Notes under the pieces: model-generated
Seen by the model: the letters and a program-made list of their open reading frames with translations, nothing else
The model's database searches: none
What the model was told of the DNA's origin: nothing
Part shown: positions 1 to 64,000 of the stretch, piece by piece
Numbering within the stretch: position 1 is the first letter of the stretch
How the letters are laid out: the number at the start of each line of letters is the position of its first letter
Origin: Acutalibacteraceae bacterium
GTDB lineage: Bacteria > Bacillota_I > Bacilli_A > RFN20 > CAG-449
Assembly: GCA_963610315.1 (NCBI GenBank)
Contig: CAVDMV010000003.1
Coordinates: 39,146 to 103,145, forward strand
Direction of reading: 5' to 3'
Length of the DNA stretch: 64,000 bases
Translations under genes and position numbers: made by a program

Positions 1-536
1 ATGGCGATATTTGAAGGAATAAGCGTTACTTCATTAGAATCTAATTTATTAAGAATTTCATAAGCTTTATCAAATAAACAAATATCAACTAATAAATAGA
101 AACAATTAATTGAGAAAGCAAAATAATAATTAATACTCTTATTAAGTTCGGCAATTGTCATCCCTTCATTAACTAGTTCATATGATTTATGTAAAATACC
201 GCAGTAATTGTTGTAGATGATCTCATTATTTAATGCCGATAAATAACCTGTTTTATTTTGATAATCGTTAATTTTACGATATAAGTCCAATGCTTTTTTA
301 TTGTAATCGTGAGCTAATTCAATATTACTTCCATGATATACCCAGAAATACATCGCATTAACTAAAGCAATACCAACCTCATCTTTAACTTCACTTGCAG
401 TTTTGTTAAATAAATCAATGTAAGAAACAATATCACTTTCAGTATAAAGGTGGTTTAAAATATAAATTCTAATAGAATTATTTAATGTTAGATCAGATTT
501 ATAACTATCAATTAAATCTAAATAATCTTGATTCAT
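1..536 (-). CDS. hypothetical protein, N-terminal 178 codons only (gene runs off the window start)
   Basis: ATG at 536..534 preceded by a GGTGAG RBS; open frame to position 1; absent from the ORF track because it is incomplete; no recognisable motif. Confidence 0.45.
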   Translation of the reverse strand, partial: MNQDYLDLIDSYKSDLTLNNSIRIYILNHLYTESDIVSYIDLFNKTASEVKDEVGIALVNAMYFWVYHGSNIELAHDYNKKALDLYRKINDYQNKTGYLSALNNEIIYNNYCGILHKSYELVNEGMTIAELNKSINYYFAFSINCFYLLVDICLFDKAYEILNKLDSNEVTLIPSNIA

Positions 537-656
537 AATTCTCACCTCGATAGAAATATAAGTTCTTTAAGAATTTATAATTGAAAAAATTATATAATAT
601 TAATATTAAAATAAAAAGATTTTCTTATCTAATTTAACGTTAAAAGGTCTAAAAAA

Positions 657-690
657 GCCTAGTAAGAATAATCTTACTAAGCTTAAATTG
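657..690 (-). terminator. Rho-independent terminator downstream of lipoprotein gene
   Basis: Minus-strand hairpin CTTAGTAAGattatTCTTACTAGG followed by a T-run. Confidence 0.5.
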
Positions 691-692
691 TT

Positions 693-2324
693 CTACCAAG
701 TATCTCTTAATGGGAATTTATGGCTTGTCATATAATACCAATCGTATTGATAAGGACATGAATCCATTACTTTATAACAATTATCATATGTATAAGCTGA
801 AGAATAATTACCATCAATATATTCAACGCCATTTTCTTTTGTTGCAAAGCATAGATAATAATCATTATCATAAATTCTTAAATCTGCATGATCAACTTGC
901 CATCCCCAAATGTGATATGTAGCAACATCATAAACTTTTTTAGTTGTATAGTTACATCTTCTATCATAATATCCTGCAATATAATCATGGTCATCATCTT
1001 TGACACCATAGCTAGTTACATTGAAGTCACCTTTATATAAACCAACCGCTCTTTCATATAAATCTTCATTATTCGCGTGGAATCCACAGAATGTTAAATA
1101 ATCTTGAATAGTATAATCTGCCGCGCAGTATGAAGTTGCATATTCTCTAAAGCTATTTGCAACCCCTTCAACAGTTCTTGAATCTGGATTTAATTTAAAG
1201 CAATATGCACCATAATCATATCTACTATTAGTGATTGCATATAATAAACCTTGACGTGATTCACTAGGTTTATCATCTTCGTAAGGATTATAAGTTAATG
1301 TCGCTAAACGAGTTGAATATTCTTTACCAGTTGATAAGAAGATATTGAGACCTTCTGCTGCTTTATCTTCATAAACTTTTAATGCTTCAATTTGGTTCTT
1401 AAATAATAAGTTAACCGCGTTAACTTGATTAGCCATCGTAGTCATAATACCTTCATAAGCTGCTCTTGCTGCATCCCCTTTACCTTTAGCTAAATAATAC
1501 ATTTGGAATTTAGCTAAGTTCGCAGTTAATAATAAGACAGAGTCAATATAAGCAACGAAGCTCTTAATATTCTTTACACGTTGAATTGACCATACATCAG
1601 TACATGCAATTGTATTGAAATAATAATAGAAAATATTATTTCCACTTGCTTCATTTGGTTTTAAAATATAGTTACATAAATTAGTTAATCTACTCGCGAT
1701 TGGAAGTCCACCGGTCATAAGATCTTTAACAATATCGTTATAATATTCTTCACGTTTAGTTTCGATTTCTTCTTCAGTTAAAGATTCATCTTTTTCAGCA
1801 TTAACTAAATATTCTATACCAGTTGTCGCGATACCATTATAATCGTATAAGCATTCTTTAACCGCTTTTAAGACAGGGCTTAAGATACTTTCAGAATGGT
1901 CTCTTTCAATTTTTTCACATAAAGAATTTAATTTATTTTCAATTTGATCTAATTGTTGTTGAATCTTTTCTAAGGTTTTTGCGTTCGCATCACGAAGATC
2001 TAATCCACATTCTTTTAAAAGGTTAATAACTAATGTTTTACCATATGATGCAATTCCACCGCTTATTAGATCTCCACCTTTATCGATGACGATATCTAAA
2101 ATCCATTTATCAATATCTTCAGATGTAGGTTCTGCGCTAAAACGACGATAACCTAAATCTGTTAGTAAGTAATTATTAAAGTTAGTTGTGTTATCTCCAT
2201 TAATTTCTGAAGATGTGCTATTTCCGTTAGATTGTGAGGTGTTAGTATTATTTCCTCCGCAGGCAGTAGCTGTTAATAAAGAAGAGAGTAATAATCCACC
2301 AAGTGTCAATTTTTTAATATTCAT
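693..2324 (-). CDS. lipoprotein of unknown function (543 aa)
   Basis: Signal peptide plus lipobox LTATAC-GG; GGAGAAAA RBS; long helical/coiled region then Tyr/Asp/Trp-rich C-terminus; no family recognised. Confidence 0.7.
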   Translation of the reverse strand: MNIKKLTLGGLLLSSLLTATACGGNNTNTSQSNGNSTSSEINGDNTTNFNNYLLTDLGYRRFSAEPTSEDIDKWILDIVIDKGGDLISGGIASYGKTLVINLLKECGLDLRDANAKTLEKIQQQLDQIENKLNSLCEKIERDHSESILSPVLKAVKECLYDYNGIATTGIEYLVNAEKDESLTEEEIETKREEYYNDIVKDLMTGGLPIASRLTNLCNYILKPNEASGNNIFYYYFNTIACTDVWSIQRVKNIKSFVAYIDSVLLLTANLAKFQMYYLAKGKGDAARAAYEGIMTTMANQVNAVNLLFKNQIEALKVYEDKAAEGLNIFLSTGKEYSTRLATLTYNPYEDDKPSESRQGLLYAITNSRYDYGAYCFKLNPDSRTVEGVANSFREYATSYCAADYTIQDYLTFCGFHANNEDLYERAVGLYKGDFNVTSYGVKDDDHDYIAGYYDRRCNYTTKKVYDVATYHIWGWQVDHADLRIYDNDYYLCFATKENGVEYIDGNYSSAYTYDNCYKVMDSCPYQYDWYYMTSHKFPLRDTW

Positions 2325-2945
2325 ATATTTTTTCTCCTTTCGTAAAGCACTTGTTTATCTCTTTACAACTATATTGTATCACACAAAAAATAAAAAGCAA
2401 CACTTTTTTATATTTTGTTAACATAATTATTTTTAAATATACAATTTATTTCTTTTTTTATCTCTTTCACTACAAAATCGTATAAATGTAAATATATTTA
2501 ATTATTTAAGTTATAAATATTAATTATTGTAACTGTAATCTAATAGTTCATGATATGTTAATAATAAATTACTAAATAATTTTTGGATTATAAAAATAAT
2601 ATAATACTCTTTTCCTTAATCAAATTAAGCTTATAAGTTTAAATGATAAAATCAATAATATTTTGTTATTAGATAAAAATTAACATTTAATTTTCTTACT
2701 AAAAAGTAATAAATTTAGGAAAAGTGTATTTTTGACTACTTGATTTTTATGGAAAAGTGTAAAATATGTCCATAAATAAAAAGTGAGTCTATCCTAAATA
2801 GGAAAATAATAGTTTATTACCAAATAAGTTTTAATAGAATATTTTTATCAATGAAGTTAGATAAACTAGCAAATCTTTTACTATTAGATATGTAGATAAT
2901 GGCATTTTAAAAGATAAATTTATAAATTATATTTATCGAAAATAA

Positions 2946-3584
2946 TTAATCAAATTTTAAATCTAGTATTTCTTCAAAGCTATTAATTGGATAATCCGTT
3001 TTATAACATTTACTTGCATAACTTATTCCAATAGTTTTAAATTTTCCGTTAATTCCGGCATTAATTCCTGAAATGGCATCTTCAACAATCACACATTCAC
3101 TTGGTGATAAATGAAGATATTCCGCGGCAAGTAAAAATACTTCGGGGTCAGGTTTGGCACGCGTTATATTAGTTCCATCACTAACTGCATCAAAATATTT
3201 TCTTAAATCTGTTTTTTCTAAGATTAATTTAGTATTTTTACTTGAAGAACCTACCGCTAGTTTATAGCCTCGTTTTTTTAATTCTTCTAAAGTTGATCTT
3301 ACATTATTAGGAACTTTTTGAGGCGACATATTTTCTAGATAAGTTTTATATATATCATTTTTATATTCAGCCATTTGTTCTTTTTCTTCTTCACTATATT
3401 GCTTATTAGAATAAGATAAAATAGCGTTTAAACTATCCATTCTTGAAAGTCCTCTTAATTCATCACTTATATTTTTATTAAAAGGAATATTTAATTTATC
3501 AGCTAATGCTTTCCAAGCTAAATAATGATATTCATCAGTTGATAATAAAACGCCATCTAGATCAAAGATAATACCTTTTATCAT
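2946..3584 (-). CDS. pgmB: beta-phosphoglucomutase (HAD superfamily)
   Basis: N-terminal FDLDGVL motif; AEYHYLAWKALA closely matches the beta-PGM consensus; length 212 aa; last gene of the sugar ABC operon. Confidence 0.85.
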   Translation of the reverse strand: MIKGIIFDLDGVLLSTDEYHYLAWKALADKLNIPFNKNISDELRGLSRMDSLNAILSYSNKQYSEEEKEQMAEYKNDIYKTYLENMSPQKVPNNVRSTLEELKKRGYKLAVGSSSKNTKLILEKTDLRKYFDAVSDGTNITRAKPDPEVFLLAAEYLHLSPSECVIVEDAISGINAGINGKFKTIGISYASKCYKTDYPINSFEEILDLKFD

Positions 3585-3671
3585 AATTCTCCTCCATTAT
3601 CTCTTAAAAACACAAAGTGAACCCCAAAGTTAGTTATCATCTAACCTTAAGATTCACTTTTTAATTATTTA

Positions 3672-5279
3672 TTATTCAATAGTTAAAGTACCTAAGCAAA
3701 GAAGTTCTTGTGATTCACGGTCAAATAACATGATATGATTACCTCTAAAACCTAATTTAATATCAGTTCCAATCATATAATCAACCGCGCCAAATTCATC
3801 ACCGGTCAGTAGATAGTTACCTACTTCTAAACGAATAGTTGTTTCTTTACCAGTAGGCATTGCGCTATAAACTTTTGCTTCAAGATTACCACCTTCATTA
3901 ATAGTGATATATTGTGATCTTACCCCAAGAACAAAGTCAAATTCATCGATAGTTGGATTATCTGGAACATCGATTGGTTGAGTAATTAATGGAATCTTAT
4001 AAGGGAATGGTCCATCTTTATTTGATTTATCTTCATTAACTGGACGAATATTCTTCTTAATTTCTTCACGACGTTTTTCTAAATCGAAATTTGGATCAGT
4101 TGGAGTAAAAATAGCCACTTTATCATCAAAGATTTTAAATTTAAAGGAATTACCTTCTTTTTTACCTCTTGCTTCAATTAAGTTAACTGCTGGGGTACCA
4201 ATAAAGTCCGCGACAAAGAGATTATTTGGATAATGATAAGTACGAATTGGAGGTTCATATTGTTGTAAAACACCATTATTCATTAAGCAAATTCTTGTTG
4301 CAAGAGTCATCGCTTCTAGTTGGTCGTGAGTAACATAAACGAAAGTCGCTCCTGTTTCCATATGGAGACGTTTTAATTCAGAACGCATTTCTAAACGTAG
4401 TTTTGCATCAAGGTTACTTAAAGGTTCATCCATAAATAAAACCTTAGGTCCAGGAGCTAAAGTACGCGCAATCGCGACACGTTGTTGTTGACCACCTGAT
4501 AATTCAGCAGGATAACGATCCATGAATTGAGTGATTTTTAATGTACGAGCTGAAGCACGTAATTTTAAATCGATTTCTTCAGGAGAAAGATGACGTACTT
4601 TTCTAATTGGATTACCATTTTCATCTAAATAACAATATTTATCATTTAGTTTGTCACCCTTCTTTTCGTGTTTGTCTAAGATCTTTTTAATTTCTTCATT
4701 TACTTTTTTTCTTTCTTCTTCTACTTTAGTTACTTCATAGCCTTTAGAAAGAAGTTTATAAGCTTTCTTTGCAGTAGGATAACTTACTTCAAAGAAATCA
4801 GTGATTTTAATAATCGCCGTTTCATCTTTAATTCTACCGTTTTTATCCGCGGCATCTTTAATTAAAGAAACAATCTTTTCTGGCTTATCTAAAACATTTA
4901 AATAATCATGTAAAGCGATTAAATCCCAATCATAGACATCCATTTCTTCATTGACATTCTTTAAACCAAAAGCAATGTTTTGATAAACTGTCATATTAGG
5001 CCATAAAGCATAGTTTTGGAATAAGAAACCAACATGACGTTTACTCGCAGAAACATTAATACCAAGTTCAGAATCAAAGACAACTTCATCACCGATAATA
5101 ATTCTTCCAGAAGTCGGAGTTTCAAGTCCTGCAATCATACGTAGCGTTGTAGTTTTACCACATCCAGATGGACCAAGTAATGTAACGAAACTATTATTAG
5201 GGATTTCTAAATTTAAATCATCAACGCCATAAAATTTACCCCATTTTTTATTGACGTGTTCTAATACAATTTTAGGCAT
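3672..5279 (-). CDS. sugar ABC transporter ATP-binding protein (MalK/MsmK-like) with a large inserted region
   Basis: Walker A GPSGCGKTT, Q-loop, LSGGQQQR signature, Walker B LFMDEPLSNLD; start taken at MPKIV (GGAGGAGG RBS), not the upstream in-frame Met; about 140 aa inserted between Q-loop and signature. Confidence 0.85.
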   Translation of the reverse strand: MPKIVLEHVNKKWGKFYGVDDLNLEIPNNSFVTLLGPSGCGKTTTLRMIAGLETPTSGRIIIGDEVVFDSELGINVSASKRHVGFLFQNYALWPNMTVYQNIAFGLKNVNEEMDVYDWDLIALHDYLNVLDKPEKIVSLIKDAADKNGRIKDETAIIKITDFFEVSYPTAKKAYKLLSKGYEVTKVEEERKKVNEEIKKILDKHEKKGDKLNDKYCYLDENGNPIRKVRHLSPEEIDLKLRASARTLKITQFMDRYPAELSGGQQQRVAIARTLAPGPKVLFMDEPLSNLDAKLRLEMRSELKRLHMETGATFVYVTHDQLEAMTLATRICLMNNGVLQQYEPPIRTYHYPNNLFVADFIGTPAVNLIEARGKKEGNSFKFKIFDDKVAIFTPTDPNFDLEKRREEIKKNIRPVNEDKSNKDGPFPYKIPLITQPIDVPDNPTIDEFDFVLGVRSQYITINEGGNLEAKVYSAMPTGKETTIRLEVGNYLLTGDEFGAVDYMIGTDIKLGFRGNHIMLFDRESQELLCLGTLTIE

Positions 5280-7161
5280 GTTTATTTTTACCTCCTCCGA
5301 TACCTGAGTCAATTGAAGCACCGGTTAATTTATTTACACCAAAGTTTGCGATTAAGACAAAGATAATAATTAATAAGTTAATCGCACTTGAGAAGGCTGA
5401 TAAGCCCATTTCATCATAATAAGATAATGATGTAGTCGCGATTTGATCGTTGTTTGTTACTAAGAACATGAATAAATTTAATTCACGCATACCAGTAATA
5501 AATGGTAATAAGTAACCTGAGATAATCGCGGATTTTTGAATAGGTATAACAATATGTGTCATACGTTTCCACCAAGGAGCCCCTTGAATAACGGCAGCTT
5601 CTTCAATTTCTGAAGATAATTGCATCATCGCGCTTAATGAAGAACGAGAAGCAAATGGAATATATTTAACAGATCCGCAGAGAATCATTAGGAACATTGC
5701 TCCTGCTGCTCCGGATATACCGGCATTTAATCCAAAGGCATGATATGCTGCTGAGAAAGCAACGGCTGGAATTAAATAAGGAAGGAACGAAATACCATTT
5801 ACATAACCTGCAAATTTATTCTTTCTCTTCTTTGATACACAATATCCAACTAAGAAGCCAAGAGTACCAGCAATAAGCGCACAGCTAACTGCAACTAAAG
5901 CTTGATTTCCAAATGATTTCCAAATATTTGTGTTATAGAAAATACCATAGTTACCATACATTCCAGCTTCACCATTTTCGTGATATGTCCACCATTTAGT
6001 TGTCCAAGATGAATAGTCTCCTGGGTTAGATAAGAACGTTTCAACACCGAAAGAAATAACAGGTAAGATAGAAGTAAAGGCAGTTAAGATAATTAAGATA
6101 ACTGCAATAACCCATTTACCAACTTTATTTAATTGAATCTTTGTTGCTTGAGCTGATTTACCAGAAACTGTAACGAATTGTTTTCTTGAAGTTAAAGAAG
6201 CTTGGTTAATAATTAAGATAATAAAACCGATAAGAAGCATTACAATACCGATAATAGAAGCAAATCCTTCACCAGTAATCGCTCTTAAATCAATGTAAGA
6301 AGTCGCAAGTACTTGGAAGTCTTTTCCGCCGACATAGTGAACGACTGGATAAGAACCAACTGCACTTGAGAAAACAAGTAAGATAGTTGAAAGTATCGCT
6401 GGAATAATCATTGGAATTGTAATTCTAAAGATGATTTTCCATTTTGGTGTATTTAAGATTGTCGCCGCTTCTTCAAGTGAAGCATCCATATTCTTAAAAA
6501 TACCACCGATTAAAATATAAGCAAATGCTGCATAGTGAATACCTAATACTAATGCTGAAGGGAATAAGCCTTGACACCACCATAAAGGGAAACGCCACGA
6601 AATTCCCATCTTAGAGAACATATAAGCAAAGAATCCATTAGAACCACCTGTTACATCCGCTGACCAGAATAAGTTTTTCCAAACAACTGCCAACGTCCAT
6701 TGAGGCATGATGTAAGGGAAAATGAAGATTGATGAAATCCACTTCTTACAAGGCAAGTTAGTTCTAGTAACTAAGAATGCCGCAATACCACCAAAAACTA
6801 AAGCAAACAAGCAACTTAACGTTCCTAGAAGTAACGAATTACCTAATGGAACCCAAAGATATTTATTCGCATAAGCGCCGCCGAAAAGATTAGCCCAGTT
6901 AGAAACTGAAAGTCCAACGGTATTATATCCATAGGCTTTTGCAAATTGCATTTCTTTACCAGCATGGACGGTAAATGAATTTTGAATAATAGACCAAAGA
7001 GGATAAAGAACTGCGAAAGATAACACTACACCCAATATTAGTAAAATTAAATTTTCAGGTCGAGAAATCCACGTGCCAACATGTGACATTACTTTATCCA
7101 TTGTTCCAGGAGTCTTTATATTACTAGAAGAATCTGAATATTCTTTTTTGTTTTTAAACAT
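5272..7161 (-). CDS. sugar ABC transporter permease (long, multi-span)
   Basis: Many predicted TM helices; start at MFKNKK with AAAGGAGA RBS; overlaps the ATPase start by 8 nt. Confidence 0.75.
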   Translation of the reverse strand: MFKNKKEYSDSSSNIKTPGTMDKVMSHVGTWISRPENLILLILGVVLSFAVLYPLWSIIQNSFTVHAGKEMQFAKAYGYNTVGLSVSNWANLFGGAYANKYLWVPLGNSLLLGTLSCLFALVFGGIAAFLVTRTNLPCKKWISSIFIFPYIMPQWTLAVVWKNLFWSADVTGGSNGFFAYMFSKMGISWRFPLWWCQGLFPSALVLGIHYAAFAYILIGGIFKNMDASLEEAATILNTPKWKIIFRITIPMIIPAILSTILLVFSSAVGSYPVVHYVGGKDFQVLATSYIDLRAITGEGFASIIGIVMLLIGFIILIINQASLTSRKQFVTVSGKSAQATKIQLNKVGKWVIAVILIILTAFTSILPVISFGVETFLSNPGDYSSWTTKWWTYHENGEAGMYGNYGIFYNTNIWKSFGNQALVAVSCALIAGTLGFLVGYCVSKKRKNKFAGYVNGISFLPYLIPAVAFSAAYHAFGLNAGISGAAGAMFLMILCGSVKYIPFASRSSLSAMMQLSSEIEEAAVIQGAPWWKRMTHIVIPIQKSAIISGYLLPFITGMRELNLFMFLVTNNDQIATTSLSYYDEMGLSAFSSAINLLIIIFVLIANFGVNKLTGASIDSGIGGGKNKHA

Positions 7162-7180
7162 GAAATCTCCTTTCAAAAGA

Positions 7181-7212
7181 AGAAGACCGTAGAATTAATC
7201 TACGACCTTCTC
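7181..7212 (-). promoter_or_regulatory. intercistronic hairpin between binding-protein and permease genes (partial attenuator)
   Basis: Imperfect inverted repeat GAAGACCGTAG/CTACGACCTTC followed by UUCUUUUG on the minus strand. Confidence 0.3.
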
Positions 7213-7230
7213 AATAAATATGTCAAACTT

Positions 7231-8574
7231 TTATTTAATACCTGTATCGATCCAAGTACCAACAGTTACATCTTTTTCCGAGCAATAAGAGCCGTCTTCA
7301 ACAACCATATTACCCTTACCATCACCAGTACCTGTCCAGAATTCATAGCCTTTATCATTTAAGCAAGCAAATTCTGTTCCACCGTCTTGAGAGTGATCTT
7401 GATTAATACCAGCTGTATTATTTGAACAATATCCACCGATATCTTTGCCCCAAGCTTTAAATCCGTCATAAGTACAAGTCATAAAGTGAATAAATGCACA
7501 TGATGTCCATGGATATGGAGATGTTTTTAAAACTTGAAGATAATGTTTATACATGAATCCGCCGATACCTTTATAGCCATCTTGATAAGCTGCGATAGTA
7601 ACATTCTTCTTTGATGATTCTTCAGTTTCAGTAACAGAACGAAGTTTTGAATAAACTAAGAGGCCTGAAGCTCCTTTAGCTGACTTAGTGACTAATTCAT
7701 TACAAATTGGACCGTCATCTGATCTTTCTGCATATTGTTTTACAAATAATTGAATATACGCTAATGCATATTTTGCTGATTCATGAGTTAAGCCAAGTTG
7801 AGTTGCTTTTTCTTTTAAGCCATCTGCTGTAGTTTCAATACGTGCTTTTTGCGTAGCATCGCCAATTGCTTCATATGCAGTTTTAAGAATATCAGAATAT
7901 TTTTGTTGTGTAAGCATAATTAAGAAGTTACGACCAACAGGCTCTGAAGAAGGTTTCATAAATAATGGTGTTTCGCCTTCTCTAACGAAATCCCAACAGT
8001 TCATAAATGATTTAGTAGTATCTAAATTATTAAATTCAAATACTTTATTAAGTGATTGAAGTGCAAATGGTTCTTTATTATCTGCATCACCATTCCATTC
8101 CTTTGGTACATAATTTAAAAGATTACCTGTTTGAATTTCTTTTGCATCAATTTGGTTTGCGTCTTGAATAAGAGTCATTGCAATTGAATGATTAGAGCCA
8201 TTAACATCACTATCAATCATAGTGAAGATACTGTTTTCCTTTGGTTGAGTCCATTCAATTTGTCCGCTGAACTCTGGATTATAATAAGGGAATGCTTCTT
8301 GAACTGCAGTAGATGGATTTCCATCTGCATCATTACCTTTTAAATAGTTAATAAAATATTCTTTTGCAGTTTTACCTCTAGATGAATTACCAATACCTGT
8401 CATTGTTTTTCCATCTAATTCTTCCATAGCTTTTTTATAGAGGTCTTTAGCGTCAAGAGTCATTGCTTCTTCAATAACTTTTTCGACTTCTGACTTACTA
8501 GTTCCACCACAAGAAGTAAGTCCACCGAGTGTGGTTGCAGCAACTGCAAGTAATATTGCGATTTTTTTCTTCAT
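7231..8574 (-). CDS. sugar ABC transporter substrate-binding lipoprotein
   Basis: Signal peptide with lipobox LTSC-GG; about 450 aa; first gene of operon with permease and ATPase. Confidence 0.75.
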   Translation of the reverse strand: MKKKIAILLAVAATTLGGLTSCGGTSKSEVEKVIEEAMTLDAKDLYKKAMEELDGKTMTGIGNSSRGKTAKEYFINYLKGNDADGNPSTAVQEAFPYYNPEFSGQIEWTQPKENSIFTMIDSDVNGSNHSIAMTLIQDANQIDAKEIQTGNLLNYVPKEWNGDADNKEPFALQSLNKVFEFNNLDTTKSFMNCWDFVREGETPLFMKPSSEPVGRNFLIMLTQQKYSDILKTAYEAIGDATQKARIETTADGLKEKATQLGLTHESAKYALAYIQLFVKQYAERSDDGPICNELVTKSAKGASGLLVYSKLRSVTETEESSKKNVTIAAYQDGYKGIGGFMYKHYLQVLKTSPYPWTSCAFIHFMTCTYDGFKAWGKDIGGYCSNNTAGINQDHSQDGGTEFACLNDKGYEFWTGTGDGKGNMVVEDGSYCSEKDVTVGTWIDTGIK

Positions 8575-8665
8575 AAAAATCTAAATTTCCTTTCCACGGA
8601 GAGCCTAAGTCTTCCGCATATTGTGTCAAAGGATTAGTTTGATGAATCCCTTTCCATCTATCTTC

Positions 8666-8694
8666 AAGATAGAATGTAAGCGTTTACAAGTCAA
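8666..8694 (-). promoter_or_regulatory. putative sigma-A promoter (-35 TTGACT, -10 TATCTT) with a cre site (TGTAAACGCTTACA, plus coords 8675..8688) in the spacer
   Basis: cre matches the TGWAANCGNTNWCA consensus at all constrained positions; 17-nt spacing between hexamers. Confidence 0.5.
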
Positions 8695-9129
8695 TTTATT
8701 AAATATTTAAGTAACTAAAAAAACTTAAAAAACTTAAAAATATATTATTTCATCCGATTTTAACGAATAATTTAATTTCTTTATCATATTATTTATATAA
8801 AATCGTTTAAAAATATTTAAATTAACAAAAGCATTCGAATGTAAAAAAACTTGTTATATCAAAAACTGCAGTTCTTTATCCTTATAAAAATTGATTTTAG
8901 GTAAAAATCAACTATAATCTAATTAGTTGTTTCAAGAAAACAATTTTAATTCTATTAATTAACTTCTTACTTTAGATTTAATAAAAGAATTATCTTTAAA
9001 TTAAAATCCAACGAATTTTTAATATAAAATTAAGTGATGCAACCCATAGTTGCGTATTTGAAAACTAGAATGTATAGACCTCTTTTTCCTATTTTTATAA
9101 GATTAAGGTACTTCAAGGAGGAAAAAATT

Positions 9130-9867
9130 ATGAACATCAAAATATCAAATCGTTTAATCGAATTAAGAAAGAAATATGGTTATTCACAAGAGCAACTTGC
9201 TGAAAAACTAGGTCTTTCACGTCAAGCAGTATCTAAATGGGAAAGAGCCGAGGCAAGTCCCGATACTGATAATCTTATTTGTTTAGCTAAATTGTATAAT
9301 GTATCTTTAGATGAACTTCTCTCTACTGATGAAGAAGATATCGAATCAATTATTAAAGATAACAAAGAAAAGAATAATGATAACGAGAAAGAACAAGGTA
9401 TCTACATTAAAGATGGCGAAGACACTTTAACTATCAAAAATGGACAAATCCATATTGTAGGAAATGATGGAGATAGTGTTCACATAGCTGATGGAAAGAT
9501 TAACCTTAAGTCCAGTGATGGAGAAAACCTCACAATTAATTATAAGAAATGGATCTATAATATTTTTAAAAGTATCATCTTTGCTTTAGGATTTATCACC
9601 TATGTTGTTTTAGGTTTTGCTTTAAATAATGGGTGGGCATTATATTGGCCAGTTATCCTTATTTCTCTTAGTTTAGCTAGTATTGCTGACGCTATTGAAG
9701 CAAAGAAATTTTGTAATTTCTTATTCCCAGTTTTAATTAGTGGAATTTATTGTTTAATCGGAATGATATTTTCTTTATGGCATCCAATGTGGGTTATCTT
9801 TTTATCTATACCTATTTATTATGCAGTCTTTGAACCACTTGATAAATTTTTAAAACATAAAAAATAA
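9130..9867 (+). CDS. XRE-family HTH transcriptional regulator with C-terminal transmembrane domain
   Basis: AGGAGG RBS before MNIKISNRL; HTH motif YSQEQLAEKLGLSRQAVSKWE; three hydrophobic helices at the C-terminus; true start downstream of the ORF-track start. Confidence 0.8.
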   Translation: MNIKISNRLIELRKKYGYSQEQLAEKLGLSRQAVSKWERAEASPDTDNLICLAKLYNVSLDELLSTDEEDIESIIKDNKEKNNDNEKEQGIYIKDGEDTLTIKNGQIHIVGNDGDSVHIADGKINLKSSDGENLTINYKKWIYNIFKSIIFALGFITYVVLGFALNNGWALYWPVILISLSLASIADAIEAKKFCNFLFPVLISGIYCLIGMIFSLWHPMWVIFLSIPIYYAVFEPLDKFLKHKK

Positions 9868-9871
9868 CTGT

Positions 9872-9897
9872 GTCTAGTTCTAACTAGACTTTTTTTA
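9872..9897 (+). terminator. Rho-independent terminator
   Basis: GTCTAGTTctaaCTAGAC hairpin followed by TTTTTTT. Confidence 0.65.
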
Positions 9898-9957
9898 TTA
9901 ATAAAAAGGATCATCACCTTTTAATATAGGTAACAATCCTTGAAATTATTAAATATT

Positions 9958-11775
9958 TTAATTATCTTCTTTTGAATAGATATGGCAACCTTTCTTACCA
10001 TGTCTTTTTACATAATATAATGCGTTATCCGCGTCTTTAAATAAACTATCAGAGGAAGAATCTTTATCCATAAAAGCAGTTCCAACGCTTAGGGAGACTA
10101 AAGGAATATCAATGGTACGAGAAGAAAGTAATTCATTAATTTCATCGATTTTATTAATAATCTTAGTTTCAAAATCTTTTTTTACATCCATCATAATTAC
10201 CGCGAATTCATCGCCACCAATTCGACAAATATAATCTATAGATCTAAATTGTTCTCCGAGCATTTTAGAAATCTTTTTTAAAACATCATCTCCGACATCA
10301 TGACCATAATTATCATTAACATCTTTAAATTCATCAATATCAATTAAGACAAGTGCGAAATTTCTTTTTTCTTTTATATTCGAATTAAGAATTTGATCAA
10401 ATCCTCCACGATTTAAAACTCCAGTAAGAGCATCATGTTCTGCTTCATATTTCATAAGTTTTTCTTCACTTATATCACGTGCGACATATAAGCCTTCGAT
10501 GGCATTTCCATCATTATCTCTTCTTTTTACGATAAAACGTGCTTGAATCCACGATCCATTAGGTGCTTTATAATCAGTAGTTACTGTATTTACATTCTTA
10601 AGTCTATTAGCTAATGTATCAATATTAAGGAATTCATATAATGACTCTTTAAATTCTGGTTCAATAAAGTTATTGATAATTATATCCTTTACATCATCAA
10701 AATTTCCTTTTTGTGGAACTAATTTTTCCATAAGTGGAACACTAGTTAATATCTCATATTTATGAGTAACAATATCAGCTTGGAAAATAGTTGAATAAAT
10801 TGTCGATAAAGAATTAATAACTTCTATACGTTCTTTTTCTTCATTAAAACGTGCTTCTTCTAACACTCTTTCTCTTCTTTGATTTTCTTTTTGTTCTTCA
10901 ACAATTTTATCAATAAGTTGAAATCCAACAACGACATATTCGGTATTATCGACTCTTCTACAATCATATTGATAATAATGTTTTATTCCTTCTTCAATGC
11001 TTCGATATGTTCCAACATAACTATCTTGCGTTGCAAATACTTTTCTAATATTATCAACATTTAATGATTCTTTAATACGTTTTTTATCATCAGGGTGAAC
11101 ATTTTCTTTAATCCAACGATCAATAACTGCATCAAATGGGAAAGCACCGCTACTGACATCTCTAACTGCTTTTACATTATAACTATCATCTAGACGAATA
11201 GCTTTTGCAGTACCCGTTTTTAAATTAGCGACAAAGACATTTCGAAAGCTTTTAGATAAAGCCATGATAATTGCTAGTTGATTAGCGAGTTCTCTTTCAT
11301 GAGCTTCTGTTTCTTTTCTTTTTTCTTCATCAAGTTTTTTATGTTCTTTAATAATATCATCAATATTTTGGAAACCAATAACTGCCATTTTACCATCTTC
11401 ACTAGATTTAGTAATTTTATATTGAAAGTAATGAATTTCTCCATTAACTAAACTACGATAGTTTCCAACAACTTCGTCTTGAGTTTTTAAAATTTCATTA
11501 ATCTTTTCAACTTTAAAAATTTGAGTAATTTTTTCTCTATCATCTTTATAAACAATTGTATTAACCCAGTTAATAATAACAGGATCAAAATGAAATTCTT
11601 GATGATTCTCTTTACCAGGAACATCAACATAAGAAGCATTTAGTTTAAGAATTCTTGCAGTCTTCTTCTCCATGTTTAATAAATAAACATTTTCAAAATG
11701 ACGAGCGAGTATATCAAAAACCATCAATTGCTCTTTAAGTGATTCAATTTTATTACTTGAAACGTTATTGTCCAT
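9958..11775 (-). CDS. diguanylate cyclase (GGDEF domain) with PAS-like sensor repeats
   Basis: C-terminal GGDEF domain with RIGGDEFAV active-site motif and DIDEFKDVNDNYGHDVGD; cytoplasmic, no TM segment. Confidence 0.85.
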   Translation of the reverse strand: MDNNVSSNKIESLKEQLMVFDILARHFENVYLLNMEKKTARILKLNASYVDVPGKENHQEFHFDPVIINWVNTIVYKDDREKITQIFKVEKINEILKTQDEVVGNYRSLVNGEIHYFQYKITKSSEDGKMAVIGFQNIDDIIKEHKKLDEEKRKETEAHERELANQLAIIMALSKSFRNVFVANLKTGTAKAIRLDDSYNVKAVRDVSSGAFPFDAVIDRWIKENVHPDDKKRIKESLNVDNIRKVFATQDSYVGTYRSIEEGIKHYYQYDCRRVDNTEYVVVGFQLIDKIVEEQKENQRRERVLEEARFNEEKERIEVINSLSTIYSTIFQADIVTHKYEILTSVPLMEKLVPQKGNFDDVKDIIINNFIEPEFKESLYEFLNIDTLANRLKNVNTVTTDYKAPNGSWIQARFIVKRRDNDGNAIEGLYVARDISEEKLMKYEAEHDALTGVLNRGGFDQILNSNIKEKRNFALVLIDIDEFKDVNDNYGHDVGDDVLKKISKMLGEQFRSIDYICRIGGDEFAVIMMDVKKDFETKIINKIDEINELLSSRTIDIPLVSLSVGTAFMDKDSSSDSLFKDADNALYYVKRHGKKGCHIYSKEDN

Positions 11776-11869
11776 ATAATCACCCTTTACACATTCTTAA
11801 CTTCCTTTTAAAACACATAGACTTTAAGCAATTTCATTCTATCACTAATAATTTACTTTTACACTAAAA

Positions 11870-13195
11870 TCATATTCTTTTTAGATATATAGTTCTGATA
11901 TACCACCATTGCTCAATAAAAGAGATAATCATATGAAATACCAATCCAAAGCCAAACATATAAACGATAATATCAATCGTAAATGTAATAGAATTTGTCT
12001 TATAAAGAATAAACCATACTCCGTAATAAATAAAGTTAACAAGAAGGCTATTTAAGGCATTAAGGTAAGTCTTACCTTTTCCAATAAATATTGAATCAGG
12101 TATTAAACATAATGTATAAGCAATATAAAACGGAACAAGCTTTAATAGAATTTGAAATATATGTTCTGCGTTATCTAACCTTTCTACATAAGTAAGAAAA
12201 GGATTCCAAGTAGGTAAAGTTAAAACCCATAAAACAAATATAAATAACGCTATCAAATAATAATTTGATTTTATGATATTATTATTATTATTATTATTAT
12301 TTTCTTCCTTACAGTCAGTTTTTACAATTTCACTAAGAGCAGTGGCAGGAATAAGTAACCATCCCCAAATAAAGTTATTAGCCACCCAATAATTACCTTG
12401 TTCACTTACCATATTGACCATCTTTCCAATCATTAAAGCGTAAACAATATTATCGATAAATTGTTGAGTTCCAGAGAATAAGCCAACCTTAAGCCAAGAA
12501 GCATATTCTTTTTTATCATCTTTTAATGAAAAACTAGGTTTAATGAGTTTTTCTAAATATAAGATAATAAATCCTATAATCGCTAGTAAGGAGTTTGTAA
12601 TGATATTACTTATAGCAATTCCATTCACACCAATTGAAGGAACTAATAGGAAATCGGTAGTTATGCCTAGAATGACTTGAATTCCTAAGAACACGTAAAC
12701 ATTCTTTTCTTTTTCGCTAACAACAAAAATAATATTAAAGAAAGAAGGAATAATACCTAGCATAAAACTAATTGTCTCAAGCTTAAGATAAGTACTTATG
12801 GCTGAAATATCATTTTCCTGCGGATTCATATAGGAAATAAGTGAATTACCATATATAAAAATTCCAATATTAAATATGAAATATAATACAAATACAATTA
12901 ATAAAGATTTAAAAACAAATGATGGACCTTGTTCTTTATTGTTTTTAAAAATTCTATTTAGAATTGAATATAAAGGAACAATTAAGAATGCCTTTATTGT
13001 TTCATCAATAAGATCATACCATTCCATTTGACCAATAATATCGATTCCAGTTGAAGATGTGTTAGTTGAGATAAGAAAAGTTCTTATCGTTTGATAAATA
13101 GAGGGTACTAAGGCTAATGCACATAACGAAAGCCATAAACTCCATTTAAAATGTTTCAAATTTTTAAATGTTGATTTTATCTTCGAAAAGATCAT
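11870..13195 (-). CDS. polytopic membrane transporter, MATE-like efflux family (tentative)
   Basis: About 12 predicted TM helices, about 440 aa; start at MIFSKIK after a GGAGG RBS; contains an internal poly-Asn tract. Confidence 0.5.
   Translation of the reverse strand: MIFSKIKSTFKNLKHFKWSLWLSLCALALVPSIYQTIRTFLISTNTSSTGIDIIGQMEWYDLIDETIKAFLIVPLYSILNRIFKNNKEQGPSFVFKSLLIVFVLYFIFNIGIFIYGNSLISYMNPQENDISAISTYLKLETISFMLGIIPSFFNIIFVVSEKEKNVYVFLGIQVILGITTDFLLVPSIGVNGIAISNIITNSLLAIIGFIILYLEKLIKPSFSLKDDKKEYASWLKVGLFSGTQQFIDNIVYALMIGKMVNMVSEQGNYWVANNFIWGWLLIPATALSEIVKTDCKEENNNNNNNNIIKSNYYLIALFIFVLWVLTLPTWNPFLTYVERLDNAEHIFQILLKLVPFYIAYTLCLIPDSIFIGKGKTYLNALNSLLVNFIYYGVWFILYKTNSITFTIDIIVYMFGFGLVFHMIISFIEQWWYIRTIYLKRI
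12277..12300 (-). repeat. (AAT)8 trinucleotide microsatellite encoding a poly-Asn tract inside the transporter gene
   Basis: Perfect ATT/TAT repeat on the plus strand; translates as NNNNNNNN. Confidence 0.9.
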
Positions 13196-13241
13196 TTTAA
13201 TAACCTCCATAATATTTTTTTAAAATTAATCTACTTATTTT

Positions 13242-13436
13242 TTATAAATAGATATATAGAAATAAAATTAAGATGATCGCTAAAGGAAAATTAAAGAAAT
13301 AAGCAAATAATATACCAAGCAAATCGTTAACGTTTCCTTCTGAAGAACCAAAAATAAAAAATAATCCATAGATAAATAACGCAATAGATATTATTAATAA
13401 CATAATTGAAGCAATGTTTTTCTTAATTTTATTCAT
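13242..13436 (-). CDS. small hydrophobic membrane protein (64 aa), hypothetical
   Basis: Two predicted TM helices; weak RBS; no homolog recognised. Confidence 0.3.
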   Translation of the reverse strand: MNKIKKNIASIMLLIISIALFIYGLFFIFGSSEGNVNDLLGILFAYFFNFPLAIILILFLYIYL

Positions 13437-13507
13437 TTAATTAACCTTTCTTACATATAAATTATAACTAATCTAAAAATGCATTAGTAAAATAATTTAA
13501 TTACGAT

Positions 13508-14380
13508 TTAAGAATTACTCACTTTCGCTAAACGAATGAATTCTTTACAAGCAAAACTAAGTTCTTTATCTTTAAGATAAATGATTTTACGTGAATTTTC
13601 ATTAATTGCTTCAAGTTCTAAAGGTCTCATAAATTCATTATTAATCACTTCATTATAAGGTAAAGGAACTATCGCGATTATTTTCTTTTCTTTAGCAAAA
13701 CTCATACTGGCCATGGTAGTTACTGTCGTAATATCAATTAAAGGATTCATATTTAACACATGGAATCTAGAAATAATATCACTTTCATAAGCACGAGGAA
13801 CAACTAAGTGTTCATTTTCTAAATCAGAAAGTTCTAATGCTTCTTTTTTTAATAATTTATGATTTGGAGGAAGATAAACAACAAATTCTTCTTTATCTAA
13901 CACTAAATAATTAACTTTATCAAAATCTTTAATATGAGCGTTAATAACTGCGATATCAACAATATCATCATTTAAATATTGTTCAGCAGTTAAAGCGTTA
14001 CATTCATATACATTAAATTTAATATGTGGATATTCTTCAAAAAATTTAGAAAATAATTTATGAATTAATAAAGAATAGACACTTGGTGGTAAAGCAATAT
14101 TAATCTTATCTTCTAAACCATTATTAATATTATTTAAATTAACAAAACTTTGTTCATATAAAGAAACAATTTTACGAGCTTTGGCATAGAGTTCTTTTCC
14201 ACTTGAAGTTAAGCGAATTGTCTTTCCTCCACGATACATTAGCTTAGTTCGATACATATCTTCTAAATATTTAACTTGATTAGATAAAGAAGGTTGAGCG
14301 ATAAATAATTTTTTACTTGCTTTAGAAAAACTCTTCTCTTCAACAATAGTTATATAGTTTTTTAGATAATCAATGTTCAT
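13508..14380 (-). CDS. LysR-family transcriptional regulator
   Basis: N-terminal HTH (SFSKASKKLFIAQPSLSNQVKYLE); 290 aa; divergent from the transporter gene. Confidence 0.85.
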   Translation of the reverse strand: MNIDYLKNYITIVEEKSFSKASKKLFIAQPSLSNQVKYLEDMYRTKLMYRGGKTIRLTSSGKELYAKARKIVSLYEQSFVNLNNINNGLEDKINIALPPSVYSLLIHKLFSKFFEEYPHIKFNVYECNALTAEQYLNDDIVDIAVINAHIKDFDKVNYLVLDKEEFVVYLPPNHKLLKKEALELSDLENEHLVVPRAYESDIISRFHVLNMNPLIDITTVTTMASMSFAKEKKIIAIVPLPYNEVINNEFMRPLELEAINENSRKIIYLKDKELSFACKEFIRLAKVSNS

Positions 14381-14503
14381 AAATGCCTCACTTATAATGT
14401 TTTTAAATAGAAATCATTTAAAATTAGTATAATCATTATAACTTAAATTGATAAAAATTTACCAATATATTTTATAATATTTTTTGTAAAGGAGAGAAAA
14501 ATT

Positions 14504-15631
14504 ATGATTTTTACATTAGCCGGAATCGGCGATAATATCGCAAGTGCACTTTCGTCCATGAGTTTATGGGTTGCTGTTGCCAAAAGCGTATTCATTATTT
14601 TAATCGGTTTTATTTTCACAAAAACCAAAACACTTCCAGAAAATACTGGTAAAATTTTAACTAAACTTGTTATGACAATTTGCTTACCTTGTTTAGCATT
14701 TGGTTCATTCATGACAAGTATCTCACAAGAAAGCTTCGTTTCTTGTATCGTATCTTTCGTCTATGGATTCGTCATCTATATCGCATTTATCTTTTTAGCG
14801 AAACTCATCTTCAAATGGGTTAAAGATCCAACTAGAAGAAAAGTAATGGAAATCTTATTCGTATTTGGTTCAACTACATTCTTCGGTCAACCATTAATTA
14901 AAGCGGTCTTCCCAGGAGCATTTAATGATTCTAGTATGTTTAATATCGCATACCGCGTATTCTTATATTCATATGCATACTATGCAATCTGTCAATCTAA
15001 AGAAGATGAAAATACTTCTGCGAACAAACCAACTATTAAAGACATCTTAAAAAGAATTTTCGTTAACCCAATCATCATCGCGACATTTGTCGGTTTTATC
15101 CTTTGGTCATTACAATTAATTGGTGATTCAAGTGATGTAACTAACTGGTGGGTTGTAACAGTAAATAATACTTCAGGAACAACTTCAACAGGTGCTTTCT
15201 GGAATCTCAGCGTTTCTGCACCATGGTTATATCAAACAATTAATACTTTAGGCGGATTATCTTCTCCACTTGTTTGGATTGCCATTGGCTGTACATTAGG
15301 TAAAGTTTCATTTAAAGATGCTGCAAAAGATAAAGATGTATGGATTTTTACTTTCATTAGAGTCTTAGGCGCACCTATCTTAAACTTTGGATTCTTATTA
15401 TTAATTAACTTAATCCCAGGTATTAATGTTTCATTTAATACACTTGCTGCGACAACATTAATGTGGGCAGTTCCACCTGCAACAGTCGCGATTACTTATT
15501 GTATTAACTCAAATAAAGAATCAACATTCGCTTCATCTTGTTCATTAATTGGTACTTTAGTATCTGTCTGTTTTATTCCAGTTTATATGATTTTATTAAC
15601 TGTCATTCAATCTGCAGGAATATTTGCTTAG
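14504..15631 (+). CDS. AEC-family (auxin efflux carrier / malate permease-like) membrane transporter
   Basis: 375 aa, 8-10 TM helices, N-terminal pattern typical of AEC proteins; GGAGAGAAAAA RBS. Confidence 0.6.
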   Translation: MIFTLAGIGDNIASALSSMSLWVAVAKSVFIILIGFIFTKTKTLPENTGKILTKLVMTICLPCLAFGSFMTSISQESFVSCIVSFVYGFVIYIAFIFLAKLIFKWVKDPTRRKVMEILFVFGSTTFFGQPLIKAVFPGAFNDSSMFNIAYRVFLYSYAYYAICQSKEDENTSANKPTIKDILKRIFVNPIIIATFVGFILWSLQLIGDSSDVTNWWVVTVNNTSGTTSTGAFWNLSVSAPWLYQTINTLGGLSSPLVWIAIGCTLGKVSFKDAAKDKDVWIFTFIRVLGAPILNFGFLLLINLIPGINVSFNTLAATTLMWAVPPATVAITYCINSNKESTFASSCSLIGTLVSVCFIPVYMILLTVIQSAGIFA

Positions 15632-15643
15632 GAGGAGAAAAAA

Positions 15644-16657
15644 ATGTCATTTAAAAAAGAAATTGCTTGTTTCGGCGTAAGAGAATATGAAATTCCTTAC
15701 TTTGAAAAATTAGGCGAACAATATAATTACAAATTAACTTTATTCCCACAATTCTTAAATACTGATAACTATAAAGATGCATTAGGTTATGAAGTAGTCA
15801 TGGTTAGAGGTAACTGCGTAGTTAATAAAGAAGCTATGAAAGACTTAGCTGACCACGGTTTAAAATATTATTTAACCCGTACTGCTGGTTATAACCATGT
15901 CGATATCGAAGCTTGTAAAGAATATAATATTAAAACTGCATTCGTTCCAGGTTATTCACCAAACGCAATTAGTGAACTCGCTTTAACTCTTGCGATGATG
16001 TTATTAAGAAATACTGCTTATACTGTTGATTATACTCACAAAGGTAATTTCAAAGTAACTAATCAAATGTTCTCTCGTGAAGTAAGAGGTTGTAGAGTAG
16101 GTATCTTAGGATGCGGAAGAATTGGTTGTACCACTGCTTCTTTATTTAAAGGTTTAGGTGCAGAAGTGGTTGGTTACGATGTCTATGAGTCAGATTATGC
16201 CAAAAAGATTGTTACTTTCTTACCATTAGATGAATTTAATAAAACATGTGATATCATTGTCGCACATATGAATTATGTTAAAGGATCTAACGATAACTTC
16301 ATCTCTAAAGAATTTATCGCGAATATGAAAGAACATTCTATCTTAGTTAACGTCGCTCGTGGTGAAATCTTAGATTTAGATGCAGCTTTAGAAGCTGTTG
16401 AAAATTCTCATTTAGATGGTTTAGCGATTGACGTTATCTCAAATGAAAAAACTCTCTTCTTCAAGAATTTTGAAGATCCTCAACACATGGATACACCTCA
16501 ACATCAAAAATTAATTGATTTATATCCTCGAGTACTCGTAACTCCTCACGTTGCTTCTTCTACTGATAAAGCATTAATCGATATGATTGAAGTTACACTC
16601 AAGAACTTAGATGAATTCTTAGAAACTGGTTCTTGTAAAAATTCATTAATTAAATAA
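15644..16657 (+). CDS. D-isomer-specific 2-hydroxyacid dehydrogenase (D-lactate dehydrogenase-like)
   Basis: NAD-binding GILGCGRIGCTTASLFKGLGAEVVGYD; 337 aa. Confidence 0.85.
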   Translation: MSFKKEIACFGVREYEIPYFEKLGEQYNYKLTLFPQFLNTDNYKDALGYEVVMVRGNCVVNKEAMKDLADHGLKYYLTRTAGYNHVDIEACKEYNIKTAFVPGYSPNAISELALTLAMMLLRNTAYTVDYTHKGNFKVTNQMFSREVRGCRVGILGCGRIGCTTASLFKGLGAEVVGYDVYESDYAKKIVTFLPLDEFNKTCDIIVAHMNYVKGSNDNFISKEFIANMKEHSILVNVARGEILDLDAALEAVENSHLDGLAIDVISNEKTLFFKNFEDPQHMDTPQHQKLIDLYPRVLVTPHVASSTDKALIDMIEVTLKNLDEFLETGSCKNSLIK

Positions 16658-16664
16658 ATTATAA

Positions 16665-16690
16665 GTCCACTTAGAAATAAGTGGATTTTT
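16665..16690 (+). terminator. Rho-independent terminator
   Basis: GTCCACTTAgaaaTAAGTGGAT hairpin followed by TTTTT. Confidence 0.65.
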
Positions 16691-16749
16691 ATTACATTTA
16701 GTTCAATTAAGTAGTATCATTTATTTAATTTACGAAAGGAATTTATATT

Positions 16750-18510
16750 ATGAACGAATGGAATTTAAAAGAAATTTATGCCGATAAAGAATCTTGGGAC
16801 AAAGATTATGAATTACTAAAAGAAAAGATCCCACATTTTGCTGATTTTAAAGGAAAACTAAACGAAGAAAAATCTTTAGAAGAATTCTTCTTATTTCAAG
16901 ATGAATTAGAAAAAGTCTTAGAACGTTTTTATTCTTATATTGCGATGAGTTATGACAAAAACCAAAAAGATCTTGAAACACAAGCTTCCATTATGAAAGC
17001 AAGATCCTTATTCCCAGATTATGGTGCGGTTACTTCTTATATCAATACTGAATTATTAGAAAAACCTTATAGTTTCTATGAGGATTTAGCTAGCAAAAAC
17101 AAAGTCATTAAAGAACACTTATTCTCTATCAAGAAAACATTTGATTCAAAGAAATTTGTTCTCTCACCAAGTGAAGAAAAGATTATCTCTGATTATTCAA
17201 TGGTTTCTTCTGCCTCAGCTAGATTATATTCAATGCTCCAAAATAGTGATTTTACTCCAGTAGATGTCACTTTATCAAATAATGAAGTAGTTAAAGTATC
17301 ACCAAATACTTATACAAGTATTTTAATGAATTGTGAAAAACAAGAAGATCGTAAAAAAGTATTTGAATCTTTATTTTCTTATTATGATTTACATAAAAAT
17401 ACCCTTTGCACAATCTATAAAGGTGTTGTTGATGCTGATATCGCAAAAATGAAATCAAGAGGTTATAAATCAATCTTAGAAAGCGTCTTAGATCATAATA
17501 AGATTCCTGAAGAAGTATATTTATCTTTAATTAATACAGTAAAAGAAAATACTGCACCATTAAAAAGATATATTAAATTAAGAAAAGAATTCTTTAAATT
17601 AGATGAATATCATACTTATGATCGTTTCTTATCTTTCTCTACTAGCGATGTTAAATATCCTTATGAAAAAGCTTATGAAGATGTTTTAAAAGCTTTATCA
17701 CCTTTAGGAGAAGACTTTGTTTCTCACGCGAAAGTCGCTTTAAAAGAAGGTCACGTTGATGTTTATCCATCTGAAGGCAAAAGAAGTGGAGCTTATTCAA
17801 CTCAAGTATATGGTTACGGACCTTATATCTTATTAAATCATACTAATACCTTAGATTCAGCATTCACTCTCGCACATGAATGTGGTCACTCAATTCACAC
17901 TCTTTATTCAAATGAAAATCAACCTTATGCAACTAAAGATTACACCATCTTTGTCGCGGAAATCGCTTCAACATTTAATGAAGCAGTCTTCTTAGATTAT
18001 TTAATGAAGAATTCAACTGATAAAGAACTTAAGGTTCAAGCTCTTGAACAACAAATTGATGGTATAGTTTCTACGTTCTACCGTCAAACATTATTCGCAG
18101 ATTTTGAATATCAAGCACATATGTTAGTCATTGAAAATAAACCATTTACTTATGAATCATTAAATAACATTATGGCTGACTTATATAAGAAATATTATGA
18201 TATTGATTTAGACACAGAACCATTAAAGAAGATGGTATGGGCATATATTCCTCATATGTATAATACTCCATTCTATGTTTATCAATATGCAACTTGCTTC
18301 TCAGCTTCAAGTAAGATATATCAAGATGTTAAAAATAATGTACCAGGTGCATTTGAAAAATATGTTTCTATGTTAAAAATGGGTGGATGTACTTACCCAG
18401 TCGAAATCGTTAAACAAGGCGGAGTTGATTTAACTTCAAAAGAGCCATTTGTCGCAGTTTGTACTAAGCTTAACGATTTACTCGATGAATTCGAAAAACT
18501 CGTAAAATAA
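16750..18510 (+). CDS. pepF: oligoendopeptidase F (M3B family)
   Basis: HEXXH zinc motif HECGHSIH; 586 aa; overall PepF architecture. Confidence 0.9.
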   Translation: MNEWNLKEIYADKESWDKDYELLKEKIPHFADFKGKLNEEKSLEEFFLFQDELEKVLERFYSYIAMSYDKNQKDLETQASIMKARSLFPDYGAVTSYINTELLEKPYSFYEDLASKNKVIKEHLFSIKKTFDSKKFVLSPSEEKIISDYSMVSSASARLYSMLQNSDFTPVDVTLSNNEVVKVSPNTYTSILMNCEKQEDRKKVFESLFSYYDLHKNTLCTIYKGVVDADIAKMKSRGYKSILESVLDHNKIPEEVYLSLINTVKENTAPLKRYIKLRKEFFKLDEYHTYDRFLSFSTSDVKYPYEKAYEDVLKALSPLGEDFVSHAKVALKEGHVDVYPSEGKRSGAYSTQVYGYGPYILLNHTNTLDSAFTLAHECGHSIHTLYSNENQPYATKDYTIFVAEIASTFNEAVFLDYLMKNSTDKELKVQALEQQIDGIVSTFYRQTLFADFEYQAHMLVIENKPFTYESLNNIMADLYKKYYDIDLDTEPLKKMVWAYIPHMYNTPFYVYQYATCFSASSKIYQDVKNNVPGAFEKYVSMLKMGGCTYPVEIVKQGGVDLTSKEPFVAVCTKLNDLLDEFEKLVK

Positions 18511-18514
18511 GCTT

Positions 18515-18550
18515 TAAAAAAGCGTTCTAGAGATTATCTAGAACGTTTTT
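18515..18550. terminator. bidirectional Rho-independent terminator
   Basis: AACGTTCTAGAgattaTCTAGAACGTT flanked by an A-run and a T-run. Confidence 0.65.
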
Positions 18551-18555
18551 ATTTG

Positions 18556-19248
18556 TCAATCATTAAATTTATCTAGTAAGACAGGTCTTAAAGGAACATA
18601 AATAAACATTCGATCAAATAAGGCTGAAAAGAAACTAATTAAAACTGAATTCATTATCGCGGCAATAAAAGTACCAATTCCTACTCCACATAAAGGAAGA
18701 TTAAGTGCATAACCCATTCCAACTCCTAAGGCTAAAAATAATAAATCAAAAGCTAATTTAAAATAGAAATACTTAATATTAAATTTTCTTGATACGTATT
18801 TAGTAAATAAATCATATACTTGAGGATGGAAATAAGATTTAATTAATAAAGCAACAGAAAAGCCTGTTAGAATAGTACCTAATACAAAGAAGATAATTCT
18901 TAAATACAAAGGTAAAGAACTAAAATCAGTAACACTTGGATTAAAGATTGGAATTAAACGAAATAGATCTAAGAAGGCGCCGTATAATAAGCAAGTCACA
19001 AAACTCCATAAATAATGAATTTTAAATTTACCCATTACAAAACAAAATATAATTAATAATATACCTTGAATGACATATTCAGCTTGTCCAAAAGTTAAAA
19101 GCGATACTTTTTGACTTAATACATAAGCTGGTAAAACTATCATCGATACTCCTAGATCACTCGCGGTCACTACTGCGACTGATAAACTAAGAAGAATAAC
19201 TCCTAATAAATAAGATATTTCTTGAAATAATTTTAATTTATTTTTCAT
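18556..19248 (-). CDS. integral membrane protein (YczE/YitT-like)
   Basis: 6-7 predicted TM helices; start at MKNKLK with AAGGAA RBS. Confidence 0.45.
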   Translation of the reverse strand: MKNKLKLFQEISYLLGVILLSLSVAVVTASDLGVSMIVLPAYVLSQKVSLLTFGQAEYVIQGILLIIFCFVMGKFKIHYLWSFVTCLLYGAFLDLFRLIPIFNPSVTDFSSLPLYLRIIFFVLGTILTGFSVALLIKSYFHPQVYDLFTKYVSRKFNIKYFYFKLAFDLLFLALGVGMGYALNLPLCGVGIGTFIAAIMNSVLISFFSALFDRMFIYVPLRPVLLDKFND

Positions 19249-19343
19249 ACACAATTCCTTAAGCATTAGTAATTATAAACGATAAATTAAATATAGGCAA
19301 CCATGAAAAAAGCACTAGGTTTCCCTAATGCTTAGTTAACAAA

Positions 19344-20579
19344 TTATTCTTCAACTAATGTTGCGAGTTTAGCTAAACGTTTAATTGTTTCAACTACTGA
19401 AATAACTGCTTGTTTAGAATCATAAACTTCACCTGCAAGAACTAAACGTGATTGCTTGTTGTAGAGTTTGAATTGATATTTAGCATTCTTATCTTTATAA
19501 ACATAGAATGAACCTTCATAAACTACAGTTCTAAATTTTTCTAATGCTTCTTTACATGAATCTTTTGATTGGTAAACTAAAGAAGTTGCAATTACTCTCT
19601 TATTAGCCGCGATTAATTGATAAACAAATCCATCGCCTTCTTCTTTAATAATATAAGTACCAGTATTTTCTTGTTCAATTTCAAATTCAACTTTTTCTAC
19701 TTCTGAATGATCTGCATCTTCGCTATCATCGACAACAATGTTTTCACTCTTTGCCCAACGTTTGTAAGATTCAATCGCATTTGTTGCGCTTGCTTTAGTT
19801 GAATAGTTCGCGGAAGTCGCTAAACATCTTCCTTGAGGAGTCATAACTCTAAATGAGAATAAACCATGTTTATCTTCAACAACATCACAACGAGATGTAT
19901 CAAGATTCTTCTTTAATGTTTCAATACCAGTTCTAACTGATTTTTCAGATGTGTATGGTTCAGAAACAATAATTACTTCACCATTAGATGCTTTTAATTT
20001 ATAACGATAATTTGGTCCTTCAGAAACGATGACATATTTACCTTTTACAGTATGTTCTTTTTCTTCATCTTCGTCATAAGATTCTTTTTCATCAGTTTTA
20101 ACTGCTGCAACAGGTGCTTCTTCTTCAGTCACTTCTTCTGCAGCTTCTTCTTTTTCTTCAGAAGGTTCTTCTACTTCTTCAGTTGGAGTTTCTTCAGTTG
20201 GTTCTTCAACTGGTGCTACTTCTTCAGTTGGTTCTTCTGTTTCTTTTGATTCTTCTACTTCTTCAGCTGGTGTTTCTTCTTCAGTAGCTTCTTCAGTTAC
20301 ATCTTCTTTTGCTTCTTCAGCTTCCTCTTCTGCAGCTTCTTCTTCAACTGCTTCAACAGGAGATTCTTCTGCAGCAGGTTCTTCAGCAGGTTCTTCTACT
20401 GGAGCTTCTTCTTTTGTTTCTTCAGTTTCTAAAGATTTTTCATAAGCTTTGCCTTTTTTTCTAACGACTACGCATAGAATAACAAGTAATACTAGGAAGA
20501 CCGCCGCACATACTGCAAATAAAATAACAAATTTGCTAGAAACGGTATTCGCTAATAAATTAATGAGATTACATTTCAT
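19344..20579 (-). CDS. membrane-anchored protein with acidic Glu-rich linker and four DUF1508 (YegP-like) repeats
   Basis: N-terminal TM helix; about 130 aa E/A/P/T-rich low-complexity region; C-terminal repeats (YRYKLKASNGEVIIVSEPYTSEKSVRTGIETL etc.) match the YegP pattern. Confidence 0.7.
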   Translation of the reverse strand: MKCNLINLLANTVSSKFVILFAVCAAVFLVLLVILCVVVRKKGKAYEKSLETEETKEEAPVEEPAEEPAAEESPVEAVEEEAAEEEAEEAKEDVTEEATEEETPAEEVEESKETEEPTEEVAPVEEPTEETPTEEVEEPSEEKEEAAEEVTEEEAPVAAVKTDEKESYDEDEEKEHTVKGKYVIVSEGPNYRYKLKASNGEVIIVSEPYTSEKSVRTGIETLKKNLDTSRCDVVEDKHGLFSFRVMTPQGRCLATSANYSTKASATNAIESYKRWAKSENIVVDDSEDADHSEVEKVEFEIEQENTGTYIIKEEGDGFVYQLIAANKRVIATSLVYQSKDSCKEALEKFRTVVYEGSFYVYKDKNAKYQFKLYNKQSRLVLAGEVYDSKQAVISVVETIKRLAKLATLVEE

Positions 20580-20740
20580 AAACTTTTTCCTCCAAAATTT
20601 AATATAAAAATATTTTACAAAAATTAAAGTAATCTTTAAAGATTATAACGAAAAATTTATTTATTTAAATAAATATTTTTTCATAAAAAATGAGCGATGT
20701 AAGATTTTTTATATTTTTTTCTAAAATTTTAAAATTTTTG

Positions 20741-20768
20741 TTGCAAAGTTATTTTACTGTGATATAAT
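20741..20768 (+). promoter_or_regulatory. sigma-A promoter of tRNA-Thr (-35 TTGCAA, 16-nt spacer, -10 TATAAT)
   Basis: Near-consensus hexamers about 20 nt upstream of the tRNA 5' end. Confidence 0.55.
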
Positions 20769-20788
20769 CTTACTTGCTTGAGGCAAAT

Positions 20789-20864
20789 GCCGACCTAGCT
20801 CAATTGGCAGAGCAACTGATTTGTAATCAGTAGGTTGCTGGTTCGATTCCGGTGGTCGGCACCA
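20789..20864 (+). tRNA. tRNA-Thr (anticodon UGU)
   Basis: Cloverleaf with 7-bp acceptor stem, anticodon loop TTTGTAA, encoded CCA; near-identical to Bacillus tRNA-Thr(UGU). Confidence 0.9.
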
Positions 20865-20875
20865 TTAAGTAGATT

Positions 20876-20905
20876 AAAGCTTTGATTAATTCAAAGCTTT
20901 TTTTG
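20876..20905 (+). terminator. Rho-independent terminator after tRNA-Thr
   Basis: AAAGCTTTGattaattCAAAGCTTT followed by TTTTT. Confidence 0.7.
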
Positions 20906-20939
20906 TACCTTAAATAAGCTACATTATAGGAGATAATAT

Positions 20940-21530
20940 ATGGATATCATAGATAGAATAAAAGAAAATAAAGGTTATAATTCATCGCACTGCGAAGAAT
21001 TAAGTTCTTATCAATTAAAAGCTAAAACGCTTTGTCAAAAATATAATATGACTTTACCCAATGAAACTGAAGTAAGAGAAGAAATTCTTCGTTCATTACT
21101 TGGAACTTACTCTCCTTGTGGCATTGAACCGACATTTCATTGTGATTATGGTTTTAATATTCATCTAAATGGTTTTGTCTTATTAAACTATAACTGCGTC
21201 ATCCTCGATACTTCTCCAGTTAATATTGGTCACATGGTCTTTATCGCTCCTAACTGTGTCATTGCTTGTTCAGGTCACGCAATTCATCCTGAGCAAAGAT
21301 GTAACGGTATTGGTACATCTAAGCCTATCACTATTGAAGATGGTGTTTGGATTGGTGCTTCTAGTACTATTTTAGGAGGAGTAACGATTGGTAAAAATTC
21401 TATAATTGCTGCAGGAAGCGTCGTAACTAAAGATATTCCTTCTAATGTCATTGCCGGAGGAGTACCTTGTAAAGTTATTAGAGAAATAACTGAAAAAGAT
21501 AAAATTGATCCTTCGAATATCGCATTCTAA
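20940..21530 (+). CDS. maa: sugar (maltose/galactoside) O-acetyltransferase, hexapeptide-repeat family
   Basis: Left-handed beta-helix hexapeptide repeats; 196 aa. Confidence 0.8.
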   Translation: MDIIDRIKENKGYNSSHCEELSSYQLKAKTLCQKYNMTLPNETEVREEILRSLLGTYSPCGIEPTFHCDYGFNIHLNGFVLLNYNCVILDTSPVNIGHMVFIAPNCVIACSGHAIHPEQRCNGIGTSKPITIEDGVWIGASSTILGGVTIGKNSIIAAGSVVTKDIPSNVIAGGVPCKVIREITEKDKIDPSNIAF

Positions 21531-21534
21531 AATA

Positions 21535-21560
21535 AAAAGAGAGCTAAGACTCTCTCTTTA
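21535..21560. terminator. bidirectional terminator between maa and gpsA
   Basis: AAGAGAGctaagactCTCTCTT hairpin flanked by an A-run and a T-run. Confidence 0.5.
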
Positions 21561-22548
21561 AATCTCTATTCATTAAGGAAATAATCTCCTCACGAGGAGA
21601 TTTTTTTTCGAATAGCACATGATAAACGCCAGCAACAATCGGCATTTCAACATGATATTCTTGACACGCTTTATATAAATAAGAGCACGCTTTAACTCCT
21701 TCAACAGTTTTAGAATTATTCTTCAATACTTCTGTTGCATCATTAGCTTGACCAATTGCATAACCAAAGCTAAAGTTTCTCGATTTAAAAGAAGTACAAG
21801 TCAAGAATAAATCTCCAATACCAGTTAAGCCTAAATATGTCTCTTTTTTTCCACCTTTATAAACACCAAACTTCGTCATTTCATGTAAGCCACGGGTAAT
21901 TAAAGCAGCTCTTGCATTATCTTGAAAGCCAAGGCCAGAACAAATACCACTGGCAATTGCAATAACATTTTTAATACACGCTCCATATTGAGCACCAATT
22001 TCATCATCGTTAGTATAAACTCTAAAATATTGATTAGAGAACATCTTTTGTACGATTTCTGCATAAGCTAAATTTTTACTAACCGCACTTATAAGGGTAA
22101 ATTCTTTATTCGCTACTTCTAAAGCAAAACTAGGTCCAATTAAAGTAACAACATCTTTATAAGAATATCCTTCTAAAGCTTTTTTTATTGTATCTGATAA
22201 AGGAGAGAAAGTTGTTCCATCTAATCCTTTAGCCACATTTATAATTAAAGTTTCCCCTAAAGAATATTCTTTAATTTGTTCACATACTGAAACTAAAGAA
22301 GAACTAGGTACGGCAAGAAGAATTACTTCTGGAAGAAAATCTTTTAAGCAATATGAAATAGAAGTAGTTGCTTTTAAAGATGAATTTAAGATTGTTTCAT
22401 TAAAGAATTTAGAATTTTTATGATTTAAATTAATATCATTTACTTCATTTTCATTAATACCATAGATTAATACTTCATGTTGGTTATCTGAAAGAACATT
22501 ACCTAAAGCAGTTCCCCAAGACCCACTTCCTAAAATCGCTACTTTCAT
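21544..22548 (-). CDS. gpsA: NAD(P)H-dependent glycerol-3-phosphate dehydrogenase
   Basis: N-terminal MKVAILGSGSWGTALG Rossmann motif; 334 aa. Confidence 0.9.
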   Translation of the reverse strand: MKVAILGSGSWGTALGNVLSDNQHEVLIYGINENEVNDINLNHKNSKFFNETILNSSLKATTSISYCLKDFLPEVILLAVPSSSLVSVCEQIKEYSLGETLIINVAKGLDGTTFSPLSDTIKKALEGYSYKDVVTLIGPSFALEVANKEFTLISAVSKNLAYAEIVQKMFSNQYFRVYTNDDEIGAQYGACIKNVIAIASGICSGLGFQDNARAALITRGLHEMTKFGVYKGGKKETYLGLTGIGDLFLTCTSFKSRNFSFGYAIGQANDATEVLKNNSKTVEGVKACSYLYKACQEYHVEMPIVAGVYHVLFEKKSPREEIISLMNRDLKRES

Positions 22549-24089
22549 AACTCCTCCTTAATAGATTTTTTTGTCTTGTGTAGATAAATGATCATATCAA
22601 TTACTAATATAATTAAAAATGGAATACTCACACCTAACATATCAATACCGACATCTTTAAATGATGGTCCTCTAGATCCGGCAAATATTTGAATAATTTC
22701 ACTACCTGAAGCAAGAATAAAACTTACTCCAATTGAGATAGGATAAGCGATATATTTCTTTTTAATAAACATTAAATAAGTTAATGTACCAAATAAACTC
22801 ATCGCCATAAATAAACCAAAGTGACCGACTAACTTTCTAACATAATATGAGAAAGTATCTAAATCACGAATATAAGGTTGTCTAGTGACATTTACTTTTA
22901 TTATTTTTTCTAAATGCTTAGAATCATAATCTAACGATATTTTAATATATGTTTCACCTTTTTCTAAAGTACGAATTAAACCATTATTATCAATGACTAA
23001 GATAGATGTATCGCCACTTTCATACTGAATATTTTTATAAGTAGCTTCTTCATTAAAAGAAATATTTAGTAATGCTGAATTTAATACGCTTAAAGATAAG
23101 GTATCATTATCTAATTTATTATTAATAATTATTTCACTAGGAAATACATCAAAAGTTGTTAAACTAGTTTTATATAAAACATTAGATGAACTACGAGAAA
23201 TAACTTCAAGATTTAAATTATCACTTGCTTTATAAATATATAATTTATCATCCTTAACTTCGCCATATTCATTATCAATTTTATAATATAAATCATATTT
23301 GTTTCCGTTAGTAGGTAAGAATGAATAATCTAAATTATAAACTCCATTAACATATAATTTTTCATTAAAAGAAGATAACTTATAAGAAGAAATTGCTTCA
23401 TTCTTCTTTTCACTACCTAACCTAAATTTTAATGTAATATTAATATTATCATTTAAATTAACATCCATTGAAAATTTAGTTATAGAATCGCCTAAATAGA
23501 AGGCACCATATTCATTTACATTAGTTAACGATGAAGTAAATTCTTTTTTATAGATATTAGTATCAGAAACTACATCAATATAATGATATGAAGAAGAACT
23601 GATAGCCATATTTTCAATATATTCATTTCCATCAATATAGATTTTATAATCTTTAATTTCAGGATAAACTACATTGATGTGTTTAACTAATTTAACATCC
23701 TTATTCGCATTAGAAGTAATAGTAATATCACATTCTCCTAAGGAATTAAATTCTAGAGTACCACTAGAAGAAATTGAAGCTACACCATTATCACTGCTAG
23801 AAAAAGATAAGCTCTTATTAGATGCATCACTAGGTAAAACATTTAAATTAAGTGTTACTTTTTCACCAAGATACATCTTATCTAAAGAAGAATTTAATTC
23901 AATATCACTTACATCAATATAAACATTATTTTCTCTAGTAATCTTATTTAAAACGTAAGAAAAAATGTTCACCACTTTATTAGATTCATTACTAGAAACA
24001 TTTCCATTAAACGAAGAATGAACAATAATTAATGTTGAACAAATGATATATAAAGCTAAACAAATGTATTTAAATATCTTCTTTTTCAT
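22545..24089 (-). CDS. secreted/membrane protein with Ig-like extracellular region and C-terminal VanZ-like domain
   Basis: Signal peptide; beta-rich repeats; C-terminal multi-TM region resembling VanZ; 4-nt overlap (ATGA) with gpsA. Confidence 0.55.
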   Translation of the reverse strand: MKKKIFKYICLALYIICSTLIIVHSSFNGNVSSNESNKVVNIFSYVLNKITRENNVYIDVSDIELNSSLDKMYLGEKVTLNLNVLPSDASNKSLSFSSSDNGVASISSSGTLEFNSLGECDITITSNANKDVKLVKHINVVYPEIKDYKIYIDGNEYIENMAISSSSYHYIDVVSDTNIYKKEFTSSLTNVNEYGAFYLGDSITKFSMDVNLNDNINITLKFRLGSEKKNEAISSYKLSSFNEKLYVNGVYNLDYSFLPTNGNKYDLYYKIDNEYGEVKDDKLYIYKASDNLNLEVISRSSSNVLYKTSLTTFDVFPSEIIINNKLDNDTLSLSVLNSALLNISFNEEATYKNIQYESGDTSILVIDNNGLIRTLEKGETYIKISLDYDSKHLEKIIKVNVTRQPYIRDLDTFSYYVRKLVGHFGLFMAMSLFGTLTYLMFIKKKYIAYPISIGVSFILASGSEIIQIFAGSRGPSFKDVGIDMLGVSIPFLIILVIDMIIYLHKTKKSIKEEL

Positions 24090-24204
24090 TCATTATCCTC
24101 ACTTTTAAAAAGTATAGCACTAAAAAAAAGAAATATCATTTATTAAAAATAATTCTAACCACTTTTTAAAAATTAGTTTACAATAAATACAAGAAAGGGG
24201 CCAT

Positions 24205-24414
24205 ATGGAGAAAATATCAAGTTTAGAATTAATTATCTCTTTTTTAAAAGAGGGTCATATAGTTACATATAAACCTTATAATAATCCTAGGAACTTTCTA
24301 ATTTTAAAAGAGGACAAAAAGATTAAGGTCTTTAATGATCATCTTTCTTATTTTATTTCTGAAAGTGACCTTAAAGAATTAGCTAATCTCTTTGAATTCT
24401 ATTTATATAACTAA
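24205..24414 (+). CDS. small hypothetical protein (69 aa) upstream of upp
   Basis: AAAGGGG RBS 7 nt before the ATG; no homolog recognised. Confidence 0.3.
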   Translation: MEKISSLELIISFLKEGHIVTYKPYNNPRNFLILKEDKKIKVFNDHLSYFISESDLKELANLFEFYLYN

Positions 24415-24432
24415 TAACATCAGGAGGTTAAT

Positions 24433-25059
24433 ATGTTAAAAGTTTGTAATCACCCATTAATTGAAGTTAAATTAAACCACATGAGAGACGAAAATACACG
24501 TCCAAAGGAATTTAGAGAAGCATTAGATGAAATTGCATCTTTAATGACTTATGAAGTATTTAGAGATTTAGAAGTAATTGATTGTGATAAAACTATTACA
24601 ACTCCAACTAGCGCAGTTCTACCAAAGAAGAAGATTAAACAAAATTTAATCATCGCACCTATCTTACGTGCAGGGCTTGGTATGGTTGAAGGCGTTAGAA
24701 ATATGGTTCCAACCGCAAGAATTGGCCATATTGGTATGTTTAGAAACGAAGAAACATTAGAACCACAAGAATACTATTTCAAACTTCCTGAAGTAGAAAA
24801 CCCATTAGTTCTTATTTGTGATCCAATGCTTGCGACAGGTGGAAGCGCGAATGCAGCTATCGCAGCTGTCAAGAAAAGAGGCTATAACAACATTAGATTA
24901 ATGTGTTTAGTCGGTGTTCCTGAAGGAATTACTGCTGTACAAAAAGCTCATCCAGATGTTGATATCTATATCGCGGCAGTTGATGATCACTTAAATGAAA
25001 AAGGTTATATTTTACCAGGCCTTGGTGATGCTGGCGATAGAATCTTTGGAACTAAGTAA
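24433..25059 (+). CDS. upp: uracil phosphoribosyltransferase
   Basis: Conserved Upp blocks PILRAGLGM and [13 protein letters not shown]; 208 aa; GGAGG RBS. Confidence 0.92.
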
Positions 25060-25070
25060 TATACATTTTA

Positions 25071-25093
25071 AGCGAGGTCTCCTCGCTTTTTTG
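25071..25093 (+). terminator. Rho-independent terminator after upp
   Basis: AGCGAGGtctCCTCGCT followed by TTTTTT. Confidence 0.75.
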
Positions 25094-25101
25094 TTGCAAA
25101 G

Positions 25102-25127
25102 AAAAAAACCTAGGATTACCTAGGTTA
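25102..25127 (-). terminator. Rho-independent terminator at the end of the minus-strand FAS operon
   Basis: AACCTAGGtaatCCTAGGTT followed by TTTTTTT on the minus strand. Confidence 0.7.
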
Positions 25128-25132
25128 AGTTA

Positions 25133-25957
25133 TTAAATTTGATTATTTTCTTTTGCGAGTAACATTTCTTTTAATTGGATAGAATCTAAGATTAATTTAA
25201 CAAGTTTTTCTAATGGAGAATTAGATTTAAAATCCGATCTACATGCATAGTTAACTCTATTATCTTGTAATAATTGAATAGATATATCCTTTTTATTTTG
25301 AGGATAGACAGCAATTGCAGTTCCACCTTTTTCTTTAACTAAAGTCATCGCAGGAATATCTGTCATTCCGTCACCAATATAAATCATATTTCTAAATTGA
25401 ACATGTTTAGTTTCAATTCTTTGGTTAACAGTTTTATCATCAGAGATATTCATTGCCCCTTTATTAATTCTAAATAAATATTGAGTTTTTAAAGTATAAT
25501 TAACAATGGTCTTTGGCCAATATGCTTCACCATATTGATCATAAAGGAATTCACATCCATAAACTTGTTTGAATTCTTTATAGATTGAACTACCTTCAAT
25601 AATTTCTTTATTACCAGAAGAAATAATATAGTGTTCAACGTTAATACCATGTTCATCACCATATTGATTTATTCTTTTAAACCAGGTAGTAACACCTTCA
25701 TAAAATTTAACATCTTTACCTAAAGAATTTAAATATTCTCTAGTTAATTTAATCTTCTTCTTGTTGCATTCTTCAATCATCACTCTTAAATAAGATAAGA
25801 TTGATTCAACTCCAGTATTCTTTGATAAACTATCAGTTTTACTCCAGAATTCTTCTGGTGTTAAACCTAAATTTGGGATAAAAGAAAATGATTGCATATC
25901 ATTAGTTGCAAGTGTTTTATCAAAGTCATAGCATATTGCGACAGTAATTTTTTCCAT
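25133..25957 (-). CDS. HAD-superfamily hydrolase/phosphatase
   Basis: N-terminal DFDKTL motif and C-terminal IGDGMTDIPAM; 274 aa. Confidence 0.6.
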   Translation of the reverse strand: MEKITVAICYDFDKTLATNDMQSFSFIPNLGLTPEEFWSKTDSLSKNTGVESILSYLRVMIEECNKKKIKLTREYLNSLGKDVKFYEGVTTWFKRINQYGDEHGINVEHYIISSGNKEIIEGSSIYKEFKQVYGCEFLYDQYGEAYWPKTIVNYTLKTQYLFRINKGAMNISDDKTVNQRIETKHVQFRNMIYIGDGMTDIPAMTLVKEKGGTAIAVYPQNKKDISIQLLQDNRVNYACRSDFKSNSPLEKLVKLILDSIQLKEMLLAKENNQI

Positions 25958-26018
25958 AAGTGTCCTCCTAGAAAATTAATTATACTATCTTTTAATAAAA
26001 ATAGCAAATCACGTAATT

Positions 26019-26720
26019 TTAACGATATCTAATCACTGCTTTAGAAGAAATAGAACCATTATTTTTTAAGATGTTAAAGACGATTTGATAATCATCTTCT
26101 TGATAGATAGTAGTTATCTCTTCATCTTCAATAACTTCAGAAATAAAATTAATTTCAAATTCATAAATATCTAAAGAAAGATAATATTCACTCTTTAATG
26201 CATTTAAATAATATCGAACATAACTAACATTATTTAAATGATGTGAATAATCAATATCACTTGAATAGACTTTATGAATTAATTCATTTTGTCTTTCAAT
26301 TTGAGGAATACGAGAATAAATTCTAATTTTTGGAAGTAAACTATCTTCTTTTAAAGAGAGAAATTCTAAAGAAACAGATTCTCTAGTAACATAATTAATT
26401 CCACATATCTCTGTAAACGAAGTAACTACTTCTTCATCATTTAATATAACATTAGTTTCTAAAATAAATGACATGAGATTAACTTTAACTAAATGTACTT
26501 TAAAATCTAAGATATCATTTAATTTAGGCATCTTCTCTATCACAAGTTTATTTCTTAATACTACTAAAATTATGTTATATTGAGGCTTTAAATATTCATT
26601 ATTTAAATGATGTTCTTCTAAATATTCAGTCGTTACATCTTCAATTAAAGAACTTAAAGAGATGAGATTTAATTTAAAAGAAGCATCAACTTCAGAATAT
26701 CTTACTTTAATCTTTTCCAT
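26019..26720 (-). CDS. acyl-ACP thioesterase (FatA-like, double hotdog)
   Basis: N-terminal KVRYSEVD pattern typical of acyl-ACP thioesterases; about 235 aa; start at MEKIK after GGAGG. Confidence 0.65.
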   Translation of the reverse strand: MEKIKVRYSEVDASFKLNLISLSSLIEDVTTEYLEEHHLNNEYLKPQYNIILVVLRNKLVIEKMPKLNDILDFKVHLVKVNLMSFILETNVILNDEEVVTSFTEICGINYVTRESVSLEFLSLKEDSLLPKIRIYSRIPQIERQNELIHKVYSSDIDYSHHLNNVSYVRYYLNALKSEYYLSLDIYEFEINFISEVIEDEEITTIYQEDDYQIVFNILKNNGSISSKAVIRYR

Positions 26721-27423
26721 TAATACCTCCAACTAAACTCTTCTTAATATTAATTTCATTTGAATTAATAATATGTTTTTCATTGTTATTACCTATCACA
26801 ACTAAATAGCCTTCTTTAGTAAAATCAATTACTTTATAAAGATTACCTTCATGAATAATTTCTCTATTCATAATGATATTGTTATTGCGATAAATAACCA
26901 TTAATTCATCAATATTCTTATTTAATAAGTAATCAAATTCAATTAGAACTTCATCTAACAAAGTTAATTTACTAATATTAATAAATTCATTAATTCCAGT
27001 TGCATTAAATTCTTTATTAGCTTTTAAATTGATTCCAATACCGAGAACGATATATTCTAGTTCACTTCCTAAATAAGAAGATTCAGCAAGAATCCCACAT
27101 ATTTTTTGGTCATCTACGTATATATCATTAGGCCATTTAATAAGTGCGTTAATACCATGTTTTCTTAAAACATTCATAATAACTAAAGAAGAAATAATTT
27201 CATAACGAGCGTCTTCTTTAAAAATAAATGAAAATGGTAAGCAATTAGATGAATCCCAAGTATGAGTCATTCTTCCTTTTCCTGCAGTTTGATTATCAGT
27301 ATAAAGAACACTCCTAGAGGTTAACTCAGAGGAGTGTTCTTTTAAATACGTATTTGTAGAATTAACTTCATCGATATAATAAAGATCAAAAGAAGCGACT
27401 TTTTTCTTAAATACGATATCCAT
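26707..27423 (-). CDS. birA: biotin-[acetyl-CoA-carboxylase] ligase, catalytic-only (no HTH domain)
   Basis: QTAGKGRMTHTW motif matches the BirA GRGRRGR biotin-binding loop; 238 aa. Confidence 0.75.
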   Translation of the reverse strand: MDIVFKKKVASFDLYYIDEVNSTNTYLKEHSSELTSRSVLYTDNQTAGKGRMTHTWDSSNCLPFSFIFKEDARYEIISSLVIMNVLRKHGINALIKWPNDIYVDDQKICGILAESSYLGSELEYIVLGIGINLKANKEFNATGINEFINISKLTLLDEVLIEFDYLLNKNIDELMVIYRNNNIIMNREIIHEGNLYKVIDFTKEGYLVVIGNNNEKHIINSNEINIKKSLVGGINGKD

Positions 27424-27424
27424 C

Positions 27425-28330
27425 TTATTTGCCTAATTTTGAAACTATATCTAAATAGCCATTGTAGTCAGAGACATTATAAATAGTCGCGGTAGGACTA
27501 ATCTTTCTAATAAAGCCTGTTAAAGCTTTGCCAGGACCGATTTCAACAAATGTATCAACACCTTGTTCAAGAAGATATTTAACTGAATCTTCAAAATAAA
27601 CGCTGTGACAGATTTGATCTTTTAAAATGTCATTTAATGGACGAGTTTCTTCTTTACCTGATACGTTATAAACAATTCTATAAGTAGGAGTAGCAGGAAC
27701 AAAACGATCTAAAACTTCTTTTAATTCGATTGAAGCATTATTTAATAATGATGAATGGAAAGCACCTGAAACATTTAATGGAATCGCTCTCCTAGCTTTT
27801 GCTTCTAAAAGGAGTTCACAAGCTTTATCAACTGCTTCATTAGTACCAGTAATAACAATTTGTCCTGGACAGTTATAGTTTGCAATTTCTACTACACCAG
27901 TATCAACTTTCTTTAAAGTTTCTAAGATAGTATTTCGATCTAAACCGATAATAGCGGCCATCTTTGTTGTTCCTAAAGGTAAAGCATTTTGCATAATTCT
28001 ACCTCTATTAGAAATAATTTCGATGGCATCTTCAATCTTCCAAGCATTCGCAAAAGCTAAAGCACTATATTCACCTAAAGAAAGTCCGCAGGCAAATTCA
28101 GGAACAATTCCTTTTTCTTCTAATGCCTTTGCAATTGCAAAAGAAGTAAGTAACATTGCTTTTTGAGCGTAAGCAGTTTGATTTAATAATTCATTTTCGT
28201 TGAAACATAAGTCTTTAATTTCAGGGAAAGCATCATAAATCTTTTTTACTAAATCTAAATTTTCATAAAAGTCTTTACCCATTCCAATATATTGGGCGCC
28301 TTGACCTGCAAAACAAAATGCAATTTTCAT
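27425..28330 (-). CDS. fabD: malonyl-CoA:ACP transacylase
   Basis: AGQGAQ and GLSLGEYSA active-site motifs; 301 aa. Confidence 0.9.
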   Translation of the reverse strand: MKIAFCFAGQGAQYIGMGKDFYENLDLVKKIYDAFPEIKDLCFNENELLNQTAYAQKAMLLTSFAIAKALEEKGIVPEFACGLSLGEYSALAFANAWKIEDAIEIISNRGRIMQNALPLGTTKMAAIIGLDRNTILETLKKVDTGVVEIANYNCPGQIVITGTNEAVDKACELLLEAKARRAIPLNVSGAFHSSLLNNASIELKEVLDRFVPATPTYRIVYNVSGKEETRPLNDILKDQICHSVYFEDSVKYLLEQGVDTFVEIGPGKALTGFIRKISPTATIYNVSDYNGYLDIVSKLGK

Positions 28331-28342
28331 AAGTCAACCTTT

Positions 28343-29257
28343 CTAACCGATATTACGGTATTTGTTAAATCTGTTATTTAATAATTCGTCTTTACTTAAT
28401 GCAGTTAATTCATCAAGTTTTGCGACGAGTTTTTCTTTAATTTGATTACCATATTCTTTAGAAATATAAGTAACACCTCCAAGAGGTTCTTTAATTACTT
28501 CATCGATAATTTTAAGTTCTAATAAATCCTTACTAGTCATCTTCATAATTTCGCATACATCTTCAACTTTAACGCTGTTTTTAAATAAAATTGAAGCAAA
28601 TCCTTCAGGTGAAAGAACTGAATATATCGCGTTTTCAAACATGTAAATATAATCTGAAACAGTGAGAGCTAACGCGCCTCCTGATCCTCCTTCAGATAGA
28701 ACAACTGCGATAACTGGTACTTTTAATGAAGCAAATTCCATGAGGTTATTTGCAATCGCGCGAGCTTGGCCTCTTTCTTCTGCCCCTTTTCCTGGATATG
28801 CGCCAGAAGTATCAACAATAGTAATAATAGGGCGATTAAATTTTTCTGCTTGATGCGCGAGTCTTAAAGTTTTTCTAAAACCTTCTGGAGAAGTCATACC
28901 AAAGTTTCTTTTAATATTTTCTTTAGTATTTGTTCCTTTAGCTTCAGCTAGAACTGTAACAGGATATTTACCTAGATAACCAACACCAGCAATAATTGCT
29001 GCATCATCACCATAATATTGATCACCGTGTAATTCATAAAAATCATCAATTAAAGCATTAATTAAAGCTTTCGCTTTAACTCTTTTTTCACTACGAGCGA
29101 TATTTACTCTATCATAAGCACTTAAAGAAGAATAAGTTTCAATTAATAAATTCTTTAATTCTTGCTTTAATTCTTCATATTCTTTATCTTGTGGATCAAG
29201 GTTAACAATTTGCTCTTTTAATTGAGCTATTTTTAATTCATTCTCTTCAAGTATCAT
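28343..29257 (-). CDS. accA: acetyl-CoA carboxylase carboxyltransferase alpha subunit
   Basis: Crotonase-fold CT domain; 304 aa; gene order accD-accA. Confidence 0.9.
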   Translation of the reverse strand: MILEENELKIAQLKEQIVNLDPQDKEYEELKQELKNLLIETYSSLSAYDRVNIARSEKRVKAKALINALIDDFYELHGDQYYGDDAAIIAGVGYLGKYPVTVLAEAKGTNTKENIKRNFGMTSPEGFRKTLRLAHQAEKFNRPIITIVDTSGAYPGKGAEERGQARAIANNLMEFASLKVPVIAVVLSEGGSGGALALTVSDYIYMFENAIYSVLSPEGFASILFKNSVKVEDVCEIMKMTSKDLLELKIIDEVIKEPLGGVTYISKEYGNQIKEKLVAKLDELTALSKDELLNNRFNKYRNIG

Positions 29258-29258
29258 A

Positions 29259-30134
29259 TTATCTATAATTATGAAGTTTTAATAGCTTATAAAGCGTAAC
29301 CTTCATATCCTTTCTTTCAACTATATTATCAATATAACCTTTATCTAAAAGGAATTCTGATGTTTGGAAATCTTTAGGAAGAACTTCTTTAATTGTTGAT
29401 TCAATAACTCTTCTTCCAGCAAAACCAATTAAAGTTTTAGGTTCAGCAAGAGTAATATCGGCAAGAGAAGCAAAAGACGCGCTTACTCCGCCGGTAGTAG
29501 GATCAGTTAAGACTGCAATATAAAGTTCTTTTTCTCTTAATTTACCAACTGCTTGGCTAGTTTTAGCCATTTGGAATAAAGAGATAATCCCTTCTTGCAT
29601 TCTTGCTCCTCCAGAACAAGTAAATAAAATTAAAGGTAAGTGTTCTTTAAGCGCTTTTTCACACATTAATGTAACTTTTTCGCCGCAGACAGAGCCCATA
29701 CTTCCCATCATAAAGAAACTATCCATAACGCCAACTAAGCAAGAGATACCGTTAATTTTACCTTTGACGCAGACAATTGATTCATCAATTTCTGAAGTTT
29801 CTTTAGCCTTAGACAATTTTTCTTCATAAGTAGGGAAATCTAAATGCTTTTCTTCAAGATTAGAAAATATTTCTTCATAACCTTCATCCATAACTTGTTT
29901 TAAGCGTTCTTTAGCGTGTAAACGCGCATGATAACCGCAGTTAGGACATACATATAAAGCATCTTGATATGCTTCAGAAAGTAAAGTTTTTTGACAAGAT
30001 GGGCATTTAACCATTAATCCATCTGGAACTTTAATTGGAGTAGTTTTTTCATCACGTTTTCTAAATTGAAGATCCGCTAGAACGGAATTAAATTCTTTAA
30101 TTTCTTCTTTTCTTTTATCGAATATATCTGGCAT
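29259..30134 (-). CDS. accD: acetyl-CoA carboxylase carboxyltransferase beta subunit
   Basis: N-terminal zinc finger CPSC...CPNCGYH; CT domain; 291 aa. Confidence 0.9.
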   Translation of the reverse strand: MPDIFDKRKEEIKEFNSVLADLQFRKRDEKTTPIKVPDGLMVKCPSCQKTLLSEAYQDALYVCPNCGYHARLHAKERLKQVMDEGYEEIFSNLEEKHLDFPTYEEKLSKAKETSEIDESIVCVKGKINGISCLVGVMDSFFMMGSMGSVCGEKVTLMCEKALKEHLPLILFTCSGGARMQEGIISLFQMAKTSQAVGKLREKELYIAVLTDPTTGGVSASFASLADITLAEPKTLIGFAGRRVIESTIKEVLPKDFQTSEFLLDKGYIDNIVERKDMKVTLYKLLKLHNYR

Positions 30135-31482
30135 TTTGTTCTAGCTCCTTTATCGTTTCATCAACAAAGCCAGTATTAAAGTTTCCTAAAATATACTTTG
30201 GATGATGCATAATCATATAATGGAATTCAGTTGTAGTTGGTACTCCATCAATTAATAATTCTTCTAACGCGACTCTCATTTTTCTAATTGCTTCAAGACG
30301 GTTTTTACCTAATACAACTAATTTTAAAATCATTGAGTCGTAATAAGGAGGAATGACGTATCCTGGGAAAACATGAGTATCTACTCTTACACCATTTCCA
30401 CCAGGTAAATGTAAGAAATTAATTTTACCTGCTTGAGGTCTAAAATCATTTGATACATCTTCAGCATTAATTCTACATTCAATCGCGAAACCATTGAGGT
30501 GAATATCTTCTTGTTTATAAGGAAGTTTCATACCTGCCGCAATCTTAATCATTAATTTAATAATATCTACGCCAGTTACCATTTCTGTAACTGAATGTTC
30601 TACTTGAACTCGAGTATTCATTTCGATGAAATAGAAATTTTCTTTGTCATCAACTAAGAATTCAATAGTACCGACTGAATCATAATTAACAAATTCAACT
30701 GCTTTTAAAGCATTTTCATATAATTTATTCTTTAATTTTTGTGAAATAGATTGGCATGGAGCTTCTTCAAGCATCTTTTGTTTTCTTCTTTGCATTGAGC
30801 AATTTCTTTCGAAAAGATGAATGTAATGGCCGAACTTATCACCAACAACTTGAACTTCGACATGCTTTGGATTTTGTACTAATTTTTCAATATATAATTC
30901 ATCGTTTGCGAAGAATTTCTTTGCTTCTTCTTTAGCTTCTTTATACATATCCGCGAATTTAGCTTCGGATTCGACCATTCGAATACCTTTTCCTCCTCCG
31001 CCGGCACTTGCTTTAATTAATACTGGGAAGCCAATTTCTTTTGCGATGGCTAACCCTTCATCTAACTTAACTGCTTTATAAGAGCCTGGAACAATTTGAA
31101 CACCAGCTTGACGCATTGATTTAATTGCTTCAGATTTATTACCCATTAATTCCATGACTTCTGGACGAGGTCCAATCCAAGTGATACCACATTTTTCAAC
31201 CATTTTGGCAAATAATGGGTTTTCGCTTAAAAAGCCAAAACCAGGATGAATCGCATCACATCCTGTTACACATGCTGCTGAAAGAATTCTTTCCATGTTT
31301 AAATATGAATTGGTAGAATTAGCTTCACCAATACATATTGCTTCATCCGCGATTTTAACATGTAAAGAAGATTTATCCGCGCTTGAATAAATCGCGACTG
31401 TCGCAATTCCCATTTCTTTACAAGCACGAATAATTCTAACTGCAATTTCTCCTCTATTTGCGATTAATACTTTCTTAAACAT
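30115..31482 (-). CDS. accC: biotin carboxylase
   Basis: ATP-grasp; MFKKVLIANRGEIAVRIIRACKEMGI N-terminus near-identical to AccC; 455 aa. Confidence 0.93.
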   Translation of the reverse strand: MFKKVLIANRGEIAVRIIRACKEMGIATVAIYSSADKSSLHVKIADEAICIGEANSTNSYLNMERILSAACVTGCDAIHPGFGFLSENPLFAKMVEKCGITWIGPRPEVMELMGNKSEAIKSMRQAGVQIVPGSYKAVKLDEGLAIAKEIGFPVLIKASAGGGGKGIRMVESEAKFADMYKEAKEEAKKFFANDELYIEKLVQNPKHVEVQVVGDKFGHYIHLFERNCSMQRRKQKMLEEAPCQSISQKLKNKLYENALKAVEFVNYDSVGTIEFLVDDKENFYFIEMNTRVQVEHSVTEMVTGVDIIKLMIKIAAGMKLPYKQEDIHLNGFAIECRINAEDVSNDFRPQAGKINFLHLPGGNGVRVDTHVFPGYVIPPYYDSMILKLVVLGKNRLEAIRKMRVALEELLIDGVPTTTEFHYMIMHHPKYILGNFNTGFVDETIKELEQNARYIR

Positions 31483-31484
31483 AA

Positions 31485-31919
31485 TTAATCACCTATTAAG
31501 AATAATTTTTGATCAAATTCAATTACTCCACCTTCACTTGCATAAATTTCTTTAACAGTTCCGTCTTTTGGTGCAGTAATTTCATTCATAACTTTCATTG
31601 CTTCAATGATACAAAGTTTATCACCTTTTTTAACTTTAGAACCAACTTCAACAAATGGTTTAGCATCTGGATATTGAGCTTGGTGATAAGTACCAACTAA
31701 TGGTGATTTAACAATGTCTTTTTCATTGATAACTTCTTCTTCAGAAGTTGAAGGAGTTACACTTGAAGAATGTTCATTAGGAACTACAAATCCTACTTGA
31801 TTTTCACTCTTTGTTAATTTGATTTTCATATCATCAACTTCAATATCTAAAGATGTAATATTTGCTTTTTCAAACATCTTAACAATCTTTTCAATTTCTT
31901 CAATTTTCATATTAAGCAT
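31485..31919 (-). CDS. accB: biotin carboxyl carrier protein
   Basis: Biotinylation motif EAMKVMN; 144 aa. Confidence 0.88.
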   Translation of the reverse strand: MLNMKIEEIEKIVKMFEKANITSLDIEVDDMKIKLTKSENQVGFVVPNEHSSSVTPSTSEEEVINEKDIVKSPLVGTYHQAQYPDAKPFVEVGSKVKKGDKLCIIEAMKVMNEITAPKDGTVKEIYASEGGVIEFDQKLFLIGD

Positions 31920-32148
31920 TTAACTCCTTTTCTTTTCTTGTAACTAATTTAACTACATCATCAACCGTGATTAATTGTTCCATTTCTTCATATTCGATTT
32001 GAATGGAGAATGCAGTTTCAAGTTCAAGAATCATTTCAACTGCATAAAGGCTATCAATGCCTAAATCTTTTAATTTCGCATCTTTCGTGATTTTTTCTTC
32101 ATCAACATTCGCGCATTCAATTAATAATTGTTTAATTTTTTCAAACAT
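31912..32148 (-). CDS. acyl carrier protein (copy 1)
   Basis: 78 aa, acidic, phosphopantetheine site GIDSL. Confidence 0.8.
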   Translation of the reverse strand: MFEKIKQLLIECANVDEEKITKDAKLKDLGIDSLYAVEMILELETAFSIQIEYEEMEQLITVDDVVKLVTRKEKELNA

Positions 32149-32172
32149 AATAAGCCTCCTATGCTATATTAA

Positions 32173-32913
32173 TTATTTTTTGCCTTTTTCTCTTTCATTA
32201 GTCCAAAAGTTATTTAAGAAAACTTTATAAGCACTAGTAGTAAAAGGTGGTTTTAATAATTTAATTTTGGTTTCTTCACTTAAAGAACCATTTTCGATAA
32301 ATTCTTGACCAGCGAGAATAAACTTTTCTAAGAATTTATCAATTTTATTTTGATTATTTAATTCGACTAAAGTCTTCATTTGAGGAACTAAAATCGCTAA
32401 ATAATTATTTTGACCGCAGATACAATCATATTGTTTTAATAAAGACGTATAAGCTAAATCAGTTTCAGTGTACGCACAAGTAGAAATAACGATAAATTTT
32501 CTATTTGGACGAGGATTTCTAATACCGTGGAAAGACTTTCCATCGCGAGGAGCGATTTGTCCTTCGTAAGTACACATCATCGATAAAAGTCGATCAGTAA
32601 GTACCTTATTAATTCCAGGCATTGAGAAGAAATATAAAGGATAAGAATTAATAACGATATCCGCGTTATCTAATTTTTCTTTAACAGTATTTACATCATC
32701 ATTTTTAATGACGCATTCTCCTGCCGTTCTTCCCCAGCAAGATAAGCAACCTAAACAAGGGGTAATTTTTAAATCAGATACGTTAATAATTTCTATATCT
32801 AAATCATTATTTACATTTAATCCTTTTAAGAAAGCATTAGTTACTACCATTGTAGAACTTCTTTCTTTTTTAGGACTACCATTTAAGACGACAACTTTTT
32901 TCTTAGTTTCCAT
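32173..32913 (-). CDS. iron-sulfur flavoprotein-like NAD(P)H-dependent FMN reductase (flavodoxin fold)
   Basis: VVVLNGSPKK flavodoxin-like N-terminus; compact Cys motif CLGCLSCWGRTAGEC (CX2CX2CX7C) as in Isf proteins; 246 aa; embedded in the FAS operon. Confidence 0.6.
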   Translation of the reverse strand: METKKKVVVLNGSPKKERSSTMVVTNAFLKGLNVNNDLDIEIINVSDLKITPCLGCLSCWGRTAGECVIKNDDVNTVKEKLDNADIVINSYPLYFFSMPGINKVLTDRLLSMMCTYEGQIAPRDGKSFHGIRNPRPNRKFIVISTCAYTETDLAYTSLLKQYDCICGQNNYLAILVPQMKTLVELNNQNKIDKFLEKFILAGQEFIENGSLSEETKIKLLKPPFTTSAYKVFLNNFWTNEREKGKK

Positions 32914-33373
32914 AGATTTGTTCTTTTTTAACAGCAGTAAATGTCATTGTTCCTTTTGAATAGATGACATCATTTACTTTAACAACTGCATCAAAAGTTG
33001 TTAATGGTCCCATTACCTTAGATTTTTTTACATTAATAATTAATGTATCACCAGGAATAACAGGTTTAATAAATTTGAAATTGTCTACTTTTAATAATAC
33101 GTAAATAAGATTTGCATCAGAACCATCAGATTCAATTACGAGTGAACATAATTGAGCACATGATTCAATAATTAATACTCCAGGCATGATTGGATTATCA
33201 GGGAAATGACCCATAAAATAAGGTTCATTTACTGAAACGTTCTTTAATCCAGTCGCTTCAACATTTGGAGTAAGTTCTAAGACCTTTTCAATCATTTGGA
33301 AAGGAGGTCTTTGTTTAATTCTTTTATTTATTTCATTAATGTTCATCATATTATAAAGATAATCCTCCATCAA
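32903..33373 (-). CDS. fabZ: 3-hydroxyacyl-ACP dehydratase
   Basis: Hotdog fold with HFPDNPIMPGVL motif; 156 aa. Confidence 0.85.
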   Translation of the reverse strand: MMEDYLYNMMNINEINKRIKQRPPFQMIEKVLELTPNVEATGLKNVSVNEPYFMGHFPDNPIMPGVLIIESCAQLCSLVIESDGSDANLIYVLLKVDNFKFIKPVIPGDTLIINVKKSKVMGPLTTFDAVVKVNDVIYSKGTMTFTAVKKEQIYGN

Positions 33374-34082
33374 TTGTAATTACTTGTCCAGTAATGTAGC
33401 TTGCTTCATCACTAGCTAAGAAAGAAACTAACGCCGCGATATCTTCAACAACACCTAATCTATGAAGAGGAATGTTCTTTAAATATTCTTCTTTTTTATC
33501 TTCTGGGATATGATCTAACATTTCTGTTTGGATAAATCCAGGAGCGACAGCATTAACTCTAATTCCATAAGGAGAAAGTTCTTTCGCTAAAGTTTGAGTC
33601 ATTGAGTTAACTGCACCTTTAGTTGATGAATATACGCTTTGTCCAGGTAAAGCAAATTTACCTGAGACAGAAGACATATTGATGATGACACCTTTTTTCT
33701 TACGAAGCATTTTTAAAGCTGCTTGTTGAGCACAATAGAAATATCCTTTAACATTTAAATCATAACATGCATCAAGATTTTCTTTTGTCATCATGAGTAA
33801 TAATTCATCTCTAACGATACCAGCATTATTGACTAAAACATCAATTTGTCCGTATGTTTTAGCGATTTCTTTCATCATTTTGCTCGCTTCTTCAAATTTA
33901 GAAACATCAGCTTTATAGATAATTCCATCTCCTCCATTAGCCTTAATTTCATCTAATGTCTTAAGAGCGGATTCATCGCTTCTAGAATAATTAACAACAA
34001 CAAAATAGCCATCCTTAGCAAGTCTAATTGCGCATCCTTTACCGATGCCCTTACTTGCGCCTGTAACAATTGCAACTTTCAT
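33351..34082 (-). CDS. fabG: 3-oxoacyl-ACP reductase (SDR)
   Basis: TGASKGIG cofactor motif, YSSTK catalytic tetrad; 243 aa. Confidence 0.88.
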   Translation of the reverse strand: MKVAIVTGASKGIGKGCAIRLAKDGYFVVVNYSRSDESALKTLDEIKANGGDGIIYKADVSKFEEASKMMKEIAKTYGQIDVLVNNAGIVRDELLLMMTKENLDACYDLNVKGYFYCAQQAALKMLRKKKGVIINMSSVSGKFALPGQSVYSSTKGAVNSMTQTLAKELSPYGIRVNAVAPGFIQTEMLDHIPEDKKEEYLKNIPLHRLGVVEDIAALVSFLASDEASYITGQVITIDGGLSL

Positions 34083-34096
34083 AAAATTCTCCTTTT

Positions 34097-36508
34097 TTAT
34101 TTAGATAAGATAACTGCAGTATATGAACCACCAGATCCATATGCAGTAACTAAGATATGAGATAATCCTTCAGAAGAAAGAGTTTTCTTAGTCATTTTTC
34201 CATTTTCATTTACATAAGCAAAATCATCATGGTCGATTGTATTAGATAATAATAATGATGCTTGAACAACGTTTAACGCTGCAGAAGCTGCTCTACCTTC
34301 ACCAGTTCTAGCTTTTGTTGAAACTACTGGAGTAGTAAAGTTTTCACCAAATACACGTTTATATGAAGAAATTTCTTCATTATCAATAACTTCACATCCA
34401 TTACCGAAACCAACGATAGCATCAATATCACTTACTTTTAATCCTGCGTGATCAAGAGCTTGTTTAATTGCTTCATCAAGAGCTTCGCTAGAATTGGATA
34501 ATGTACCAAAGCTAACATCTTTATGTGTCATACCATAGCCTGAAACATAAGCATATTTTTTCGCACCACGTTTATCTGCATTAGTTTCGCTTTCTAAGAC
34601 GATAGTAATGCCGCCGTCACTAAGGACGAAGCCTTTATTATGAGAATATGGTTCAACATAGCTATCTGCGACATAGCCAAGTGAAGTATATAATTCAGAT
34701 GTAACATTAATATTTTCATCACTACCAGAAGCTAAAATAATATCTTCTTTTCCTTGTTCAATGATGTTCATACCATAAGCAATACTTGCTAAACCTGATT
34801 GAGCACCGTTTGTGATTGTAACGTTATAACCTTTAATCTTTGATTGGATTGATAAGTAACCACCTGCTGCATTATAAACAGTATTTGGGAAGCTAAATGC
34901 GCTGCCATTTGCGTTACCTTTTTCGTAAATATTTTCTTCGAATTCACAACCCATACCAAGAGCGCCTTCAGAAGTACCAACAACAATACCAATACGTGTT
35001 GCATTTTCATCAGTAACTTCTAAGTTAGCATCTTTTAATGCATAAATTCCTGAAGCAACTTCAATAGAAGAAATAACATCGAGTTTTCTATGGAATGACA
35101 TTGGAACACCAACTGGTGCGAATAAGTTAGGAATTGATGTAGCATCAACTTTACGATCTAATACTGATTTGACGTTACCTTCTTTAACAGTTTCATTTGC
35201 GTTAACCTTTGCAATATAGTTTTCAGTACCATTACCTAATGGAGAAACAATACCAAAACCTGTAACGACTACTTTTTCTTTCTTTTCTGGTAAAGTTACA
35301 TTACCAGCATTTTTACTGAAGATAATTGAAGCGTTATTACCACCGAAAGCAAATGAGTTAGACATAACATTTTCTAATTCTTTTTCATGTGCTTTATTTG
35401 GAATAAAGTCAATTTTACCTGCTTTTTCTTTTAATGTGACTAAATCTTCATCACTATAGCCAAGAGTTGCAGGAACTGTATTAGTTGTTAATGCTTTGAT
35501 TGAGAAAACAGCTTCGATCGCGCCAGCTGCACCTAAGCAATGGCCAACCATTGCTTTAGTTGATGAAACACTTAAATTATCTGTTTCTGGATCAAAAATT
35601 GTATGTAATGATAAGAATTCAGCATTATCGTTTTTACCAGTACCTGTACCGTGAGCGTTAATATAACCAATTTCGTTAGCTTTAACACCTGAAGTTTTCA
35701 TCGCCCAACGAATTGCGTTCATTTGTCCTTCACCATCTTCTCTAGGAGCTGTAATGTGATGAGCGTCACTTGATACACCTGAGCCTAAGACTTCACAATA
35801 AATCTTTGCTTTTCTCTTTAATGCATGTTCATAAGATTCAACAACAACAATACCTGAACCTTCACCAAGAGTAATACCTTTACAATGGTTAAATGGTGAA
35901 CATGGATTTGAATCTAATGCATGAAGAGCTAAGAAGCCTGAATAAGGAACGCTAGCAAAAGCATCCGCGCCACCTGCGATAACAATATCAGCTTTACCTG
36001 CTCTAATGAGGTCACAAGCATATGAGATAGAAATAGTACCAGCTGCACATGCGTTTGCAATATTAGTTACAACACCACCTGCGTGGACGTAGCCAGCTAC
36101 TTGAGAAGCAATCGCGCTAATAGGCATTTGCTTAATATCTTTTTTATCTTTGCCGTGTTGATAATAATGTTCAATAGAAACAACGCCGCCAACACATGAA
36201 CCGATGATAACGCTAACTCTAGGATCATCATTAAAATCTTTTAATCCTGCATCAGACATCGCTTCTTTAGTAGCTTTAATACATAATTTAGAAACTCTAT
36301 CCATATATTCTTTTGTTTCAACATCTTTTAAATCATCTTTAACTTCTGCCGCTAATGAAGCATAGCAATCTTTTGTATCAACACTAGTTGTAGTAGCGAT
36401 ACCTGAGACTGATTTTAATGCATTTGACCAACATTCATCAACGCTACTACCAATTGCACTGATTAAACCTAAACCAGTAACAACACAACGTAAATTATTT
36501 TCTGTCAT
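34097..36508 (-). CDS. fused beta-ketoacyl-ACP synthase II (active) plus catalytically inactive KS-like C-terminal domain (CLF-like), 803 aa
   Basis: N-domain has Cys (NACAAG), HGTGT and GHCLGAAG motifs; C-domain starts VVVTGFGIVSPLG but has NGAQSG at the Cys position and lacks both catalytic His. Confidence 0.8.
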   Translation of the reverse strand: MTENNLRCVVTGLGLISAIGSSVDECWSNALKSVSGIATTTSVDTKDCYASLAAEVKDDLKDVETKEYMDRVSKLCIKATKEAMSDAGLKDFNDDPRVSVIIGSCVGGVVSIEHYYQHGKDKKDIKQMPISAIASQVAGYVHAGGVVTNIANACAAGTISISYACDLIRAGKADIVIAGGADAFASVPYSGFLALHALDSNPCSPFNHCKGITLGEGSGIVVVESYEHALKRKAKIYCEVLGSGVSSDAHHITAPREDGEGQMNAIRWAMKTSGVKANEIGYINAHGTGTGKNDNAEFLSLHTIFDPETDNLSVSSTKAMVGHCLGAAGAIEAVFSIKALTTNTVPATLGYSDEDLVTLKEKAGKIDFIPNKAHEKELENVMSNSFAFGGNNASIIFSKNAGNVTLPEKKEKVVVTGFGIVSPLGNGTENYIAKVNANETVKEGNVKSVLDRKVDATSIPNLFAPVGVPMSFHRKLDVISSIEVASGIYALKDANLEVTDENATRIGIVVGTSEGALGMGCEFEENIYEKGNANGSAFSFPNTVYNAAGGYLSIQSKIKGYNVTITNGAQSGLASIAYGMNIIEQGKEDIILASGSDENINVTSELYTSLGYVADSYVEPYSHNKGFVLSDGGITIVLESETNADKRGAKKYAYVSGYGMTHKDVSFGTLSNSSEALDEAIKQALDHAGLKVSDIDAIVGFGNGCEVIDNEEISSYKRVFGENFTTPVVSTKARTGEGRAASAALNVVQASLLLSNTIDHDDFAYVNENGKMTKKTLSSEGLSHILVTAYGSGGSYTAVILSK

Positions 36509-36615
36509 AAAATTCTCCTTTTTTTAAAATTATTCAACCTCTAAATCTAAGATTTAGGGCATATTTTCTTAAAGTCAAAAAAATAGTTGCAAGAATAACT
36601 TGCAACTACCTAAAA

Positions 36616-36861
36616 CTACTTATTTGCGATAATATATGCTGCAAGAGTATCAATGCTTCTGAAGTGTTCTCTAGCAACACCAGTCATTGATAAACCAAAT
36701 TCATCATCAATAAATGAGATAATTTCAATTGAGTCGATTGAGTCTAAACCAATTGAAGTACCTTCAAATAATGGAGTATCGAAATTTAATACACTTGGTT
36801 CAACTCCTAAGTTTTCACAAATGAAATCTTTTAATTTTTGTTTTACTTCTACTTCGTTCAT
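36616..36861 (-). CDS. acyl carrier protein (copy 2)
   Basis: 81 aa; phosphopantetheine attachment site GLDSIDSIE. Confidence 0.7.
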   Translation of the reverse strand: MNEVEVKQKLKDFICENLGVEPSVLNFDTPLFEGTSIGLDSIDSIEIISFIDDEFGLSMTGVAREHFRSIDTLAAYIIANK

Positions 36862-37021
36862 AAAATATCCTTTCTTAATAAACTAAAAAGTATGATTAGC
36901 CTTTTTTCACATTTACAATCATAACACTTAAAAAAAACTTAATCAATAACTTTTCTCTTTAAGAAAGTTAATAACTAGTGAATGAATATATTTTATATAT
37001 TATTATCGATTTAGTAGAAAA

Positions 37022-37333
37022 TTAAGAAATTATTACAATGCTTGTTACTAAGTCTCCTTCATGAGAAATAGAGATACTTATTTCAGGATGATTTAAAACA
37101 TAAGGCTGACCAGAAGGATGTTTTAAAATTGAATATTCAAGATAAAGAGGATCTTGAGTCGCTTTAAAAATTGCTTCTTTAGACGCCCAACGAACAGCTA
37201 AAAAAGTGGACTTAGAATCTTCATTTAATTCATTAAATTCTTCTAACTCCACTTTCGTTAGTATTCGATTTATAAAATTTTCTTTTTTATTTTCAAATCT
37301 AGATATTCTTGTTAAATCAATTCCTACTTGCAT
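37022..37333 (-). CDS. acpS: holo-ACP synthase (4'-phosphopantetheinyl transferase)
   Basis: MQVGIDLTRISRF N-terminus and KEAIFKA motif typical of AcpS; 103 aa. Confidence 0.8.
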   Translation of the reverse strand: MQVGIDLTRISRFENKKENFINRILTKVELEEFNELNEDSKSTFLAVRWASKEAIFKATQDPLYLEYSILKHPSGQPYVLNHPEISISISHEGDLVTSIVIIS

Positions 37334-37375
37334 AATTTACCTCACGTAAATTAAGTGTAGCATTTATCAGTTTTA

Positions 37376-39034
37376 TTATCTAGTTGAATTAACAAATGAG
37401 TCGATATCAACTTTTGTTGTATCGATAGTTGATATTTGTTTTCTTAGTTTTAATACATAAGAAGGTGAAACAGATAATTCATCAATACCTAATGAAACAA
37501 AGAAAGGTAATAATTTTTCATCACGTGCTAATTCACCACATATACCAACAGGAATATTTTTCTTATGGCCATTTTCGATTGTTAATTTGATAAGTCTAAG
37601 AATAGCCTTATGATGTGGATTAAATGTTTTATCTAATAATGGATTAACGCGGTCGATTGCTAAAGTATATTGAGATAAATCATTCGTGCCGATTGAGAAG
37701 AAGTCGACGTGTTCTGCTAGTACATCTGACATAATTGCCGCGGCAGGAGTTTCAATCATAATACCGATTTTCATATCAGGATTAAACTTTTCACCACGAG
37801 AAGTAAGGTTATTTTTCGCTAAAGCACACATTTCTTTAACAAATTCGACTTCGCTTAATGAGATAATCATCGGAATCATAATTGCTAAATTACCATATGC
37901 TGATGCACGATATAAGGCAGTTAATTGGTCTAAGAACATCGCAGGACGATCTTTACAAATTCTAATTGAACGATATCCTAAAGCTGGATTTTCTTCTTCA
38001 GGTAATTCGAAATAATCAACTTTTTTATCCGCGCCGATATCTAAAGTTCTAATAATAACTTCTTTCCCCTTCATTGCTTCAACAACTTTTTTATAATGAA
38101 CAAATTGTTCTTCTTCAGTTGGGTAAGTTTTACTATCTAAATAGATGAATTCAGATCTAAATAAACCGATACCTTCTCCATCATTTTTAATAACATTATC
38201 AACTTCATAACTAGAAGCAATATTAGAATAAATCTTTAATTTTTTACCATCTAATGTTGTCGTTTCTTTGCCTCTTAGAAAGGAAAGTTCTTTTATATCA
38301 TTAAGATAAGATTCTTTGATTTTTGAATATTTAGTAATATCTTTTGAAGTTGGATCAATAATTAGTTTTCCTTTAAGGCCATCAATAATCGCAAATTTGC
38401 CGTTTAAAGAAGCGTCAACATTAAAATCATCAATTGCACAGATAGAAGGAATTTCAAGCATTCTAGTAAGAATGGAAACGTGAGAATTAATGCTTCCTTT
38501 AACTAAAATTAAGCCGATGAGAAGATTCTTATCAAACTTCATAAGTTCACTTGAAGGTAAGTCATCACAGATGATAATTGAAGGTTCTTTTAATAAAGTT
38601 AAATCTTCTTTTTTAGTTAAGACATCAATAATTTTATTACCGACTTCAAGAACATCTCTCGCTCTTTCTTTCATGTAAGCATCGTCCATAGTTTCAAACA
38701 TACTGGATAATTGTTTACTTGCTTCTTTAACCGCCGATTCTGCCGTTAATTTATTGTTTATACCTTCTTTAACTAAATCTTCAAAATCGAGATCTTCCGC
38801 CATAAGTTTATGGGTAAGGAAGAGTTGAGCCTCTTCCTCCCCTAAACGAATTAATGTGTCTTGATAAAGTTTTTCAAATGAAACAATGGTTTTTGCACGA
38901 GCTTCAATGAAACGTTCAGTTTCTTTTTCTTCACCTAAGAATTCATTTTTAGTTTCAGTTTTTATATCTTGGTAAACAACTAGTTTTCCAAGTGCGTATC
39001 CATCAAAGATACGTTTAGATGAATATTCTTTCAT
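37376..39034 (-). CDS. ptsI: phosphoenolpyruvate-protein phosphotransferase (PTS enzyme I)
   Basis: 552 aa; PEP-utilizing enzyme domains including the phospho-His region GSINSHVSIL. Confidence 0.88.
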   Translation of the reverse strand: MKEYSSKRIFDGYALGKLVVYQDIKTETKNEFLGEEKETERFIEARAKTIVSFEKLYQDTLIRLGEEEAQLFLTHKLMAEDLDFEDLVKEGINNKLTAESAVKEASKQLSSMFETMDDAYMKERARDVLEVGNKIIDVLTKKEDLTLLKEPSIIICDDLPSSELMKFDKNLLIGLILVKGSINSHVSILTRMLEIPSICAIDDFNVDASLNGKFAIIDGLKGKLIIDPTSKDITKYSKIKESYLNDIKELSFLRGKETTTLDGKKLKIYSNIASSYEVDNVIKNDGEGIGLFRSEFIYLDSKTYPTEEEQFVHYKKVVEAMKGKEVIIRTLDIGADKKVDYFELPEEENPALGYRSIRICKDRPAMFLDQLTALYRASAYGNLAIMIPMIISLSEVEFVKEMCALAKNNLTSRGEKFNPDMKIGIMIETPAAAIMSDVLAEHVDFFSIGTNDLSQYTLAIDRVNPLLDKTFNPHHKAILRLIKLTIENGHKKNIPVGICGELARDEKLLPFFVSLGIDELSVSPSYVLKLRKQISTIDTTKVDIDSFVNSTR

Positions 39035-39036
39035 AA

Positions 39037-39294
39037 TTATAAATTAGCTTCGAATACTTCTTGAAGAGCTTTTGCTGCTTCTTCTTCATCCGCACCTTCA
39101 ACTTCAATTAAAACTTCTTCATTAGATTTTACGCATAATCCCATTACACCAAAGATTCTCTTTAAATCAGCTTTTTTACCTTTGTTTGTAATAGAAACTG
39201 TAGAAGTATATTTTTTTGCTTCTGCAACGACAATTCCTGCAGGACGTGCATGAATGCCTTCTTTATCTTTAATTACATATGTGAATGATTTCAT
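39037..39294 (-). CDS. ptsH: phosphocarrier protein HPr
   Basis: 85 aa; active-site GIHARPAG (His15). Confidence 0.9.
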   Translation of the reverse strand: MKSFTYVIKDKEGIHARPAGIVVAEAKKYTSTVSITNKGKKADLKRIFGVMGLCVKSNEEVLIEVEGADEEEAAKALQEVFEANL

Positions 39295-39296
39295 AT

Positions 39297-41300
39297 TTAT
39301 TTTCTCTTTCCGATTCTAAGGCCTTTGAACTTACCAAGTTCTGGGTTTTCGACATCTTTCTTTAATAAGCTTAACATAAATGCTGTGATAATTGTACCAA
39401 TCGCTAAAGCAAGGAGATAGAAATACCATTTACCAACAACTGCGAATACGAAGATACCACCATGAGGTGCCATTAATGTACAACCGAATACAACACTTAA
39501 TAAACCTGCAACTGCTGCACCAACAACAGATGAAGAAATAACTCTTAATGGATCTTTTGCTGCATATGGAATTGCTCCTTCAGTAATAAAGCCAGCACCC
39601 ATAACATAGTTAACCATTGCTTCTTTTCTTTCTTCTTTTGTCCATTTTTGTGGGAATAATGTCGCGGATAATGCAATTCCTAGAGGAGGAACCATACCGC
39701 CAATCATAACTGCCGCCATCATTTGATAACAATAAGCTTGATATGCTGCATCAGTAGAACCAGCTGCTGCAGTTAACATTGCTGTACCGAAGACATATGC
39801 CGCTTTATTAATAGGGCCACCCATATCGATAGCCATCATTGCTGCAAGTAACGCACCAAGTAAAATTGTTAAATTGTTTTTACCTAACCAGTTTAAAGCA
39901 TTAGAGATACCAATGTTAATATATGTAAATGGAGTATTAATAACAAACATTACTAATCCAATAAGCGCAACACCAAAGACTGGATAAATTAACATAGGTT
40001 TAATACCATCAAGCGCTTTTGGCATTTTTTCTGTACATTTTTCTAATAACTTAATGATATAACCTGCAATAAACCCTGCCGCGACTGCTCCTAAGAAACC
40101 AGCAGTTGATCCTGTATCATTACCGGAAATTTGTACTCCGATTGAAAATGAAGATACGGTAGCAAGAGATCCTCCAACAAAGCCAATCGCTAAACCTGGT
40201 CTACCAGCAATAGAATAAGCGATAAATGCCGCTAAAACTGGTAACATGAAGTTAAATGCAACTCCTCCAGTAGTTTTTAAGAACCAAGATACTGGAGTAC
40301 CTGTACCGAAATTACCATCAGTAGGAACACCAGCGAAAGTATCAATCATAAATGCTAAAGCAATTAAGATACCACCACCGATAACGAATGGTAACATGTG
40401 AGAAACACCATTCATTAAGTGTTTATAAATTTGATGCCAAATAGAACCATCTGACTTAGTATCTTTTTTAGTTTGCTTATTATCTGAATGATATACAGGA
40501 GCTTCGTTATTAACAGCTTTTTTAATTAATTCTTTAGGTTCATGGATACCTTTACTTACGGTAGAAATAACGACGTGTTTTCCATCAAATCTATCCATTT
40601 CAACATTGACGTCTGCCGCGACTACAATGCCCTTTGCATGAGCGATTTCTTCATCTGTTAATAAGTTTTTAACGCCACCTGAACCATTAGTTTCAACTTT
40701 ACATGAATAGCCAAGTTCTTCAGCCGCTTTCTTAATTGATTCTTCTGCCATATATGTATGAGCGATACCATTAGGGCAACCTGTAACACCTAAGATTTCA
40801 GGATAATCGACACTAGGAGAAGCATTTTGTTCTTCTTCAATTCTATCTTTTTCCGCTTCATCAATGACTTTTAAGAATTCTTCTTTAGATGATGCGTTTA
40901 CTAAATTATTTTTAAAATTTTCATCCATTAATAAGTTAGATAATCTCGCAAGAACTTCTAAGTGAACATTATCTTCACTATTAGGCGCCGCGATTAAGAA
41001 TAATAAATTAACTTTTTCACCATCTAATGAATCATAATCAACACCATCTTTTAATACCATAGCCGCTAATGCAGGTTTAGTGACAACATCAGATTTACAA
41101 TGAGGAATTGCAATTCCTTCTCCGATACCAGTTGTTGATTCTTCTTCACGATGATAAACACCAGCTTTGTAAGTTTCTACATCTTTAATGACACCACTTT
41201 TTGAAATTAATGAGACAGCTTTTTCGATAACGTCATGTTTATCAGTAGCTGAAGCATTAATATCAATTGTTTCACTTGATAATAAATCTGTAATTTTCAT
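39297..41300 (-). CDS. fruA: PTS fructose-specific EIIABC
   Basis: 667 aa; N-terminal IIA(Fru) domain, IIB, C-terminal multi-TM IIC; adjacent fruK/fruR. Confidence 0.88.
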   Translation of the reverse strand: MKITDLLSSETIDINASATDKHDVIEKAVSLISKSGVIKDVETYKAGVYHREEESTTGIGEGIAIPHCKSDVVTKPALAAMVLKDGVDYDSLDGEKVNLLFLIAAPNSEDNVHLEVLARLSNLLMDENFKNNLVNASSKEEFLKVIDEAEKDRIEEEQNASPSVDYPEILGVTGCPNGIAHTYMAEESIKKAAEELGYSCKVETNGSGGVKNLLTDEEIAHAKGIVVAADVNVEMDRFDGKHVVISTVSKGIHEPKELIKKAVNNEAPVYHSDNKQTKKDTKSDGSIWHQIYKHLMNGVSHMLPFVIGGGILIALAFMIDTFAGVPTDGNFGTGTPVSWFLKTTGGVAFNFMLPVLAAFIAYSIAGRPGLAIGFVGGSLATVSSFSIGVQISGNDTGSTAGFLGAVAAGFIAGYIIKLLEKCTEKMPKALDGIKPMLIYPVFGVALIGLVMFVINTPFTYINIGISNALNWLGKNNLTILLGALLAAMMAIDMGGPINKAAYVFGTAMLTAAAGSTDAAYQAYCYQMMAAVMIGGMVPPLGIALSATLFPQKWTKEERKEAMVNYVMGAGFITEGAIPYAAKDPLRVISSSVVGAAVAGLLSVVFGCTLMAPHGGIFVFAVVGKWYFYLLALAIGTIITAFMLSLLKKDVENPELGKFKGLRIGKRK

Positions 41301-41312
41301 GTTACCCTCCTT

Positions 41313-42215
41313 CTATTTTATCAATTGTTCTAATTTTTCAACTTTTTCTAATGTGGCTAAATTTTCTGAAAAAGCTGAAGCACTTCCGCATGCAATTCCT
41401 CTCTTGAATGCTTTATATATATCATCGCTACGATAGTATTCATCAATAAATCCTGCAACTAATGAATCACCTGCGCCAACGGTGTTAATAACTTTTCCTT
41501 TTGGACAATCAGTTAATTTGTATTCTCCGTTACCTCTAACTAGTAATGCTCCGCTTCCACCAAGAGAAACGATGACATTTTGTGCTCCTAAAGAAATTAA
41601 TTTTTTTGCGTTTTCCACTAATTCTTCTTCATTACTAATTTTAACATTGAATAGTTCTTCTAATTCTTCCTTATTAGGTTTAACTAATACAGGATGATAT
41701 GGCAAAGTTTTAAGTAAGGTATCTTTTGTTGTATCAACAATTAATTGAACATTTTGATTTTTAATTCTTTCAAGAATTCTTTCATAAGTGTTGCTTGGTA
41801 AAGTATTTGGGATTGCTCCAGAAATTACTAAGACATCATTTGAAGTAAGATTAGTAAGTTTTTCAATTAATGTTTCAATATCTTGATCTTCAACTCTCGG
41901 TCCTTGACCATTGATTGCAGTTTCAACCATACCTTTTATTTTTACATTAATTCTAGTATTACCATTTAAATGAACGAAATCACTTTCAATATTATGTGCT
42001 TTCATTTCATCTTCGATATACTTACCAATAAAGCCTCCGACAAAACCCATCGCAACAGATTTTGTTCCTAAGTTTGATAAAACTAATGAAACGTTTATTC
42101 CTTTGCCACCAGGAAGCATTGTTTCCTTCTTAGTTCTATTAATTGCACCAACTTCTAGTTTGTCTAAATCAACAATATAGTCAAGTGCAGGAGAAAATGT
42201 AACTGTATATATCAT
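41313..42215 (-). CDS. fruK: 1-phosphofructokinase (pfkB family)
   Basis: Ribokinase-like fold with GGKGIN and GAGDS motifs; 300 aa. Confidence 0.88.
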   Translation of the reverse strand: MIYTVTFSPALDYIVDLDKLEVGAINRTKKETMLPGGKGINVSLVLSNLGTKSVAMGFVGGFIGKYIEDEMKAHNIESDFVHLNGNTRINVKIKGMVETAINGQGPRVEDQDIETLIEKLTNLTSNDVLVISGAIPNTLPSNTYERILERIKNQNVQLIVDTTKDTLLKTLPYHPVLVKPNKEELEELFNVKISNEEELVENAKKLISLGAQNVIVSLGGSGALLVRGNGEYKLTDCPKGKVINTVGAGDSLVAGFIDEYYRSDDIYKAFKRGIACGSASAFSENLATLEKVEKLEQLIK

Positions 42216-42965
42216 CTATTTATTCACCTCCAATACATTTTCTTTTTTATATTCTTTATTTTTAATTTTGTCTGTTATTAATGTTGCTTCGTTAAAGGAA
42301 GCAAATTTAACACCTTGTTCAAAACCTAATTTACTATTATCTGCGATTACATAAGCTTTAATACTTCTATTAAGGGCGGTCTTTTTAATCATTGCTTCTT
42401 CATAATCAGGAGTAGTATAACCTTGTGATAATGAAATAGCGTTCGCTCCAAAGAAGCCTATATCAAATGTAAATCTTTTAATCGTTTCTACTGGGAAAGA
42501 ACCAACAAATGCATCAGTTGATAATTTAATTTCTCCACCAGTAACATAAACTTTATATTTTCTTTTAGTTAGTTTTTGAGCGATAGTCATTGAGTTAGTA
42601 ACAAAGATGTTGCCACTTGATTTTATATAATCACATAAGCAAGAAGTTGTTGTTCCAGCATCTATATAAACTAATGTATTATCCTTAATTAAAGAAGCAG
42701 CGTATTGAGCGATTGAATTCTTTTCATCAACATGGAGTGAAGCTTTTTCATTCATATTTAACTCTTTTAATGAAGTTTTATTATTTTGAATAGATTTTGC
42801 TCCACCATGAAGTCTAATAATTTTACCTTCTTTTTCAAGATGAACTAAATCGCCGCGGATTGTTGATTCGCTAGAAGAAGTTTTTTTCATTAATTCATGT
42901 AACGATACATATTCTTTTTCATTAAGTAAATCAAGTATCATTTGTAATCTTAAATTTTTAAGCAC
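42216..42965 (-). CDS. fruR: DeoR-family transcriptional repressor of the fructose operon
   Basis: N-terminal DeoR HTH plus C-terminal sugar-phosphate sensor domain; 249 aa. Confidence 0.85.
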   Translation of the reverse strand: MLKNLRLQMILDLLNEKEYVSLHELMKKTSSSESTIRGDLVHLEKEGKIIRLHGGAKSIQNNKTSLKELNMNEKASLHVDEKNSIAQYAASLIKDNTLVYIDAGTTTSCLCDYIKSSGNIFVTNSMTIAQKLTKRKYKVYVTGGEIKLSTDAFVGSFPVETIKRFTFDIGFFGANAISLSQGYTTPDYEEAMIKKTALNRSIKAYVIADNSKLGFEQGVKFASFNEATLITDKIKNKEYKKENVLEVNK

Positions 42966-43376
42966 AAGGTCATCACCTCTAATTTAATTATAAAAGCGCT
43001 TACATTTAAAAAGCAACAAAAAACATTAATTTTCATTATAAATCATTAATTCGAAATACTATTAATTATCAAAGATAATTAAAAATCATCAGATATTTTT
43101 TTATTATTTTTTCAACATCTCGTTTTAACGGGATTTATAGTAATTTTTATTGTTTTATATTTTAATATTTGATTAATACTACTTGTTAGAAATTAAGGTT
43201 ATAAAAAATTGGATAAGGAAAAATACGTATTTGAAAATATTAATAAAGAATCTATAGACAATAATTATCATATTCAACTAATATAAAAAGAAAAACTAAG
43301 AAGATCATTATTCCTCTTAGTTTTATCATACGAAGTAGGGGTTTAAGCCCCTCTGGTGAAAATTGGTGGATTTACA

Positions 43377-43433
43377 AATAAAAAGATAATCGATTTACAA
43401 AATAAGTTTTGTATCTTGATTATCTTTTTTTTA
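43377..43433. terminator. long bidirectional terminator hairpin (20-nt imperfect palindrome arms)
   Basis: AAGATAATCGATTTACAAAAtaagTTTTGTATCTTGATTATCTT flanked by an A-run and a T-run; 3' of tRNA-Ser on the minus strand. Confidence 0.6.
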
Positions 43434-43485
43434 TATGGGTGTAATAATTTGACGTATGCGTTTCTTTTATCATCGTTTTATATCT

Positions 43486-43573
43486 ATGGCGGAGAAAGGG
43501 GGATTTGAACCCCCGCGGATTACTCCCTGTCAGTTTTCGAAACTGATCTCTTCGGCCACTTGAGTATTTCTCC
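43486..43573 (-). tRNA. tRNA-Ser (anticodon CGA), class II with long variable arm
   Basis: Reverse complement folds with acceptor GGAGAAA/TTTCTCC, anticodon loop TTCGAAA, long variable arm, encoded CCA. Confidence 0.85.
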
Positions 43574-43671
43574 GTTTCTAAATTATAGCAAAAGGACCAA
43601 AAAATTAAAATAATTTCTTTCGTTTGATATAATATATCAAATTGACTATAATAAAAAGAAGAGGTGGCCTC

Positions 43672-45408
43672 ATGGATAAAATTATTGAATTTTTTCAAAA
43701 CTTAAATTTTGATAAATTTATTAGTTATTTAAAAGATTATAGATTTTGGATTGTTATCGCTGCGATTGTTTTATTAATCATTTTAAGTATAACTGTCATT
43801 ATATATTATAAAAAAGACTATAAAAGAATTGCTTTAAATTATGAAGATTACAATACTAGATATTTCTCTATTCATTATGAAGAACAATATGTTTATTCCG
43901 TTGATGATAAGACATTGACAAAGAAAAGAAAAGAAAATCTTGATTGGTTCTATTCTTCATTTATTCCACAAGATAAATTAAGAGTTATCGTTTGGATTAA
44001 TGCTTTACAAAAAGAAGATACAAAAGCTTCTAATTACTTAGAAGTCCATACGAAAATTCAATTTCCTAAAAGAAATGTTTATACAATTCTTACAGTAACT
44101 AGTATTAATTATGAAAAGAAGATCATTCATATAGAATCAAGAATCTTCCCTAATATTAAAAAATCTCGTATGGAATTAGGTAGAAAATTAAATATCAAAA
44201 ATGAAAAAGATATGCCTTCCTTATTAAACGAAAAAAAAGATTCTCCTTGCACAATGTTCTTATGTCAATTATTTACCGAAGAGAATAGTTCAACTAAAAT
44301 TACTAATATCTTAGTTACAATCTTACTTTCGAGATTACTAAAATTCACATCAAAAAATAGACTCATCTGTTCAACAGAAAATAATTATATTGCAATTGTA
44401 AGCTTTAATTCATGTACAGATGTAGAAGTTTCTTCTTTAGGTAACAAAATCGCAAAAGAAATATCAAAGATCTTATTCTTAAGTTCCATTTCAAATAATA
44501 TTTCTTTTAAAATCGGAATTATTAAAGACTCTAATAGAGAATATGATTTCTATAAATTAGTTTCTATTGGTGAAGAAATTACTAATTATGCATATCAAAA
44601 CGAATTATCAAGTAATGTTATTATTTATAACCAAAATATGAACTATCAAATTGAACAAGATTCAGAAGATATTGATGAATTAAAATCTGTTCTCAATGAA
44701 AATTTATTTACTCAAACTATTACTCCAATATTAAATACAAAAGGACAAGTATTTGGTTATGATATTAATTTCAATGTCATATCCGATAAAATTAAGTCCT
44801 TTGAAGAATTACAAACTATCGCCCTTGATAATAATTATACATTCGAATTAGAATCCGTATTTTATCGTAACGCACATTCATTGTTTATTGGGCATGCACC
44901 AAGAACAAATCAATATATCTTGTTTGATATAAAACCAGATTGTTGCAATTACATAAAAGATATTATTGCAAGTAATCAATCTGCAAAAAAAGCTCAAACA
45001 ATCTTTGTATTAAAAGATTATGATGTAAATGATGATCTAATAACTAAATTACAAGAATTAGAAACATCAGGAATTAATTTTGCATTAGAAATTACTTCTA
45101 CAACATTAACATTAAGCGCTGAATTAATGAAGATTTTCCCTTATTTCATATTAAGAGAAACTACATTCGACAGCAGTTTCACTGGTCAATATCTTGCTTT
45201 CTTTAGCGATATGGTCAATAGAATTTCTACTTATAAAGGAAAAATTATCGCAACTGGTGTCTCATCTTGGTCAAACATTGAAATATTATTAAATTTAAAC
45301 GTTGGATTAATCTCTTCAAAACAAATTGCTCAATCAACTGCTGGTATGCCAACAATTGATGATAAGAGAATTGAAAAGCTTATTTCATTAAAAAAAGAAA
45401 ATAAATAA
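43672..45408 (+). CDS. membrane-anchored protein with degenerate (probably non-catalytic) EAL domain
   Basis: N-terminal TM helix; C-terminal region aligns to EAL blocks (ITPILNTKGQVFGYDINF; FALEITSTTL) but the EAL and DDFGTGYSS catalytic motifs are not conserved; start at MDKII after AGAGGTGG. Confidence 0.55.
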   Translation: MDKIIEFFQNLNFDKFISYLKDYRFWIVIAAIVLLIILSITVIIYYKKDYKRIALNYEDYNTRYFSIHYEEQYVYSVDDKTLTKKRKENLDWFYSSFIPQDKLRVIVWINALQKEDTKASNYLEVHTKIQFPKRNVYTILTVTSINYEKKIIHIESRIFPNIKKSRMELGRKLNIKNEKDMPSLLNEKKDSPCTMFLCQLFTEENSSTKITNILVTILLSRLLKFTSKNRLICSTENNYIAIVSFNSCTDVEVSSLGNKIAKEISKILFLSSISNNISFKIGIIKDSNREYDFYKLVSIGEEITNYAYQNELSSNVIIYNQNMNYQIEQDSEDIDELKSVLNENLFTQTITPILNTKGQVFGYDINFNVISDKIKSFEELQTIALDNNYTFELESVFYRNAHSLFIGHAPRTNQYILFDIKPDCCNYIKDIIASNQSAKKAQTIFVLKDYDVNDDLITKLQELETSGINFALEITSTTLTLSAELMKIFPYFILRETTFDSSFTGQYLAFFSDMVNRISTYKGKIIATGVSSWSNIEILLNLNVGLISSKQIAQSTAGMPTIDDKRIEKLISLKKENK

Positions 45409-45435
45409 AAATAAGTAATAAAAAATAGTTTCGCT

Positions 45436-46065
45436 TCATCTCACGAAACTATTTTTTTGTTTGTTCATTTGATTTTTTTGATATATTAGATGAACTAATC
45501 CATCTAATTGTAATTGATCAATTGATGCGATATTTTCTTTTTCTTTTTCATCAACAAATCCATATAATTCACTTTCATTGATAATAGCTAAATTCTTTGG
45601 CATTCCTTCAATATCATCAATTAAGCAAGAATCATTACATACGCAGATGCCTACAAATAAATCTTCTTCTTTAACATTTAATGCACTGATTAAATAATCT
45701 AGTCTAGCTTTATGAAGAAGCATTGGATTTTTACCAACTGCTCTAGTATTTTTTTCATCATATTTGAACCATTGATCATCCGCAAATTTACCAGATAAAC
45801 CACCTCTTAATGATAAATTAGATATACAGTAAATATATTTGTTACCAAATAATATGTGATTAAAATGAATTGTTTTTGTATCAATTTCTATTTCAATGTT
45901 ATTAATTAAATATAAGTCTTTATCTTTAGCAATTTGATAAGTGTAATCGTAGACACGTTTAAAGAATTGCTTGTCATCTTGATGTTCTTTTATAACAGGC
46001 AAGAGTAAAACAAGCAATGAAATTACAACGAAAACAGTTACAAAACAAATTGCGCCAACTAACAT
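45436..46065 (-). CDS. NERD-domain membrane-anchored protein
   Basis: N-terminal TM helix then NERD-like block IEIDTKTIHFNHILFGNKYIYCISNLSLRGGLSG...W. Confidence 0.5.
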   Translation of the reverse strand: MLVGAICFVTVFVVISLLVLLLPVIKEHQDDKQFFKRVYDYTYQIAKDKDLYLINNIEIEIDTKTIHFNHILFGNKYIYCISNLSLRGGLSGKFADDQWFKYDEKNTRAVGKNPMLLHKARLDYLISALNVKEEDLFVGICVCNDSCLIDDIEGMPKNLAIINESELYGFVDEKEKENIASIDQLQLDGLVHLIYQKNQMNKQKNSFVR

Positions 46066-46078
46066 AAATTAATACCTA

Positions 46079-46780
46079 TTATGCAATTTCTAAAGCTACT
46101 TCCATCATTTGTTTGAAAGATGTTTGTCTTTCTTCAGCAGTTGTTTCTTCTTTAGAAGTAAATGAATCGGAAACTGTTAAAATACAAAGCGCTTTTTTGC
46201 CTAAATAAGCTGCAGTTGAATATAATGCATAAGATTCCATTTCAACCGCCATACAGCCCATTTTAGCCCATTTTTTCCATACTTCTGGTTGATCGTTATA
46301 GAAAATGTCACTTGATAAAATATTTCCTACATGGGCTGGAAATTTCTTTTCTTGGCATACGTCGTATGCTTTCTTTAATAAATCAAAGTCAGCAATCGCA
46401 GAGAATGTACCTGGTAAGCCATATTGATGTGACCAATTAGAATTTGTACAAGCTCCTTGCGCTAAAATTAAATCGTATAATTTACATTCTGGAACATATG
46501 CTCCGCAGCTACCAATTCTAATGATATTTTTTACGCCGTAAAAAGCATATAATTCATAGCAATAAATACCAATAGAAGGCATACCCATACCAGATCCCAT
46601 AACTGATACTTTCTTTCCTTTATAATATCCTGTATAAGCTAATGCATTTCTAACTCCATTTACAAGTTTTGCATCTTCTAAAAATGTTTCTGCAATAAAT
46701 TTTGCTCTAAGTGGATCTCCTGGTAATAAAACTGTTTCTGCGAAATCACCTAAAGATGCACTGTTGTGTGGTGTTGCCAT
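46079..46780 (-). CDS. deoD: purine nucleoside phosphorylase (DeoD-type)
   Basis: MATPHNSASLGDFAETVLLPGDPLRAKFIAETFLEDA nearly identical to E. coli DeoD N-terminus; 233 aa. Confidence 0.93.
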   Translation of the reverse strand: MATPHNSASLGDFAETVLLPGDPLRAKFIAETFLEDAKLVNGVRNALAYTGYYKGKKVSVMGSGMGMPSIGIYCYELYAFYGVKNIIRIGSCGAYVPECKLYDLILAQGACTNSNWSHQYGLPGTFSAIADFDLLKKAYDVCQEKKFPAHVGNILSSDIFYNDQPEVWKKWAKMGCMAVEMESYALYSTAAYLGKKALCILTVSDSFTSKEETTAEERQTSFKQMMEVALEIA

Positions 46781-46939
46781 AAAATTCCTCCTTAAAAATA
46801 TACCTCTATTATACCAAATTATTTTTAAAATATAACCTATAATTTTATTAAGTAAATAAATTGATATTTTAATCGTTATTTAAGGTTATAAAGATTATCT
46901 AAATATTCTTTTAAAAGGCAATATTAAAGCAAAATCATA

Positions 46940-47671
46940 TTATTTTAGAATATCATTATCATAAAATTTAATGCTTAAGACAGGCCATTTAATTTTAGAA
47001 TAATTTCTATCCCTACTATTAAGTTTACGGCCTGATGGTTGATAAATAAGTCCTCCAAAATGAATATTTTTATTATTTGGTTTTTCTTCTTTTAAAATCA
47101 TGTCATAAATTTGATCAGTATCTAATAAGAAGCCTTTTTCTGGATTACCATAATAAAAATAATCCATTGGTTCACGTTCTGGGTTATTGCCTGCAATAAC
47201 AGTATGATAAACAATTTTTTTAATAATTTCTTTATTAGAATTTAATTCTTCGTTAGCTTGAATAATATATTCACTATATTTTTCAATTATTTCATCTTTT
47301 GTTAATGGTTCACCATTGTTACCTAATTTTTTTGAAGCCCCAAAATGATAGAAAGAAATAATGTGCCGAGTTCTACTACTAACACCTATTTTCTTTAAGA
47401 ATTGAAAGAAATCATAAAAATATTCTTGGTGAATAGATGGATTACTTCCTGACTTAATTGAAACATTAATTCTTGATTTACGAACTTTAATTGTTATATC
47501 TGGTTTAGCTCTTCGATCATCAAAAGAATAAGCTTTTATTAAGTCATTATCTTCAACAAAAGAAAACATCCTCTTAATATTTTCTTTCCATAAAGGGCTT
47601 AAATCCTTATATTTTTTATTATTTAGAACATCTATAATGTCGAATTCATTTTTTTCTCCGATATTTGGCAT
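46940..47671 (-). CDS. hypothetical protein (243 aa), possible nuclease-like fold
   Basis: Complete ORF with RBS; no family recognised; weak PD-(D/E)xK-like spacing (KPDITIKVRK); lies between deoD and the tRNA remnants. Confidence 0.45.
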   Translation of the reverse strand: MPNIGEKNEFDIIDVLNNKKYKDLSPLWKENIKRMFSFVEDNDLIKAYSFDDRRAKPDITIKVRKSRINVSIKSGSNPSIHQEYFYDFFQFLKKIGVSSRTRHIISFYHFGASKKLGNNGEPLTKDEIIEKYSEYIIQANEELNSNKEIIKKIVYHTVIAGNNPEREPMDYFYYGNPEKGFLLDTDQIYDMILKEEKPNNKNIHFGGLIYQPSGRKLNSRDRNYSKIKWPVLSIKFYDNDILK

Positions 47672-47740
47672 GTTTTTTAACCTCCTAAATATATCTTTTG
47701 AGGTTTTAAAGAAAAATCCTAAATAATTTTATTTTTATTT

Positions 47741-47840
47741 AACCGATCGGTCGGGGTTCGAGCGGAGATAGTCCCATCCTCACCTATTGGATTAGAAGAG
47801 GCTTAACTCGTCATTCACGGTGTTCGAATCCTTATAGAAC
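47741..47840 (+). pseudogene. degenerate tRNA-Asn 3' half fused to a truncated tRNA-Glu-like copy, inverted relative to the functional genes
   Basis: TTAACCGATCGGTCGGGGTTCGAG matches the tRNA-Asn T-arm; CCTATTGGATTAGAAGAGGCTTAACTC...GTTCGAATCC matches tRNA-Glu but lacks the anticodon stem. Confidence 0.5.
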
Positions 47841-47865
47841 AAAAAAAGCACCTATTACAGTGCTC
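47841..47865 (-). terminator. Rho-independent terminator of the tRNA-Asn/tRNA-Glu operon
   Basis: AGCACTGTAATAGGTGCT hairpin followed by TTTTTTT on the minus strand. Confidence 0.6.
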
Positions 47866-47877
47866 ATATTTCCAAAT

Positions 47878-47954
47878 TGGTGACCTATACGGGATTCGAA
47901 CCCATGAATGCATGCGTGAAAGGCATGTGAGTTAAGCCTCTTCTCCAATAGGCC
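47878..47954 (-). tRNA. tRNA-Glu (anticodon UUC)
   Basis: Reverse complement GGCCTATTGG...CTTTCAC...GGGTTCGAATCCCGTATAGGTCACCA; anticodon loop CTTTCAC; similar to Bacillus tRNA-Glu. Confidence 0.85.
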
Positions 47955-47960
47955 AGAGGA

Positions 47961-48036
47961 TGGCGCCTATCGAGGGACTCGAACCCACGACCGATCGGTT
48001 AACAGCCGATTGCTCTACCGACTGAGCTAGATAGGC
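47961..48036 (-). tRNA. tRNA-Asn (anticodon GUU)
   Basis: Reverse complement GCCTATCTAGCTCAGTCGGTAGAGCAATCGGCTGTTAACCGATCGGTCGTGGGTTCGAGTCCCTCGATAGGCGCCA; anticodon loop CTGTTAA. Confidence 0.9.
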
Positions 48037-48073
48037 ACTTTGCCAAAGCTTTGGATTGCTTCAAGCAAGTAAG

Positions 48074-48102
48074 ATATTACCATAGCAATCGGCTGTTTGC
48101 AA
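48074..48102 (-). promoter_or_regulatory. sigma-A promoter of the tRNA-Asn/Glu operon (-35 TTGCAA, 17-nt spacer, -10 TAATAT)
   Basis: Consensus-like hexamers; downstream leader shares an 18/19-nt element with the tRNA-Thr leader. Confidence 0.5.
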
Positions 48103-48116
48103 GAGTTTTTTTAAAA

Positions 48117-48341
48117 TTAATTCATTTTTTTTGAAATTGCTTCAACAATATCTTTAACATATTTGAAAGATAACATTTCTTCGTTACTAAATTCAATGTT
48201 ATATTTTTCTTCCATTTCTAATAAAACATCAACTACATCAAGGGAATCTAGTCCTAATTCTTTAATTGTGCTGTCCATTGTTACATCTTTGTTTTTTGCA
48301 ATCTTTTTTAATCCTGAAATTACTTCTTCTGAAATATTCAT
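48117..48341 (-). CDS. acyl carrier protein (copy 3, stand-alone)
   Basis: 74 aa, acidic; phosphopantetheine site LGLDSLDVV. Confidence 0.7.
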   Translation of the reverse strand: MNISEEVISGLKKIAKNKDVTMDSTIKELGLDSLDVVDVLLEMEEKYNIEFSNEEMLSFKYVKDIVEAISKKMN

Positions 48342-48545
48342 ATAAAATCTTGTACTATATATTAATCTATATATAATACATCTCCTTTCTCTTTAGACAA
48401 AAAATATTATAACAAATATTATTTTTTTATACAATAATGTATTTTTTCATATATTTATAATACACTTTTGATATAATTGTTCATAAAATTCTTTTAATTA
48501 TTATACATTATGTTATAATTTGTTCATTACTAGAGAGGTATTTTC

Positions 48546-49664
48546 ATGAAACACATTAATTTATTACTTATTTCTTTATTAGCAACTACTACATTATTTT
48601 CTTGTTCAAATAATAGTAATAGTAATGAAGGAATCGAATATCAAACAATAGTAGATGCAAAAGATAGATCTATACAAGTAAAAAAAGAAGTTAACAAAAT
48701 TTGTGTAACATTTAACATTGAAGAATACTTTGCTATCTATGGTGATAATGCCGATACAAAATTAGTTGGTTGGTCACATTCTTATTTAAATGGTAGAAGA
48801 AATGATGCTTATGAAGCTTATACAAAAGCTTATCCTTCATTAGTTAGTATACCTGATATTGGTTATGGAGCGAGTTTAAATGCTGAATCTATCTTAGCTT
48901 TGAATCCTGATGTAGTTATTTCTTCTTTAAGCGCAGATTATTCTTATTTAGAGCCTCAATTATCATTATTAGAAAAAGCTAATATACCAGTTGTATTTGT
49001 CGATTATCATACAGATACTATTGAATCAATAAAAAATTCTAATTCAATATTAGGTAAATTATTAAATAGAGAAGATAGAGCTAATGAAATCTCTTCTTTT
49101 TATGAAAGTAAGGTTTCACCGATTTTTGAAAAAGCAAAAACTATTAAAGAGGAAGATAAACCTAATGTTTATATGGAATTTTCTAAAGGCAAAGATACAT
49201 ATGGTAACACTTGGTCAAATAAGATGTGGGGATCATTAATTCAACAAGTCGGTGGTAATAATATTGCTTATAACCTTACTGACGCAACAAGTGTTGATAT
49301 GGCTAAAGAAGCTATCATTAAATATAATCCTGATGTCATCATTTTAACAGGTACATTACAATCAGGTTTACAAGATAATGTTGTTTTAGGTTATAACCAA
49401 GATGAAGAAAAAGCAAAAATTAATTTAGCTTCATATTTAGAAAGAAGCGAATGGAAAGATATTAATGCCGTTAAAAATCGTAATTTATCCGCGGTATATC
49501 ATGACTTATCTCGCCATATATTTGATTTTGCTGGAGTTGAATTTTTAGCGAAGAAGATTCAACCAACTATTTTCGGTGATTTAGATCCTATGAAGGATTT
49601 AAAAGAATTTTTCTCAAAATATATGCCTTTTGAAATAGAAGGTTGTTTCACCGTTGAATTATAG
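48546..49664 (+). CDS. iron-chelate (siderophore/heme-type) ABC transporter substrate-binding lipoprotein
   Basis: Lipobox LFSC-SNN; TroA/FecB-like class III binding-protein architecture; 372 aa. Confidence 0.8.
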   Translation: MKHINLLLISLLATTTLFSCSNNSNSNEGIEYQTIVDAKDRSIQVKKEVNKICVTFNIEEYFAIYGDNADTKLVGWSHSYLNGRRNDAYEAYTKAYPSLVSIPDIGYGASLNAESILALNPDVVISSLSADYSYLEPQLSLLEKANIPVVFVDYHTDTIESIKNSNSILGKLLNREDRANEISSFYESKVSPIFEKAKTIKEEDKPNVYMEFSKGKDTYGNTWSNKMWGSLIQQVGGNNIAYNLTDATSVDMAKEAIIKYNPDVIILTGTLQSGLQDNVVLGYNQDEEKAKINLASYLERSEWKDINAVKNRNLSAVYHDLSRHIFDFAGVEFLAKKIQPTIFGDLDPMKDLKEFFSKYMPFEIEGCFTVEL

Positions 49665-49672
49665 GTCCATCT

Positions 49673-50689
49673 ATGAATAATTATATTATTTCTGATTATC
49701 TAAAAAAGAACCTCATTAAAATTAGTTCTTTAGTTGTTGTTACAATATTAGTTATCTTATTATTTTTTGTCGATATCTTTGTTGGAAGCGCAAATCTTAC
49801 AATTTTTGAAACTTTATGTGCGATATTTTCTCCCGGAAGCGTATCTTCAAATATTGTTTTAATTGTGCGAGAACTACGTATTCCTATCGCTTTAATGGCT
49901 ATTTTAATTGGTTTATCATTAGGTACAAGTGGTTCAGTTATGCAAACTATTCTTCATAATCCACTTGCTTCACCTTATACTTTAGGAATTGGTGCCGGCG
50001 CTTCATTTGGCGCGACTATCGCTATCCTTTTTTCCGGTAACGACTTTGTTATTGCCGGCTTAGCTTTCGTATTTGCTATGTTCATTTCTTTAACCATCTT
50101 TATCATTGGTAGATTTAAGAAAATATCAACGCATACTATGACATTATTAGGTATTGCCTTACTTTTCTTTTTCAAAGCTTTACAATCATTTGTTCAATAT
50201 TTTGCTAGTGAAGATCAAAATCAAAGCATTGTCTTCTGGGAATTTGGTTCTTTACAAAAGGTAGATTACCAAAAGGTCTTAATTTTATTAGTTGCTTTTG
50301 CGATTATTTTTCCTTTATTATTAAGAAATTCTTGGAAGTACACTACTCTTTCTTTAGGTGATATGAAAGCTGAAAGCTTAGGTATTCAAACTTCTAAATT
50401 AAAACTAGAATCATTTGTTCTCATTTCAATTTTATCAGCGTTATCAGTTTGTTTTACTGGTCCTATTGGTTTTATTGGTATTGCAAGTCCTCATATTGCT
50501 CGATTAATAACTGGCGATGATCATCGTTTCTATTTACCTCTTTCAGGGTTAATTGGAGCCTTTATCCTTTTAATATCAGATATTATTTCTAAAATTATTA
50601 TGCCTGGATCTATTTTCCCAATTGGTATTATTACATCATTAATTGGTGTTCCATTTTTCTTTGCAGTATTAATAAAGGAGAAAGATTAA
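49673..50689 (+). CDS. iron-chelate ABC transporter permease (FecCD family)
   Basis: 338 aa, about 9 TM helices, FecCD-type conserved Gly-rich segments. Confidence 0.85.
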   Translation: MNNYIISDYLKKNLIKISSLVVVTILVILLFFVDIFVGSANLTIFETLCAIFSPGSVSSNIVLIVRELRIPIALMAILIGLSLGTSGSVMQTILHNPLASPYTLGIGAGASFGATIAILFSGNDFVIAGLAFVFAMFISLTIFIIGRFKKISTHTMTLLGIALLFFFKALQSFVQYFASEDQNQSIVFWEFGSLQKVDYQKVLILLVAFAIIFPLLLRNSWKYTTLSLGDMKAESLGIQTSKLKLESFVLISILSALSVCFTGPIGFIGIASPHIARLITGDDHRFYLPLSGLIGAFILLISDIISKIIMPGSIFPIGIITSLIGVPFFFAVLIKEKD

Positions 50690-50690
50690 T

Positions 50691-51485
50691 ATGTCATTAA
50701 AAATTGAAAATATTTATTATGCTTATCCTAAATCAAATGAGAATACATTAAATGGTGTTTCTTTAGAATTAAAAGATGGAGAAATAACTACTATATTAGG
50801 TCCTAATGGAGCTGGTAAAACTACTCTTATTAAATTACTAACTTCTTCGATAAAAAAAGAAGGTAAAATCTATTTAGATAATAAAGATTTAAGTGAAATC
50901 TCTTTAAATGAAAGAAGTAATATCTTTGGCTATTTACCTCAAGAGAATTCAAAATTATCTTCTTTAACTGTCTTTGAAGTAGTTCTATTAGGTAATATTG
51001 ATAACTTAGGTATTAAAATTAGTAAAGAACAGCTTGAACATACTTCCTCAATCATTCAACAATTTGGATTATCTAATATTGCGAATAAAAAATTCTCTTC
51101 TTTATCAGGTGGACAAAGAAAAATTGTTTCTATCGCTCAAATAATTTCAAAGAATCCTAAAATATTAATTCTAGATGAGCCTACCGCGAACTTAGATGTC
51201 TATAATGAAATTGAAGTATTATCATTAATACAAAGTTATGTTAAAAAGAAAAATATTGCTTGCTTATTAGTTTTACATTCTATTAATCTAGCAAGTAGAT
51301 ATTCAGATAAAATATGCTTGTTAAAGAAAGGCCAAATATATAAAGTCGGCTCACCAATAGAAGTTATTACTGAAGAAAACTTATTAAATGTTTATCAAGT
51401 TAAAATTGAAAAAACTATATCTAAAAATGGTTATCCTTTAATTCATATTTTAGAAAATGAAGATAAGAAAGATTATTCATTTTAG
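50691..51485 (+). CDS. iron-chelate ABC transporter ATP-binding protein
   Basis: Walker A GPNGAGKTT, LSGGQRK signature, Walker B ILILDEPT; 264 aa. Confidence 0.88.
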   Translation: MSLKIENIYYAYPKSNENTLNGVSLELKDGEITTILGPNGAGKTTLIKLLTSSIKKEGKIYLDNKDLSEISLNERSNIFGYLPQENSKLSSLTVFEVVLLGNIDNLGIKISKEQLEHTSSIIQQFGLSNIANKKFSSLSGGQRKIVSIAQIISKNPKILILDEPTANLDVYNEIEVLSLIQSYVKKKNIACLLVLHSINLASRYSDKICLLKKGQIYKVGSPIEVITEENLLNVYQVKIEKTISKNGYPLIHILENEDKKDYSF

Positions 51486-51550
51486 TGAATAGTCTTTTTT
51501 GTTAGCAAATAAATAGGCTTGATTTGTTACAATCAAACCAAATAAGCTAC

Positions 51551-51624
51551 TGGAGCAATCAACGGGAATCGAACCCGCGTTAGAAGCTTGGGAAGCATCA
51601 GTTCTACCATTAAACTATGATTGC
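51551..51624 (-). tRNA. tRNA-Gly (anticodon probably CCC)
   Basis: Reverse complement GCAATCATAGTTTAATGGTAGAAC...TTCCCAA...GGGTTCGATTCCCGTTGATTGCTCCA; loop TTCCCAA as in E. coli glyU; one U-U mismatch in the anticodon stem. Confidence 0.75.
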
Positions 51625-51644
51625 ATAAAAGGCTTTCGCCTTTA

Positions 51645-52676
51645 TTAAATTAAGTATAAATAGATTAAATCTAAGGTATTTTTAATACCTTCAATGTGTG
51701 TTCTTTCCATGCCATGGGAAGCGTGTACGCCAGTACCGATTAATGCGCCTTTAAAGTCTCTACCAGCTCTAGAAGCGGCTGAAACATCGCTACTATAGAA
51801 TGGGAAGATATCAACGGTATATTTAATATTGTTTTCTTTTGCTAAGTTAATTAATCTAGTGGTTAATTCATAATCATATGGTCCACTCGCATCTTTCGCG
51901 CATATAGAACAAGAATATTCGTTTCCTGCTAAATCTAGGCCAATACAGCCCATATCAAGCGTGACAAATTCAGAAATTTCTTCACTTACTGCACTCGCGC
52001 CATGACCTACTTCTTCATAGACAACAAAATACATTTTTGTATTGTATTTAGGAGTTACGTTATGTTCTTTCATGTATGTTAAGAGCATTAATAAAATAAC
52101 TACTGAGGCTTTATCATCAATAAATCTAGTTTTTAAGAATCCTGATTCAGTGATTTCAAATTTAGGATCGTAACATACGATATCGCCGTTTTGAATACCT
52201 AGTTTTTCTACATCCGCTTTAGAAAATACTTTTTCATCTAATCTAACTTCAAGGTTATCAATATCTCTAGCTTTAGTTTTTGCATCAGGATAGACGTGAA
52301 CGGCAGGAGAAGTAGAAAGAATAGTTCCAGTATAAACCTTATTATCTCTAGTATAGATTTTACAGTATTCACCATCTAAAGTTGGAGTTGAAGGTCCTCC
52401 AAGAACTGTTAAAGCTAATGTACCGTTTGCTTTAATAGAACGAACCATGAGGCCTAATGTATCTAGATGTGCACTTGTCGCGACAGTTTTAGAATTATCT
52501 TTACCTTGAATAGAAACTTCTAATGCCCCGTTATTTAAAATCTTATAATCATAACCTAAATCTTTAATATAATTTTCTACTAGTTTTACCGCATTAGAAG
52601 TAAATCCTGTAGGTGAATCACAAGTAAAGACATCTTTAGATATCTTTTTAAATAAATCATAATTAAATTCAATCAT
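51645..52676 (-). CDS. M42-family aminopeptidase (glutamyl aminopeptidase/FrvX-like)
   Basis: M42 peptidase architecture; start at MIEFNY after AAAGGAGA RBS; about 343 aa. Confidence 0.8.
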   Translation of the reverse strand: MIEFNYDLFKKISKDVFTCDSPTGFTSNAVKLVENYIKDLGYDYKILNNGALEVSIQGKDNSKTVATSAHLDTLGLMVRSIKANGTLALTVLGGPSTPTLDGEYCKIYTRDNKVYTGTILSTSPAVHVYPDAKTKARDIDNLEVRLDEKVFSKADVEKLGIQNGDIVCYDPKFEITESGFLKTRFIDDKASVVILLMLLTYMKEHNVTPKYNTKMYFVVYEEVGHGASAVSEEISEFVTLDMGCIGLDLAGNEYSCSICAKDASGPYDYELTTRLINLAKENNIKYTVDIFPFYSSDVSAASRAGRDFKGALIGTGVHASHGMERTHIEGIKNTLDLIYLYLI

Positions 52677-52689
52677 TGCTAGTCTCCTT

Positions 52690-53154
52690 TTAATTAATAA
52701 TATCAATAAATTCTGCTTCTACGTATTTAGCTAGAGTATTAGGTTCAATTTCAATTTGATAACCTACTTTTCCCGCCGAAACGCATATTGTATCAAATAA
52801 AATAGCAGTATCATTAATAATCGTTTTAAATTTCTTTTTCATTCCAATAGGAGAACATCCTCCATGAATATAACCAGTTAATGGAAGAAGTTCTTTTTGA
52901 TGAATCATTTCAATCGATTTAACTCCAACTGCTTTTGCTGCCTTCTTTAAATCTAACGAATGATTGACTGGAATACAAAAGACATAATAATTTTTATCAT
53001 TAGCTTTTGTCACTAATGTTTTAAATACTTGTTCTACGTCTTGAGATAAAGTTTTCGCAACTTCTTCTCCATTAGTGATAGAATTACTATAAGTATGCAT
53101 CTCATATTCAATTTTTGCTGCATCTAATAAGCGAGAAACATTAGTCTTTTCCAT
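52690..53154 (-). CDS. ybaK: YbaK/ProX-type aminoacyl-tRNA trans-editing deacylase (Cys-tRNA(Pro) deacylase)
   Basis: 154 aa; YbaK-like fold; 14-nt overlap with the upstream gene. Confidence 0.75.
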   Translation of the reverse strand: MEKTNVSRLLDAAKIEYEMHTYSNSITNGEEVAKTLSQDVEQVFKTLVTKANDKNYYVFCIPVNHSLDLKKAAKAVGVKSIEMIHQKELLPLTGYIHGGCSPIGMKKKFKTIINDTAILFDTICVSAGKVGYQIEIEPNTLAKYVEAEFIDIIN

Positions 53155-54421
53155 TTTCTTTACCTATATTTTCTCTTGCAAGCGCAAGCATTAATTTAAT
53201 TCTATTTTCTTGGTTAACTTTACTTGCCGATGAATCATAATCAATTGGAGTAATATTAGTTTCTGGATACAATGACTTTAATTTATTCATAACGCCTTTA
53301 CCGCAGACATGATTTGGTAAACAACCAAATGGTTGAGCGCAGACAATATTAGGATAACCTTCTTTAATTAGTTCTTTCATTTCCGCGGAAAGTAACCATC
53401 CTTCACCCATTTTAGCCCCATGTTTAATAACACCTAAGGATTCTTTTCTCGTTTCTTTAAATGGTTTCATTGGAGTAAAGGAAGAATATTTCTTAATTGA
53501 TTTAATCATTAATGTTTCATAATGAGTAATAAATTTTAATAAGAAGGTATTATAGATTTTCTTAGATAATTTAGTTCCATAATATCGATGATCATATTCA
53601 CCATTCGCAAAGCAATATAATAAGAAGCCAAATACACCAGGAACGCAGATTTCCGCCCCTTCAGAAATTAAGAATTGTTCAAGGTTATTATTACCGATTG
53701 AAGCATATTTAACATAAATTTCTCCAACAATACCAACTTTTGGTTTAGGTGTAATTTCAATAGGTAAAGAAGCAAAATCGTTAACGATAGCTTTTAAGTT
53801 CTTCTTAATTTGATGTAAAGAAGATCCTCTTCCATTTCTAAGTTCATTTCGTAAATAATTATTCCATTTTACTACTAATTCATCAGAACTACCTTTTTTC
53901 GTTTCATATGATCTAGTTTTATTATGTAAATACATAATGGTATCACCATAAGTAACCGCAGCAAGTAGATTCATTAAGAAAGGTAATGTAATATCAATAC
54001 CCTCTGATTTAGATAAATCTCCAAGATTTAAGGTAATAACTGGAACAAAGCCAAAGCCAGCATTTTCTAATGCTTTTCTAAGTAATGGTACGTAGTTAGT
54101 CGCTCGACATCCTCCACCAGTTTGAGTGAGAACTAACGCGACATGATGAACATCATCTTCATGTTTTAAAGCGTCGATAAATTGACCGATAACACATGTT
54201 GCAGGATAACAAGTATCGTTATGAACGTATTTTAGTCCTTCTTTAACTAAGATAGTTTCTTTATTTTGAAGGATTTTTGCTTTAAAACCCATCTTTTCAA
54301 TCGCCCCAGCGATTATATCCATATGAGAATCAAGGAAGGAAGGAACTAAAATAGTATGAGTTTTTTTCATTTCAGGAGTGAACTTAGGATAATCTAAAAT
54401 ATAATCTTTTTTATTTTCCAT
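53141..54421 (-). CDS. 2-hydroxyacyl-CoA dehydratase-like (HgdB/DUF2229-type) protein
   Basis: 426 aa; conserved Cys-containing dehydratase-like fold; translationally coupled to the activase gene (11-nt overlap). Confidence 0.55.
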   Translation of the reverse strand: MENKKDYILDYPKFTPEMKKTHTILVPSFLDSHMDIIAGAIEKMGFKAKILQNKETILVKEGLKYVHNDTCYPATCVIGQFIDALKHEDDVHHVALVLTQTGGGCRATNYVPLLRKALENAGFGFVPVITLNLGDLSKSEGIDITLPFLMNLLAAVTYGDTIMYLHNKTRSYETKKGSSDELVVKWNNYLRNELRNGRGSSLHQIKKNLKAIVNDFASLPIEITPKPKVGIVGEIYVKYASIGNNNLEQFLISEGAEICVPGVFGFLLYCFANGEYDHRYYGTKLSKKIYNTFLLKFITHYETLMIKSIKKYSSFTPMKPFKETRKESLGVIKHGAKMGEGWLLSAEMKELIKEGYPNIVCAQPFGCLPNHVCGKGVMNKLKSLYPETNITPIDYDSSASKVNQENRIKLMLALARENIGKENGKD

Positions 54422-57332
54422 TTTTTTCTCTCTCCTTTCCTTCTAATGCGGCGAGTAATGATCTAATTCTAATCTTTACCGCGCCTAAATTAGTGATTTC
54501 ATCAATCTTAATTTGGGTATATATTTTGCCATTTGATTCAAGTAATTTCTTTGTTTCATCAGTTGTAATTGCATCTAGTCCGCAGCCAAATGATACAAGT
54601 TGAATAAGGTTTACATCTTCATTATCTGAAGCAAATTTTGCTGCAGAATATAATCGTGCGTGATATGTCCATTGATTTAAAACGTTAGTTGCAAATTTCT
54701 TATTTAAGTGAGAAATACTATCTTCAGTAATAACCGCACAATTAAAACCTAAGATTAGTTTATCAATACCATGGTTTACTTCTGGATCTACGTGATATGG
54801 TCTACCAGCAAGAACAAAGATTCTTTTTTCTTCTTTTCTTGCTTTTGAAATAATGATTTGGCCTTGTTCACGGATATATTTTAAATAATTATCGTATTCT
54901 TCATATGCTTTTTTTGAAGCTTGTTGAATCTCTTTTTTAGAAAATCCACCAATACGATAATTTAAGATTTCAAGAATCTTCTTATTAAATTGTTTTTTAT
55001 CATGTAAAGATAAATAGTCTCTAATAAAGTTAATATCTTTTAATTTTTCAACATTATTAATAATAGTTTCAGGATAATAAGCGACAATTGGACAATTGTA
55101 ATGGTTTTGAGAAATACCTTCATCAATGTTATATGACATACATGGATAGAAGATTACTTTATAACCATCGTCAATTAATTTTTCGATATGTCCATGAACT
55201 AATTTAGCTGGGTAACAAGCCGTATCAGATGGAATTGTATGTTGTCCTTTATGATATAAACTAGGTGAAGAAAATCCTGAATTATGAACTTCAAAACCTA
55301 ATTCAGTAAAGAAGGTATACCAGAAAGGTAATAATTCATAATTATTTAAAACTAAAGGTAAAGCAATTTTGCCTCTTTTACCAGCTTTAGGTTCATAAGA
55401 CATTAATTTATTTTGAATAATTTTATAAAGATTATATTCATCAGATTGAGATTTCTTAGTAATAGGTTTTTCACATTTATTACCAGAGATAAATTTACTT
55501 CCATTATTAAATGTATTCATTGTTAATGCACAATGGTTATTACAGCCATTACAGTTAAAAGAAACTGTTTTAAAAGTAAATGAATTAATTTCGTCAAGAG
55601 AAATGATACTTGATTTTTCTAATTTTAATTCTTTCGCTTGTAAAGCAGAACCATAAGCTCCAGCAAGGCCAGCAATATTAGGACGAGTAACATTTAGATT
55701 TAATTCTTTTTCAAAGGCCCTTAAAACCGCTTCATTATAGAAAGTACCGCCTTGAACAACAATGTTTTTACCTAGTTCACTAGGATCTGCGACTCTAATA
55801 ACCTTATAGATTGCATTTTTAACTACAGACATCGATAACCCTGCAGAAATATTATCAATAGTCGCGCCATCTTTTTGTGCTTGTTTAACGCTAGAGTTCA
55901 TAAAGACTGTACATCTTGAGCCTAAATCTACTGGCTTTTTAGCGAGTAAACCAAGCTTAGAGAATTCTTCAATGTTATAGCCTAAAGCATTAGAAAATGT
56001 TTGTAAGAAAGATCCACATCCGGAAGAACAAGCTTCGTTTAAGAAGATGTTAGAGATAACTCCATTTTCAATTTTGAAGCATTTAATATCTTGTCCCCCA
56101 ATGTCGATAATAAAATCAACATTGTTATTAAAGTGTTTTGCAGCTTTAAAATGAGCCATCGTTTCAACAATACCATAGTCTAAAGAAAAGGCATTTTTAA
56201 TTAAATCTTCGCCATAGCCTGTTGAACAAGCACCTTTAATTTTAGTATCAGGATTAATCTCATAAATCTCTTTTAAAATATCTTTAAAAACGATTAATGG
56301 TTTACCTTGGTTAGGTAAATATTTTGTATAACGAATATTTTCATTATCATCGATTAAAACAACTTTTAAAGTAGTTGATCCTGAATCAACACCTAAATAT
56401 AAATTATCTTTATAGCCTTCTAATGGAAGAATATCGACTTTAGCAAGAGCATGTCTTTTTCTAAATGCTTCTAGTTCTTCTTCTGAGTTAAATAAAGGCT
56501 CGTTAAATGCATAATTTCCGCTTGCTTTAGATTCTTCAAAAAGTAATAATACATCATCTAATTTATATTTTTTACTCGCGCATAAAGCTGATCCTAATGC
56601 AACATAAAATAAAGAATTTTCTGGACAAGTACCTTTTAATTCTAATGATTCATCAAAGGAATTCCTAAGTTCTTCAATAAATGTTAATGGTCCACCTAAA
56701 TAAACGATATTACCTTTAATTTCTCTACCTTGTGCAAGTCCTCCAATAGTTTGATTAACAACTGATTTAAAAATAGATCTTGCAACATCTTCTTTAGATG
56801 CACCTTGATTTAAAAGAGCTTGAATATCAGTTTTCGCGAAAACTCCACATCTAGAAGCAATTGTATATGTTTTATTAGCTTTACTAGATAGTTTGTTCAT
56901 CTCATCAATAGAAACATTTAATAATGTTGCCATTTGGTCAATAAATGCACCAGTTCCTCCGGCACAAGTACCGTTCATTCTTACTTCTAAACCGTGATTT
57001 AAAAAGAGAATCTTTGCATCTTCTCCTCCAAGTTCAATAATACAATCAGTATCTTTTAAATAAGTTGTGGCAGCAATTCTAGTTGCATAAACTTCTTGTA
57101 CGAAATCAATATTTAAGCTTTGAGCGATTCCCATTCCCGCGGAGCCACTCATACCGATGAATACATTTTCATCTAATATGATATTTTTATCTTTTAATTC
57201 CTTAATTACTTTTAATAAATTTTCTTTAATATGGGAATAATGACGAGTATATGAAGAATAAATTAATTTACCTTCATCATTTAATACGACACATTTAATA
57301 GTTGTTGATCCAATATCTAATCCAATGCGCAT
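54411..57332 (-). CDS. CoA-substrate-specific enzyme activase-like protein: two BadF/BcrA/HgdC-type ATPase domains plus a C-terminal dehydratase-like domain
   Basis: Two ASKHA-fold repeats (IGLDIGSTTIKCVV...; LGVDSGSTTLKVVL...), CNGCNNHC cysteine cluster, about 330 aa C-terminal domain; start at MRIGLD after GGAGG. Confidence 0.7.
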   Translation of the reverse strand: MRIGLDIGSTTIKCVVLNDEGKLIYSSYTRHYSHIKENLLKVIKELKDKNIILDENVFIGMSGSAGMGIAQSLNIDFVQEVYATRIAATTYLKDTDCIIELGGEDAKILFLNHGLEVRMNGTCAGGTGAFIDQMATLLNVSIDEMNKLSSKANKTYTIASRCGVFAKTDIQALLNQGASKEDVARSIFKSVVNQTIGGLAQGREIKGNIVYLGGPLTFIEELRNSFDESLELKGTCPENSLFYVALGSALCASKKYKLDDVLLLFEESKASGNYAFNEPLFNSEEELEAFRKRHALAKVDILPLEGYKDNLYLGVDSGSTTLKVVLIDDNENIRYTKYLPNQGKPLIVFKDILKEIYEINPDTKIKGACSTGYGEDLIKNAFSLDYGIVETMAHFKAAKHFNNNVDFIIDIGGQDIKCFKIENGVISNIFLNEACSSGCGSFLQTFSNALGYNIEEFSKLGLLAKKPVDLGSRCTVFMNSSVKQAQKDGATIDNISAGLSMSVVKNAIYKVIRVADPSELGKNIVVQGGTFYNEAVLRAFEKELNLNVTRPNIAGLAGAYGSALQAKELKLEKSSIISLDEINSFTFKTVSFNCNGCNNHCALTMNTFNNGSKFISGNKCEKPITKKSQSDEYNLYKIIQNKLMSYEPKAGKRGKIALPLVLNNYELLPFWYTFFTELGFEVHNSGFSSPSLYHKGQHTIPSDTACYPAKLVHGHIEKLIDDGYKVIFYPCMSYNIDEGISQNHYNCPIVAYYPETIINNVEKLKDINFIRDYLSLHDKKQFNKKILEILNYRIGGFSKKEIQQASKKAYEEYDNYLKYIREQGQIIISKARKEEKRIFVLAGRPYHVDPEVNHGIDKLILGFNCAVITEDSISHLNKKFATNVLNQWTYHARLYSAAKFASDNEDVNLIQLVSFGCGLDAITTDETKKLLESNGKIYTQIKIDEITNLGAVKIRIRSLLAALEGKEREKNGK

Positions 57333-57482
57333 AACTTTCCTCCATTTCTCAAATATTATAAGAAGAAGTCGGTTAAAAAACAATAAATAAAAAATACTCT
57401 CTTATTATTTTAAAAAAATAATATATTTCATTTTATTTCTTAATATTATATAATTAGTTTGTATTTCCAAGGAGGATTAACT

Positions 57483-58541
57483 ATGGGATTATTTAACAAA
57501 AAACAATTATTAAAAGTTATTGAATTTGAAGACGAATCAAAAGACGTTTTAGTTAACAAATATCAACTTAAAGATCGTGATGAGATTATGAACTCTTCTA
57601 CATTAGTAGTTAGACCATCTCAAATAGCATTATTTGTTCATAAAGGTCAAGTTTGTGATGTCTTTGCACCAGGTACATATAAATTAGCAACTGAAAACAT
57701 TCCTTTCTTAACTAAATTATTAAGTTTACCTACAGGTTTTGATTCACCTATTAAAGCAGAAGTATATTTCATTAATACAAAACAAATCACTGGTTTAAAA
57801 TGGGGAACTCAAAATCCAATCATGATGAGAGATAACGACTTCGGTAACGTTAGATTAAGAGCGTTCGGTGTCTACTCTTTCAAAGTTAAAAACGCAAAAG
57901 TCTTTATGGAAGAAATGTTTGGTACAAATTCTATCTATAAAGCAAGTGATGTAGCAGAACAAATGAAACCAGTCATCGTTCAAGGTTTCTCTGATGCAAT
58001 CGCTGAAAGTAAAATTTCTGCTCTCGATTTAGCAGCAAATTACAAAGAATTCTCAACAACAATTTTAGCGAAGAACCAAGAAGAATTTGAAAAATTCGGT
58101 CTTGAATTATGCACATTAGTCATTGAAAATATTTCTCTTCCAGAAGAAGTTGAAAAAGCTCTCGACGAAAGAACAAAACTTGGTGTTCTTGAAGATAAGA
58201 TGGGTACTTACGCTCAATACAAAGCTGCAAATGCAATGGAAGAAGCAGCAAAGAATCCTAATGGAAACAATATGGCTGGCTTAGGTGTTGGTATCGGCGC
58301 AGGAGCAAATATCGGAGCAATGTTTGGTTCAGCTTTATCAAGCGCACAAAATAAACCAAAAGAAGCACCAACTTCAACTGCAACTAAGAAATGTCCACAA
58401 TGTGGTGCAGATGTTCCTTCAACAAGTAAATTCTGCCCAGAATGTGGTGAAAAAATGCCAGTAGCTAAATTCTGTTCTAACTGCGGAGCTAAATTACAAG
58501 AAGGCGCAAAATTCTGTCCTGAATGTGGAGAAAAACAATAA
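57483..58541 (+). CDS. SPFH/Band-7 domain protein with four C-terminal zinc-ribbon CxxC motifs
   Basis: AAGGAGG RBS; SPFH-like N-terminal domain; C-terminal CPQCG...CPECG...CSNCG...CPECG. Confidence 0.75.
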   Translation: MGLFNKKQLLKVIEFEDESKDVLVNKYQLKDRDEIMNSSTLVVRPSQIALFVHKGQVCDVFAPGTYKLATENIPFLTKLLSLPTGFDSPIKAEVYFINTKQITGLKWGTQNPIMMRDNDFGNVRLRAFGVYSFKVKNAKVFMEEMFGTNSIYKASDVAEQMKPVIVQGFSDAIAESKISALDLAANYKEFSTTILAKNQEEFEKFGLELCTLVIENISLPEEVEKALDERTKLGVLEDKMGTYAQYKAANAMEEAAKNPNGNNMAGLGVGIGAGANIGAMFGSALSSAQNKPKEAPTSTATKKCPQCGADVPSTSKFCPECGEKMPVAKFCSNCGAKLQEGAKFCPECGEKQ

Positions 58542-59611
58542 TGGAAAATGAAGAAGTAGTAACAAAAGAACTTGCTTCTAGTGATAAAAAATGTCCTACT
58601 TGTGCTTCGGAATTAAGTTTTGATCCTAAAACAAAAAAATTAAAATGTTGTTCATGTGGTAACACTTATGAATTTGATCAAGTTTTAAACAATGATAAAC
58701 ATGATTTAAATTTAGAAGAACAAAGTATCTCTACTAAAGAATGGGCTAATGAATCTAAGTTAGTAAAATGTTCTTCATGTGGGGCTAATATCATGATTAA
58801 TGGTTTAGCTATCACACAAGAATGTCCTTACTGCGGTTCTAAATATATCGTTGAAACTGATGAAGTTCCAGGTTTAAAACCTGACTGCGTCGTTCCATTT
58901 GCTTTTGATCAAGAAGATGCAAAAATCAAATTTAAATCAAAGATTAAAGGTAAGTTCTTTGTCCCTCATAAATTAAAAAAAGAATTCAAAGATGCTGATA
59001 TTAAAGGCATCTATATTCCTGCTTTCTCATTTGATGGAGAAACTAGATCTACTTATCACGGTACTGTTCAAGTATCTAAACAAGTCAAAACTAAAGATGG
59101 TTATAAAACAGTTTATGAAACTAGACCAATCTCTGGAACTTATGATTATGATTATTGTAACTTATTAGTTGAATCATCAACACAAATTAATAACGAACAA
59201 TTATCATCGATTACTCCATATAATCTTCATGAATCATATGCTTATAACAATGATTTCTTAAGAGGATATTATGTAGAACAATACGTTGATACTATTAAAG
59301 ATTGTCATTCTGTCGCAGAAAGTAGAGTTGGAAGTGATATTAAATCAGGTATTTCAAGTAAATATTCTGGTACCGTCACTTCATTATTTGTTGATACACA
59401 TTATTCAAACGAAAAATATAATTATCAATTATTACCTCTTTATTATGTTTCATTCTTATATAAAGAAAAAAGATATACAGCTTTAATGAATGGTCAAACT
59501 GGTAAAGTTGGTAAAGGATTACCTATTTCTAAATTAAAAGTCGCTCTTGTTGTATTTGTTGTATTAGTACTCATTGCACTTGTTGTATTCTTCATTATGA
59601 AATCAGAATAG
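58541..59611 (+). CDS. double zinc-ribbon protein with C-terminal transmembrane anchor
   Basis: TAATG stop/start overlap with the SPFH gene; CPTC...CCSCG and CSSCG...CPYCG ribbons; C-terminal hydrophobic helix. Confidence 0.6.
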   Translation: MENEEVVTKELASSDKKCPTCASELSFDPKTKKLKCCSCGNTYEFDQVLNNDKHDLNLEEQSISTKEWANESKLVKCSSCGANIMINGLAITQECPYCGSKYIVETDEVPGLKPDCVVPFAFDQEDAKIKFKSKIKGKFFVPHKLKKEFKDADIKGIYIPAFSFDGETRSTYHGTVQVSKQVKTKDGYKTVYETRPISGTYDYDYCNLLVESSTQINNEQLSSITPYNLHESYAYNNDFLRGYYVEQYVDTIKDCHSVAESRVGSDIKSGISSKYSGTVTSLFVDTHYSNEKYNYQLLPLYYVSFLYKEKRYTALMNGQTGKVGKGLPISKLKVALVVFVVLVLIALVVFFIMKSE

Positions 59612-59625
59612 AAAGGGGATTTAAA

Positions 59626-60003
59626 ATGAATAAAGTAAAAAGAAATAAAAAAATATACGCTATTATTGCCGCGGTAATTCTTGTTCTTGGTATTGGTTCA
59701 CTAGTCGGATCAGTATTTACATTAATTGCAGGAATTAGTAAATTCGGTCAAGAAAATCAATTAGTTTCCGCGATTATCGTTACCGTTGTTGGAGTATTAT
59801 TAGTTTTACTTGGAGGATTCTTAGTCGTCCTAGGTATTTATCATTTATGGATTGCTTCTGCATTAAAAGCAACAGATGGTAATATCGCTGAAGGAAATGA
59901 TCTTGCGAATAAAACAATCAACGCGAAAAAATGTCCTAAATGCGGCTGCACAAATACTCCTGGAGTAGATGTTTGCCAAAGTTGTGGTACAAAATTAGAT
60001 TAA
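59626..60003 (+). CDS. small two-TM membrane protein with C-terminal zinc ribbon
   Basis: GGGG RBS; two hydrophobic helices; CPKCGC...CQSCG. Confidence 0.6.
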   Translation: MNKVKRNKKIYAIIAAVILVLGIGSLVGSVFTLIAGISKFGQENQLVSAIIVTVVGVLLVLLGGFLVVLGIYHLWIASALKATDGNIAEGNDLANKTINAKKCPKCGCTNTPGVDVCQSCGTKLD

Positions 60004-60007
60004 GAAT

Positions 60008-60034
60008 AAAGCTTGGCTCTCGCCAAGCTTTTTA
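60008..60034 (+). terminator. Rho-independent terminator of the SPFH operon
   Basis: AAGCTTGGCtctCGCCAAGCTT followed by TTT. Confidence 0.75.
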
Positions 60035-60379
60035 GTTATCAATATGATTCATGACGCGATGAGTAAGCTCGTAACTTGCTTCATCCATCTTTCTTTTATG
60101 AATTTTAATATTAACAAAATGATAGATCCAAATCGCTAATAAAACAGTTGAAACGCCTAATAAAACCATAGATATAGTAAATAAGATAATATATGTTGTA
60201 TCTCTAGGTTTTGAATCTGAATATATTCCGGCTACAACAAAAAATAAAATAATACCTATCACATATCCTAAAATATAAAATAAAGCTAAGAATTTACTTT
60301 TCTTCTCATGGAGTAAGTAAATTCTTTTTTCTTCATCTCTAATTTTTATTAATTCTTCATTTCTAGTCATATTTTTCAC
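60032..60379 (-). CDS. small membrane protein (115 aa), hypothetical
   Basis: Two predicted TM helices; no homolog recognised. Confidence 0.4.
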   Translation of the reverse strand: MKNMTRNEELIKIRDEEKRIYLLHEKKSKFLALFYILGYVIGIILFFVVAGIYSDSKPRDTTYIILFTISMVLLGVSTVLLAIWIYHFVNIKIHKRKMDEASYELTHRVMNHIDN

Positions 60380-60460
60380 CTATTTATTAGTTAGTCTAAA
60401 GTAAAAGTCTCTTCTTTTCAATAATATATGTTTTAAATATCTATTTATCTTATTTTTCTT

Positions 60461-60494
60461 AAAAAAGCCATCTAGTTTTATTCACTAGATGGCT
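60461..60494 (-). terminator. Rho-independent terminator of guaA
   Basis: AGCCATCTAGtgaataaaaCTAGATGGCT followed by TTTTTT on the minus strand. Confidence 0.65.
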
Positions 60495-60511
60495 AAAAAA
60501 TTTATTAAAAT

Positions 60512-62038
60512 CTATTCAAATTCAATTGTCGCAGGTGGTTTACTAGTTACATCATAAAGTACACGGTTAACATTATGTACTTCATTAACAATTCGTCTAG
60601 AAACGACATCTAAGACATCATAAGGAATTTTTGCCCAGTCAGCCGTCATTCCATCAATAGAAGTTACGGCACGAATCGCGACTGAATAAGAATATGATCT
60701 TTGATCGCCCATAACCCCAACTGATTTATTATCAAGTAAAACAGTAAAATATTGCCATACTGATTTATCTAATCCAGCTTTCTTAAATTCTTCTCTTAAG
60801 ATTGCGTCACTATCTCTAACAATTTCAAGTTTATCTTCAGTGATATCACCAATAATTCTAATTGCTAAACCAGGTCCTGGAAAAGGTTGTCTATTGACGA
60901 GTTCATCATCAATTCCTAATGCTTTACCAAGTCTTCTAACTTCATCCTTAAATAATTTATTTAATGGTTCGAGAAGTTGGAATTTCATATCTTTAGGAAG
61001 ACCACCGACATTGTGATGTGATTTAATTGTTTGAGCCGTTTTTGTTCCTGATTCAATGACATCAGTATATAAAGTTCCTTGCGCTAAGAAAGAATAATCA
61101 CCGATTTTTGCTGATTCTTCATCGAATACTTTAACGAATGTATTACCAATGATTTTTCTCTTCTTTTCAGGTTCTCTAACATCTTTTAATAAGCCTAAGA
61201 ATAATTCACTCGCATCGATTTTTACTACATCAATGCCGAATTTCTTAAATCTTTCCATGACAATTTTAGCTTCGTCTTTTCTAAGTAGGCCATGGTCAAT
61301 AAACATACATTTTAATTGTGAACCGATCGCTTTTGAAATAAGTACTGCCGCGACAGTTGAATCTACTCCGCCGGAAATACCAAGTAGTACGTTCTTATCT
61401 TGAACTTTTTCTTTAATCGCTTTAATTTGTTCTTGAATATATGTATCCATATTCCAAGTACATGCACATTTACAAACTTTAACAACAAAGTTCTTTAAAA
61501 TTTGGAATCCACATTCTGAGTTATTAACTTCAGGATGGAATTGAACTGCATAAATATTTCTTGTTGTATCTTGAATACTAGCGATTGGACAATCAGTAGT
61601 TTTTGCAAGTACTTCAAAGCCTTTAGGTGCTTCAAAAACTCCATCTCCATGACTCATCCAAACGATTTGAGATTGTTTAGTTTCAGAAAAGATTATTGAA
61701 TCCTTAATAACGTTTAATTCTTTTCCCCCGTATTCTTTATTAACACAAGGTTTAACGCTTCCGCCGAAATGATGTGAAATATATTGCATACCATAGCAAA
61801 TGCCAAGAACTGGTACACCTAAAGAAAAGATTTCATCGTTACATCTAAATGATTTTGGATCATAAACTGAATTAGGTCCGCCGGAAAGGATAATTCCTTT
61901 GACGTTCTTACTTTTAATTTCTTCAATCGTAATATCGTAACTAACTAGTTCTGAAAATACTCCCATATCACGTATTCTACGTGCGATTAGTTGGTTGTAT
62001 TGACTACCAAAATCAATTACTAAGATTTCTTCTTCCAT
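60512..62038 (-). CDS. guaA: GMP synthase (glutamine-hydrolysing)
   Basis: Class I GATase N-domain plus ATP pyrophosphatase (SGGVDS) and dimerisation domain; ATG start (MEEEIL) with GGGAGG RBS, downstream of the TTG used by the ORF track. Confidence 0.93.
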
Positions 62039-62055
62039 AAAGCCTCCCAAAGAAC

Positions 62056-62078
62056 ATAAAAAAGGGCTATGTGCCCTT
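62056..62078 (-). terminator. intrinsic terminator/attenuator about 20 nt upstream of the guaA RBS
   Basis: AAGGGCacataGCCCTT followed by TTTTTT on the minus strand. Confidence 0.55.
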
Positions 62079-62130
62079 ATTTTATAAATAATATAGATTT
62101 GTTACACAAAAAGAATTAATAGAGATATTA

Positions 62131-62232
62131 TTAGTTTTCATTCTTAATTCTTTTTCCATACATCTCCATGCCCAAGTATAGATCGATAAATAAGATTTCC
62201 CCCGATAGTCGAAGTCCACCTACCATAATCAT
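62131..62232 (-). CDS. putative 33-aa leader ORF (MIMVGGLRLSGEILFIDLYLGMEMYGKRIKNEN) between riboswitch aptamer and terminator
   Basis: Strong GGGGGAGG RBS 5 nt upstream of the ATG; no homolog recognised. Confidence 0.25.
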   Translation of the reverse strand: MIMVGGLRLSGEILFIDLYLGMEMYGKRIKNEN

Positions 62233-62256
62233 TAATCCTCCCCCATAGAGATATTA

Positions 62257-62327
62257 ATATCGTAGTCTCGCTATTTACGGCAGCGAGGTAGAGACTTTCG
62301 AACCAATCATCGAATTTATACGACCAA
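62257..62327 (-). ncRNA. purine riboswitch aptamer, guanine-type (C at the specificity position)
   Basis: Minus strand UCGUAUAA-AUUCGAUGAUUGGUUCGAA-AGUCUCUACC-UCGCUGCCGUAAAUAGCGAG-ACUACGA aligns block by block with the xpt aptamer (UAUAA, UCUACC, CCGUAAAU, GACUACG). Confidence 0.7.
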
Positions 62328-62410
62328 TTACATATTTAGTTTACTTGGTAAGATTGTTTATGTCTATATCAATTTTTTGAAAGCGATTTCATGAGCTTTC
62401 AACTATTCAA

Positions 62411-63847
62411 TTATTCTTCCTCTTTTGTTTCTTCTCCTGCTGGAGCAGTAACAACATCTTTAGGATCTCTTAAAGCTAAGTTAACCGCGATACCAAGTAA
62501 CATACTTACTGCAGTTGAAGTAATTGTAATTGCTGGATCATAAGCATCACCAAATTTTAATGATAGACCGCCGATACCTGAAACTAAGATAACACTTGCG
62601 ATAAAGATATTTTTAGATACATTGAAATCAACTTTTTCTTGAATGAGCATTTTAACACCGCTTGAAGCGATAAATCCATAAAGAATTAATGATACACCAC
62701 CAGTAACACAACCTGGAATTGTTTCAAGTAATGCTGTAAATGGAGTGAAGAAACCAACGACAATTGACATTAATGCTGCAAGGAAAACTACTTTAACTGA
62801 TGCAATACCTGTTGTACCAATAACCGCGACGTTTTCGCCATATGTAGTATTTGCCGCACCACATAAAGCACCTGATAATGCAGTTGCGATACCATCACCT
62901 GTTAATGTTCTCTTTAAGCCTGGTTCACCATTTAATAAATCTCTACCAATGATATTACCTAAGTTTTCATGATCACCGATATGTTCACAAACTGTAACTA
63001 ATGAAACTGGAACGAATAATAAGATAACTTCGCCAATTGTTGCCCAATCAAAGTTCTTAATTGATTCAAATCTTAAGAACATAAATGATTCTGGATCATC
63101 TGGAACAAACATCTTGTAATTAAAGATTGATGAGAAATCAAATTCAGTAAAGATTTTTGTTAATGGAGTGAAATTAACAATATTGAAATATTCATTACCA
63201 CATGCAGTATATCCAATTAAAGTAACAACTACCGCGAAGATATATCCGCTGCCCATACCAATAACGAATGGGATTAAGCTTGCCATCTTACCTTTACCAT
63301 AGTGAGATGCTAAAGCTGTTGCAAATAAAGCGACTAATCCACAAAGAATGGCCATTAAATTATATGATGAATTAGAAGTAGTTAAATTACTAACTGCTGA
63401 ACTAGATAAGCCTAAACCGATGACCATGATGACTGGACCAACAATGACTGGAGGTAAAACTTTATCTAACCAAGAAGTACCAACAAATTTAACAAGTAAA
63501 GCAATAACACAATAAACTAAGCCTACTAGAGCCATACCAATGATTAACGCTAAGTAGTTTCTTCCACCAGCATTATTAATTAAGCCGACTGCTAACGCAC
63601 TTGCCATTGGTGAAATGTAAGCAAAGCTTGAGCTTAAGAAGACTGGTGATTTCATCTTTGTAATTAATAAATAACAAATTGTACCTAGACCTGCTGATAC
63701 TAATGTCGCTGCAATTGGTAAACCTGTAAGAATAGGTACTGTAATACAAGCAACGAGCATTGCAAGAATGTGTTGAATCGCAAAGATAATCCAGTGCGAA
63801 ACTTTTTTAGGTGTTTCTTCAACATCTAGAACTAAGTTCTTTTCCAT
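62411..63847 (-). CDS. nucleobase:cation symporter (NCS2 family; xanthine/uracil permease)
   Basis: About 478 aa, 12-14 TM helices, NCS2 conserved segments; start at MEKNLV after GGGGGAGG RBS. Confidence 0.85.
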
Positions 63848-63874
63848 ATTATATCCTCCCCCGTAAATTTTCCT

Positions 63875-63906
63875 AAAAAAAAGGTCAACCGACAATGGTT
63901 GAACCG
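63875..63906 (-). terminator. leader terminator/attenuator immediately upstream of the permease RBS
   Basis: GGTTCAACCattgtCGGTTGACC followed by UUUUUUUU on the minus strand, then the RBS. Confidence 0.5.
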
Positions 63907-64000
63907 TTTTTTATTGAATGGAAAAACTTGAATAGTAAAATTTAGAGAATAAATCCCCGTTAGAAATAGTCATCTTTGATTTTGAAGATGTCTTATTCAT

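Follow-up and report, generated by a model that had tools for sequence, protein, structure and literature searches.

The degenerate inverted copy of a tRNA-Asn/tRNA-Glu pair that lies just past the terminator of the functional genes is best explained as one arm, now decayed, of an old ~260-bp quasi-palindrome centred on that terminator. It was found in a 64,000-nucleotide stretch of DNA from an Acutalibacteraceae bacterium (the window). The fuller account that we favour, at a probability of about one half, is that template switching, or else the conversion of short tracts, has time and again renewed the dead arm from the functional one, and that the dead arm would provide fail-safe insulation of the gene downstream.

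The tRNA operon and its inverted copy

Both functional genes were recognised by ARAGORN and Rfam. The hairpin behind them is GC-rich (GAGCACTGTAATAGGTGCTT) and is followed on the minus strand by a U-run (TTTTTGTT), the signature of an intrinsic terminator, and analogous hairpins were found in relatives. The promoter, whose hexamers are conserved across relatives, was read by eye; it falls below the 9/12 threshold of the promoter scan and hence was not listed there. The features of the locus are:

48074-48102, minus strand: promoter of the tRNA operon, TTGCAA-17-TAATAT, with TGn 5' of the -10 hexamer (read by eye)
48084-48097, plus strand: 14-nt exact inverted copy of the D-stem/anticodon-stem region of tRNA-Asn (AGCAATCGGCTGTT), an inverted pair with 100% complementarity
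47961-48036, minus strand: functional tRNA-Asn(GTT), first gene of the operon and source arm of the repeat (ARAGORN; Rfam RF00005, 69.5 bits)
47955-47960, minus strand: Asn-Glu spacer TCCTCT, 6 nt, whose lineage variants are mirrored in the remnant
47878-47954, minus strand: functional tRNA-Glu(TTC), second gene of the operon (ARAGORN; Rfam RF00005, 55.4 bits)
47846-47865, minus strand: intrinsic terminator hairpin of the tRNA operon (terminator scan), with the T-run after it at 47845-47839
47783-47840, plus strand: Glu', degenerate inverted copy of tRNA-Glu with ~16-17 nt of the anticodon arm gone (alignments)
47777-47782, plus strand: spacer copy TCCTCA within the remnant, covarying with the functional spacer
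47739-47776, plus strand: Asn', degenerate inverted copy of the 3' half of tRNA-Asn (18-nt block, alignments)
46940-47671, minus strand: gene for a 243-aa predicted HinP1I/MspI-like PD-(D/E)xK nuclease homologue, downstream of the operon (PADLOC, AlphaFold2, Foldseek)

The inverted copy, or remnant (47739-47840, plus strand), matches the functional pair from position 35 of tRNA-Asn, in the anticodon loop, to the 3' end of tRNA-Glu. Its local alignment score against the operon was 78, compared with 15.2±2.1 (maximum 26) in 500 shuffles. It has exact inverted blocks of 18 nt (94%; the Asn' block, complementary to 47985-48002) and 16 nt (100%), and it is the sole long-range inverted repeat with a seed of at least 13 nt across the 64 kb. 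The remnant is not a tRNA: ARAGORN made no call on the plus strand of the window or of any relative, the Rfam search returned no RF00005 match for it even at E<=10, deletions have taken the anticodon arm of the Glu copy and the 3' T-stem strand of the Asn copy, and the tRNA stems are broken in every lineage. The Asn part opens within the anticodon loop (TTAACCG...). These results bear out much of the preliminary description, i.e., a functional Asn/Glu pair on the minus strand, 6 nt apart, with its own promoter and terminator, and beyond it a non-functional, inverted copy in which an Asn 3' half is joined to a Glu-like copy lacking its anticodon stem, with the Asn-then-Glu order preserved. An assembly artefact was ruled out by the occurrence of the same layout, with differing sequence, in independent NCBI, ENA and Logan assemblies; carriers include the samples of GCA_963590545.1 and SRR13434606.

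The midpoints of the inverted blocks fall at 47861-47870, i.e., the terminator is the centre of symmetry. The arms (47739-47840 and 47878-48002) are separated by a 7-nt A-run, the hairpin and a 12-nt trailer, with the remnant lying ~37 nt past the 3' end of tRNA-Glu, and the whole has the layout of a quasi-palindrome, in which two inverted arms surround a short spacer that can form a hairpin.

That such copying recurred is suggested by the separate 14-nt inverted fragment of tRNA-Asn in the operon's own promoter. It fills the spacer between the -35 and -10 hexamers, having been substituted there at an unchanged length of 17 nt with both hexamers intact. From 11 to 14 nt of it are retained in the relatives L010, L141, L009 and L011, and it is absent from L145, L152, L007, L005 and L008, where the promoter spacing is the same. 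A circular permutation was also considered, as the 14-mer and the remnant meet at the anticodon loop in the manner of an integrated circle, and was rejected as less parsimonious because the 14-mer exactly replaces the promoter spacer and keeps the hexamers and their spacing; furthermore, analogous fragments at the locus L154 overlap instead of abutting. These L154 fragments, which appear young and lie on both sides of a tRNA-Ile, are not conserved in the sister locus L275. Only the remnant family and the L154 tRNA-Ile scored among the 198 tRNAs compared, and the other three tRNA loci of the window have no tRNA-derived inverted copies.

Change in related lineages

Judged by alignment, at least five diverged lineages carry the remnant. 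It has identical internal deletions in the window, L010, L135, L139, L141, L009 and L011 (the latter six also have a tRNA-Asn identical to that of the window) and other deletion patterns in L143, L145 and L152, where it scores 39-45 against 15±2 for shuffles; alignment scoring found none in L147, L004, L007, L008, L012 or L013. An independent origin in the L145/L152 lineage is possible. The remnant starts 0-3 nt from the terminator T-run in every lineage, though the terminator sequences differ. The order ACP, tRNA-Asn, tRNA-Glu and 243-aa gene is kept in relatives in which the 243-aa protein is only 46-76% identical, and beyond the nuclease gene the lineages differ in which genes follow.

The remnant appears not to have drifted neutrally. 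Its identity to L010, L009 and L011 (0.90, 0.81 and 0.75, respectively) exceeds that of pooled 4-fold sites (0.73, 0.52 and 0.50; P from 1e-5 to 1e-10), and its GC content is 0.41-0.48 in each lineage, against 0.16-0.18 in the neighbouring spacers. Since other intergenic stretches of this AT-rich genome also align, at identities of 0.71-0.85, the rate argument rests mainly on the 4-fold sites and the GC content.

Moreover, as far as a pattern drawn from only ~10 distinct sequences can indicate, the remnant and the functional genes show concerted evolution, with changes in the two arms going together across lineages. Every remnant aligns best to the operon of its own lineage: the window's scores 128.5 against its own operon and 96 against the L145 type, that of L145 reaches 100 with its own and 77-79 with the window type, and those of L143 and L011 score 58 and 106 against their own compared with 52-54 and 102 against others. 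The spacer after CCATCC reads TC in the functional operon of the window clade, TT in that of L141 and L009 and AT in that of L011, and the remnant's copy reads likewise; the covarying spacer columns 49/226 are CG in 4 sequences and UA in 3. The L145/L152 remnant has that lineage's derived C in GGCAGAGC, plus its TTGTAGG and GTGGTTT variants, and the L143 remnant bears its own ACTCATGGG variant. A candidate for a single re-copied tract was found in the window clade: the derived states TATACC and GGTCATG are common to the remnants of L143, L011 and L141, and the window-clade remnant reads TTAACC...GGTCG at those positions, as the functional gene does. This would be a reversion at three sites within 15 nt, given a species order from a separate comparison, and it is the one candidate tract among few sequences.

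Template switching is known to make and repair hairpin arms (PMC8794818) and to correct imperfect inverted repeats in bacteria (PMC5941160). The inverted copy of the segment that reaches from the anticodon loop of tRNA-Asn through tRNA-Glu would have been made once, in an ancestor shared by several lineages of uncultured gut Bacilli that differ at species to genus level; replication that folded back or switched template at the terminator hairpin is the likely route. The decay of the copy is apparent from its deletions, in which the anticodon arm of Glu' and one of the two T-stem strands of Asn' have gone, pieces that can form hairpins of their own. Short tracts would then have been re-copied again and again from the functional arm to the dead one, either by gene conversion of short patches or by switches of the replication template from one arm to the other, so that the remnant would track lineage-specific variants of the functional tRNAs and their spacer; under such re-copying, the DNA would need no function to persist. 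Bacterial deletion bias should purge useless DNA, and the retention of the remnant in five lineages argues for some selection, beyond what the copying account provides.

The preliminary description had read the locus differently, as looking like the scar of an inversion or integration event that targeted the tRNA genes, with tRNA 3' halves as att sites; the genes at 45.4-47.8 kb would then be accessory cargo. An integrase scar is a direct repeat of the 3' part of the tRNA on both sides of an island. The reading is already contradicted on its defining features and we hold it to be extremely improbable: the copy is inverted, not direct, and mirror-symmetric about the terminator at a distance of ~37 nt from the end of tRNA-Glu, it runs on through the spacer and the next tRNA, no island lies between the copies, no integrase domain was found in the six neighbouring proteins scanned, and no further copy, i.e., no partner att repeat, occurs in the 64 kb at up to 3 mismatches. 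The segment proposed as cargo, which was to be compared in relatives, proved to be conserved synteny of which the remnant is independent, as L011 has the remnant in the absence of the 243-aa, PNP and NERD genes, and L147 has the 243-aa gene and the tRNAs and lacks the remnant. A passive scar would also not evolve in concert with the functional genes. In its favour, the Asn part, like an att-site tRNA fragment, is a tRNA 3' part that opens in the anticodon loop beside an intact gene, at the classic crossover position of tRNA-targeting integrases (PMC2853133), the GTTAAC of that loop is palindromic, and the tRNA-Asn 3' half is found on many IMG/VR viral contigs. The scan of viral contigs for that half and a phage BLAST gave only generic tRNA-Asn matches and phage tRNA genes, none of them specific to this locus, and all 120 matches of a metagenome scan with TTCGAGN{2,5}GATAGNNCCATCC, too loose a pattern, were due to chance and had no homology to the locus.

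Read-through RNA and the neighbouring nuclease gene

The next gene downstream encodes the 243-aa protein, which the preliminary description had called nuclease-like, a suggestion that the predicted structure upheld. Searches of Pfam, NCBIfam and the PDB by sequence were of no help; the protein was identified only through structure prediction and Foldseek. The AlphaFold2 model (pLDDT 90.9) matched HinP1I (2fkc, E 4e-10, TM 0.65), and also 1ynm and MspI (1sa3), over its full length at TM 0.59-0.66, and PADLOC assigned the protein to REase_II (E 2.5e-6). With invariant residues K55-P56-D57 ... S70-x-K72, the modelled protein fits a HinP1I/MspI-like type II restriction endonuclease fold with a PD...(D/E/S)xK motif. 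A cognate methyltransferase domain was found neither among the six scanned neighbours nor among the called genes of related loci. The Pfam scan of those six proteins gave ACP, a periplasmic binding protein, PNP, a weak NERD match and two proteins with no match, and no integrase, transposase or methyltransferase domain. Ratios of observed to expected 4-mer palindromes (GATC 0.59, CATG 0.68, GCGC 0.69) were considered as a guide to the specificity of the nuclease, an approach that was dropped as the deficits are too mild. The flanking genes had further been described as accessory-type. Those further downstream do vary between lineages, but the synteny of the 243-aa gene, conserved down to 46% protein identity, shows that it is not a recent accessory insert.

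The fold of this neighbour, together with the variable gene content beyond it, lends some plausibility to the notion that the remnant is an inverted target duplication, formed when a restriction-enzyme-like gene (formerly a mobile RM unit) inserted downstream of the operon. We consider this quite improbable, even as an account of the origin only, which is all that it offers: both arms lie on one side of the gene and do not flank it, the domains of a methyltransferase, transposase or integrase are absent from the six proteins, the gene has been a stable syntenic neighbour, and both the concerted evolution and the 14-nt promoter fragment would be left unexplained.

In the re-copying account, each transcript that escapes the terminator would carry ~100 nt antisense to the tRNAs and is predicted to fold back into an imperfect duplex. 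For the read-through RNA 48040-47672, the predicted fold is -169.5 kcal/mol, compared with -92±5.5 for shuffles (z = -14), in keeping with the earlier suggestion that the two copies could pair in such transcripts, and this folding into a long duplex is the remnant's only predictable effect. We infer that the duplex would serve as a fail-safe insulator between a strong tRNA promoter and the nuclease gene, by RNase III cleavage or by structural blocking, and on this modelled basis the remnant may insulate the adjacent HinP1I/MspI-like gene. Any read-through of the terminator would reach that gene, which has a hairpin that sequesters its Shine-Dalgarno sequence and no recognisable promoter of its own: in the window, L141 and L145 alike, no sigma-70-like promoter was detected in the stretch that separates it from the terminator. 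A better terminator would be a simpler insulator, however, and the duplex may not arise in vivo at all, given that tRNA folding is quick and co-transcriptional.

Transcription in the opposite direction was also considered, i.e., that the remnant is a plus-strand gene running toward a shared bidirectional terminator and yielding a tRNA-derived sRNA or an unusual tRNA-like molecule. U-rich sequence does follow the terminator hairpin on the plus strand as well, and in L145 and L147 the hairpin is scored as a terminator of that strand; in addition, a promoter-like TTGAGG-18-AATAAT is present at 47698-47727 (plus strand), in a region conserved in L009 and L141. Such promoter-like matches are no commoner than in shuffles, however, and the conservation of this one is accounted for by its coincidence with the anti-SD arm of a hairpin of the nuclease gene. 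The plus-strand RNA 47730-47875 is not unusually stable when folded (z = -1.41; 23 of 200 shuffles did as well) and has no Rfam match, and with tRNA stems broken in all lineages, a gene of this kind is very improbable.

A more substantial challenge to copying comes from the view that the antisense stretch is a selected RNA leader, a cis-regulatory 5' part of the nuclease gene whose complementarity is kept by compensatory evolution. It would make the expression of a domesticated HinP1I-like nuclease depend on what becomes of the transcript of the tRNA operon, by coupling it to read-through or processing of the operon, or would sense free tRNA or tRNA halves; the cue could be read-through, the processing of the tRNAs, or halves left when an anticodon nuclease attacks them. 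The retention of the remnant over saturated synonymous divergence, its high GC content and its covariation with the spacer and tRNA variants are all compatible with this view, as is the co-occurrence of remnant and nuclease gene in 4 of the 5 lineages having the gene at this site. The gene itself has an SD-sequestering hairpin ahead of it, just downstream of the remnant, with one compensatory pair; a promoter of its own was detected in none of these three lineages (the window, L141 and L145); and the nuclease family sits within tRNA clusters in two different syntenies. That the Asn part opens exactly at the anticodon loop, the cut site of anticodon nucleases, would also fit. Nevertheless, we judge a selected leader to be unlikely. 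The exceptions of L147 (gene and tRNAs, no remnant) and L011 (remnant, no gene) run counter to it, as do the widely differing deletion patterns. Mature tRNAs, besides, are poor partners for pairing. The transitions in the remnant, few as they are, comprise ~3-4 G:U-compatible and 2 disruptive changes, no clear excess, and so give no positive sign of selection on RNA pairing, and the reversion at three sites looks more like the outcome of one copying event than of three point mutations under selection. In a bolder variant, the nuclease would itself provoke breaks, and their fold-back repair would yield inverted tRNA fragments beside tRNA genes, those at the L154 tRNA-Ile included.

Known systems and wider meaning

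A close likeness is to template-switched quasi-palindromes (Ripley-type; PMC8794818, PMC5941160), which also have two inverted arms around a short hairpin spacer, in which changes of one arm reappear in the other, in which corrections are multi-base and tract-like (as in the candidate tract here), and near which new short inverted copies arise, as with the promoter 14-mer and the L154 fragments. The arms here, however, are long (~100 nt) and functionally unequal, two essential tRNA genes facing a dead arm, so copying would be effectively one-way, and they have persisted across lineages with saturated synonymous sites; the quasi-palindromes described in bacteria are mostly short (<30 nt) and perfect. 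As in bidirectional intrinsic terminators between convergent units, a central GC-rich hairpin with A-run and T-run has flanks that face one another, but the plus-strand "unit" here is no gene and the symmetry extends ~100 nt beyond the terminator on both sides. The predicted duplex recalls the fold-back RNAs cleaved by RNase III, e.g., the processing stems of rRNA operons, which are likewise long, imperfect and enclose structured RNA genes, although here it would exist only in read-through transcripts, with the tRNA itself as one strand, and is predicted in silico only. Finally, the 3' external transcribed spacer of the Escherichia coli glyW-cysT-leuZ operon acts as an sRNA sponge, and is similarly non-tRNA sequence on a tRNA operon with possible regulatory pairing; the sequence described here differs in lying past the terminator and in having the tRNAs of its own operon, instead of sRNAs, as antisense targets.

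In practical terms, the remnant is liable to mis-annotation as a pseudo-tRNA or an att site, and the repeat breaks short-read assemblies within tRNA-Asn. On the copying account, the locus would also carry a warning, as covariation of complementary stretches, usually taken as proof of a functional RNA helix, can arise from a replication mechanism. Were the antisense stretch selected after all, it would represent a cis element of a new kind, antisense to the tRNAs of its own operon, placed after the terminator and controlling a neighbouring nuclease gene. If re-copying holds, it would be an unusually clean natural case of one-way concerted evolution in a bacterial quasi-palindrome, with essential tRNA genes as the fixed template that has refreshed a dead mirror copy over very long times.

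The tRNA operon and its inverted copy

The preliminary description placed a functional tRNA-Asn/tRNA-Glu pair on the minus strand, 6 nt apart, with its own promoter and terminator, and this arrangement was upheld by ARAGORN, Rfam and a terminator scan, together with a promoter found by reading.

Features of the locus
48102-48074, minus strand: operon promoter upstream of the tRNAs, TTGCAA - 17 nt - TAATAT with TGn, read from the sequence
47961-48036, minus strand: tRNA-Asn(gtt), ARAGORN; Rfam tRNA model, 69.5 bits
47878-47954, minus strand: tRNA-Glu(ttc), ARAGORN; Rfam tRNA model, 55.4 bits
47865-47846, minus strand: terminator hairpin, then a T-run, downstream of the tRNAs (terminator scan)
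47739-47840, plus strand: degenerate inverted copy of the pair (the remnant)
46940-47671, minus strand: 243-aa "hypothetical" protein with a HinP1I/MspI restriction-endonuclease fold and invariant PD...SxK; homologues in L141, L143, L145, L147, L152, L154 and L275 (L-numbers are loci or contigs of relatives)

The remnant aligns with the functional pair from the anticodon loop of tRNA-Asn to the 3' end of tRNA-Glu, with a local score of 78 versus 15.2±2.1 (maximum 26) in 500 shuffles, a similarity well above background, and its earlier description as a degenerate, inverted Asn/Glu copy beside the functional genes was correct. Its inverted blocks, exact or near-exact, are of 18 and 16 nt, and it is short of ~16-17 nt in the Glu anticodon arm and has lost the Asn T-stem's 3' strand. 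That it is non-functional also held, as no tRNA was called on it by ARAGORN, or by Rfam at E<=10. Among long-range inverted repeats across the 64 kb, only the one that it forms with the functional pair has a seed reaching at least 13 nt. Five independent short-read Logan contigs (L134, L136, L137, L138 and L140) each stop within tRNA-Asn, exactly 127 nt past the stop codon of the acyl carrier protein (ACP) gene; the assembly evidently breaks there due to the inverted repeat or to other genomic copies of the tRNA.

The same description had proposed the scar of an inversion or integration event, with a tRNA 3' half as the att site. An att scar is expected to take the form of a direct repeat on either side of an island (PMC2853133); the remnant is inverted, ~37 nt past the 3' end of tRNA-Glu and mirror-symmetric around the terminator, and the scar reading is therefore unsupported. 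The Asn 3' half did not recur elsewhere in the 64-kb window, and there was no integrase among the neighbouring proteins scanned. Gene order was conserved among relatives, where L011 kept the remnant with different genes downstream and L147 had the 243-aa gene with no remnant. From these comparisons, the remnant is judged to be old and not tied to a mobile insert.

Relatives and the neighbouring nuclease gene

One contig of the MAG GCA_963590545.1 matches the window at 99.9% identity. Ten loci sharing the Asn-Glu junction, all in uncultured gut Bacilli/Erysipelotrichales-like MAGs, came from a pattern scan that took a single genome for each species, and extra loci were gathered via homologues of two flanking proteins, the 74-aa ACP and the 243-aa protein. 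Identities of the latter ordered the lineages as ((window, L141), L143), (L145, L152), L147, (L154, L275), with 56-57% identity to the window's protein in L143, 52-53% in L145/L152 and 46% in L147. The window, L010, L135, L139, L141, L009 and L011 share one set of internal deletions in the remnant, and since 4-fold synonymous sites are ~50% identical between these groups, synonymous divergence among them is essentially saturated. L143 and L145/L152 carry a remnant with other deletion patterns (inverted-alignment scores 39-45 versus 15±2 for shuffles), and it is absent from L147, L004, L007, L008, L012 and L013. In L007, the nuclease site (5096-5551, plus strand, with tRNA-Glu on one side and a 968-aa BcrAD/BadFG-type gene on the other) holds two ORFs, one resembling the C-terminus of an IS66-family transposase, judged from its translation, and one of 176 aa; the same 968-aa gene lies directly 3' of the nuclease gene in L143, and a rearrangement therefore appears to have removed both the nuclease gene and the remnant from L007.

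The fold and invariant motif of the 243-aa protein bear out its earlier designation as nuclease-like; no methyltransferase was found among the neighbours scanned. The order ACP, tRNA-Asn, tRNA-Glu, terminator, 243-aa gene recurs in every lineage with the gene at this position, while the outer genes differ on both sides. Homologues sit inside tRNA clusters in two conserved syntenies, ACP - tRNA-Asn - tRNA-Glu - nuclease gene and rpsI - tRNA-Ile - tRNA-Val - tRNA-Thr - nuclease gene - tRNA-Leu. The label "accessory-type" for the flanking genes thus did not suit the 243-aa gene, which is conserved in synteny; beyond it, gene content varies among lineages.

Several other observations were made. 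In L149/L150, the nuclease homologue is away from tRNA genes, and the 345-nt region upstream of it has two similar hairpin repeats, GTGGGACCGCTTTCTCTAATAGCGGTCCTCAGACAC and GTGAGTGGCACGGCTATCACTAATAGCCGTGCTCAGACAT. Between the nuclease and purine nucleoside phosphorylase genes, L141 (at 3874-5733) and L009 (in the corresponding region) carry an inserted 619-aa gene, absent from the window, that hit an HD domain weakly. The most depleted palindromic tetranucleotides over the whole 64 kb were GATC (0.59 of expectation), CATG (0.68) and GCGC (0.69); the last is the HinP1I site, and its depletion is mild. Pfam, NCBIfam and PADLOC gave no match for a 588-aa ORF (43642-45408, plus strand), the "NERD" hit of a 209-aa ORF (45436-46065, minus strand) was under the Pfam gathering threshold (21.3 vs 22.1 bits), and a purine riboswitch aptamer (RF00167, 75.3 bits) lies at 62243-62343 (minus strand).

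Concerted change and the origin of the copy

The remnant does not drift like junk DNA. Counting gaps as mismatches, the identity of the window remnant to the copies of L010, L009 and L011 was 0.90, 0.81 and 0.75, versus 0.73, 0.52 and 0.50 at pooled 4-fold sites of the same pairs (binomial P 9e-6 to 6e-10), and all lineages had a remnant GC content of 0.41-0.48 (intergenic DNA nearby, 0.16-0.18; whole window, 0.30). Because the alignable parts of other AT-rich spacers are 0.71-0.85 identical as well, the contrast rests on the synonymous sites and composition. Each lineage's remnant aligned best with its own operon.

Alignment scores of remnants with their own and other operons
Window remnant: own operon 128.5; L145 type 96
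L145 remnant: own operon 100; window type 77-79
L143 remnant: own operon 58; other types 52-54
L011 remnant: own operon 106; other types 102

Such comparisons indicate that the remnant is evolving in concert with the functional tRNA genes. In the functional Asn-Glu spacer, CCATCC is followed by TC for the window clade, by TT for L141/L009 and by AT for L011, and the spacer copies in the remnants mirror these variants in the same lineages; at one spacer pair, RNAalifold had CG in four sequences and UA in three. The L145/L152 remnant has GGCAGAGC, TTGTAGG and GTGGTTT, all variants of its own tRNAs; compared with the window and with the outgroup L147, the C of GGCAGAGC is a derived state. The L143 remnant has ACTCATGGG, matching its own tRNA-Glu. 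Derived states TATACC and GGTCATG are common to the L143, L011 and L141 remnants; the window-clade remnant there has the functional gene's state (TTAACC...GGTCG), and this change, at three sites in 15 nt, looks like a copied tract. A counter-example is AGAAGT in the L011 remnant, where its own tRNA-Glu has AGAAGA.

Two further sets of inverted fragments were found.

Other inverted tRNA fragments
48084-48097, plus strand: 14-nt exact inverted copy (AGCAATCGGCTGTT) of the Asn D-stem/anticodon-stem, positions ~24-37 (inverted-repeat search)
L154, 1927-1946, inverted: 20-nt anti-D-arm copy (95%) upstream of tRNA-Ile (2010-2086)
L154, 2095-2111, inverted: 17-nt anti-anticodon-arm copy (94%) downstream, in the Ile-Val spacer

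The 14-mer fills the -35/-10 spacer (48080-48096) of the operon's own promoter and starts in the anticodon loop, where the downstream remnant ends. It is retained at 11-14 nt in L010, L141, L009 and L011, and its absence from the more distant L145, L152, L007, L005 and L008, with hexamers and spacing unchanged, points to a length-preserving replacement. When 198 tRNAs in 2.1 Mb (window and relatives) were searched, out to 400 nt, for inverted copies of themselves, only the Asn/Glu locus family and the L154 tRNA-Ile scored, and nothing similar was found at the window's other three tRNA loci. L154 is a second, independent case of flanking inverted tRNA fragments, which are recent, being unconserved in its sister locus L275. 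A homologue of the same nuclease, at 41-42% identity, is encoded at the L154 locus too.

Replication template switching makes reverse-complement copies and repairs imperfect hairpin arms, giving apparent compensatory changes (PMC8794818), and in bacteria it is believed to correct inverted repeats that are imperfect (PMC5941160). The locus would then be an old quasi-palindrome with the remnant as its dead arm, which may have arisen when the terminator hairpin led to fold-back copying and been refreshed again and again from the live arm; we favor this reading because the geometry (two arms around a hairpin), the tract-like reversion, the 14-mer, the young L154 fragments and the concerted change, one-way since the functional arm cannot change freely, all fit. 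That the remnant instead originated as an inverted target duplication upon arrival of the nuclease gene (PMC2853133) is improbable.

Inverted repeats that template switching homogenises and tRNA fragments at att sites are both known already. What is unusual in the remnant is its long arm of two tRNA genes, the way it clearly tracks variants specific to each lineage, its persistence over divergence that has reached saturation, and its place at a terminator beside a tRNA-cluster-associated nuclease family; no description of such an element was found in the literature searched.

Read-through RNA and the nuclease gene

The plus-strand RNA of the remnant had no unusual stability (z = -1.41). In minus-strand read-through RNA, it is antisense to the tRNAs, and the earlier suggestion that the two copies could pair there agrees with the predicted fold, a ~100-bp hairpin with bulges (-169.5 kcal/mol vs -92±5.5 for shuffles). 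In the window, L141 and L145 alike, the stretch from the terminator to the nuclease start codon contained no sigma-70-like promoter. Upstream of the gene, in a hairpin at 47679-47705 (minus strand), AACCUC pairs with its Shine-Dalgarno GGAGGUU; the arms are AGCCUC/GGAGGCU in L009, where A-U has become G-C in a compensatory change, and AGUCUC/GGAGGCU in L141, with a wobble pair, which suggests sequestration of the ribosome-binding site at the translational level.

Given the predicted fold-back with a nuclease homologue next to it, the Shine-Dalgarno hairpin and the lack of a sigma-70-like promoter in between, the fold-back may mark or block read-through RNA, and so insulate a potentially toxic nuclease gene from the strong tRNA promoter. 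Against insulation, L147 has the nuclease gene without the remnant, and no wobble-biased substitutions that would support selection on RNA pairing were seen in the remnant. It is rather doubtful that the remnant is a selected anti-tRNA regulatory element, which, if true, would be considerably more interesting.

Follow-up and report, generated by a model that had tools for sequence, protein, structure and literature searches.

Four genes occupy positions 51645-57332 on the minus strand of the window, by which is meant the whole 64-kb stretch of DNA analysed here; in order of transcription they encode proteins of 973, 426, 154 and 343 amino acids; the first and second genes overlap by 11 nt and the second and third by 14 nt, and 13 nt separate the third from the fourth. 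These coordinates and spacings had been given by a first-pass annotation of the DNA, and all were confirmed. The same-strand run continues past 51645 into a tRNA gene and then a terminator-like hairpin. The features of the locus, under the names that we propose for them, are:

51516-51539, minus strand: terminator-like hairpin with a T-rich tail (pattern scan and sequence; a consensus match only)
51551-51624, minus strand: tRNA-Gly(CCC), last of its block, 20 nt past the M42 stop codon (ARAGORN)
51645-52676, minus strand: M42-family aminopeptidase, 343 aa, 13-nt gap to ybaK; presumed passenger gene (PF05343)
52690-53154, minus strand: ybaK, Cys-tRNA(Pro) deacylase, 154 aa, overlapping plsR by 14 nt; presumed passenger gene (TIGR00011)
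53141-54421, minus strand: probable plsR, small subunit (Red2), 426 aa, overlapping plsA by 11 nt (47% identity to C. perfringens PlsR)
54411-57332, minus strand: probable plsA, plasmalogen synthase large subunit Act1-Act2-Red1, 973 aa (58% identity to C. perfringens PlsA)
54714-55370, minus strand: Red1, DUF2229 reductase/dehydratase-type domain, residues 655-873 (PF09989, 245 bits)
55473-55553, minus strand: Cys motif C594-x2-C597-x3-C601 ... C620, between Act2 and Red1 (alignment)
55635-56396, minus strand: Act2, activase domain, residues 313-566, with C435 and C474 (phmmer to HgdC 1HUX, E = 3.9e-29)
56574-57329, minus strand: Act1, HgdC/BcrA-type ATPase (activase) domain, residues ~2-253, with C123 and C162 (NCBIfam stretch 2-253)
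57333-57458, no strand: A+T-rich divergent intergenic region upstream of plsA (sequence)

The plsA ATG at 57332 has GGAGGAAAG just 5' of it, while the mechanically called ORF reaches further, to a TTG at 57383. The plsR ATG carries GGAAAGGAGAG on its upstream side, and the M42 gene, whose 343 amino acids are counted from an ATG, is preceded by AAAGGAG. The divergent region at 57333-57458 is the presumed promoter region of plsA, with a weak promoter-like match (9/12, pattern scan) at 57431-57404, and the hairpin is the probable end of the transcription unit. A pattern scan found no terminator-like site between the four genes except weak matches within coding sequence. The tight spacing had been regarded as unusual, a view that does not hold in this DNA: of the 37 pairs of neighbouring ORFs on one strand in the 64-kb window, 22 overlap or lie no more than 15 nt apart (an approximate count, as ORF starts were taken as maximal extensions), which makes close spacing the usual state of this DNA. 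Start/stop overlap of unrelated genes is common in compact low-GC genomes and is no evidence for a shared pathway.

Domain architecture of the two large proteins

The 973-aa protein had been described as carrying two activase domains and a Cys cluster in its C-terminal domain, and this was borne out; the family searches place in it two BcrAD_BadFG stretches (PF01869, 209 bits) and one DUF2229 domain. In Act1 the two cysteines are spaced by 39 residues, as in HgdC, and both are kept in the PlsA of Clostridium perfringens; those of Act2 (C435/C474) align to C127/C166 of HgdC, to which C123/C162 are likewise the equivalents. All four cysteines of the motif between Act2 and Red1 are also present in C. 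perfringens PlsA, and the motif may bind a metal or cluster. C706, C731, C747 and C917 are common to the two proteins as well. The separate homodimeric activator of ~260 aa (HgdC/HadI) that goes with a 2-hydroxyacyl-CoA dehydratase is not what is seen here, where two tandem activase domains and Red1 make up a single 973-aa polypeptide.

The 426-aa protein had been called HgdB/DUF2229-like. No Pfam or NCBIfam family exceeds its threshold in this protein (the best Pfam match is HGD-D, PF06050, with 16.7 bits and E = 0.0059 against a cut-off of 28.4), and a sequence comparison with the PDB gave no match at E <= 1; what stands of the description is the resemblance to HgdB and BCR, by predicted fold. 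With the AF2 model (pLDDT 82.7, pTM 0.87), the top 14 PDB matches in Foldseek are all chains of BzdNO, HadBC, DCCP or MbdON, at 9-13% identity and a TM of ~0.4, and on this model the protein is HgdB-like, with a BCR/HAD/DCCP-type fold. Across 24 homologues C71, C105 and C367 are invariant and C361 nearly so; these four are all kept in C. perfringens, while C373 is absent there.

Relationship to the anaerobic plasmalogen synthase

The closest characterised relative of the pair is plsA-plsR of C. perfringens, an anaerobic plasmalogen synthase recognised in 2021 (Jackson et al. 2021; PMC9702350, PMC12838417), with CPE1194/CPE1195 (UniProt Q8XL48/Q8XL47) as PlsA and PlsR. The reference operon was found by a primer search, in which CpplAR-f (Table S6, PMC12838417) matched 11 metagenome contigs. 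On one of these contigs (L090) the forward primer and its reverse partner flank exactly 4,199 bp, the published size of the CPE1194/1195 fragment, and it is by both primer sites together with this length that we identify the operon there as C. perfringens plsA-plsR. Between PlsA of the window and the C. perfringens protein (L090:6694-9621) the identity is 58% over the full length (residues 2-963), and for PlsR it is 47% over 417 residues. These values equal or exceed those reported between lactic-acid-bacterial homologues and C. perfringens, namely 48-55% for PlsA and 41-42% for PlsR, a group that includes the functionally confirmed enzymes of E. faecalis and L. cremoris (PMC12838417). The other Clostridia among the best 80 genome loci show 53-61% (PlsA) and 48-53% (PlsR) identity to the window proteins, and C. 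perfringens is as distant from these proteins as they are, which points to a single orthologous group.

The two operons are also alike in plan, with plsA directly followed by plsR in each, proteins of 975 and 420 aa in C. perfringens and 973 and 426 aa here, a length of 4,199 bp versus 4,192 bp, the same Pfam pattern in PlsA (two PF01869 and one PF09989) and conserved activase, Red1 and Red2 cysteines. They differ in the plsA/plsR junction, which is an 8-nt gap in C. perfringens and an 11-nt overlap in the window, in what follows plsR (a two-component system there, ybaK-M42-tRNA-Gly here), and in their hosts, a Clostridium as opposed to a gut bacterium of the class Bacilli that resembles Acholeplasma and Anaeroplasma. 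The window pair thus has the Act1-Act2-Red1 plus Red2 architecture, the full-length similarity and the conserved putative cluster cysteines of PlsA/PlsR. The earlier statement that the substrate of such proteins is unknown is accordingly out of date (PMC9702350, PMC12838417).

The further claim that the pair is the split form of proteins found elsewhere as single chains was upheld. Single-chain PlsA proteins of Enterococcus faecalis (EF1327/Q835P9), Lactococcus cremoris and Bifidobacterium longum have the same modules in the order Act1-Act2-Red1-Red2, and their plasmalogen formation has been demonstrated in E. coli (PMC12838417); they differ, in a comparison made by description, in being one polypeptide of ~1,415-1,640 aa (genes of 4,248-4,920 bp). 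The short plsA/plsR junction of the window fits two halves of one enzyme that is a single chain in other bacteria.

Gene neighbourhood and the ybaK-M42-tRNA-Gly block

The neighbourhood survey covered the best 80 loci carrying plsA-plsR, one for each other species. The two genes are adjacent in every locus with enough sequence and run plsA then plsR throughout, with a sole reversal (L070); most junctions measure between -14 and +18 nt, the closest relatives having -11 nt. In nearly all 80 relatives the split in the enzyme falls after Red1; L085 may be an exception. The first-pass annotation had pointed to the tight coupling of the activase/HgdB-like genes to ybaK and the M42 gene, with conservation of the neighbourhood as a check. 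The survey does not bear out a conserved association, in that the plsR-ybaK-M42 linkage is found in only one of the 80 other species, the sister species with 95% PlsR identity (L007), where the 14-nt plsR/ybaK overlap and a short ybaK-M42 gap (13-14 nt) are kept. The linkage is thus in substance peculiar to the window genome, being common only to it and this sister. Neither ybaK nor the M42 gene lies behind plsR in the relatives at 93% and 82% PlsR identity (L008 and L010); in the former plsR ends with a hairpin followed by a convergent deaminase gene, and in the latter a convergent DUF2188 gene comes after it. The plsA-plsR neighbourhood of C. perfringens likewise has no ybaK or M42 gene alongside.

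The window YbaK matches TIGR00011 (YbaK_EbsC) over residues 4-152 with 184.5 bits against an equivalog cut-off of 153.25, and is 77% identical to the Cys-tRNA(Pro) deacylase of Acholeplasma hippikon. The M42 protein matches Peptidase_M42 (PF05343) with 243 bits over profile positions 1-292 of 292. Assignment to the NAGGN-system M42 peptidases (TIGR03106) was rejected, at 294.9 bits against a cut-off of 397.75. In a further relative (L105) a PHP-gene, ybaK, M42 and tRNA-Gly(CCC) stand in a row behind a sugar ABC transporter, and the tRNA gene has the same position there and in the sister species as in the window. Since the block is present behind unrelated genes in that relative, we regard ybaK-M42-tRNA-Gly(CCC) as independent of plsA-plsR. 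Other relatives show five further contexts for ybaK and three further ones for the M42 gene, all different, and ybaK adjoins a different upstream gene there.

Proposed reaction and competing readings

The most probable reading of the locus is that 54411-57332 and 53141-54421 encode an oxygen-sensitive plasmalogen synthase, plsA/plsR, and that ybaK-M42-tRNA-Gly(CCC) is a separate housekeeping block. The bases of this reading are homology, architecture, cysteine conservation and neighbourhood distribution. By analogy with the known systems, the tandem HgdC-type ATPase domains of PlsA would form a pseudo-dimer in which C123/C162 and C435/C474 hold a single bridging [4Fe-4S] cluster, and ATP hydrolysis would drive an electron of low potential to the Fe-S centres in a BCR/HAD-type heterodimer of Red1 (PlsA) and Red2 (PlsR). 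There a diacyl glycerophospholipid would have its sn-1 acyl ester reduced and dehydrated to a 1-alk-1'-enyl (vinyl) ether, a product that would be the vinyl ether rather than the saturated one. The cluster content, the lipid substrate and product, and co-transcription we infer. A recent rearrangement would have put the ybaK-M42-tRNA-Gly block right behind plsR in the window and in the sister species, with the block probably transcribed by read-through from the pls promoter and with no functional tie to plasmalogen synthesis.

Of the alternatives, a Ger-type glycerol ester reductase, using the same machinery to make saturated 1-O-alkyl ethers, is unlikely, though it stands close to the proposed enzyme. 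Ger (Thermotoga maritima Tmari_0479; Desulfatibacillum alkenivorans SHJ90043) is a PlsA/PlsR homologue that is likewise active only under anaerobic conditions and turns the sn-1 ester into an ether; it differs, in a comparison made by description, in its saturated alkyl ether product, its modified domain architecture and its source in distant phyla (PMC13159169). No diagnostic sequence motif for Ger has been published, and at present PlsA (vinyl ether) and Ger (saturated alkyl ether) are inseparable from sequence alone (PMC13274423). Two Pfam-detectable activase domains have been linked to Ger-type enzymes, and the window PlsA has two PF01869 stretches, but so does the validated C. perfringens PlsA by Pfam scan. 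The high full-length identity to the validated C. perfringens PlsA and PlsR argues against Ger. The validated Ger enzymes are single chains with both plsA and plsR portions, as opposed to the two genes of the window and C. perfringens, and come from Thermotoga and Desulfatibacillum (PMC13159169). The relative Anaeroplasma also bears on the question. Plasmalogens were reportedly found in it by Langworthy et al. in 1975, which we count against the Ger reading.

A 2-hydroxyacyl-CoA dehydratase or benzoyl-CoA-reductase-like enzyme, with fused activator and a CoA thioester as substrate, is very improbable. HgdAB with HgdC, HadBC with HadI, BzdNOPQ, MbdONPQ and DCCP with DCCP-R do share with the window pair the plan of an ATP-driven HgdC-type electron injector and a heterodimeric Fe-S core. 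In sequence comparison the activase domains hit HgdC and HadI at E ~1e-29, the cluster cysteines align, the predicted PlsR fold is like that of the catalytic subunits in these systems, and homologues are named '2-hydroxyacyl-CoA dehydratase' in databases. In the window pair, however, the activator is duplicated in tandem and joined to one half of the catalytic core, identity in the catalytic parts is just ~10%, and the closest characterised relative acts on a membrane phospholipid, not a CoA thioester. Both window proteins align full length with the plasmalogen synthase at 47-58%, and the genes on either side of the pair include none for amino-acid fermentation or the degradation of aromatics. 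The characterised enzyme that the pair matches is a member of the same superfamily, and not a 2-hydroxyacyl-CoA dehydratase. It is just as hard to credit that the activase/dehydratase-like system works in one pathway with YbaK and the M42 peptidase, say on a common substrate of aminoacyl or peptide-related type. Such a pathway would fit the junctions common to the window species and its sister and the run of four genes that is free of clear terminators; the linkage, however, is missing in 79 of the 80 other species, the block has other upstream neighbours elsewhere, the window YbaK scores as an ordinary Cys-tRNA(Pro) deacylase, and short junctions are the rule in this DNA. Functional coupling is thus largely refuted by the neighbourhood data. 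The 14-nt plsR/ybaK overlap in two species does argue for co-transcription, possibly with translational coupling, and the co-regulation of ybaK with pls in this two-species lineage is real, even if functionally incidental. There is only the faintest chance that the joining was adaptive, whether by putting quality control of translation, or peptide turnover, under common regulation with the synthesis of ether lipids in anoxia, or through a lipid-related substrate of YbaK/M42 such as an aminoacylated lipid.

With plasmalogen synthase as the preferred reading, two genes of a kind labelled '2-hydroxyacyl-CoA dehydratase', 'CoA activase' or 'predicted nucleotide-binding protein' receive a literature-backed function. 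The significance beyond annotation is small, the pair being to all appearances an ordinary copy of the known PlsA/PlsR. Its presence suggests plasmalogen production in an uncultured gut lineage of the Bacilli that has Acholeplasma and Anaeroplasma among its relatives.

The plsA-plsR-ybaK-M42 gene run

The minus strand of the window carries a run of four closely packed genes, whose positions and spacing bear out the four-ORF arrangement at 51645-57332 described in the first-pass annotation; the same-strand run extends past the last of these to a tRNA gene:

54411-57332, minus strand: plsA, 973 aa; ATG start with GGAGGAAAG before it
53141-54421, minus strand: plsR, 426 aa; overlaps plsA by 11 nt, with GGAAAGGAGAG 5' of its ATG
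52690-53154, minus strand: ybaK, 154 aa; overlaps plsR by 14 nt
51645-52676, minus strand: M42 peptidase gene, 343 aa; 13 nt after ybaK, with AAAGGAG upstream
51551-51624, minus strand: tRNA-Gly(CCC), about 20 nt beyond the M42 stop
51516-51539, minus strand: terminator-like hairpin, after tRNA-Gly(CCC)

Domain searches found two BcrAD_BadFG ATPase stretches and a DUF2229 in the 973-aa protein, placed the 154-aa protein above the TIGR00011 YbaK/EbsC equivalog cut-off, and matched the 343-aa protein over its full length as an M42 peptidase; the earlier domain reading was right. The 426-aa PlsR reached no Pfam or NCBIfam threshold (its top Pfam match is HGD-D, at 16.7 bits), and a sequence search against PDB sequences gave no match. 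A Mollicutes-type code (UGA = Trp), which might alter the ORFs, was rejected, since under table 11 each of the four proteins aligns with its homologues over the whole length.

The tight spacing, previously regarded as unusual, is ordinary for this window: of its 37 same-strand adjacent ORF pairs, 9 overlap and another 13 lie 0-15 nt from each other (starts being approximate). Independent gene calls for the same species likewise show tight packing. A promoter/terminator pattern scan of the window (30% GC) found fewer promoter-like sites than in shuffled sequence, and no convincing internal promoter ahead of ybaK or the M42 gene, a result that points neither way.

Three plus-strand genes (57459-60003) run divergently from plsA. 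The first encodes a Band7/SPFH protein of 360 aa whose C-terminal part has double zinc ribbons; the second overlaps the first by 19 nt and encodes 362 aa that match no Pfam family, and the third encodes a zinc-ribbon protein of 125 aa. Only the sister species (L007) shares these three genes. A gene for a 74-aa acyl-carrier-protein-like product (48117-48341, minus strand; PP-binding, LGLDSLD motif) stands alone some 5 kb away from plsA-plsR, with a tRNA-Asn/tRNA-Glu pair on one side and on the other an iron-siderophore-type ABC transporter (48546-51485).

Relationship to the anaerobic plasmalogen synthase

CPE1194/1195 of C. perfringens are PlsA-PlsR, the anaerobic plasmalogen synthase, which acts on diacyl phospholipids and turns their sn-1 acyl ester into a vinyl ether. 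In the published architecture, one gene encodes two activase domains in tandem plus a reductase/dehydratase-type domain, and the next gene encodes another domain of the latter type; in facultative anaerobes the enzyme is encoded by a single fused gene (PMC9702350, PMC12838417, PMC8788747). Neither C. perfringens nor E. faecalis nor any other organism with a validated enzyme was among the 80 closest species from the genome scan; the C. perfringens reference was found by searching metagenome contigs with the gene-specific portion of CpplAR-f, a primer from the published cloning, which gave 11 matches. At locus L090 the forward primer matches at 6694 and the reverse primer where the second ORF ends, with exactly 4,199 bp from one site to the other. 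This is the published size of the C. perfringens plsA-plsR fragment (PMC12838417), and for this reason we take L090, whose two ORFs (975 and 420 aa) have 8 nt between them, as the C. perfringens operon.

Against this reference the window PlsA is 58% identical across residues 2-963 and PlsR 47% identical across 417 residues; the lactic-acid-bacterial homologues, including the functionally confirmed enzymes of E. faecalis and L. cremoris, are 48-55% and 41-42% identical to the C. perfringens proteins (PMC12838417). The window proteins are equally distant from C. perfringens and from the other Clostridia of the 80-locus set, which points to one orthologous group containing them all. Judged by its architecture and these identities, the pair is an ordinary orthologue of the known plasmalogen synthase PlsA-PlsR in an uncultured bacterium, and the earlier statement that its substrate is unknown is out of date.

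Less probably, the pair is a glycerol ester reductase (Ger). Ger belongs to the same family and makes saturated alkyl ethers, and the authors of recent work regard PlsA and Ger as not yet separable from sequence alone. Judged from the split into two genes and the close match to C. perfringens PlsA/PlsR, a vinyl ether is the likelier product of the window pair.

Conserved cysteines and a proposed mechanism

The second activase module of PlsA (Act2) matches HgdC (1HUX) with E = 3.9e-29, and its C435 and C474 fall opposite HgdC C127 and C166 in the alignment, the ligands of the bridging [4Fe-4S] cluster of HgdC. The first module (Act1) contains C123 and C162, 39 residues apart and thus spaced as in Act2. 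From these matching cysteine pairs we infer that the tandem repeat can take the place of an HgdC homodimer and bind a single cluster. Elsewhere in PlsA, a C-x2-C-x3-C...C motif (C594, C597, C601 and C620) and C706, C731, C747 and C917 are conserved in C. perfringens, as are C71, C105, C361 and C367 of PlsR, but not its C373.

The AlphaFold2 model of PlsR has a pLDDT of 82.7 and a pTM of 0.87, its low-confidence loops including the conserved C105 and C367. All 14 of its best PDB matches are catalytic subunits of benzoyl-CoA reductases, 2-hydroxyisocaproyl-CoA dehydratase or double-cubane cluster protein, the likeness being modest (probability 0.98-1.0, TM about 0.42, identity 9-13%).

With this homology and architecture, the window PlsA/PlsR would most likely act in two steps. 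The activase pseudo-dimer would inject a low-potential electron, driven by ATP, into a presumed Fe-S core formed by the reductase-type domain of PlsA (Red1) and PlsR (Red2), and this core would then reduce and dehydrate the sn-1 ester, its putative substrate, to a vinyl ether, a reaction that has been proposed for the PlsA family (PMC8788747).

Gene neighbourhood and host lineage

The window proteins were searched against 80 loci of other GTDB species that carry a relative of PlsR (48-95% identity), each taken with 8-kb flanks. PlsA adjoins PlsR at every locus with enough sequence, immediately upstream except at L070 (3014-7161, an uncultured Eubacteriales MAG), where the order appears reversed, with plsR abutting plsA on its 5' side. 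At nearly all loci little or no sequence separates the two genes: the junction usually measures -14 to +18 nt, and the closest relatives have -11 nt, which fits two halves of one enzyme. At L085 (2-2755) a script flagged PlsA and PlsR matches in one frame with no stop between them, possibly a single-chain form among split relatives.

The coupling of ybaK and M42 to the pls pair that had been suggested was found at 1 of the 80 loci, that of the sister species (L007, PlsR 95% identical), with the same 14-nt overlap. Both genes are absent at all the others, including the close relatives L008 (93%), L009 (93%) and L010 (82%). In L008, whose PlsR is 93% identical, a terminator-like hairpin (AAAATAGGTCATT...AATGACCTATTTT) directly 3' of plsR marks the end of the two-gene operon and is followed by a convergent TadA-like deaminase gene (region 9270-9400); in L010 plsR faces a DUF2188 gene, and in C. 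perfringens a two-component system lies 3' of plsR. The C-terminal tail of PlsR is variable: the window protein has four residues more than that of L008, and the five final codons of the window plsR overlap with the start of ybaK.

Homologues of the M42 peptidase (76-80% identity) lie behind MFS transporter, P-type ATPase or hypothetical genes, and those of YbaK (70-77%) occur in five further gene contexts. At L105, a more distant relative (YbaK 77%, M42 76%) with no pls genes at the locus, a ybaK-M42-tRNA-Gly(CCC) block follows a PHP-domain gene and a sugar ABC transporter. This block is thus common to the window, L007 and L105, the tRNA lying about 20 nt past the M42 stop in the latter two as well (10801-10874 and 7553-7626, respectively). 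Since the block occurs without pls in L105, and plsA-plsR without the block elsewhere, the two are, on gene order, independent blocks, neighbours since the common ancestor of the window species and L007, and the position of ybaK/M42 behind plsR is a lineage-specific juxtaposition. The ybaK homologues also tend to abut their upstream genes, with a 1-nt gap after the PHP-domain gene in L105 (5190-6465) and no gap in L107 (2-1084), which suggests that ybaK, in many cases without a promoter of its own, is transcribed along with neighbouring operons.

Three metagenome-assembled genomes (GCA_963590545, GCA_963643105 and GCA_963616035) encode proteins identical to those of the window. The L009 contig (CAVDTI010000072.1), in which plsR contains a stretch of N, bears the title 'Faecalibacterium prausnitzii', but its PlsA/PlsR are 87%/93% identical to those of the low-GC Bacilli lineage of the window, and it is probably mis-binned or mislabelled. 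Named relatives include 'uncultured Bacilli', Coprobacillus, Anaeroplasma and Acholeplasmatales, the window YbaK being 77% identical to that of Acholeplasma hippikon. The literature on plasmalogens in Anaeroplasma yielded incidental co-mentions only; their presence there was reportedly described in 1975, which would fit a plasmalogen synthase in the window lineage.

Follow-up and report, generated by a model that had tools for sequence, protein, structure and literature searches.

SPFH proteins are universal, and their role in bacteria is still debated. The YdjI (SamI) branch is linked to the ESCRT-III-like protein PspA and is, to our knowledge, the only case in which dedicated anchor proteins carry a soluble SPFH protein to the membrane. 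This dependence of Bacillus YdjI on separate anchors for its membrane attachment is unlike the situation in the cage-forming SPFH complexes (HflK/C-FtsH, QmcA-YbbJ, stomatin, prohibitin and flotillin).

In Bacillus subtilis, YdjI is a product of the pspA-ydjGHI (pspA-samGHI) operon together with PspA, YdjG (SamG) and the TPM-domain protein YdjH (SamH). YdjI is a soluble Band_7_1 SPFH protein with one C-terminal zinc ribbon, and YdjG runs from a pair of zinc ribbons at its N-terminus through a conserved domain to a transmembrane (TM) helix at its C-terminus; this domain architecture was already described by Ravi et al. (PMC11237479). The localization, interactions and mutant phenotypes of SamI and SamG have also been published (PMC8581546; bioRxiv 10.64898/2026.02.06.704340). 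YdjI and PspA reach the membrane only if both YdjG and YdjH are present, and YdjI in turn restrains the activity of YdjG/H (PMC8581546; bioRxiv 10.64898/2026.02.06.704340). YdjH is the direct contact of YdjI and PspA in two-hybrid data. The logic proposed for these Bacillus proteins, in which small membrane sensors operate with a peripheral regulator/effector at the cytoplasmic face, is that of the E. coli PspABC system.

Organization of the Operon

The operon described here lies in a 64-kb stretch of DNA, the whole of which was analysed and is referred to as the window, and it consists of three co-directional genes. Its features are as follows.

57469-57475, + strand: Shine-Dalgarno sequence AAGGAGG of gene 1, read from the sequence, ending 7 nt before the ATG at 57483
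57483-58541, + strand: gene 1, 352 aa, YdjI/SamI homolog, a soluble SPFH (Band_7_1) protein whose C-terminus carries a double zinc ribbon
57576-58184, + strand: SPFH/Band_7_1 domain of gene 1 (aa 32-234), from Pfam and Foldseek matches to SPFH structures
58386-58532, + strand: four CxxC knuckles of gene 1 forming two zinc ribbons (aa 302-350), from Pfam DZR, Zn_Ribbon_1 and Zn_ribbon_3
58541-59611, + strand: gene 2, 356 aa, YdjG/SamG homolog, a membrane protein with a tail anchor
58589-58843, + strand: zinc ribbon pair at the N-terminus of gene 2 (C18/C21/C36/C39 and C77/C80/C95/C98), invariant columns in 72 homologs
58868-59524, + strand: gene 2, conserved alpha/beta domain in the centre of the protein (aa ~110-328), closed by MNGQTG, from the AF2 model and the family alignment
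59540-59599, + strand: C-terminal TM tail anchor of gene 2 (aa 334-353), from the sequence and AF2 helix 331-355
59626-60003, + strand: gene 3, 125 aa, a small 2-TM hairpin protein with a zinc ribbon at the C-terminus
59929-59991, + strand: zinc ribbon of gene 3 (C103, C106, C117, C120), from Pfam Zn_Ribbon_1 and conservation in 22 homologs
60008-60031, both strands: bidirectional intrinsic terminator from a terminator scan, 10-pair stem with 5 G-C pairs

The stop codon of gene 1 (TAA, 58539-58541) and the start codon of gene 2 (ATG, 58541-58543) overlap by one base in the sequence TAATG, and the two genes are translationally coupled. A T-run follows the terminator stem, and the terminator is common to the operon and a convergent gene at 60032-60379; the scan that identified it returned 4 terminator-like sites in 3.6 kb, versus 1.2 expected. 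No promoter is claimed, since the promoter scan gave 19 sites versus 18.8 in shuffled sequence. A first-pass annotation of this DNA had reported the ribosome-binding site and the TAATG coupling, both of which are seen at these positions, and had placed a terminator at 60008-60034, which is indeed present, at 60008-60031. Genes 1 and 2 have homologs at E < 1e-200 and are therefore not chance open reading frames.

The neighbouring genes, in the window as in most of the other loci that carry the operon, are housekeeping genes such as guaA, gyrB, hisS and tilS. The G+C content is uniform at ~30% across the operon and its flanks, which argues against recent horizontal acquisition. Horizontal transfer was set aside on these grounds, the composition being native throughout.

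Domain Architecture of the Three Proteins

Gene 1 matches Band_7_1 (PF13421) in Pfam with an E of 7e-77 and 258 bits against a cut-off of 24, and Foldseek (E 1e-9 to 1e-6) relates its predicted fold to those of stomatin, HflK/C, prohibitin, flotillin and QmcA, with 51 PDB matches at E <= 1e-3 that include cage-forming SPFH structures. Its alignment with Bacillus YdjI/SamI covers the full length of the protein (28% identity, aa 4-338 versus 3-322, E 3e-40 by BLASTP) and takes in the C-terminal zinc ribbon. The zinc ribbons of gene 1 are preceded by a Gly/Ala-rich linker, and their eight cysteines (C304, C307, C318, C321, C331, C334, C345 and C348) do not vary across 44 homologs. A crude Kyte-Doolittle scan of gene 1 gave no hydrophobic 19-mer above threshold, and a TM-like helix was not found in the predicted model; the protein is soluble, without a membrane anchor of its own. 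By analogy with the cage-forming SPFH complexes, with which it has the SPFH fold in common, gene 1 would be expected to act as a membrane-associated oligomeric scaffold. Unlike those complexes, it lacks a TM segment or hairpin as anchor, and where HflK/C-type proteins carry long coiled coils its predicted model has a much shorter helical region, which leads into the Gly-rich linker and zinc ribbons.

Gene 2 is related to Bacillus YdjG/SamG over its entire length (28% identity, E 2e-43 by BLASTP), the aligned region taking in the zinc ribbons, the MNGQTG motif and the C-terminal TM helix. The eight cysteines of its ribbons, which form four CxxC pairs, are invariant in alignments of 36 and 72 sequences that include Bacillus YdjG, and sub-threshold matches to Zn_Ribbon_TF and other ribbon families occur in 53-69 of the 72 family members. 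The AF2 model (pLDDT 94.8) contains very long strand pairs at 152-211 and 278-317, and the MNGQTG motif that closes the central domain is invariant in the family alignment, again with Bacillus YdjG included. Only 3 residues lie beyond the TM tail anchor. For the central domain there is no Pfam model, zinc-ribbon families alone being matched among the 72 members; the core gave no significant PDB fold match, and profile searches of PDB sequences returned ribbon matches only. The central domain of YdjG has been claimed to have an NTF2-like fold related to YpeB (PMC11237479). The YdjG family comprises 2,571 cluster representatives at E <= 1e-30 in a profile search.

Family alignments of 22 homologs place two hydrophobic helices in gene 3 (roughly aa 10-37 and 46-77), followed by a juxtamembrane motif, A82-T83-x-G85-S/N-I-A-E, that is conserved; the N-terminus is positively charged. 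Zn_Ribbon_1 (Pfam) matches 19 of these 22 family members, and C103, C106 and C117 are invariant among all of them. Gene 3 is fast-evolving; a word-indexed search found only 5 homologs, and the family was recovered by synteny and with an HMM of downstream ORFs. Its membrane hairpin matches no Pfam or NCBIfam family above curated cut-offs (NCBIfam SLATT_1 scores 20.1 bits, below the 41-bit cut-off), gene 3 gives no alignment with YdjH, and a TPM domain was not found in it. Profile searches of proteins 2 and 3 against Pfam and NCBIfam returned zinc-ribbon and sub-threshold TM matches only.

The layouts that the first-pass annotation had proposed agree well with these results. The Band_7_1 and fold matches bear out the SPFH domain of gene 1; two N-terminal ribbons, a globular domain (now ~220 aa) and a C-terminal TM anchor are all seen in gene 2, as are the two TM helices and C-terminal ribbon of gene 3. 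The four zinc-ribbon motifs attributed to gene 1 correspond to four CxxC knuckles, but these make up two ribbons, that is, one double zinc ribbon, rather than four.

Conservation of the Operon

Synteny counts were drawn from 39 distinct related loci. In 33 of 36 loci the gene directly upstream of gene 2 is gene 1, and most of these pairs overlap or are <=10 bp apart; the identity of gene 1 across related loci is 58-83%. A gene 3 homolog detected with the gene-3 HMM directly follows gene 2 in 24 of 31 loci, at a spacing of 9-75 bp (418 bp in one locus). A gene-3-like small ORF was sought in the loci apparently lacking gene 3 and was not found, so its absence there is real, and since 7 of the 31 loci are without it, gene 3 is not essential to the gene 1/gene 2 pair. 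The triad recurs in Onthovivens and Anaeroplasma MAGs in differing flanking contexts. These three genes are a real, conserved operon. Co-occurrence of the triad in other genomes had been put forward with the original reading as a check on it and is what the synteny counts reveal, and the conserved gene order supports reading the three genes as one coherent membrane module, zinc ribbons being present in each of its subunits.

A TPM-domain gene follows the YdjG-family gene in none of the 31 loci of clade A, to which the window belongs, versus all nine loci of the YdjG clade, where gene 3 is in turn absent (0/9). Gene 3 and TPM/YdjH are mutually exclusive at this position.

Comparison with Described Systems

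As clear relatives of YdjI and YdjG, genes 1 and 2 mark the operon, judged by sequence, as a variant of the known SamI/SamG-type membrane-stress system. Genes 1 and 2 have the architectures given above for their Bacillus counterparts, and in both operons the gene directly after that of the YdjG family encodes a third membrane protein. The gene order differs, being SPFH, YdjG-like and third gene in the window versus pspA-G-H-I in Bacillus, and gene 1 has two zinc ribbons where Bacillus YdjI has one. In place of the TPM-domain YdjH/SamH, which tblastn did not find in the 64-kb window, the third protein here is a zinc-ribbon 2-TM hairpin of 125 aa. Whereas pspA is part of the Bacillus operon, it was not found in the window operon or elsewhere in the window, the best tblastn match to Bacillus PspA having an E of 2.5, and the annotated loci L010-12 and L063-65 contain no Pfam match to PspA within about 6-8 kb of the triad. 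Since no PspA was found in the window or near the triad, the known output of the system may be absent. What is new here is gene 3, together with the absence of a TPM partner and of an operon pspA. Identity to the Bacillus proteins is only 28% and the window proteins form a distinct clade, so their function may have diverged.

Also close are metagenomic SPFH-YdjG-TPM operons (such as L053/L061, L057 and L049), which like the window operon consist, in this order, of a Band_7_1 SPFH gene, a YdjG-family gene and a gene for a membrane protein, with no pspA adjoining. Their third gene, unlike gene 3, carries a TPM domain (E 4e-23 in L053). Their YdjG-like genes have about 23-27% identity to gene 2 and 30-34% to Bacillus YdjG, and their SPFH genes have only 24-27% identity to gene 1. 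Homologs of PspA, PspB and PspC of E. coli are not present here, and the resemblance to PspABC is one of analogy through Bacillus. Unlike HflK/C-FtsH or SPFH-NfeD systems, the operon has no adjoining NfeD or protease gene in the related loci or, as the first-pass annotation had pointed out, in the window. The description of the complex in that annotation as uncharacterised was overstated, given that genes 1 and 2 are full-length homologs of the published YdjI/SamI and YdjG/SamG. Membership of gene 2 in a well-characterised family had been named as counting against that reading, and here the answer is divided: the YdjG family is known and genetically studied, but it is without known biochemistry and its core without a Pfam model.

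A Proposed Model for a Gene 1-3 Complex

The operon probably encodes a membrane complex at the cytoplasmic face, a scaffold or stress module that is a divergent relative of SamG/SamI. Gene 2 would be tail-anchored by its one C-terminal helix, and the two zinc ribbons and ~220-aa domain would therefore lie on the cytoplasmic side. Gene 3, which occupies the genomic place held by YdjH/SamH in Bacillus-type operons, may be a second membrane subunit, a 2-TM hairpin with its N-terminus and zinc ribbon both in the cytoplasm. If B. subtilis is a guide, gene 1 would be recruited to the membrane by the gene 2/gene 3 pair and would there oligomerise into an SPFH scaffold that stabilises the stressed membrane, restrains signalling by its membrane partners, or both. 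Because there is no extracytoplasmic TPM domain and no operon-encoded PspA, the state of the membrane would have to be read from inside, and the system may work without PspA or with an ESCRT-III/PspA protein encoded elsewhere. The direct YdjI/PspA contact of B. subtilis, YdjH, is missing from this operon and gene 3 has no sequence likeness to it, an observation that bears against this model.

Alternative Explanations

It is conceivable, if rather unlikely, that the operon is a signalling device and not a structural scaffold: the membrane-tethered, TFIIB-like ribbons of genes 2 and 3 would bind a cytoplasmic regulator or nucleic acid and hold it back, with the SPFH protein as a brake. Such a device would match the proposed model in which SamI restrains SamGH signalling, constitutive SamGH signalling having been inferred in a samI mutant (B. 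subtilis preprint, bioRxiv 10.64898/2026.02.06.704340); according to Popp et al., the YdjG ribbon belongs to a known DNA-binding type, and all eight ribbon cysteines of gene 2 are invariant across the family. Zinc ribbons of the gene 2/3 type are, however, generic interaction modules, none of the loci examined has a transcription factor, kinase or sigma factor linked to the triad, and no output pathway is known even in B. subtilis. There is also a small chance that the SPFH-YdjG pair is a self-contained membrane-integrity system, set in low-G+C gut Bacilli/Mollicutes-like lineages, that needs neither PspA nor TPM and has gained in gene 3 a new, lineage-specific subunit. Gene 3 could then be a new anchor that nucleates SPFH assembly via ribbon-ribbon contacts or, alternatively, a holin- or SLATT-like effector kept closed by the SPFH scaffold.

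A permeabilising effector of the SLATT or holin type, held in check by the SPFH and YdjG proteins, is also the core of an anti-phage or abortive-infection reading, which is very improbable. Sub-threshold SLATT_1 matches (best E 7e-5; E <= 0.01) and Phage_holin_3_6 matches each occur in 3 of 22 gene 3 family members, and the triad is flanked in Onthovivens loci by a DpnII gene on one side and an SLFN/AlbA_2-ATPase gene on the other. The SLATT scores of gene 3 nevertheless come to roughly half of the curated cut-off and seem to reflect similarity between hydrophobic helices, the housekeeping neighbours and native composition argue against defence, and gene 1 is too well conserved across loci to resemble fast-turnover defence genes. 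PADLOC matched nothing in gene 1 and gave weak matches in genes 2 and 3, for the most part where their zinc ribbons lie (E >= 2e-4, <= 19 bits); as no PADLOC defence family matched, this reading was dropped. That gene 1 serves as an SPFH scaffold for a membrane protease or for quality control, in the manner of HflK/C-FtsH or SPFH-NfeD and with the protease encoded elsewhere, can be given scarcely any weight: its fold matches HflK/C and QmcA and one locus (L063) has an FtsH gene ~4.6 kb upstream of the pair, but its conserved partner is a YdjG homolog rather than a protease, and neither the missing NfeD/protease neighbour, the missing TM anchor nor the short helical region fits such a role. Hardly more can be said for a wholly new zinc-ribbon/SPFH complex without known relatives, as the operon was first read. 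The gene 2 core and gene 3 hairpin do lack a Pfam/NCBIfam family, and the gene 2 core a PDB fold match, but genes 1 and 2 are homologous in full length to YdjI and YdjG, whose architecture is published (PMC11237479); this homology refutes the idea for genes 1 and 2, and it survives only for gene 3.

Implications for the SPFH-YdjG Family

No new class of system is revealed by this operon. As a divergent SamG/SamI-type module, it shows that the SPFH-YdjG pair is what is conserved as the core, that the third subunit is interchangeable, being either a TPM protein or a 2-TM zinc-ribbon protein, and that the operon can do without a linked pspA. It also draws attention to the large YdjG family, with a core domain that has neither a Pfam model nor a solved structure. 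The operon offers a natural experiment in which to separate the scaffold and signalling roles of the SPFH-YdjG pair from the recruitment of PspA.

Components of the triad

In B. subtilis, the pspA-ydjGHI operon, renamed samGHI, encodes YdjI, a band-7 protein ending in a zinc ribbon; YdjG, in which two ribbons and an uncharacterised domain are combined with a TM segment; and YdjH, a membrane protein with a TPM domain (PMC11237479; PMC8581546). Homology indicates that the three genes described here (the triad) form a variant of this known YdjI/YdjG (SamI/SamG) system and are not an orphan. As read from the sequence, all three point the same way:

57469-57475, + strand: AAGGAGG, 7 nt ahead of the gene 1 ATG
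57483-58541, + strand: gene 1, ORF of 352 aa
58541-59611, + strand: gene 2, ORF of 356 aa
59626-60003, + strand: gene 3, ORF of 125 aa
60008-60031, both strands: terminator hairpin (10-bp stem and T-run) that ends the operon and the convergent gene at 60032-60379

The gene 1 TAA (58539-58541) shares one base with the gene 2 ATG (TAATG), and gene 3, which has its own AAAGGGGA, follows gene 2 after 14 bp. The ribosome-binding site, overlap and terminator reported in the first-pass annotation are all present at 57469-60031. A promoter scan of the operon region found sites no commoner than in shuffled sequence, and no promoter is claimed.

Residues 32-234 of gene 1 match Pfam Band_7_1 (PF13421, E 7e-77) and are followed by a short helical region, a Gly/Ala-rich linker and four CxxC knuckles. 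The first-pass assignment of gene 1 as an SPFH protein therefore stands, but its "four zinc-ribbon motifs" reduce to two ribbons, as Pfam reads the four knuckles as a double zinc ribbon. A hydrophobic segment was sought across the protein and none was found. The AF2 model of gene 1 (pLDDT 67.6, higher in the core) matches 51 PDB chains at E <= 1e-3, and the top matches listed are all SPFH-domain proteins (stomatin, HflK/C, prohibitin, flotillin, erlin, QmcA and major vault protein). In direct comparison gene 1 is 28% identical to Bacillus YdjI across its whole length, ribbon included (E 3e-40), which identifies it by sequence as a member of the YdjI/SamI family, although it carries one ribbon more than YdjI.

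Family alignments of gene 2 reveal four invariant CxxC pairs, which correspond to two zinc ribbons, a conserved region of ~220 aa closed by the invariant motif MNGQTG, and, three residues short of the C-terminus, a TM helix. Gene 2 aligns end to end with Bacillus YdjG (28% identity, E 2e-43 in direct comparison), and all eight cysteines and the MNGQTG motif are common to YdjG and the gene 2 family, so that on sequence grounds gene 2 belongs to the YdjG/SamG family. The AF2 model is very confident (pLDDT 94.8, pTM 0.88) and contains the two ribbons, helices, the TM helix and two strand pairs of unusual length (152-184/187-211 and 278-307/310-317); together with the alignments it confirms the architecture first proposed for this protein. 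Gene 2 is probably tail-anchored with its bulk on the cytoplasmic side, a topology supported by its zinc ribbons, which are predicted to be cytoplasmic. It belongs to a large family: among 1.84 billion representatives, a profile search finds 2,571 members at E <= 1e-30 (9,237 at E <= 1e-3); no Pfam model covers the core domain, and ribbon families alone match 72 family members. The sole significant structural matches of the gene 2 model, both in BFVD (Foldseek E 9e-9 and 3e-6, TM 0.33-0.44 across ~250 columns), are the giant-virus proteins A0A5K0UBJ7 and A0A3G4ZSZ8 (Yasminevirus, Edafosvirus), annotated as 'DnaJ-like subfamily C member 3', and these modelled similarities suggest that the core domain is also present in nucleocytoplasmic large DNA viruses.

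Gene 3 begins with a positively charged N-terminus (MNKVKRNKK), followed by two hydrophobic helices with an 8-residue loop between them, then the conserved juxtamembrane motif A-T-x-G-S/N-I-A-E and a zinc ribbon (C103/C106/C117/C120), so that sequence and family alignments uphold the two TM helices and C-terminal ribbon initially described. The ribbons of all three proteins are predicted to face the cytoplasm. Gene-3 homologs are 115-152 aa long, with 2-3 predicted TM helices and one or two ribbons (HMM E 1e-34 to 1e-50); a word-indexed search found just 5 relatives, and gene 3 is fast-evolving.

The Bacillus locus used for comparison (L003: PspA 1976-2659, YdjG 2725-3750, YdjH 3750-4508, YdjI 4539-5510) was fetched with a degenerate pattern built from the published ydjG primer, and the TPM domain of its YdjH was confirmed (E 1e-23). 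Whereas genes 1 and 2 are full-length homologs of YdjI and YdjG, the 2-TM zinc-ribbon gene 3 occurs in place of the TPM subunit; direct comparison of gene 3 with YdjH gave no alignment whatever, and by sequence gene 3 is not a YdjH. In addition, pspA is linked to the operon in Bacillus but not in the window, where a search of all 64 kb detected neither a PspA nor a YdjH homolog.

Conservation and genomic context

Loci for comparison were 50 from metagenomes, recovered with the alignment of gene 2, and others from exact-protein look-ups. Together they include 39 distinct loci of the window's own clade (clade-A, gene 2 identity >= 33%). A gene 1 homolog (58-83% identical) lies directly upstream of gene 2 in 33 of the 36 clade loci with room, mostly overlapping it or within 10 bp, and a gene-3 homolog lies downstream in 24 of 31, at a spacing of 9-75 bp (418 bp in one). 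The triad also occurs, with unrelated flanks, in MAGs labelled Candidatus Onthovivens, Anaeroplasma and Bacilli. This synteny shows the module to be conserved and bears out the first-pass view that it is coherent; a wholly uncharacterised complex, as it was also described, is refuted for genes 1 and 2 by their homology to YdjI and YdjG.

A TPM gene follows gene 2 in none of the 31 clade-A loci with room, whereas in loci whose gene-2 relative is nearer YdjG the TPM/YdjH gene is next in 9/9 and gene 3 in 0/9; gene 3 and the TPM protein are therefore alternative third subunits. Several of the latter loci (L053/L061, L057, L049) have the order SPFH, YdjG, third gene, as in the window, without pspA. 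Seven clade-A loci genuinely lack gene 3, with no hidden ORF on inspection and with housekeeping genes next (e.g., gyrB, hisS, tilS), and three loci also lack gene 1. The SPFH-YdjG pair is thus the usual core, and gene 3 a common accessory in one subclade.

No feature of the system varies more than the number of ribbons: the SPFH protein has 2 C-terminal CxxC knuckles in the YdjI proteins of Bacillus, 4 in gene 1 and in most clade loci, and 6 in others (variable number is exemplified by L020, L029, L036, L051 and L063). One clade-A gene 2 homolog (L044, 3584-4982) lacks both partners; ahead of it are instead genes for three short proteins of 156, 128 and 181 aa, all predicted to have 3 TM helices, which may be a further alternative membrane partner set. 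Another locus (L055, 4989-6898) has a tandem pair of YdjG-like genes that have diverged strongly (313 and 319 aa; 21-25% identical to the references), beside which no SPFH, TPM or gene-3-like neighbour was detected.

Neighbours of the operon in the window include a BcrAD/BadFG-type activase, guaA with a purine riboswitch, a purine/uracil-type permease, an M42 peptidase and an ABC transporter. The convergent gene (60032-60379, -), which shares the terminator, encodes a 115-aa protein with 2 predicted TM helices and weak, sub-threshold likeness to the Mycoplasma-type membrane families MAG1210, MSC_0882 and MAG0920; it is not kept beside the triad in other loci. The riboswitch aptamer (62243-62343, -; Rfam RF00167, 75 bits) sits between the Xan_ur_permease gene (62411-63895, -) and guaA (60512-62050, -), and presumably controls guaA. 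Transcribed divergently from the operon (53141-57383, -) are a 990-aa fused double BcrAD/BadFG ATPase with DUF2229, of the CoA-enzyme activase type, and an overlapping 426-aa protein after it that has no Pfam match at E <= 1e-5; they look like a 2-hydroxyacyl-CoA-dehydratase-activase-like pair.

Possible roles of the triad

Sub-threshold SLATT or holin matches in 3 of 22 gene-3 family members, together with defence-like neighbours of the triad in one species, could point to a defence or abortive-infection module in which gene 3 would be a SLATT- or holin-like effector. In that species, Candidatus Onthovivens (L010/L012, 4025-4783 and 7779-9511), a DpnII restriction-system gene on one side and, on the other, ASCH plus an SLFN/AlbA_2-HATPase_c_4 gene flank the triad, but this flank is variable, since a third contig (L011) lacks the downstream pair. 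A defence role is made very improbable by the lack of a meaningful PADLOC match, by the housekeeping contexts of the triad, by the strong conservation of gene 1 and by the native composition of the operon (it looks native because G+C is ~30% in operon and flanks alike). It is just as hard to credit that gene 1 is an SPFH scaffold for a protease, as any partner gene is missing: the triad is linked to no gene for NfeD, a protease, a kinase or a transcription factor, which agrees with the first-pass annotation as to NfeD and proteases, and no PspA Pfam match occurs within ~6-8 kb of it in annotated loci.

The SamI/SamG-like reading, the likeliest one, draws its mechanism from homology and conserved gene order. 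In B. subtilis, deletion of ydjG or ydjH abolishes the membrane foci of YdjI and PspA, and YdjH interacts with YdjG, YdjI and PspA (PMC8581546); SamI, probably a higher-order oligomer, has been proposed to restrain a SamG-SamH sensor complex (bioRxiv 10.64898/2026.02.06.704340). By analogy, gene 2 and gene 3 would form a membrane anchor to which soluble gene 1 is recruited, and gene 1 would oligomerise there into an SPFH scaffold on the inner membrane face. The extra ribbon of gene 1 and gene 3's own ribbon suggest, speculatively, that ribbon-mediated contacts stand in for those of YdjH. A less likely reading, in which the tethered ribbons have a signalling role, would fit with the SamI/SamG-like one. 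Almost nothing is predicted to lie outside the membrane (the 8-residue gene 3 loop and the 3-residue gene 2 tail), and the complex would therefore have to sense from within or beneath the bilayer. Such a complex of the three proteins would serve membrane-stress protection or signalling.

Follow-up and report, generated by a model that had tools for sequence, protein, structure and literature searches.

A guanine-class riboswitch ahead of guaA with an atypical expression platform and a putative leader reading frame running into a terminator

The guaA gene of an uncultured, AT-rich gut bacterium is preceded by a purine riboswitch of the guanine class whose aptamer, on the evidence of covariance-model matching and sequence conservation, is bona fide and strongly constrained. 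The aptamer as such adds nothing new, as guanine riboswitches on guaA are known and are even antibacterial targets; the interest lies in the expression platform, for which we propose an unproven variant marked by loss of the canonical terminator and by a long structured leader that carries a terminator at the Shine-Dalgarno (SD) sequence of guaA, with an open reading frame (ORF) running into it. Our preferred explanation, which is held tentatively and put at somewhat less than an even chance, is that a guanine OFF switch and a ribosome-dependent attenuator would act in two tiers on guaA within this leader, which extends over about 220 nt between the aptamer and the gene. The analysis started from a 64-kb stretch of DNA, here called the window, which has a G + C content of 30%; the taxonomic labels of its nearest relatives, which are uncultured gut MAGs, are inconsistent.

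Genomic context and comparison set

Homologous loci were gathered by GuaA searches of genome, metagenome and protein collections and by contig look-ups. The riboswitch-bearing guaA genes belong to four lineages with mutual GuaA identities of 74-80%, i.e., the window's own clade, L129-L132, L060 and L133/L134, the L060 and L133 lineages being represented by one or two sequences each, and the aptamer is absent from relatives at 66-75% GuaA identity. The window's clade comprises 28 leaders with 95-100% identical GuaA proteins, which reduce to eight unique variants, namely the window itself, L001, L002, L003, L143, L144, L145 and L147, the latter being the commonest with 20 contigs. The contigs derive from ENA/Logan samples such as ERZ156105xx.

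Read along the minus strand, on which all features of the locus lie, a gene for an NCS2 nucleobase permease stands first (63895-62411; Pfam Xan_ur_permease, 1e-70; closest NCBIfam models uracil permease and NCS2) and is followed by a cre match, a promoter-like site, the aptamer, the leader and finally guaA. The cre match is perfect with respect to the consensus (62391-62378) and is located between the permease gene and the sigma-70-like promoter-like site TAGACA-17-TAAACT (62366..62338), from which the consensus scan predicts a transcription start near 62331, a few nucleotides ahead of the aptamer helix P1. Promoter-like sites upstream of the aptamer are also present in L133 and L060, and the same scan found no such site in the interval from the aptamer to guaA. 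The guaA coding sequence (62038-60512) encodes a glutamine-hydrolysing GMP synthase (Pfam GATase, 1e-46; GMP_synt_C, 2e-44), its homologues likewise carry the name GMP synthase, and an SD sequence GGGAGG can be seen at 62048-62043.

The aptamer

An earlier note on this DNA had recognised a purine riboswitch with C at the specificity position at about 62259-62325 of the minus strand, and the covariance-model scan that it had called for bears this out. The Rfam model Purine (RF00167) matches over its full length (model positions 1-102 of 102; 62343..62243 including the flanks) with 75.3 bits, the gathering score being 37, and an E-value of 1.4e-11, or 9.5e-14 when the leader alone is scanned, and the core from P1 to P1 spans 62324..62259. 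RF00167 is the best Rfam match, ahead of the 2'-dG-II family, which belongs to the same clan. A permissive cmscan of positions 62000-62420 returned Purine alone, all other models having E>1 and scoring far under their gathering scores; a tandem riboswitch or a second known RNA element was rejected on this ground.

The three-way junction of P1, P2 and P3 is complete. P1 (GUCGUA/UACGAU) has 6 bp with two non-canonical outer positions, P2 and P3 are present, and the expected nucleotides are found in J1-2 (UAUAA), J2-3 (GUxUCUACC) and J3-1 (GACUA) as well as in the L3 loop (CCGUAAA); compared to the model there is one deletion in L2, and a C/U difference in J2-3 sits at a variable position. The specificity position in J3-1 is a C (GACUACGA) and is invariant in all eight clade variants as well as in L129, L060 and L133, and because of this C and the conserved junction nucleotides the aptamer is assigned to the guanine class. 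Only two columns of the aptamer vary across the eight clade variants, the homologous aptamers of the sister lineages score 72-79 bits, and both the aptamer and the terminator described below are clearly above chance. Both the family and its association with this gene are known, and the aptamer adds a new member.

Terminators and hairpins of the leader

The expression platform was described in the earlier note as atypical, and it is so in several respects: the place of the terminator next to the aptamer is taken by a hairpin without a U-tract, the leader is long, and a terminator stands at the SD sequence of guaA. In the compact leader of L129 the aptamer is followed by a hairpin, the terminator AGCGTTC...GAACGCT with its U-run, and then the SD sequence and guaA. 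This terminator is shared by L129, L060 and L133 (-11.6 to -17.3 kcal/mol, z -4.8 to -7.4), with -15.3 and -17.3 kcal/mol and z of about -7 for the post-aptamer copies of L060 and L133, respectively. By alignment to L060, its position corresponds in the window to the hairpin CUUCGA/UCGGGG without a U-tract, so that the canonical riboswitch terminator, as judged from this alignment, appears to have decayed in the window's clade.

In L060 and L133 the first terminator is followed, after about 100-130 nt, by a second hairpin with a U-run directly before the SD sequence of guaA, a strong structure in L133 (-13.6 kcal/mol, z -4.1) and a weak one in L060 (z -0.7); a simple consensus scan flags only the first terminator of L133 and leaves the second hairpins of both L133 and L060 unflagged. 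Including the window's clade, a terminator-like hairpin directly before the guaA SD sequence is found in three of the four riboswitch-bearing lineages, L129 being without it. One small clade has the same aptamer wired in three ways: in L129 a canonical terminator follows in a compact arrangement, in L060 and L133 the terminator is succeeded by an ORF and a further terminator, and in the window the leader bears a decayed canonical terminator. The three arrangements form a natural series showing riboswitch platforms being rebuilt.

The terminator before guaA in the window (62086..62055 including its A/U extension and U-run) was found by the consensus scan and has a folding energy of -12.1 kcal/mol (z -3.2). 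Its core AAGGGC/GCCCTT (62078..62062) encloses the loop ACATA and is followed by TTTTAT, with a run of six T. The earlier note had it just before the guaA ribosome-binding site, which holds, at a distance of about 20 nt, which does not: the gap to the SD sequence amounts to 8-14 nt. Hairpin and U-run are kept in all clade variants, with differing loops and an extra pair (z -4.0 in L144), and directly 5' of the terminator lies an invariant A/T-rich block (62112-62080) containing hexamers resembling TATAAA and TAAAAT.

Further upstream, an inverted repeat gives rise to a long AU-rich hairpin (62169..62093; -16.8 kcal/mol, z -2.56) with a core of 12 perfectly matched base pairs between AAAAAGAAUUAA (62155-62144) and UUAAUUCUUUUU (62119-62108) and a 24-nt loop; among the variants, one A-U pair of the stem is changed to G.U. 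As the core contains one G-C pair only and the loop is large, it is doubtful whether this hairpin could act as a terminator.

A transcription-terminating riboswitch would be expected to have an intrinsic terminator and an antiterminator, and of these the former is found in the window and the latter is not. In all lineages, the arms of the terminators have no upstream partner that is better than in shuffled controls, and the 3' strand of P1 has no downstream partner beating such controls, with the limit that AU-rich pairings may escape a test of this kind and are hard to tell from shuffles at 30% G + C. A classical antiterminator, which had been considered, could not be detected in any of the lineages, whichever terminator was examined. 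The two terminator-like hairpins form whether or not the aptamer is constrained in the fold.

Two reading frames in the leader

The earlier note had proposed that an SD sequence located 30 nt downstream of the aptamer serves a leader peptide of 33 codons (MIMVGGLRLSGEILFIDLYLGMEMYGKRIKNEN, 62232..62131). Both elements exist: the ORF is contained in the ORF listing, and the SD-like motif GGGGGAGG (62244-62237) is invariant among the clade variants and lies 4 nt before the ATG. It starts, however, 15 nt and not 30 nt past the 3' strand of P1, the ATG at 62232 following that strand by 27 nt, and the ORF is judged not to be a conserved coding feature. Although the ATG itself is kept in seven of the eight clade variants, the ORF is cut short, frameshifted or startless in seven of them, its 33 codons being unique to the window: a TGA stop at codon 18 leaves 17 codons in L147 (20 contigs) and L143, which together make up 21 of the 28 clade leaders, L003 has five codons, L002, L144 and L145 are frameshifted towards a different product of 29 amino acids, and L001 lacks the start codon by a change from ATG to AAG. 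No other part of the leader varies as much as the body of the ORF (about 62228-62172), in which about 20 of 65 columns differ and several indels occur. In the block comparison of the eight variants the blocks flanking this body are invariant, and about 30% of the columns vary in the region adjoining the aptamer, compared to two columns in the aptamer itself. The peptide has no match in Pfam or NCBIfam, and no counterpart of the ORF was found in L129, L060 or L133. Taken from these comparisons, a functional leader peptide of 33 codons is not supported.

A second ORF of 25 codons (62158..62082) has properties of a different kind. It is preceded at 4 nt by GGAG, which resides inside CAUGGAGAUGU and represents, with this spacer, a modest ribosome-binding site, and its stop codon TAA (62084-62082) is located 3 nt before the stem of the terminator. 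Analogous ORFs are present in L060 (1373-1471; 32 codons; GAGGA with a 9-nt spacer; stop in the 3' arm of the hairpin) and in L133 (1862-1969; 35 codons; GAGGA with a 7-nt spacer; stop in the loop); both the second hairpin and an ORF of this type are missing from L129. An ATG ORF of 24-35 codons led by an SD sequence is common to the three lineages with long leaders, and it ends between 12 nt before the hairpin and the 3' end of the latter. Compared to dinucleotide-shuffled spacers, this pattern has P = 0.005-0.011 in the window, 0.001 in L060 and 0.005 in L133, the criterion having been set after the pattern was seen.

Within the window's clade the second ORF is open in all eight variants, with its stop 2-11 nt before the stem sequence GGGC. 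In L144 and L145 the frame is shifted by a deletion of one nucleotide, but the TAA thereby brought into frame has become CAA through a T-to-C change, and the ORF continues to a TAG that overlaps the terminator stem; the deletion alone would have led to a stop about 40 nt earlier, and none of the 69-72 single-nucleotide deletions in the background of L002 or the window keeps an ORF ending at the terminator. As read off the alignment, six of seven substitutions within the clade are non-synonymous. The leader peptides and spacers of the three lineages could not be aligned with one another, and the peptides have neither homology to the products of neighbouring genes nor matches in Pfam or NCBIfam. 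If anything is selected here, it would be translation up to the point of the terminator and not the peptide. An SD-led ORF that is conserved in position and has its stop at the attenuator, which is what a leader-ORF attenuator would entail, is thus found for 62158-62082. The SD-like motifs GGAG and GAGGA also lie within predicted helices, and purine-rich helix arms could mimic SD sequences.

Other long guaA leaders were inspected for the order terminator, ORF, terminator, and the idea of a more widespread layout was abandoned: the Brevibacillus leader L010 has a terminator and a 125-nt spacer and no second terminator, L033 is compact, and the riboswitch-less relatives are without the module.

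Alternative pairings next to the aptamer

Folding predicts a hairpin abutting P1, AUUAAU-A-UCUCU / GGAGG-AUUAAU (62258..62231), which begins one nucleotide past P1, has GGAGG (62241-62237) opposite UCUCU (62251-62247), and can extend into the 3' strand of P1 (GAU/AUU, ACUA/UGGU). Its 3' arm is GGGGGAGG. The final U of the hairpin belongs to the ATG of the 33-codon ORF and forms the closing pair with the nucleotide after GAUA. This pair is A:U in the window, L143 and L147, G.U in L002, L003, L144 and L145, and U:A in L001, where the loss of the ATG can be regarded as compensatory for the hairpin because the same change gives the U:A pair. Since a change destroying the ATG compensates a hairpin whose 3' arm is GGAGG, the 'perfect SD' GGGGGAGG is best read as a structural arm of this hairpin. 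Hairpins abutting P1 and able to invade 3-4 nt of its 3' strand are also present in each of L129, L060 and L133.

With the aptamer enforced, a long hairpin (62254..62160) is predicted that is closed by an 11-bp helix between AUAUCUCUAUG (62254-62244) and CAUGGAGAUGU (62170-62160) and, as both structures make use of 62254-62247, excludes the hairpin abutting P1. The arms of the helix are invariant among the eight variants except for one pair that is either G:C or G:U, and its variable interior holds the G-rich hairpin CUUCGA/UCGGGG (62214-62200). Both alternative folds fit all eight variants, about 99% of cells being paired compared to 41-55% with the partners slid, at a low covariation power at which shuffles reach the observed value in 85/500 and 33/500 cases.

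In isolation, the 11-bp helix is about 5 kcal/mol more stable than the hairpin abutting P1 in both states of P1. In the window, the probability of GGAGAUGUAUG being unpaired falls from 0.51 to 0.26 once the aptamer is enforced and the helix forms, and in L001-L003 the prediction contains the helix irrespective of the aptamer (occupancy 0.79-0.98), the accessibility of the second ORF's SD sequence being unchanged. An access to this SD sequence that depends on the state of the aptamer is therefore confined to the window and absent from L001-L003; it was set aside as a finding and is kept as a weak inference. Also discarded was a pairing of CAUGGAGAUGU with a second copy of a 15-nt repeat (62133-62119), which is mutated in L001 and carries a deletion in L144 and L145, i.e., is not conserved.

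Mechanism and alternative explanations

Coupling of a leader peptide to termination, or a two-tier attenuator, had been suggested in the earlier note with regard to the 33-codon ORF, for which this idea fails; it finds moderate support when transferred to the second ORF. In the two-tier reading preferred here, RNA polymerase would reach guaA only if a ribosome on the ORF 62158-62082 arrives at the stop codon, where, 3 nt before the terminator, it would prevent the pre-guaA hairpin from forming; on initiation, moreover, the ribosome would sit over the AU-rich hairpin's 5' arm. That translation of the second ORF may block the pre-guaA terminator in this way is a claim of moderate strength, to which the position of the stop in three lineages and the compensated frameshift of L144 and L145 point. 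The tier nearer to the ligand is weaker and is suggested by fold predictions: a P1 stabilised by guanine would shorten the hairpin abutting it and favour the pairing of AUAUCUCUAUG with CAUGGAGAUGU, and as CAUGGAGAUGU holds the GGAG of the second ORF and abuts its AUG, the ORF would stay untranslated and transcription would stop before guaA. Any such switch in the window's clade would have to be kinetic, because the 11-bp helix forms in both states in L001-L003 and is about 5 kcal/mol more stable regardless of P1.

In its fullest version, this explanation would make the locus a composite attenuator, of a kind not known to have been reported for purine genes, in which the output of a guanine riboswitch is read through a translated ORF of 25-35 codons, unconstrained in sequence and ending at or in a second terminator, and in which, after loss of the canonical terminator in the window's clade, the aptamer controls the ribosome-binding site of the ORF by an exchange between anti-SD and decoy-SD (GGGGGAGG); so complete a scheme we consider possible but rather unlikely. 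If true, GMP synthesis would be gated by guanine and by ongoing translation, and even a functional leader ORF as such would provide a rare case of the Firmicute type in which a riboswitch and ribosome-mediated attenuation go together, tying the synthesis of a GTP precursor to translation status. It counts against the preferred explanation that Firmicutes, whose RNA polymerase often runs ahead of the ribosomes, seldom use ribosome-mediated attenuation.

The support for two tiers consists of computation, three lineages and post hoc statistics. Its main rival is a terminating riboswitch made of RNA only, in which guanine controls intrinsic termination at the pre-guaA terminator and/or the AU-rich hairpin, either kinetically or by an alternative pairing that escaped detection, the ORFs are incidental, and the second hairpin of the sister lineages is a leaky tandem terminator tightening repression. 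This reading, whose chance we put appreciably below even, is in line with the characterised guaA guanine riboswitches, all of which are OFF switches acting by termination, with the canonical terminators right behind the aptamer in the sister lineages, with the location of the SD-like motifs of the ORFs in predicted helices, and with the difficulty of separating AU-rich antiterminators from shuffles at 30% G + C. However, the terminator arms have no better-than-chance alternative partner in any lineage, the prediction of the two terminator-like hairpins does not depend on the aptamer, and this rival explains neither the rescue of a frameshift nor the SD-led ORFs, which stop at the second hairpin in three of three long-leader lineages. 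The model of the earlier note, in which the riboswitch controls translation of the 33-codon ORF from GGGGGAGG and this translation governs termination, could draw on the strong SD-like motif 4 nt before an ATG kept in seven of eight variants and on its being paired in one of the two predicted folds and free in the other; yet with an ORF of 0, 5, 17, 29 or 33 codons and frameshifts in near-identical strains, an ATG loss in L001 that is compensatory for the hairpin, a body that is the most variable segment of the leader, and no counterpart in L129, L060 and L133, it is very unlikely.

Two further explanations were weighed. In a translational relay on guaA, CU-rich repeats (AUAUCUCUAU, 62254-62245; UCUAUA, 62097-62092) and AUGGA segments (62169-62165; guaA start, 62039-62034) would form a chain of alternative helices by which the ligand sequesters the guaA start, and indeed UCUAUA (62097-62092) pairs with UAUGGA (62039-62034) when the aptamer is enforced, and UCUAU with the AUGGA at 62169-62165 in the unconstrained fold. 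As these helices are long-range and have 5-6 bp only, as the first step is not state-dependent in L001-L003, and as the pairing of the aptamer's J2-3 with the guaA SD sequence in the window fold is, judged by eye, impossible in L003, such a relay is quite improbable. Alternatively, the pre-guaA terminator might insulate an internal guaA promoter from transcription coming from upstream, with the riboswitch transcript as a separate non-coding RNA. The invariant A/T-rich block (62112-62080) with its TATAAA/TAAAAT-like hexamers just 5' of the terminator would suit an internal promoter, but no site between aptamer and guaA passes the scan, the candidate -35 hexamers match at 3/6 positions only, and the strong constraint on an aptamer that regulates nothing would be left without explanation, which makes this the least probable of all the readings and hardly to be expected.

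Some other interpretations of the leader were tried and dropped. The pairing between J2-3 and the guaA SD sequence in the minimum-free-energy fold of the window, incompatible by eye with L003, is viewed as a side effect of the CU-rich junction encountering sites rich in purines. Direct repeats and the resemblance of 'GEILFID' to 'EEILVID' had suggested that the leader arose by duplication of the 5' end of guaA and then decayed; this was rejected since, in local alignments of each leader with the start of its own guaA gene, 11-186 of 300 shuffles score as well. A mobile or MITE-like repeat was rejected too, no further copy of the segment being present in the 64-kb window or among the roughly 140 collected loci.

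Relation to known leaders

The prototype guanine riboswitch, that of Bacillus subtilis xpt-pbuX, resembles the one described here in its three-way-junction aptamer and in a P1 3' strand that is common to an adjacent alternative hairpin. The xpt hairpin acts as an antiterminator and overlaps with the terminator's 5' arm, whereas in the window and its sister lineages the hairpin merely abuts the next element and no overlap is detectable.

For ribosome-mediated attenuation, leader ORFs running into an attenuator are known from pyrBI and pyrE/rph of E. coli and from bmrB-bmrCD of B. subtilis; they provide the working analogy for the ORF 62158-62082 with its terminator and, together with the mgtA and mgtCBR leaders, come nearest to the present platform in function. 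The leader of the window is similar to these in that a short SD-led ORF stops at or in an intrinsic terminator just upstream of the gene and in that the sequence of the peptide seems unimportant. It differs in that neither an NTP-sensitive pause tract nor regulatory codons were identified, in the combination with a riboswitch, and in the putative nature of ORF translation.

Guanine OFF riboswitches on guaA are established in Bacillus anthracis (PMC5393184) and Clostridioides difficile (PMC11477304), and the guaA guanine riboswitch is the target of PC1 in S. aureus and C. difficile (PMC2858708). The switch of the window has the aptamer class, the C at the specificity position and the regulated gene in common with those of B. 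anthracis and C. difficile, and the same OFF logic is expected, as salvage of guanine or hypoxanthine makes GMP synthase dispensable (PMC5393184, PMC11477304, PMC2858708). While the platform in B. anthracis and C. difficile is a single rho-independent terminator, the window has a G-rich hairpin without a U-tract by the aptamer, and the roughly 220 nt up to guaA hold two long hairpins as well as a terminator that ends 8-14 nt short of the SD sequence.

The Salmonella mgtA and mgtCBR leaders combine a Mg2+ riboswitch with short leader ORFs in tandem attenuators (PMC3641672). As in these, an RNA sensing a metabolite or ion and short ORFs, translated there and putative here, would influence downstream stem-loops and the passage of transcription into the coding sequence; the mgtA and mgtCBR leaders differ in being proteobacterial and Rho-dependent and in having ORFs that sense proline or other signals via specific codons. 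The window has no sequence relationship with the pyrBI, pyrE and bmrB or the mgtA and mgtCBR leaders, and no structural one with mgtA and mgtCBR. For annotation, the locus offers a note of caution in that a 'perfect' SD sequence with an ORF beside a riboswitch can be the arm of a hairpin.

Possible carbon control elements at guaA promoters

With respect to the region upstream of the riboswitch, the sequence TGAAATCGCTTTCA at 62378-62391 of the window is a perfect match to the consensus of the catabolite-responsive element (cre), TGWAANCGNTNWCA; about 53 nt separate it from the predicted start of the riboswitch transcript, which is located downstream. Within the window there are two sites matching this consensus (four strand-matches, versus 0.16 expected), the other being located at 8675-8688. 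Corresponding motifs are present upstream of the riboswitch promoter in two loci of the sister lineages, namely TGTAATCGCTTTCA at about 1133-1146 in L060 and TGTAATCGTTTTCA at about 1624-1637 in L133. These sites suggest the guaA promoter as a candidate for CcpA-type carbon control.

Four relatives that lack the riboswitch (L006, L008, L009 and L141) have in common a conserved motif, (A/T)AACCGCTTTCAATACAAAA..GCG....TGTGCACGATAAT, about 60-140 nt upstream of guaA. Its core, CGCTTTCA, is identical in these loci to the core of the cre-like site of the window, and the motif may represent a shared operator or promoter element of guaA in this group.

The taxonomic labels of the closest MAG relatives conflict with one another: L001, L002 and L003, near-identical loci with GuaA at 95-98% identity, derive from MAGs that bear the names 'Azospirillum sp. 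CAG:239', 'Lachnospiraceae bacterium' and 'bacterium', respectively, and the next relatives beyond them are called 'uncultured Bacilli'. A G + C content of 30%, the cre site and the purine riboswitch are compatible with a Bacilli-type organism.

Repeated and conserved segments of the leader

The leader of the window also contains a 15-nt direct repeat (62245-62259, TATTAATATCTCTAT, and 62119-62133, TAATAATATCTCTAT; spacing 126 nt), the first copy of which is the CU-rich segment adjoining P1, the closing helix of the aptamer, while the second lies within the loop of the AU-rich hairpin. Since in the window's clade this second copy has undergone mutation in L001 and a deletion in L144 and L145, a conserved role for the repeat is doubtful. 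The block TTTTTGTGTAACAAATCTATATTATTTATAAAA (62080-62112), which separates the AU-rich hairpin from the terminator, is nearly invariant across the clade, despite the fact that the peptide overlapping it is not conserved; the extended hairpin stem accounts for this near-invariance only in part.

Further purine-type aptamers and neighbouring genes

Downstream of guaA, the sister lineages have first a phosphoribosyltransferase gene and then another purine aptamer, which scores lower, at 48-56 bits (4115-4213 in L129, with equivalents in L130-L132; 4129-4225 in L133/L134; 3626-3715 in L060), after which a Bmp-family lipoprotein gene comes in L129-L134. No such arrangement is found downstream of guaA in the window. 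The Brevibacillus guaA locus (L010) is flanked on both sides by purine aptamers of about 76 bits each (3677-3779 and 5678-5779), the upstream one being followed by a terminator and then by a 125-nt spacer without a second terminator. One metagenomic relative (L071) has, downstream of its guaA gene, a match to the 2'-deoxyguanosine-II riboswitch at positions 3388-3457 (RF03165, 61.4 bits versus a gathering score of 60).

Elsewhere in the window, three consecutive ORFs of 360, 362 and 125 aa (57459-60003, plus strand) have ends in which zinc-ribbon-like motifs of the form CPxCG / CxxCG are repeated, as seen in the translations only.
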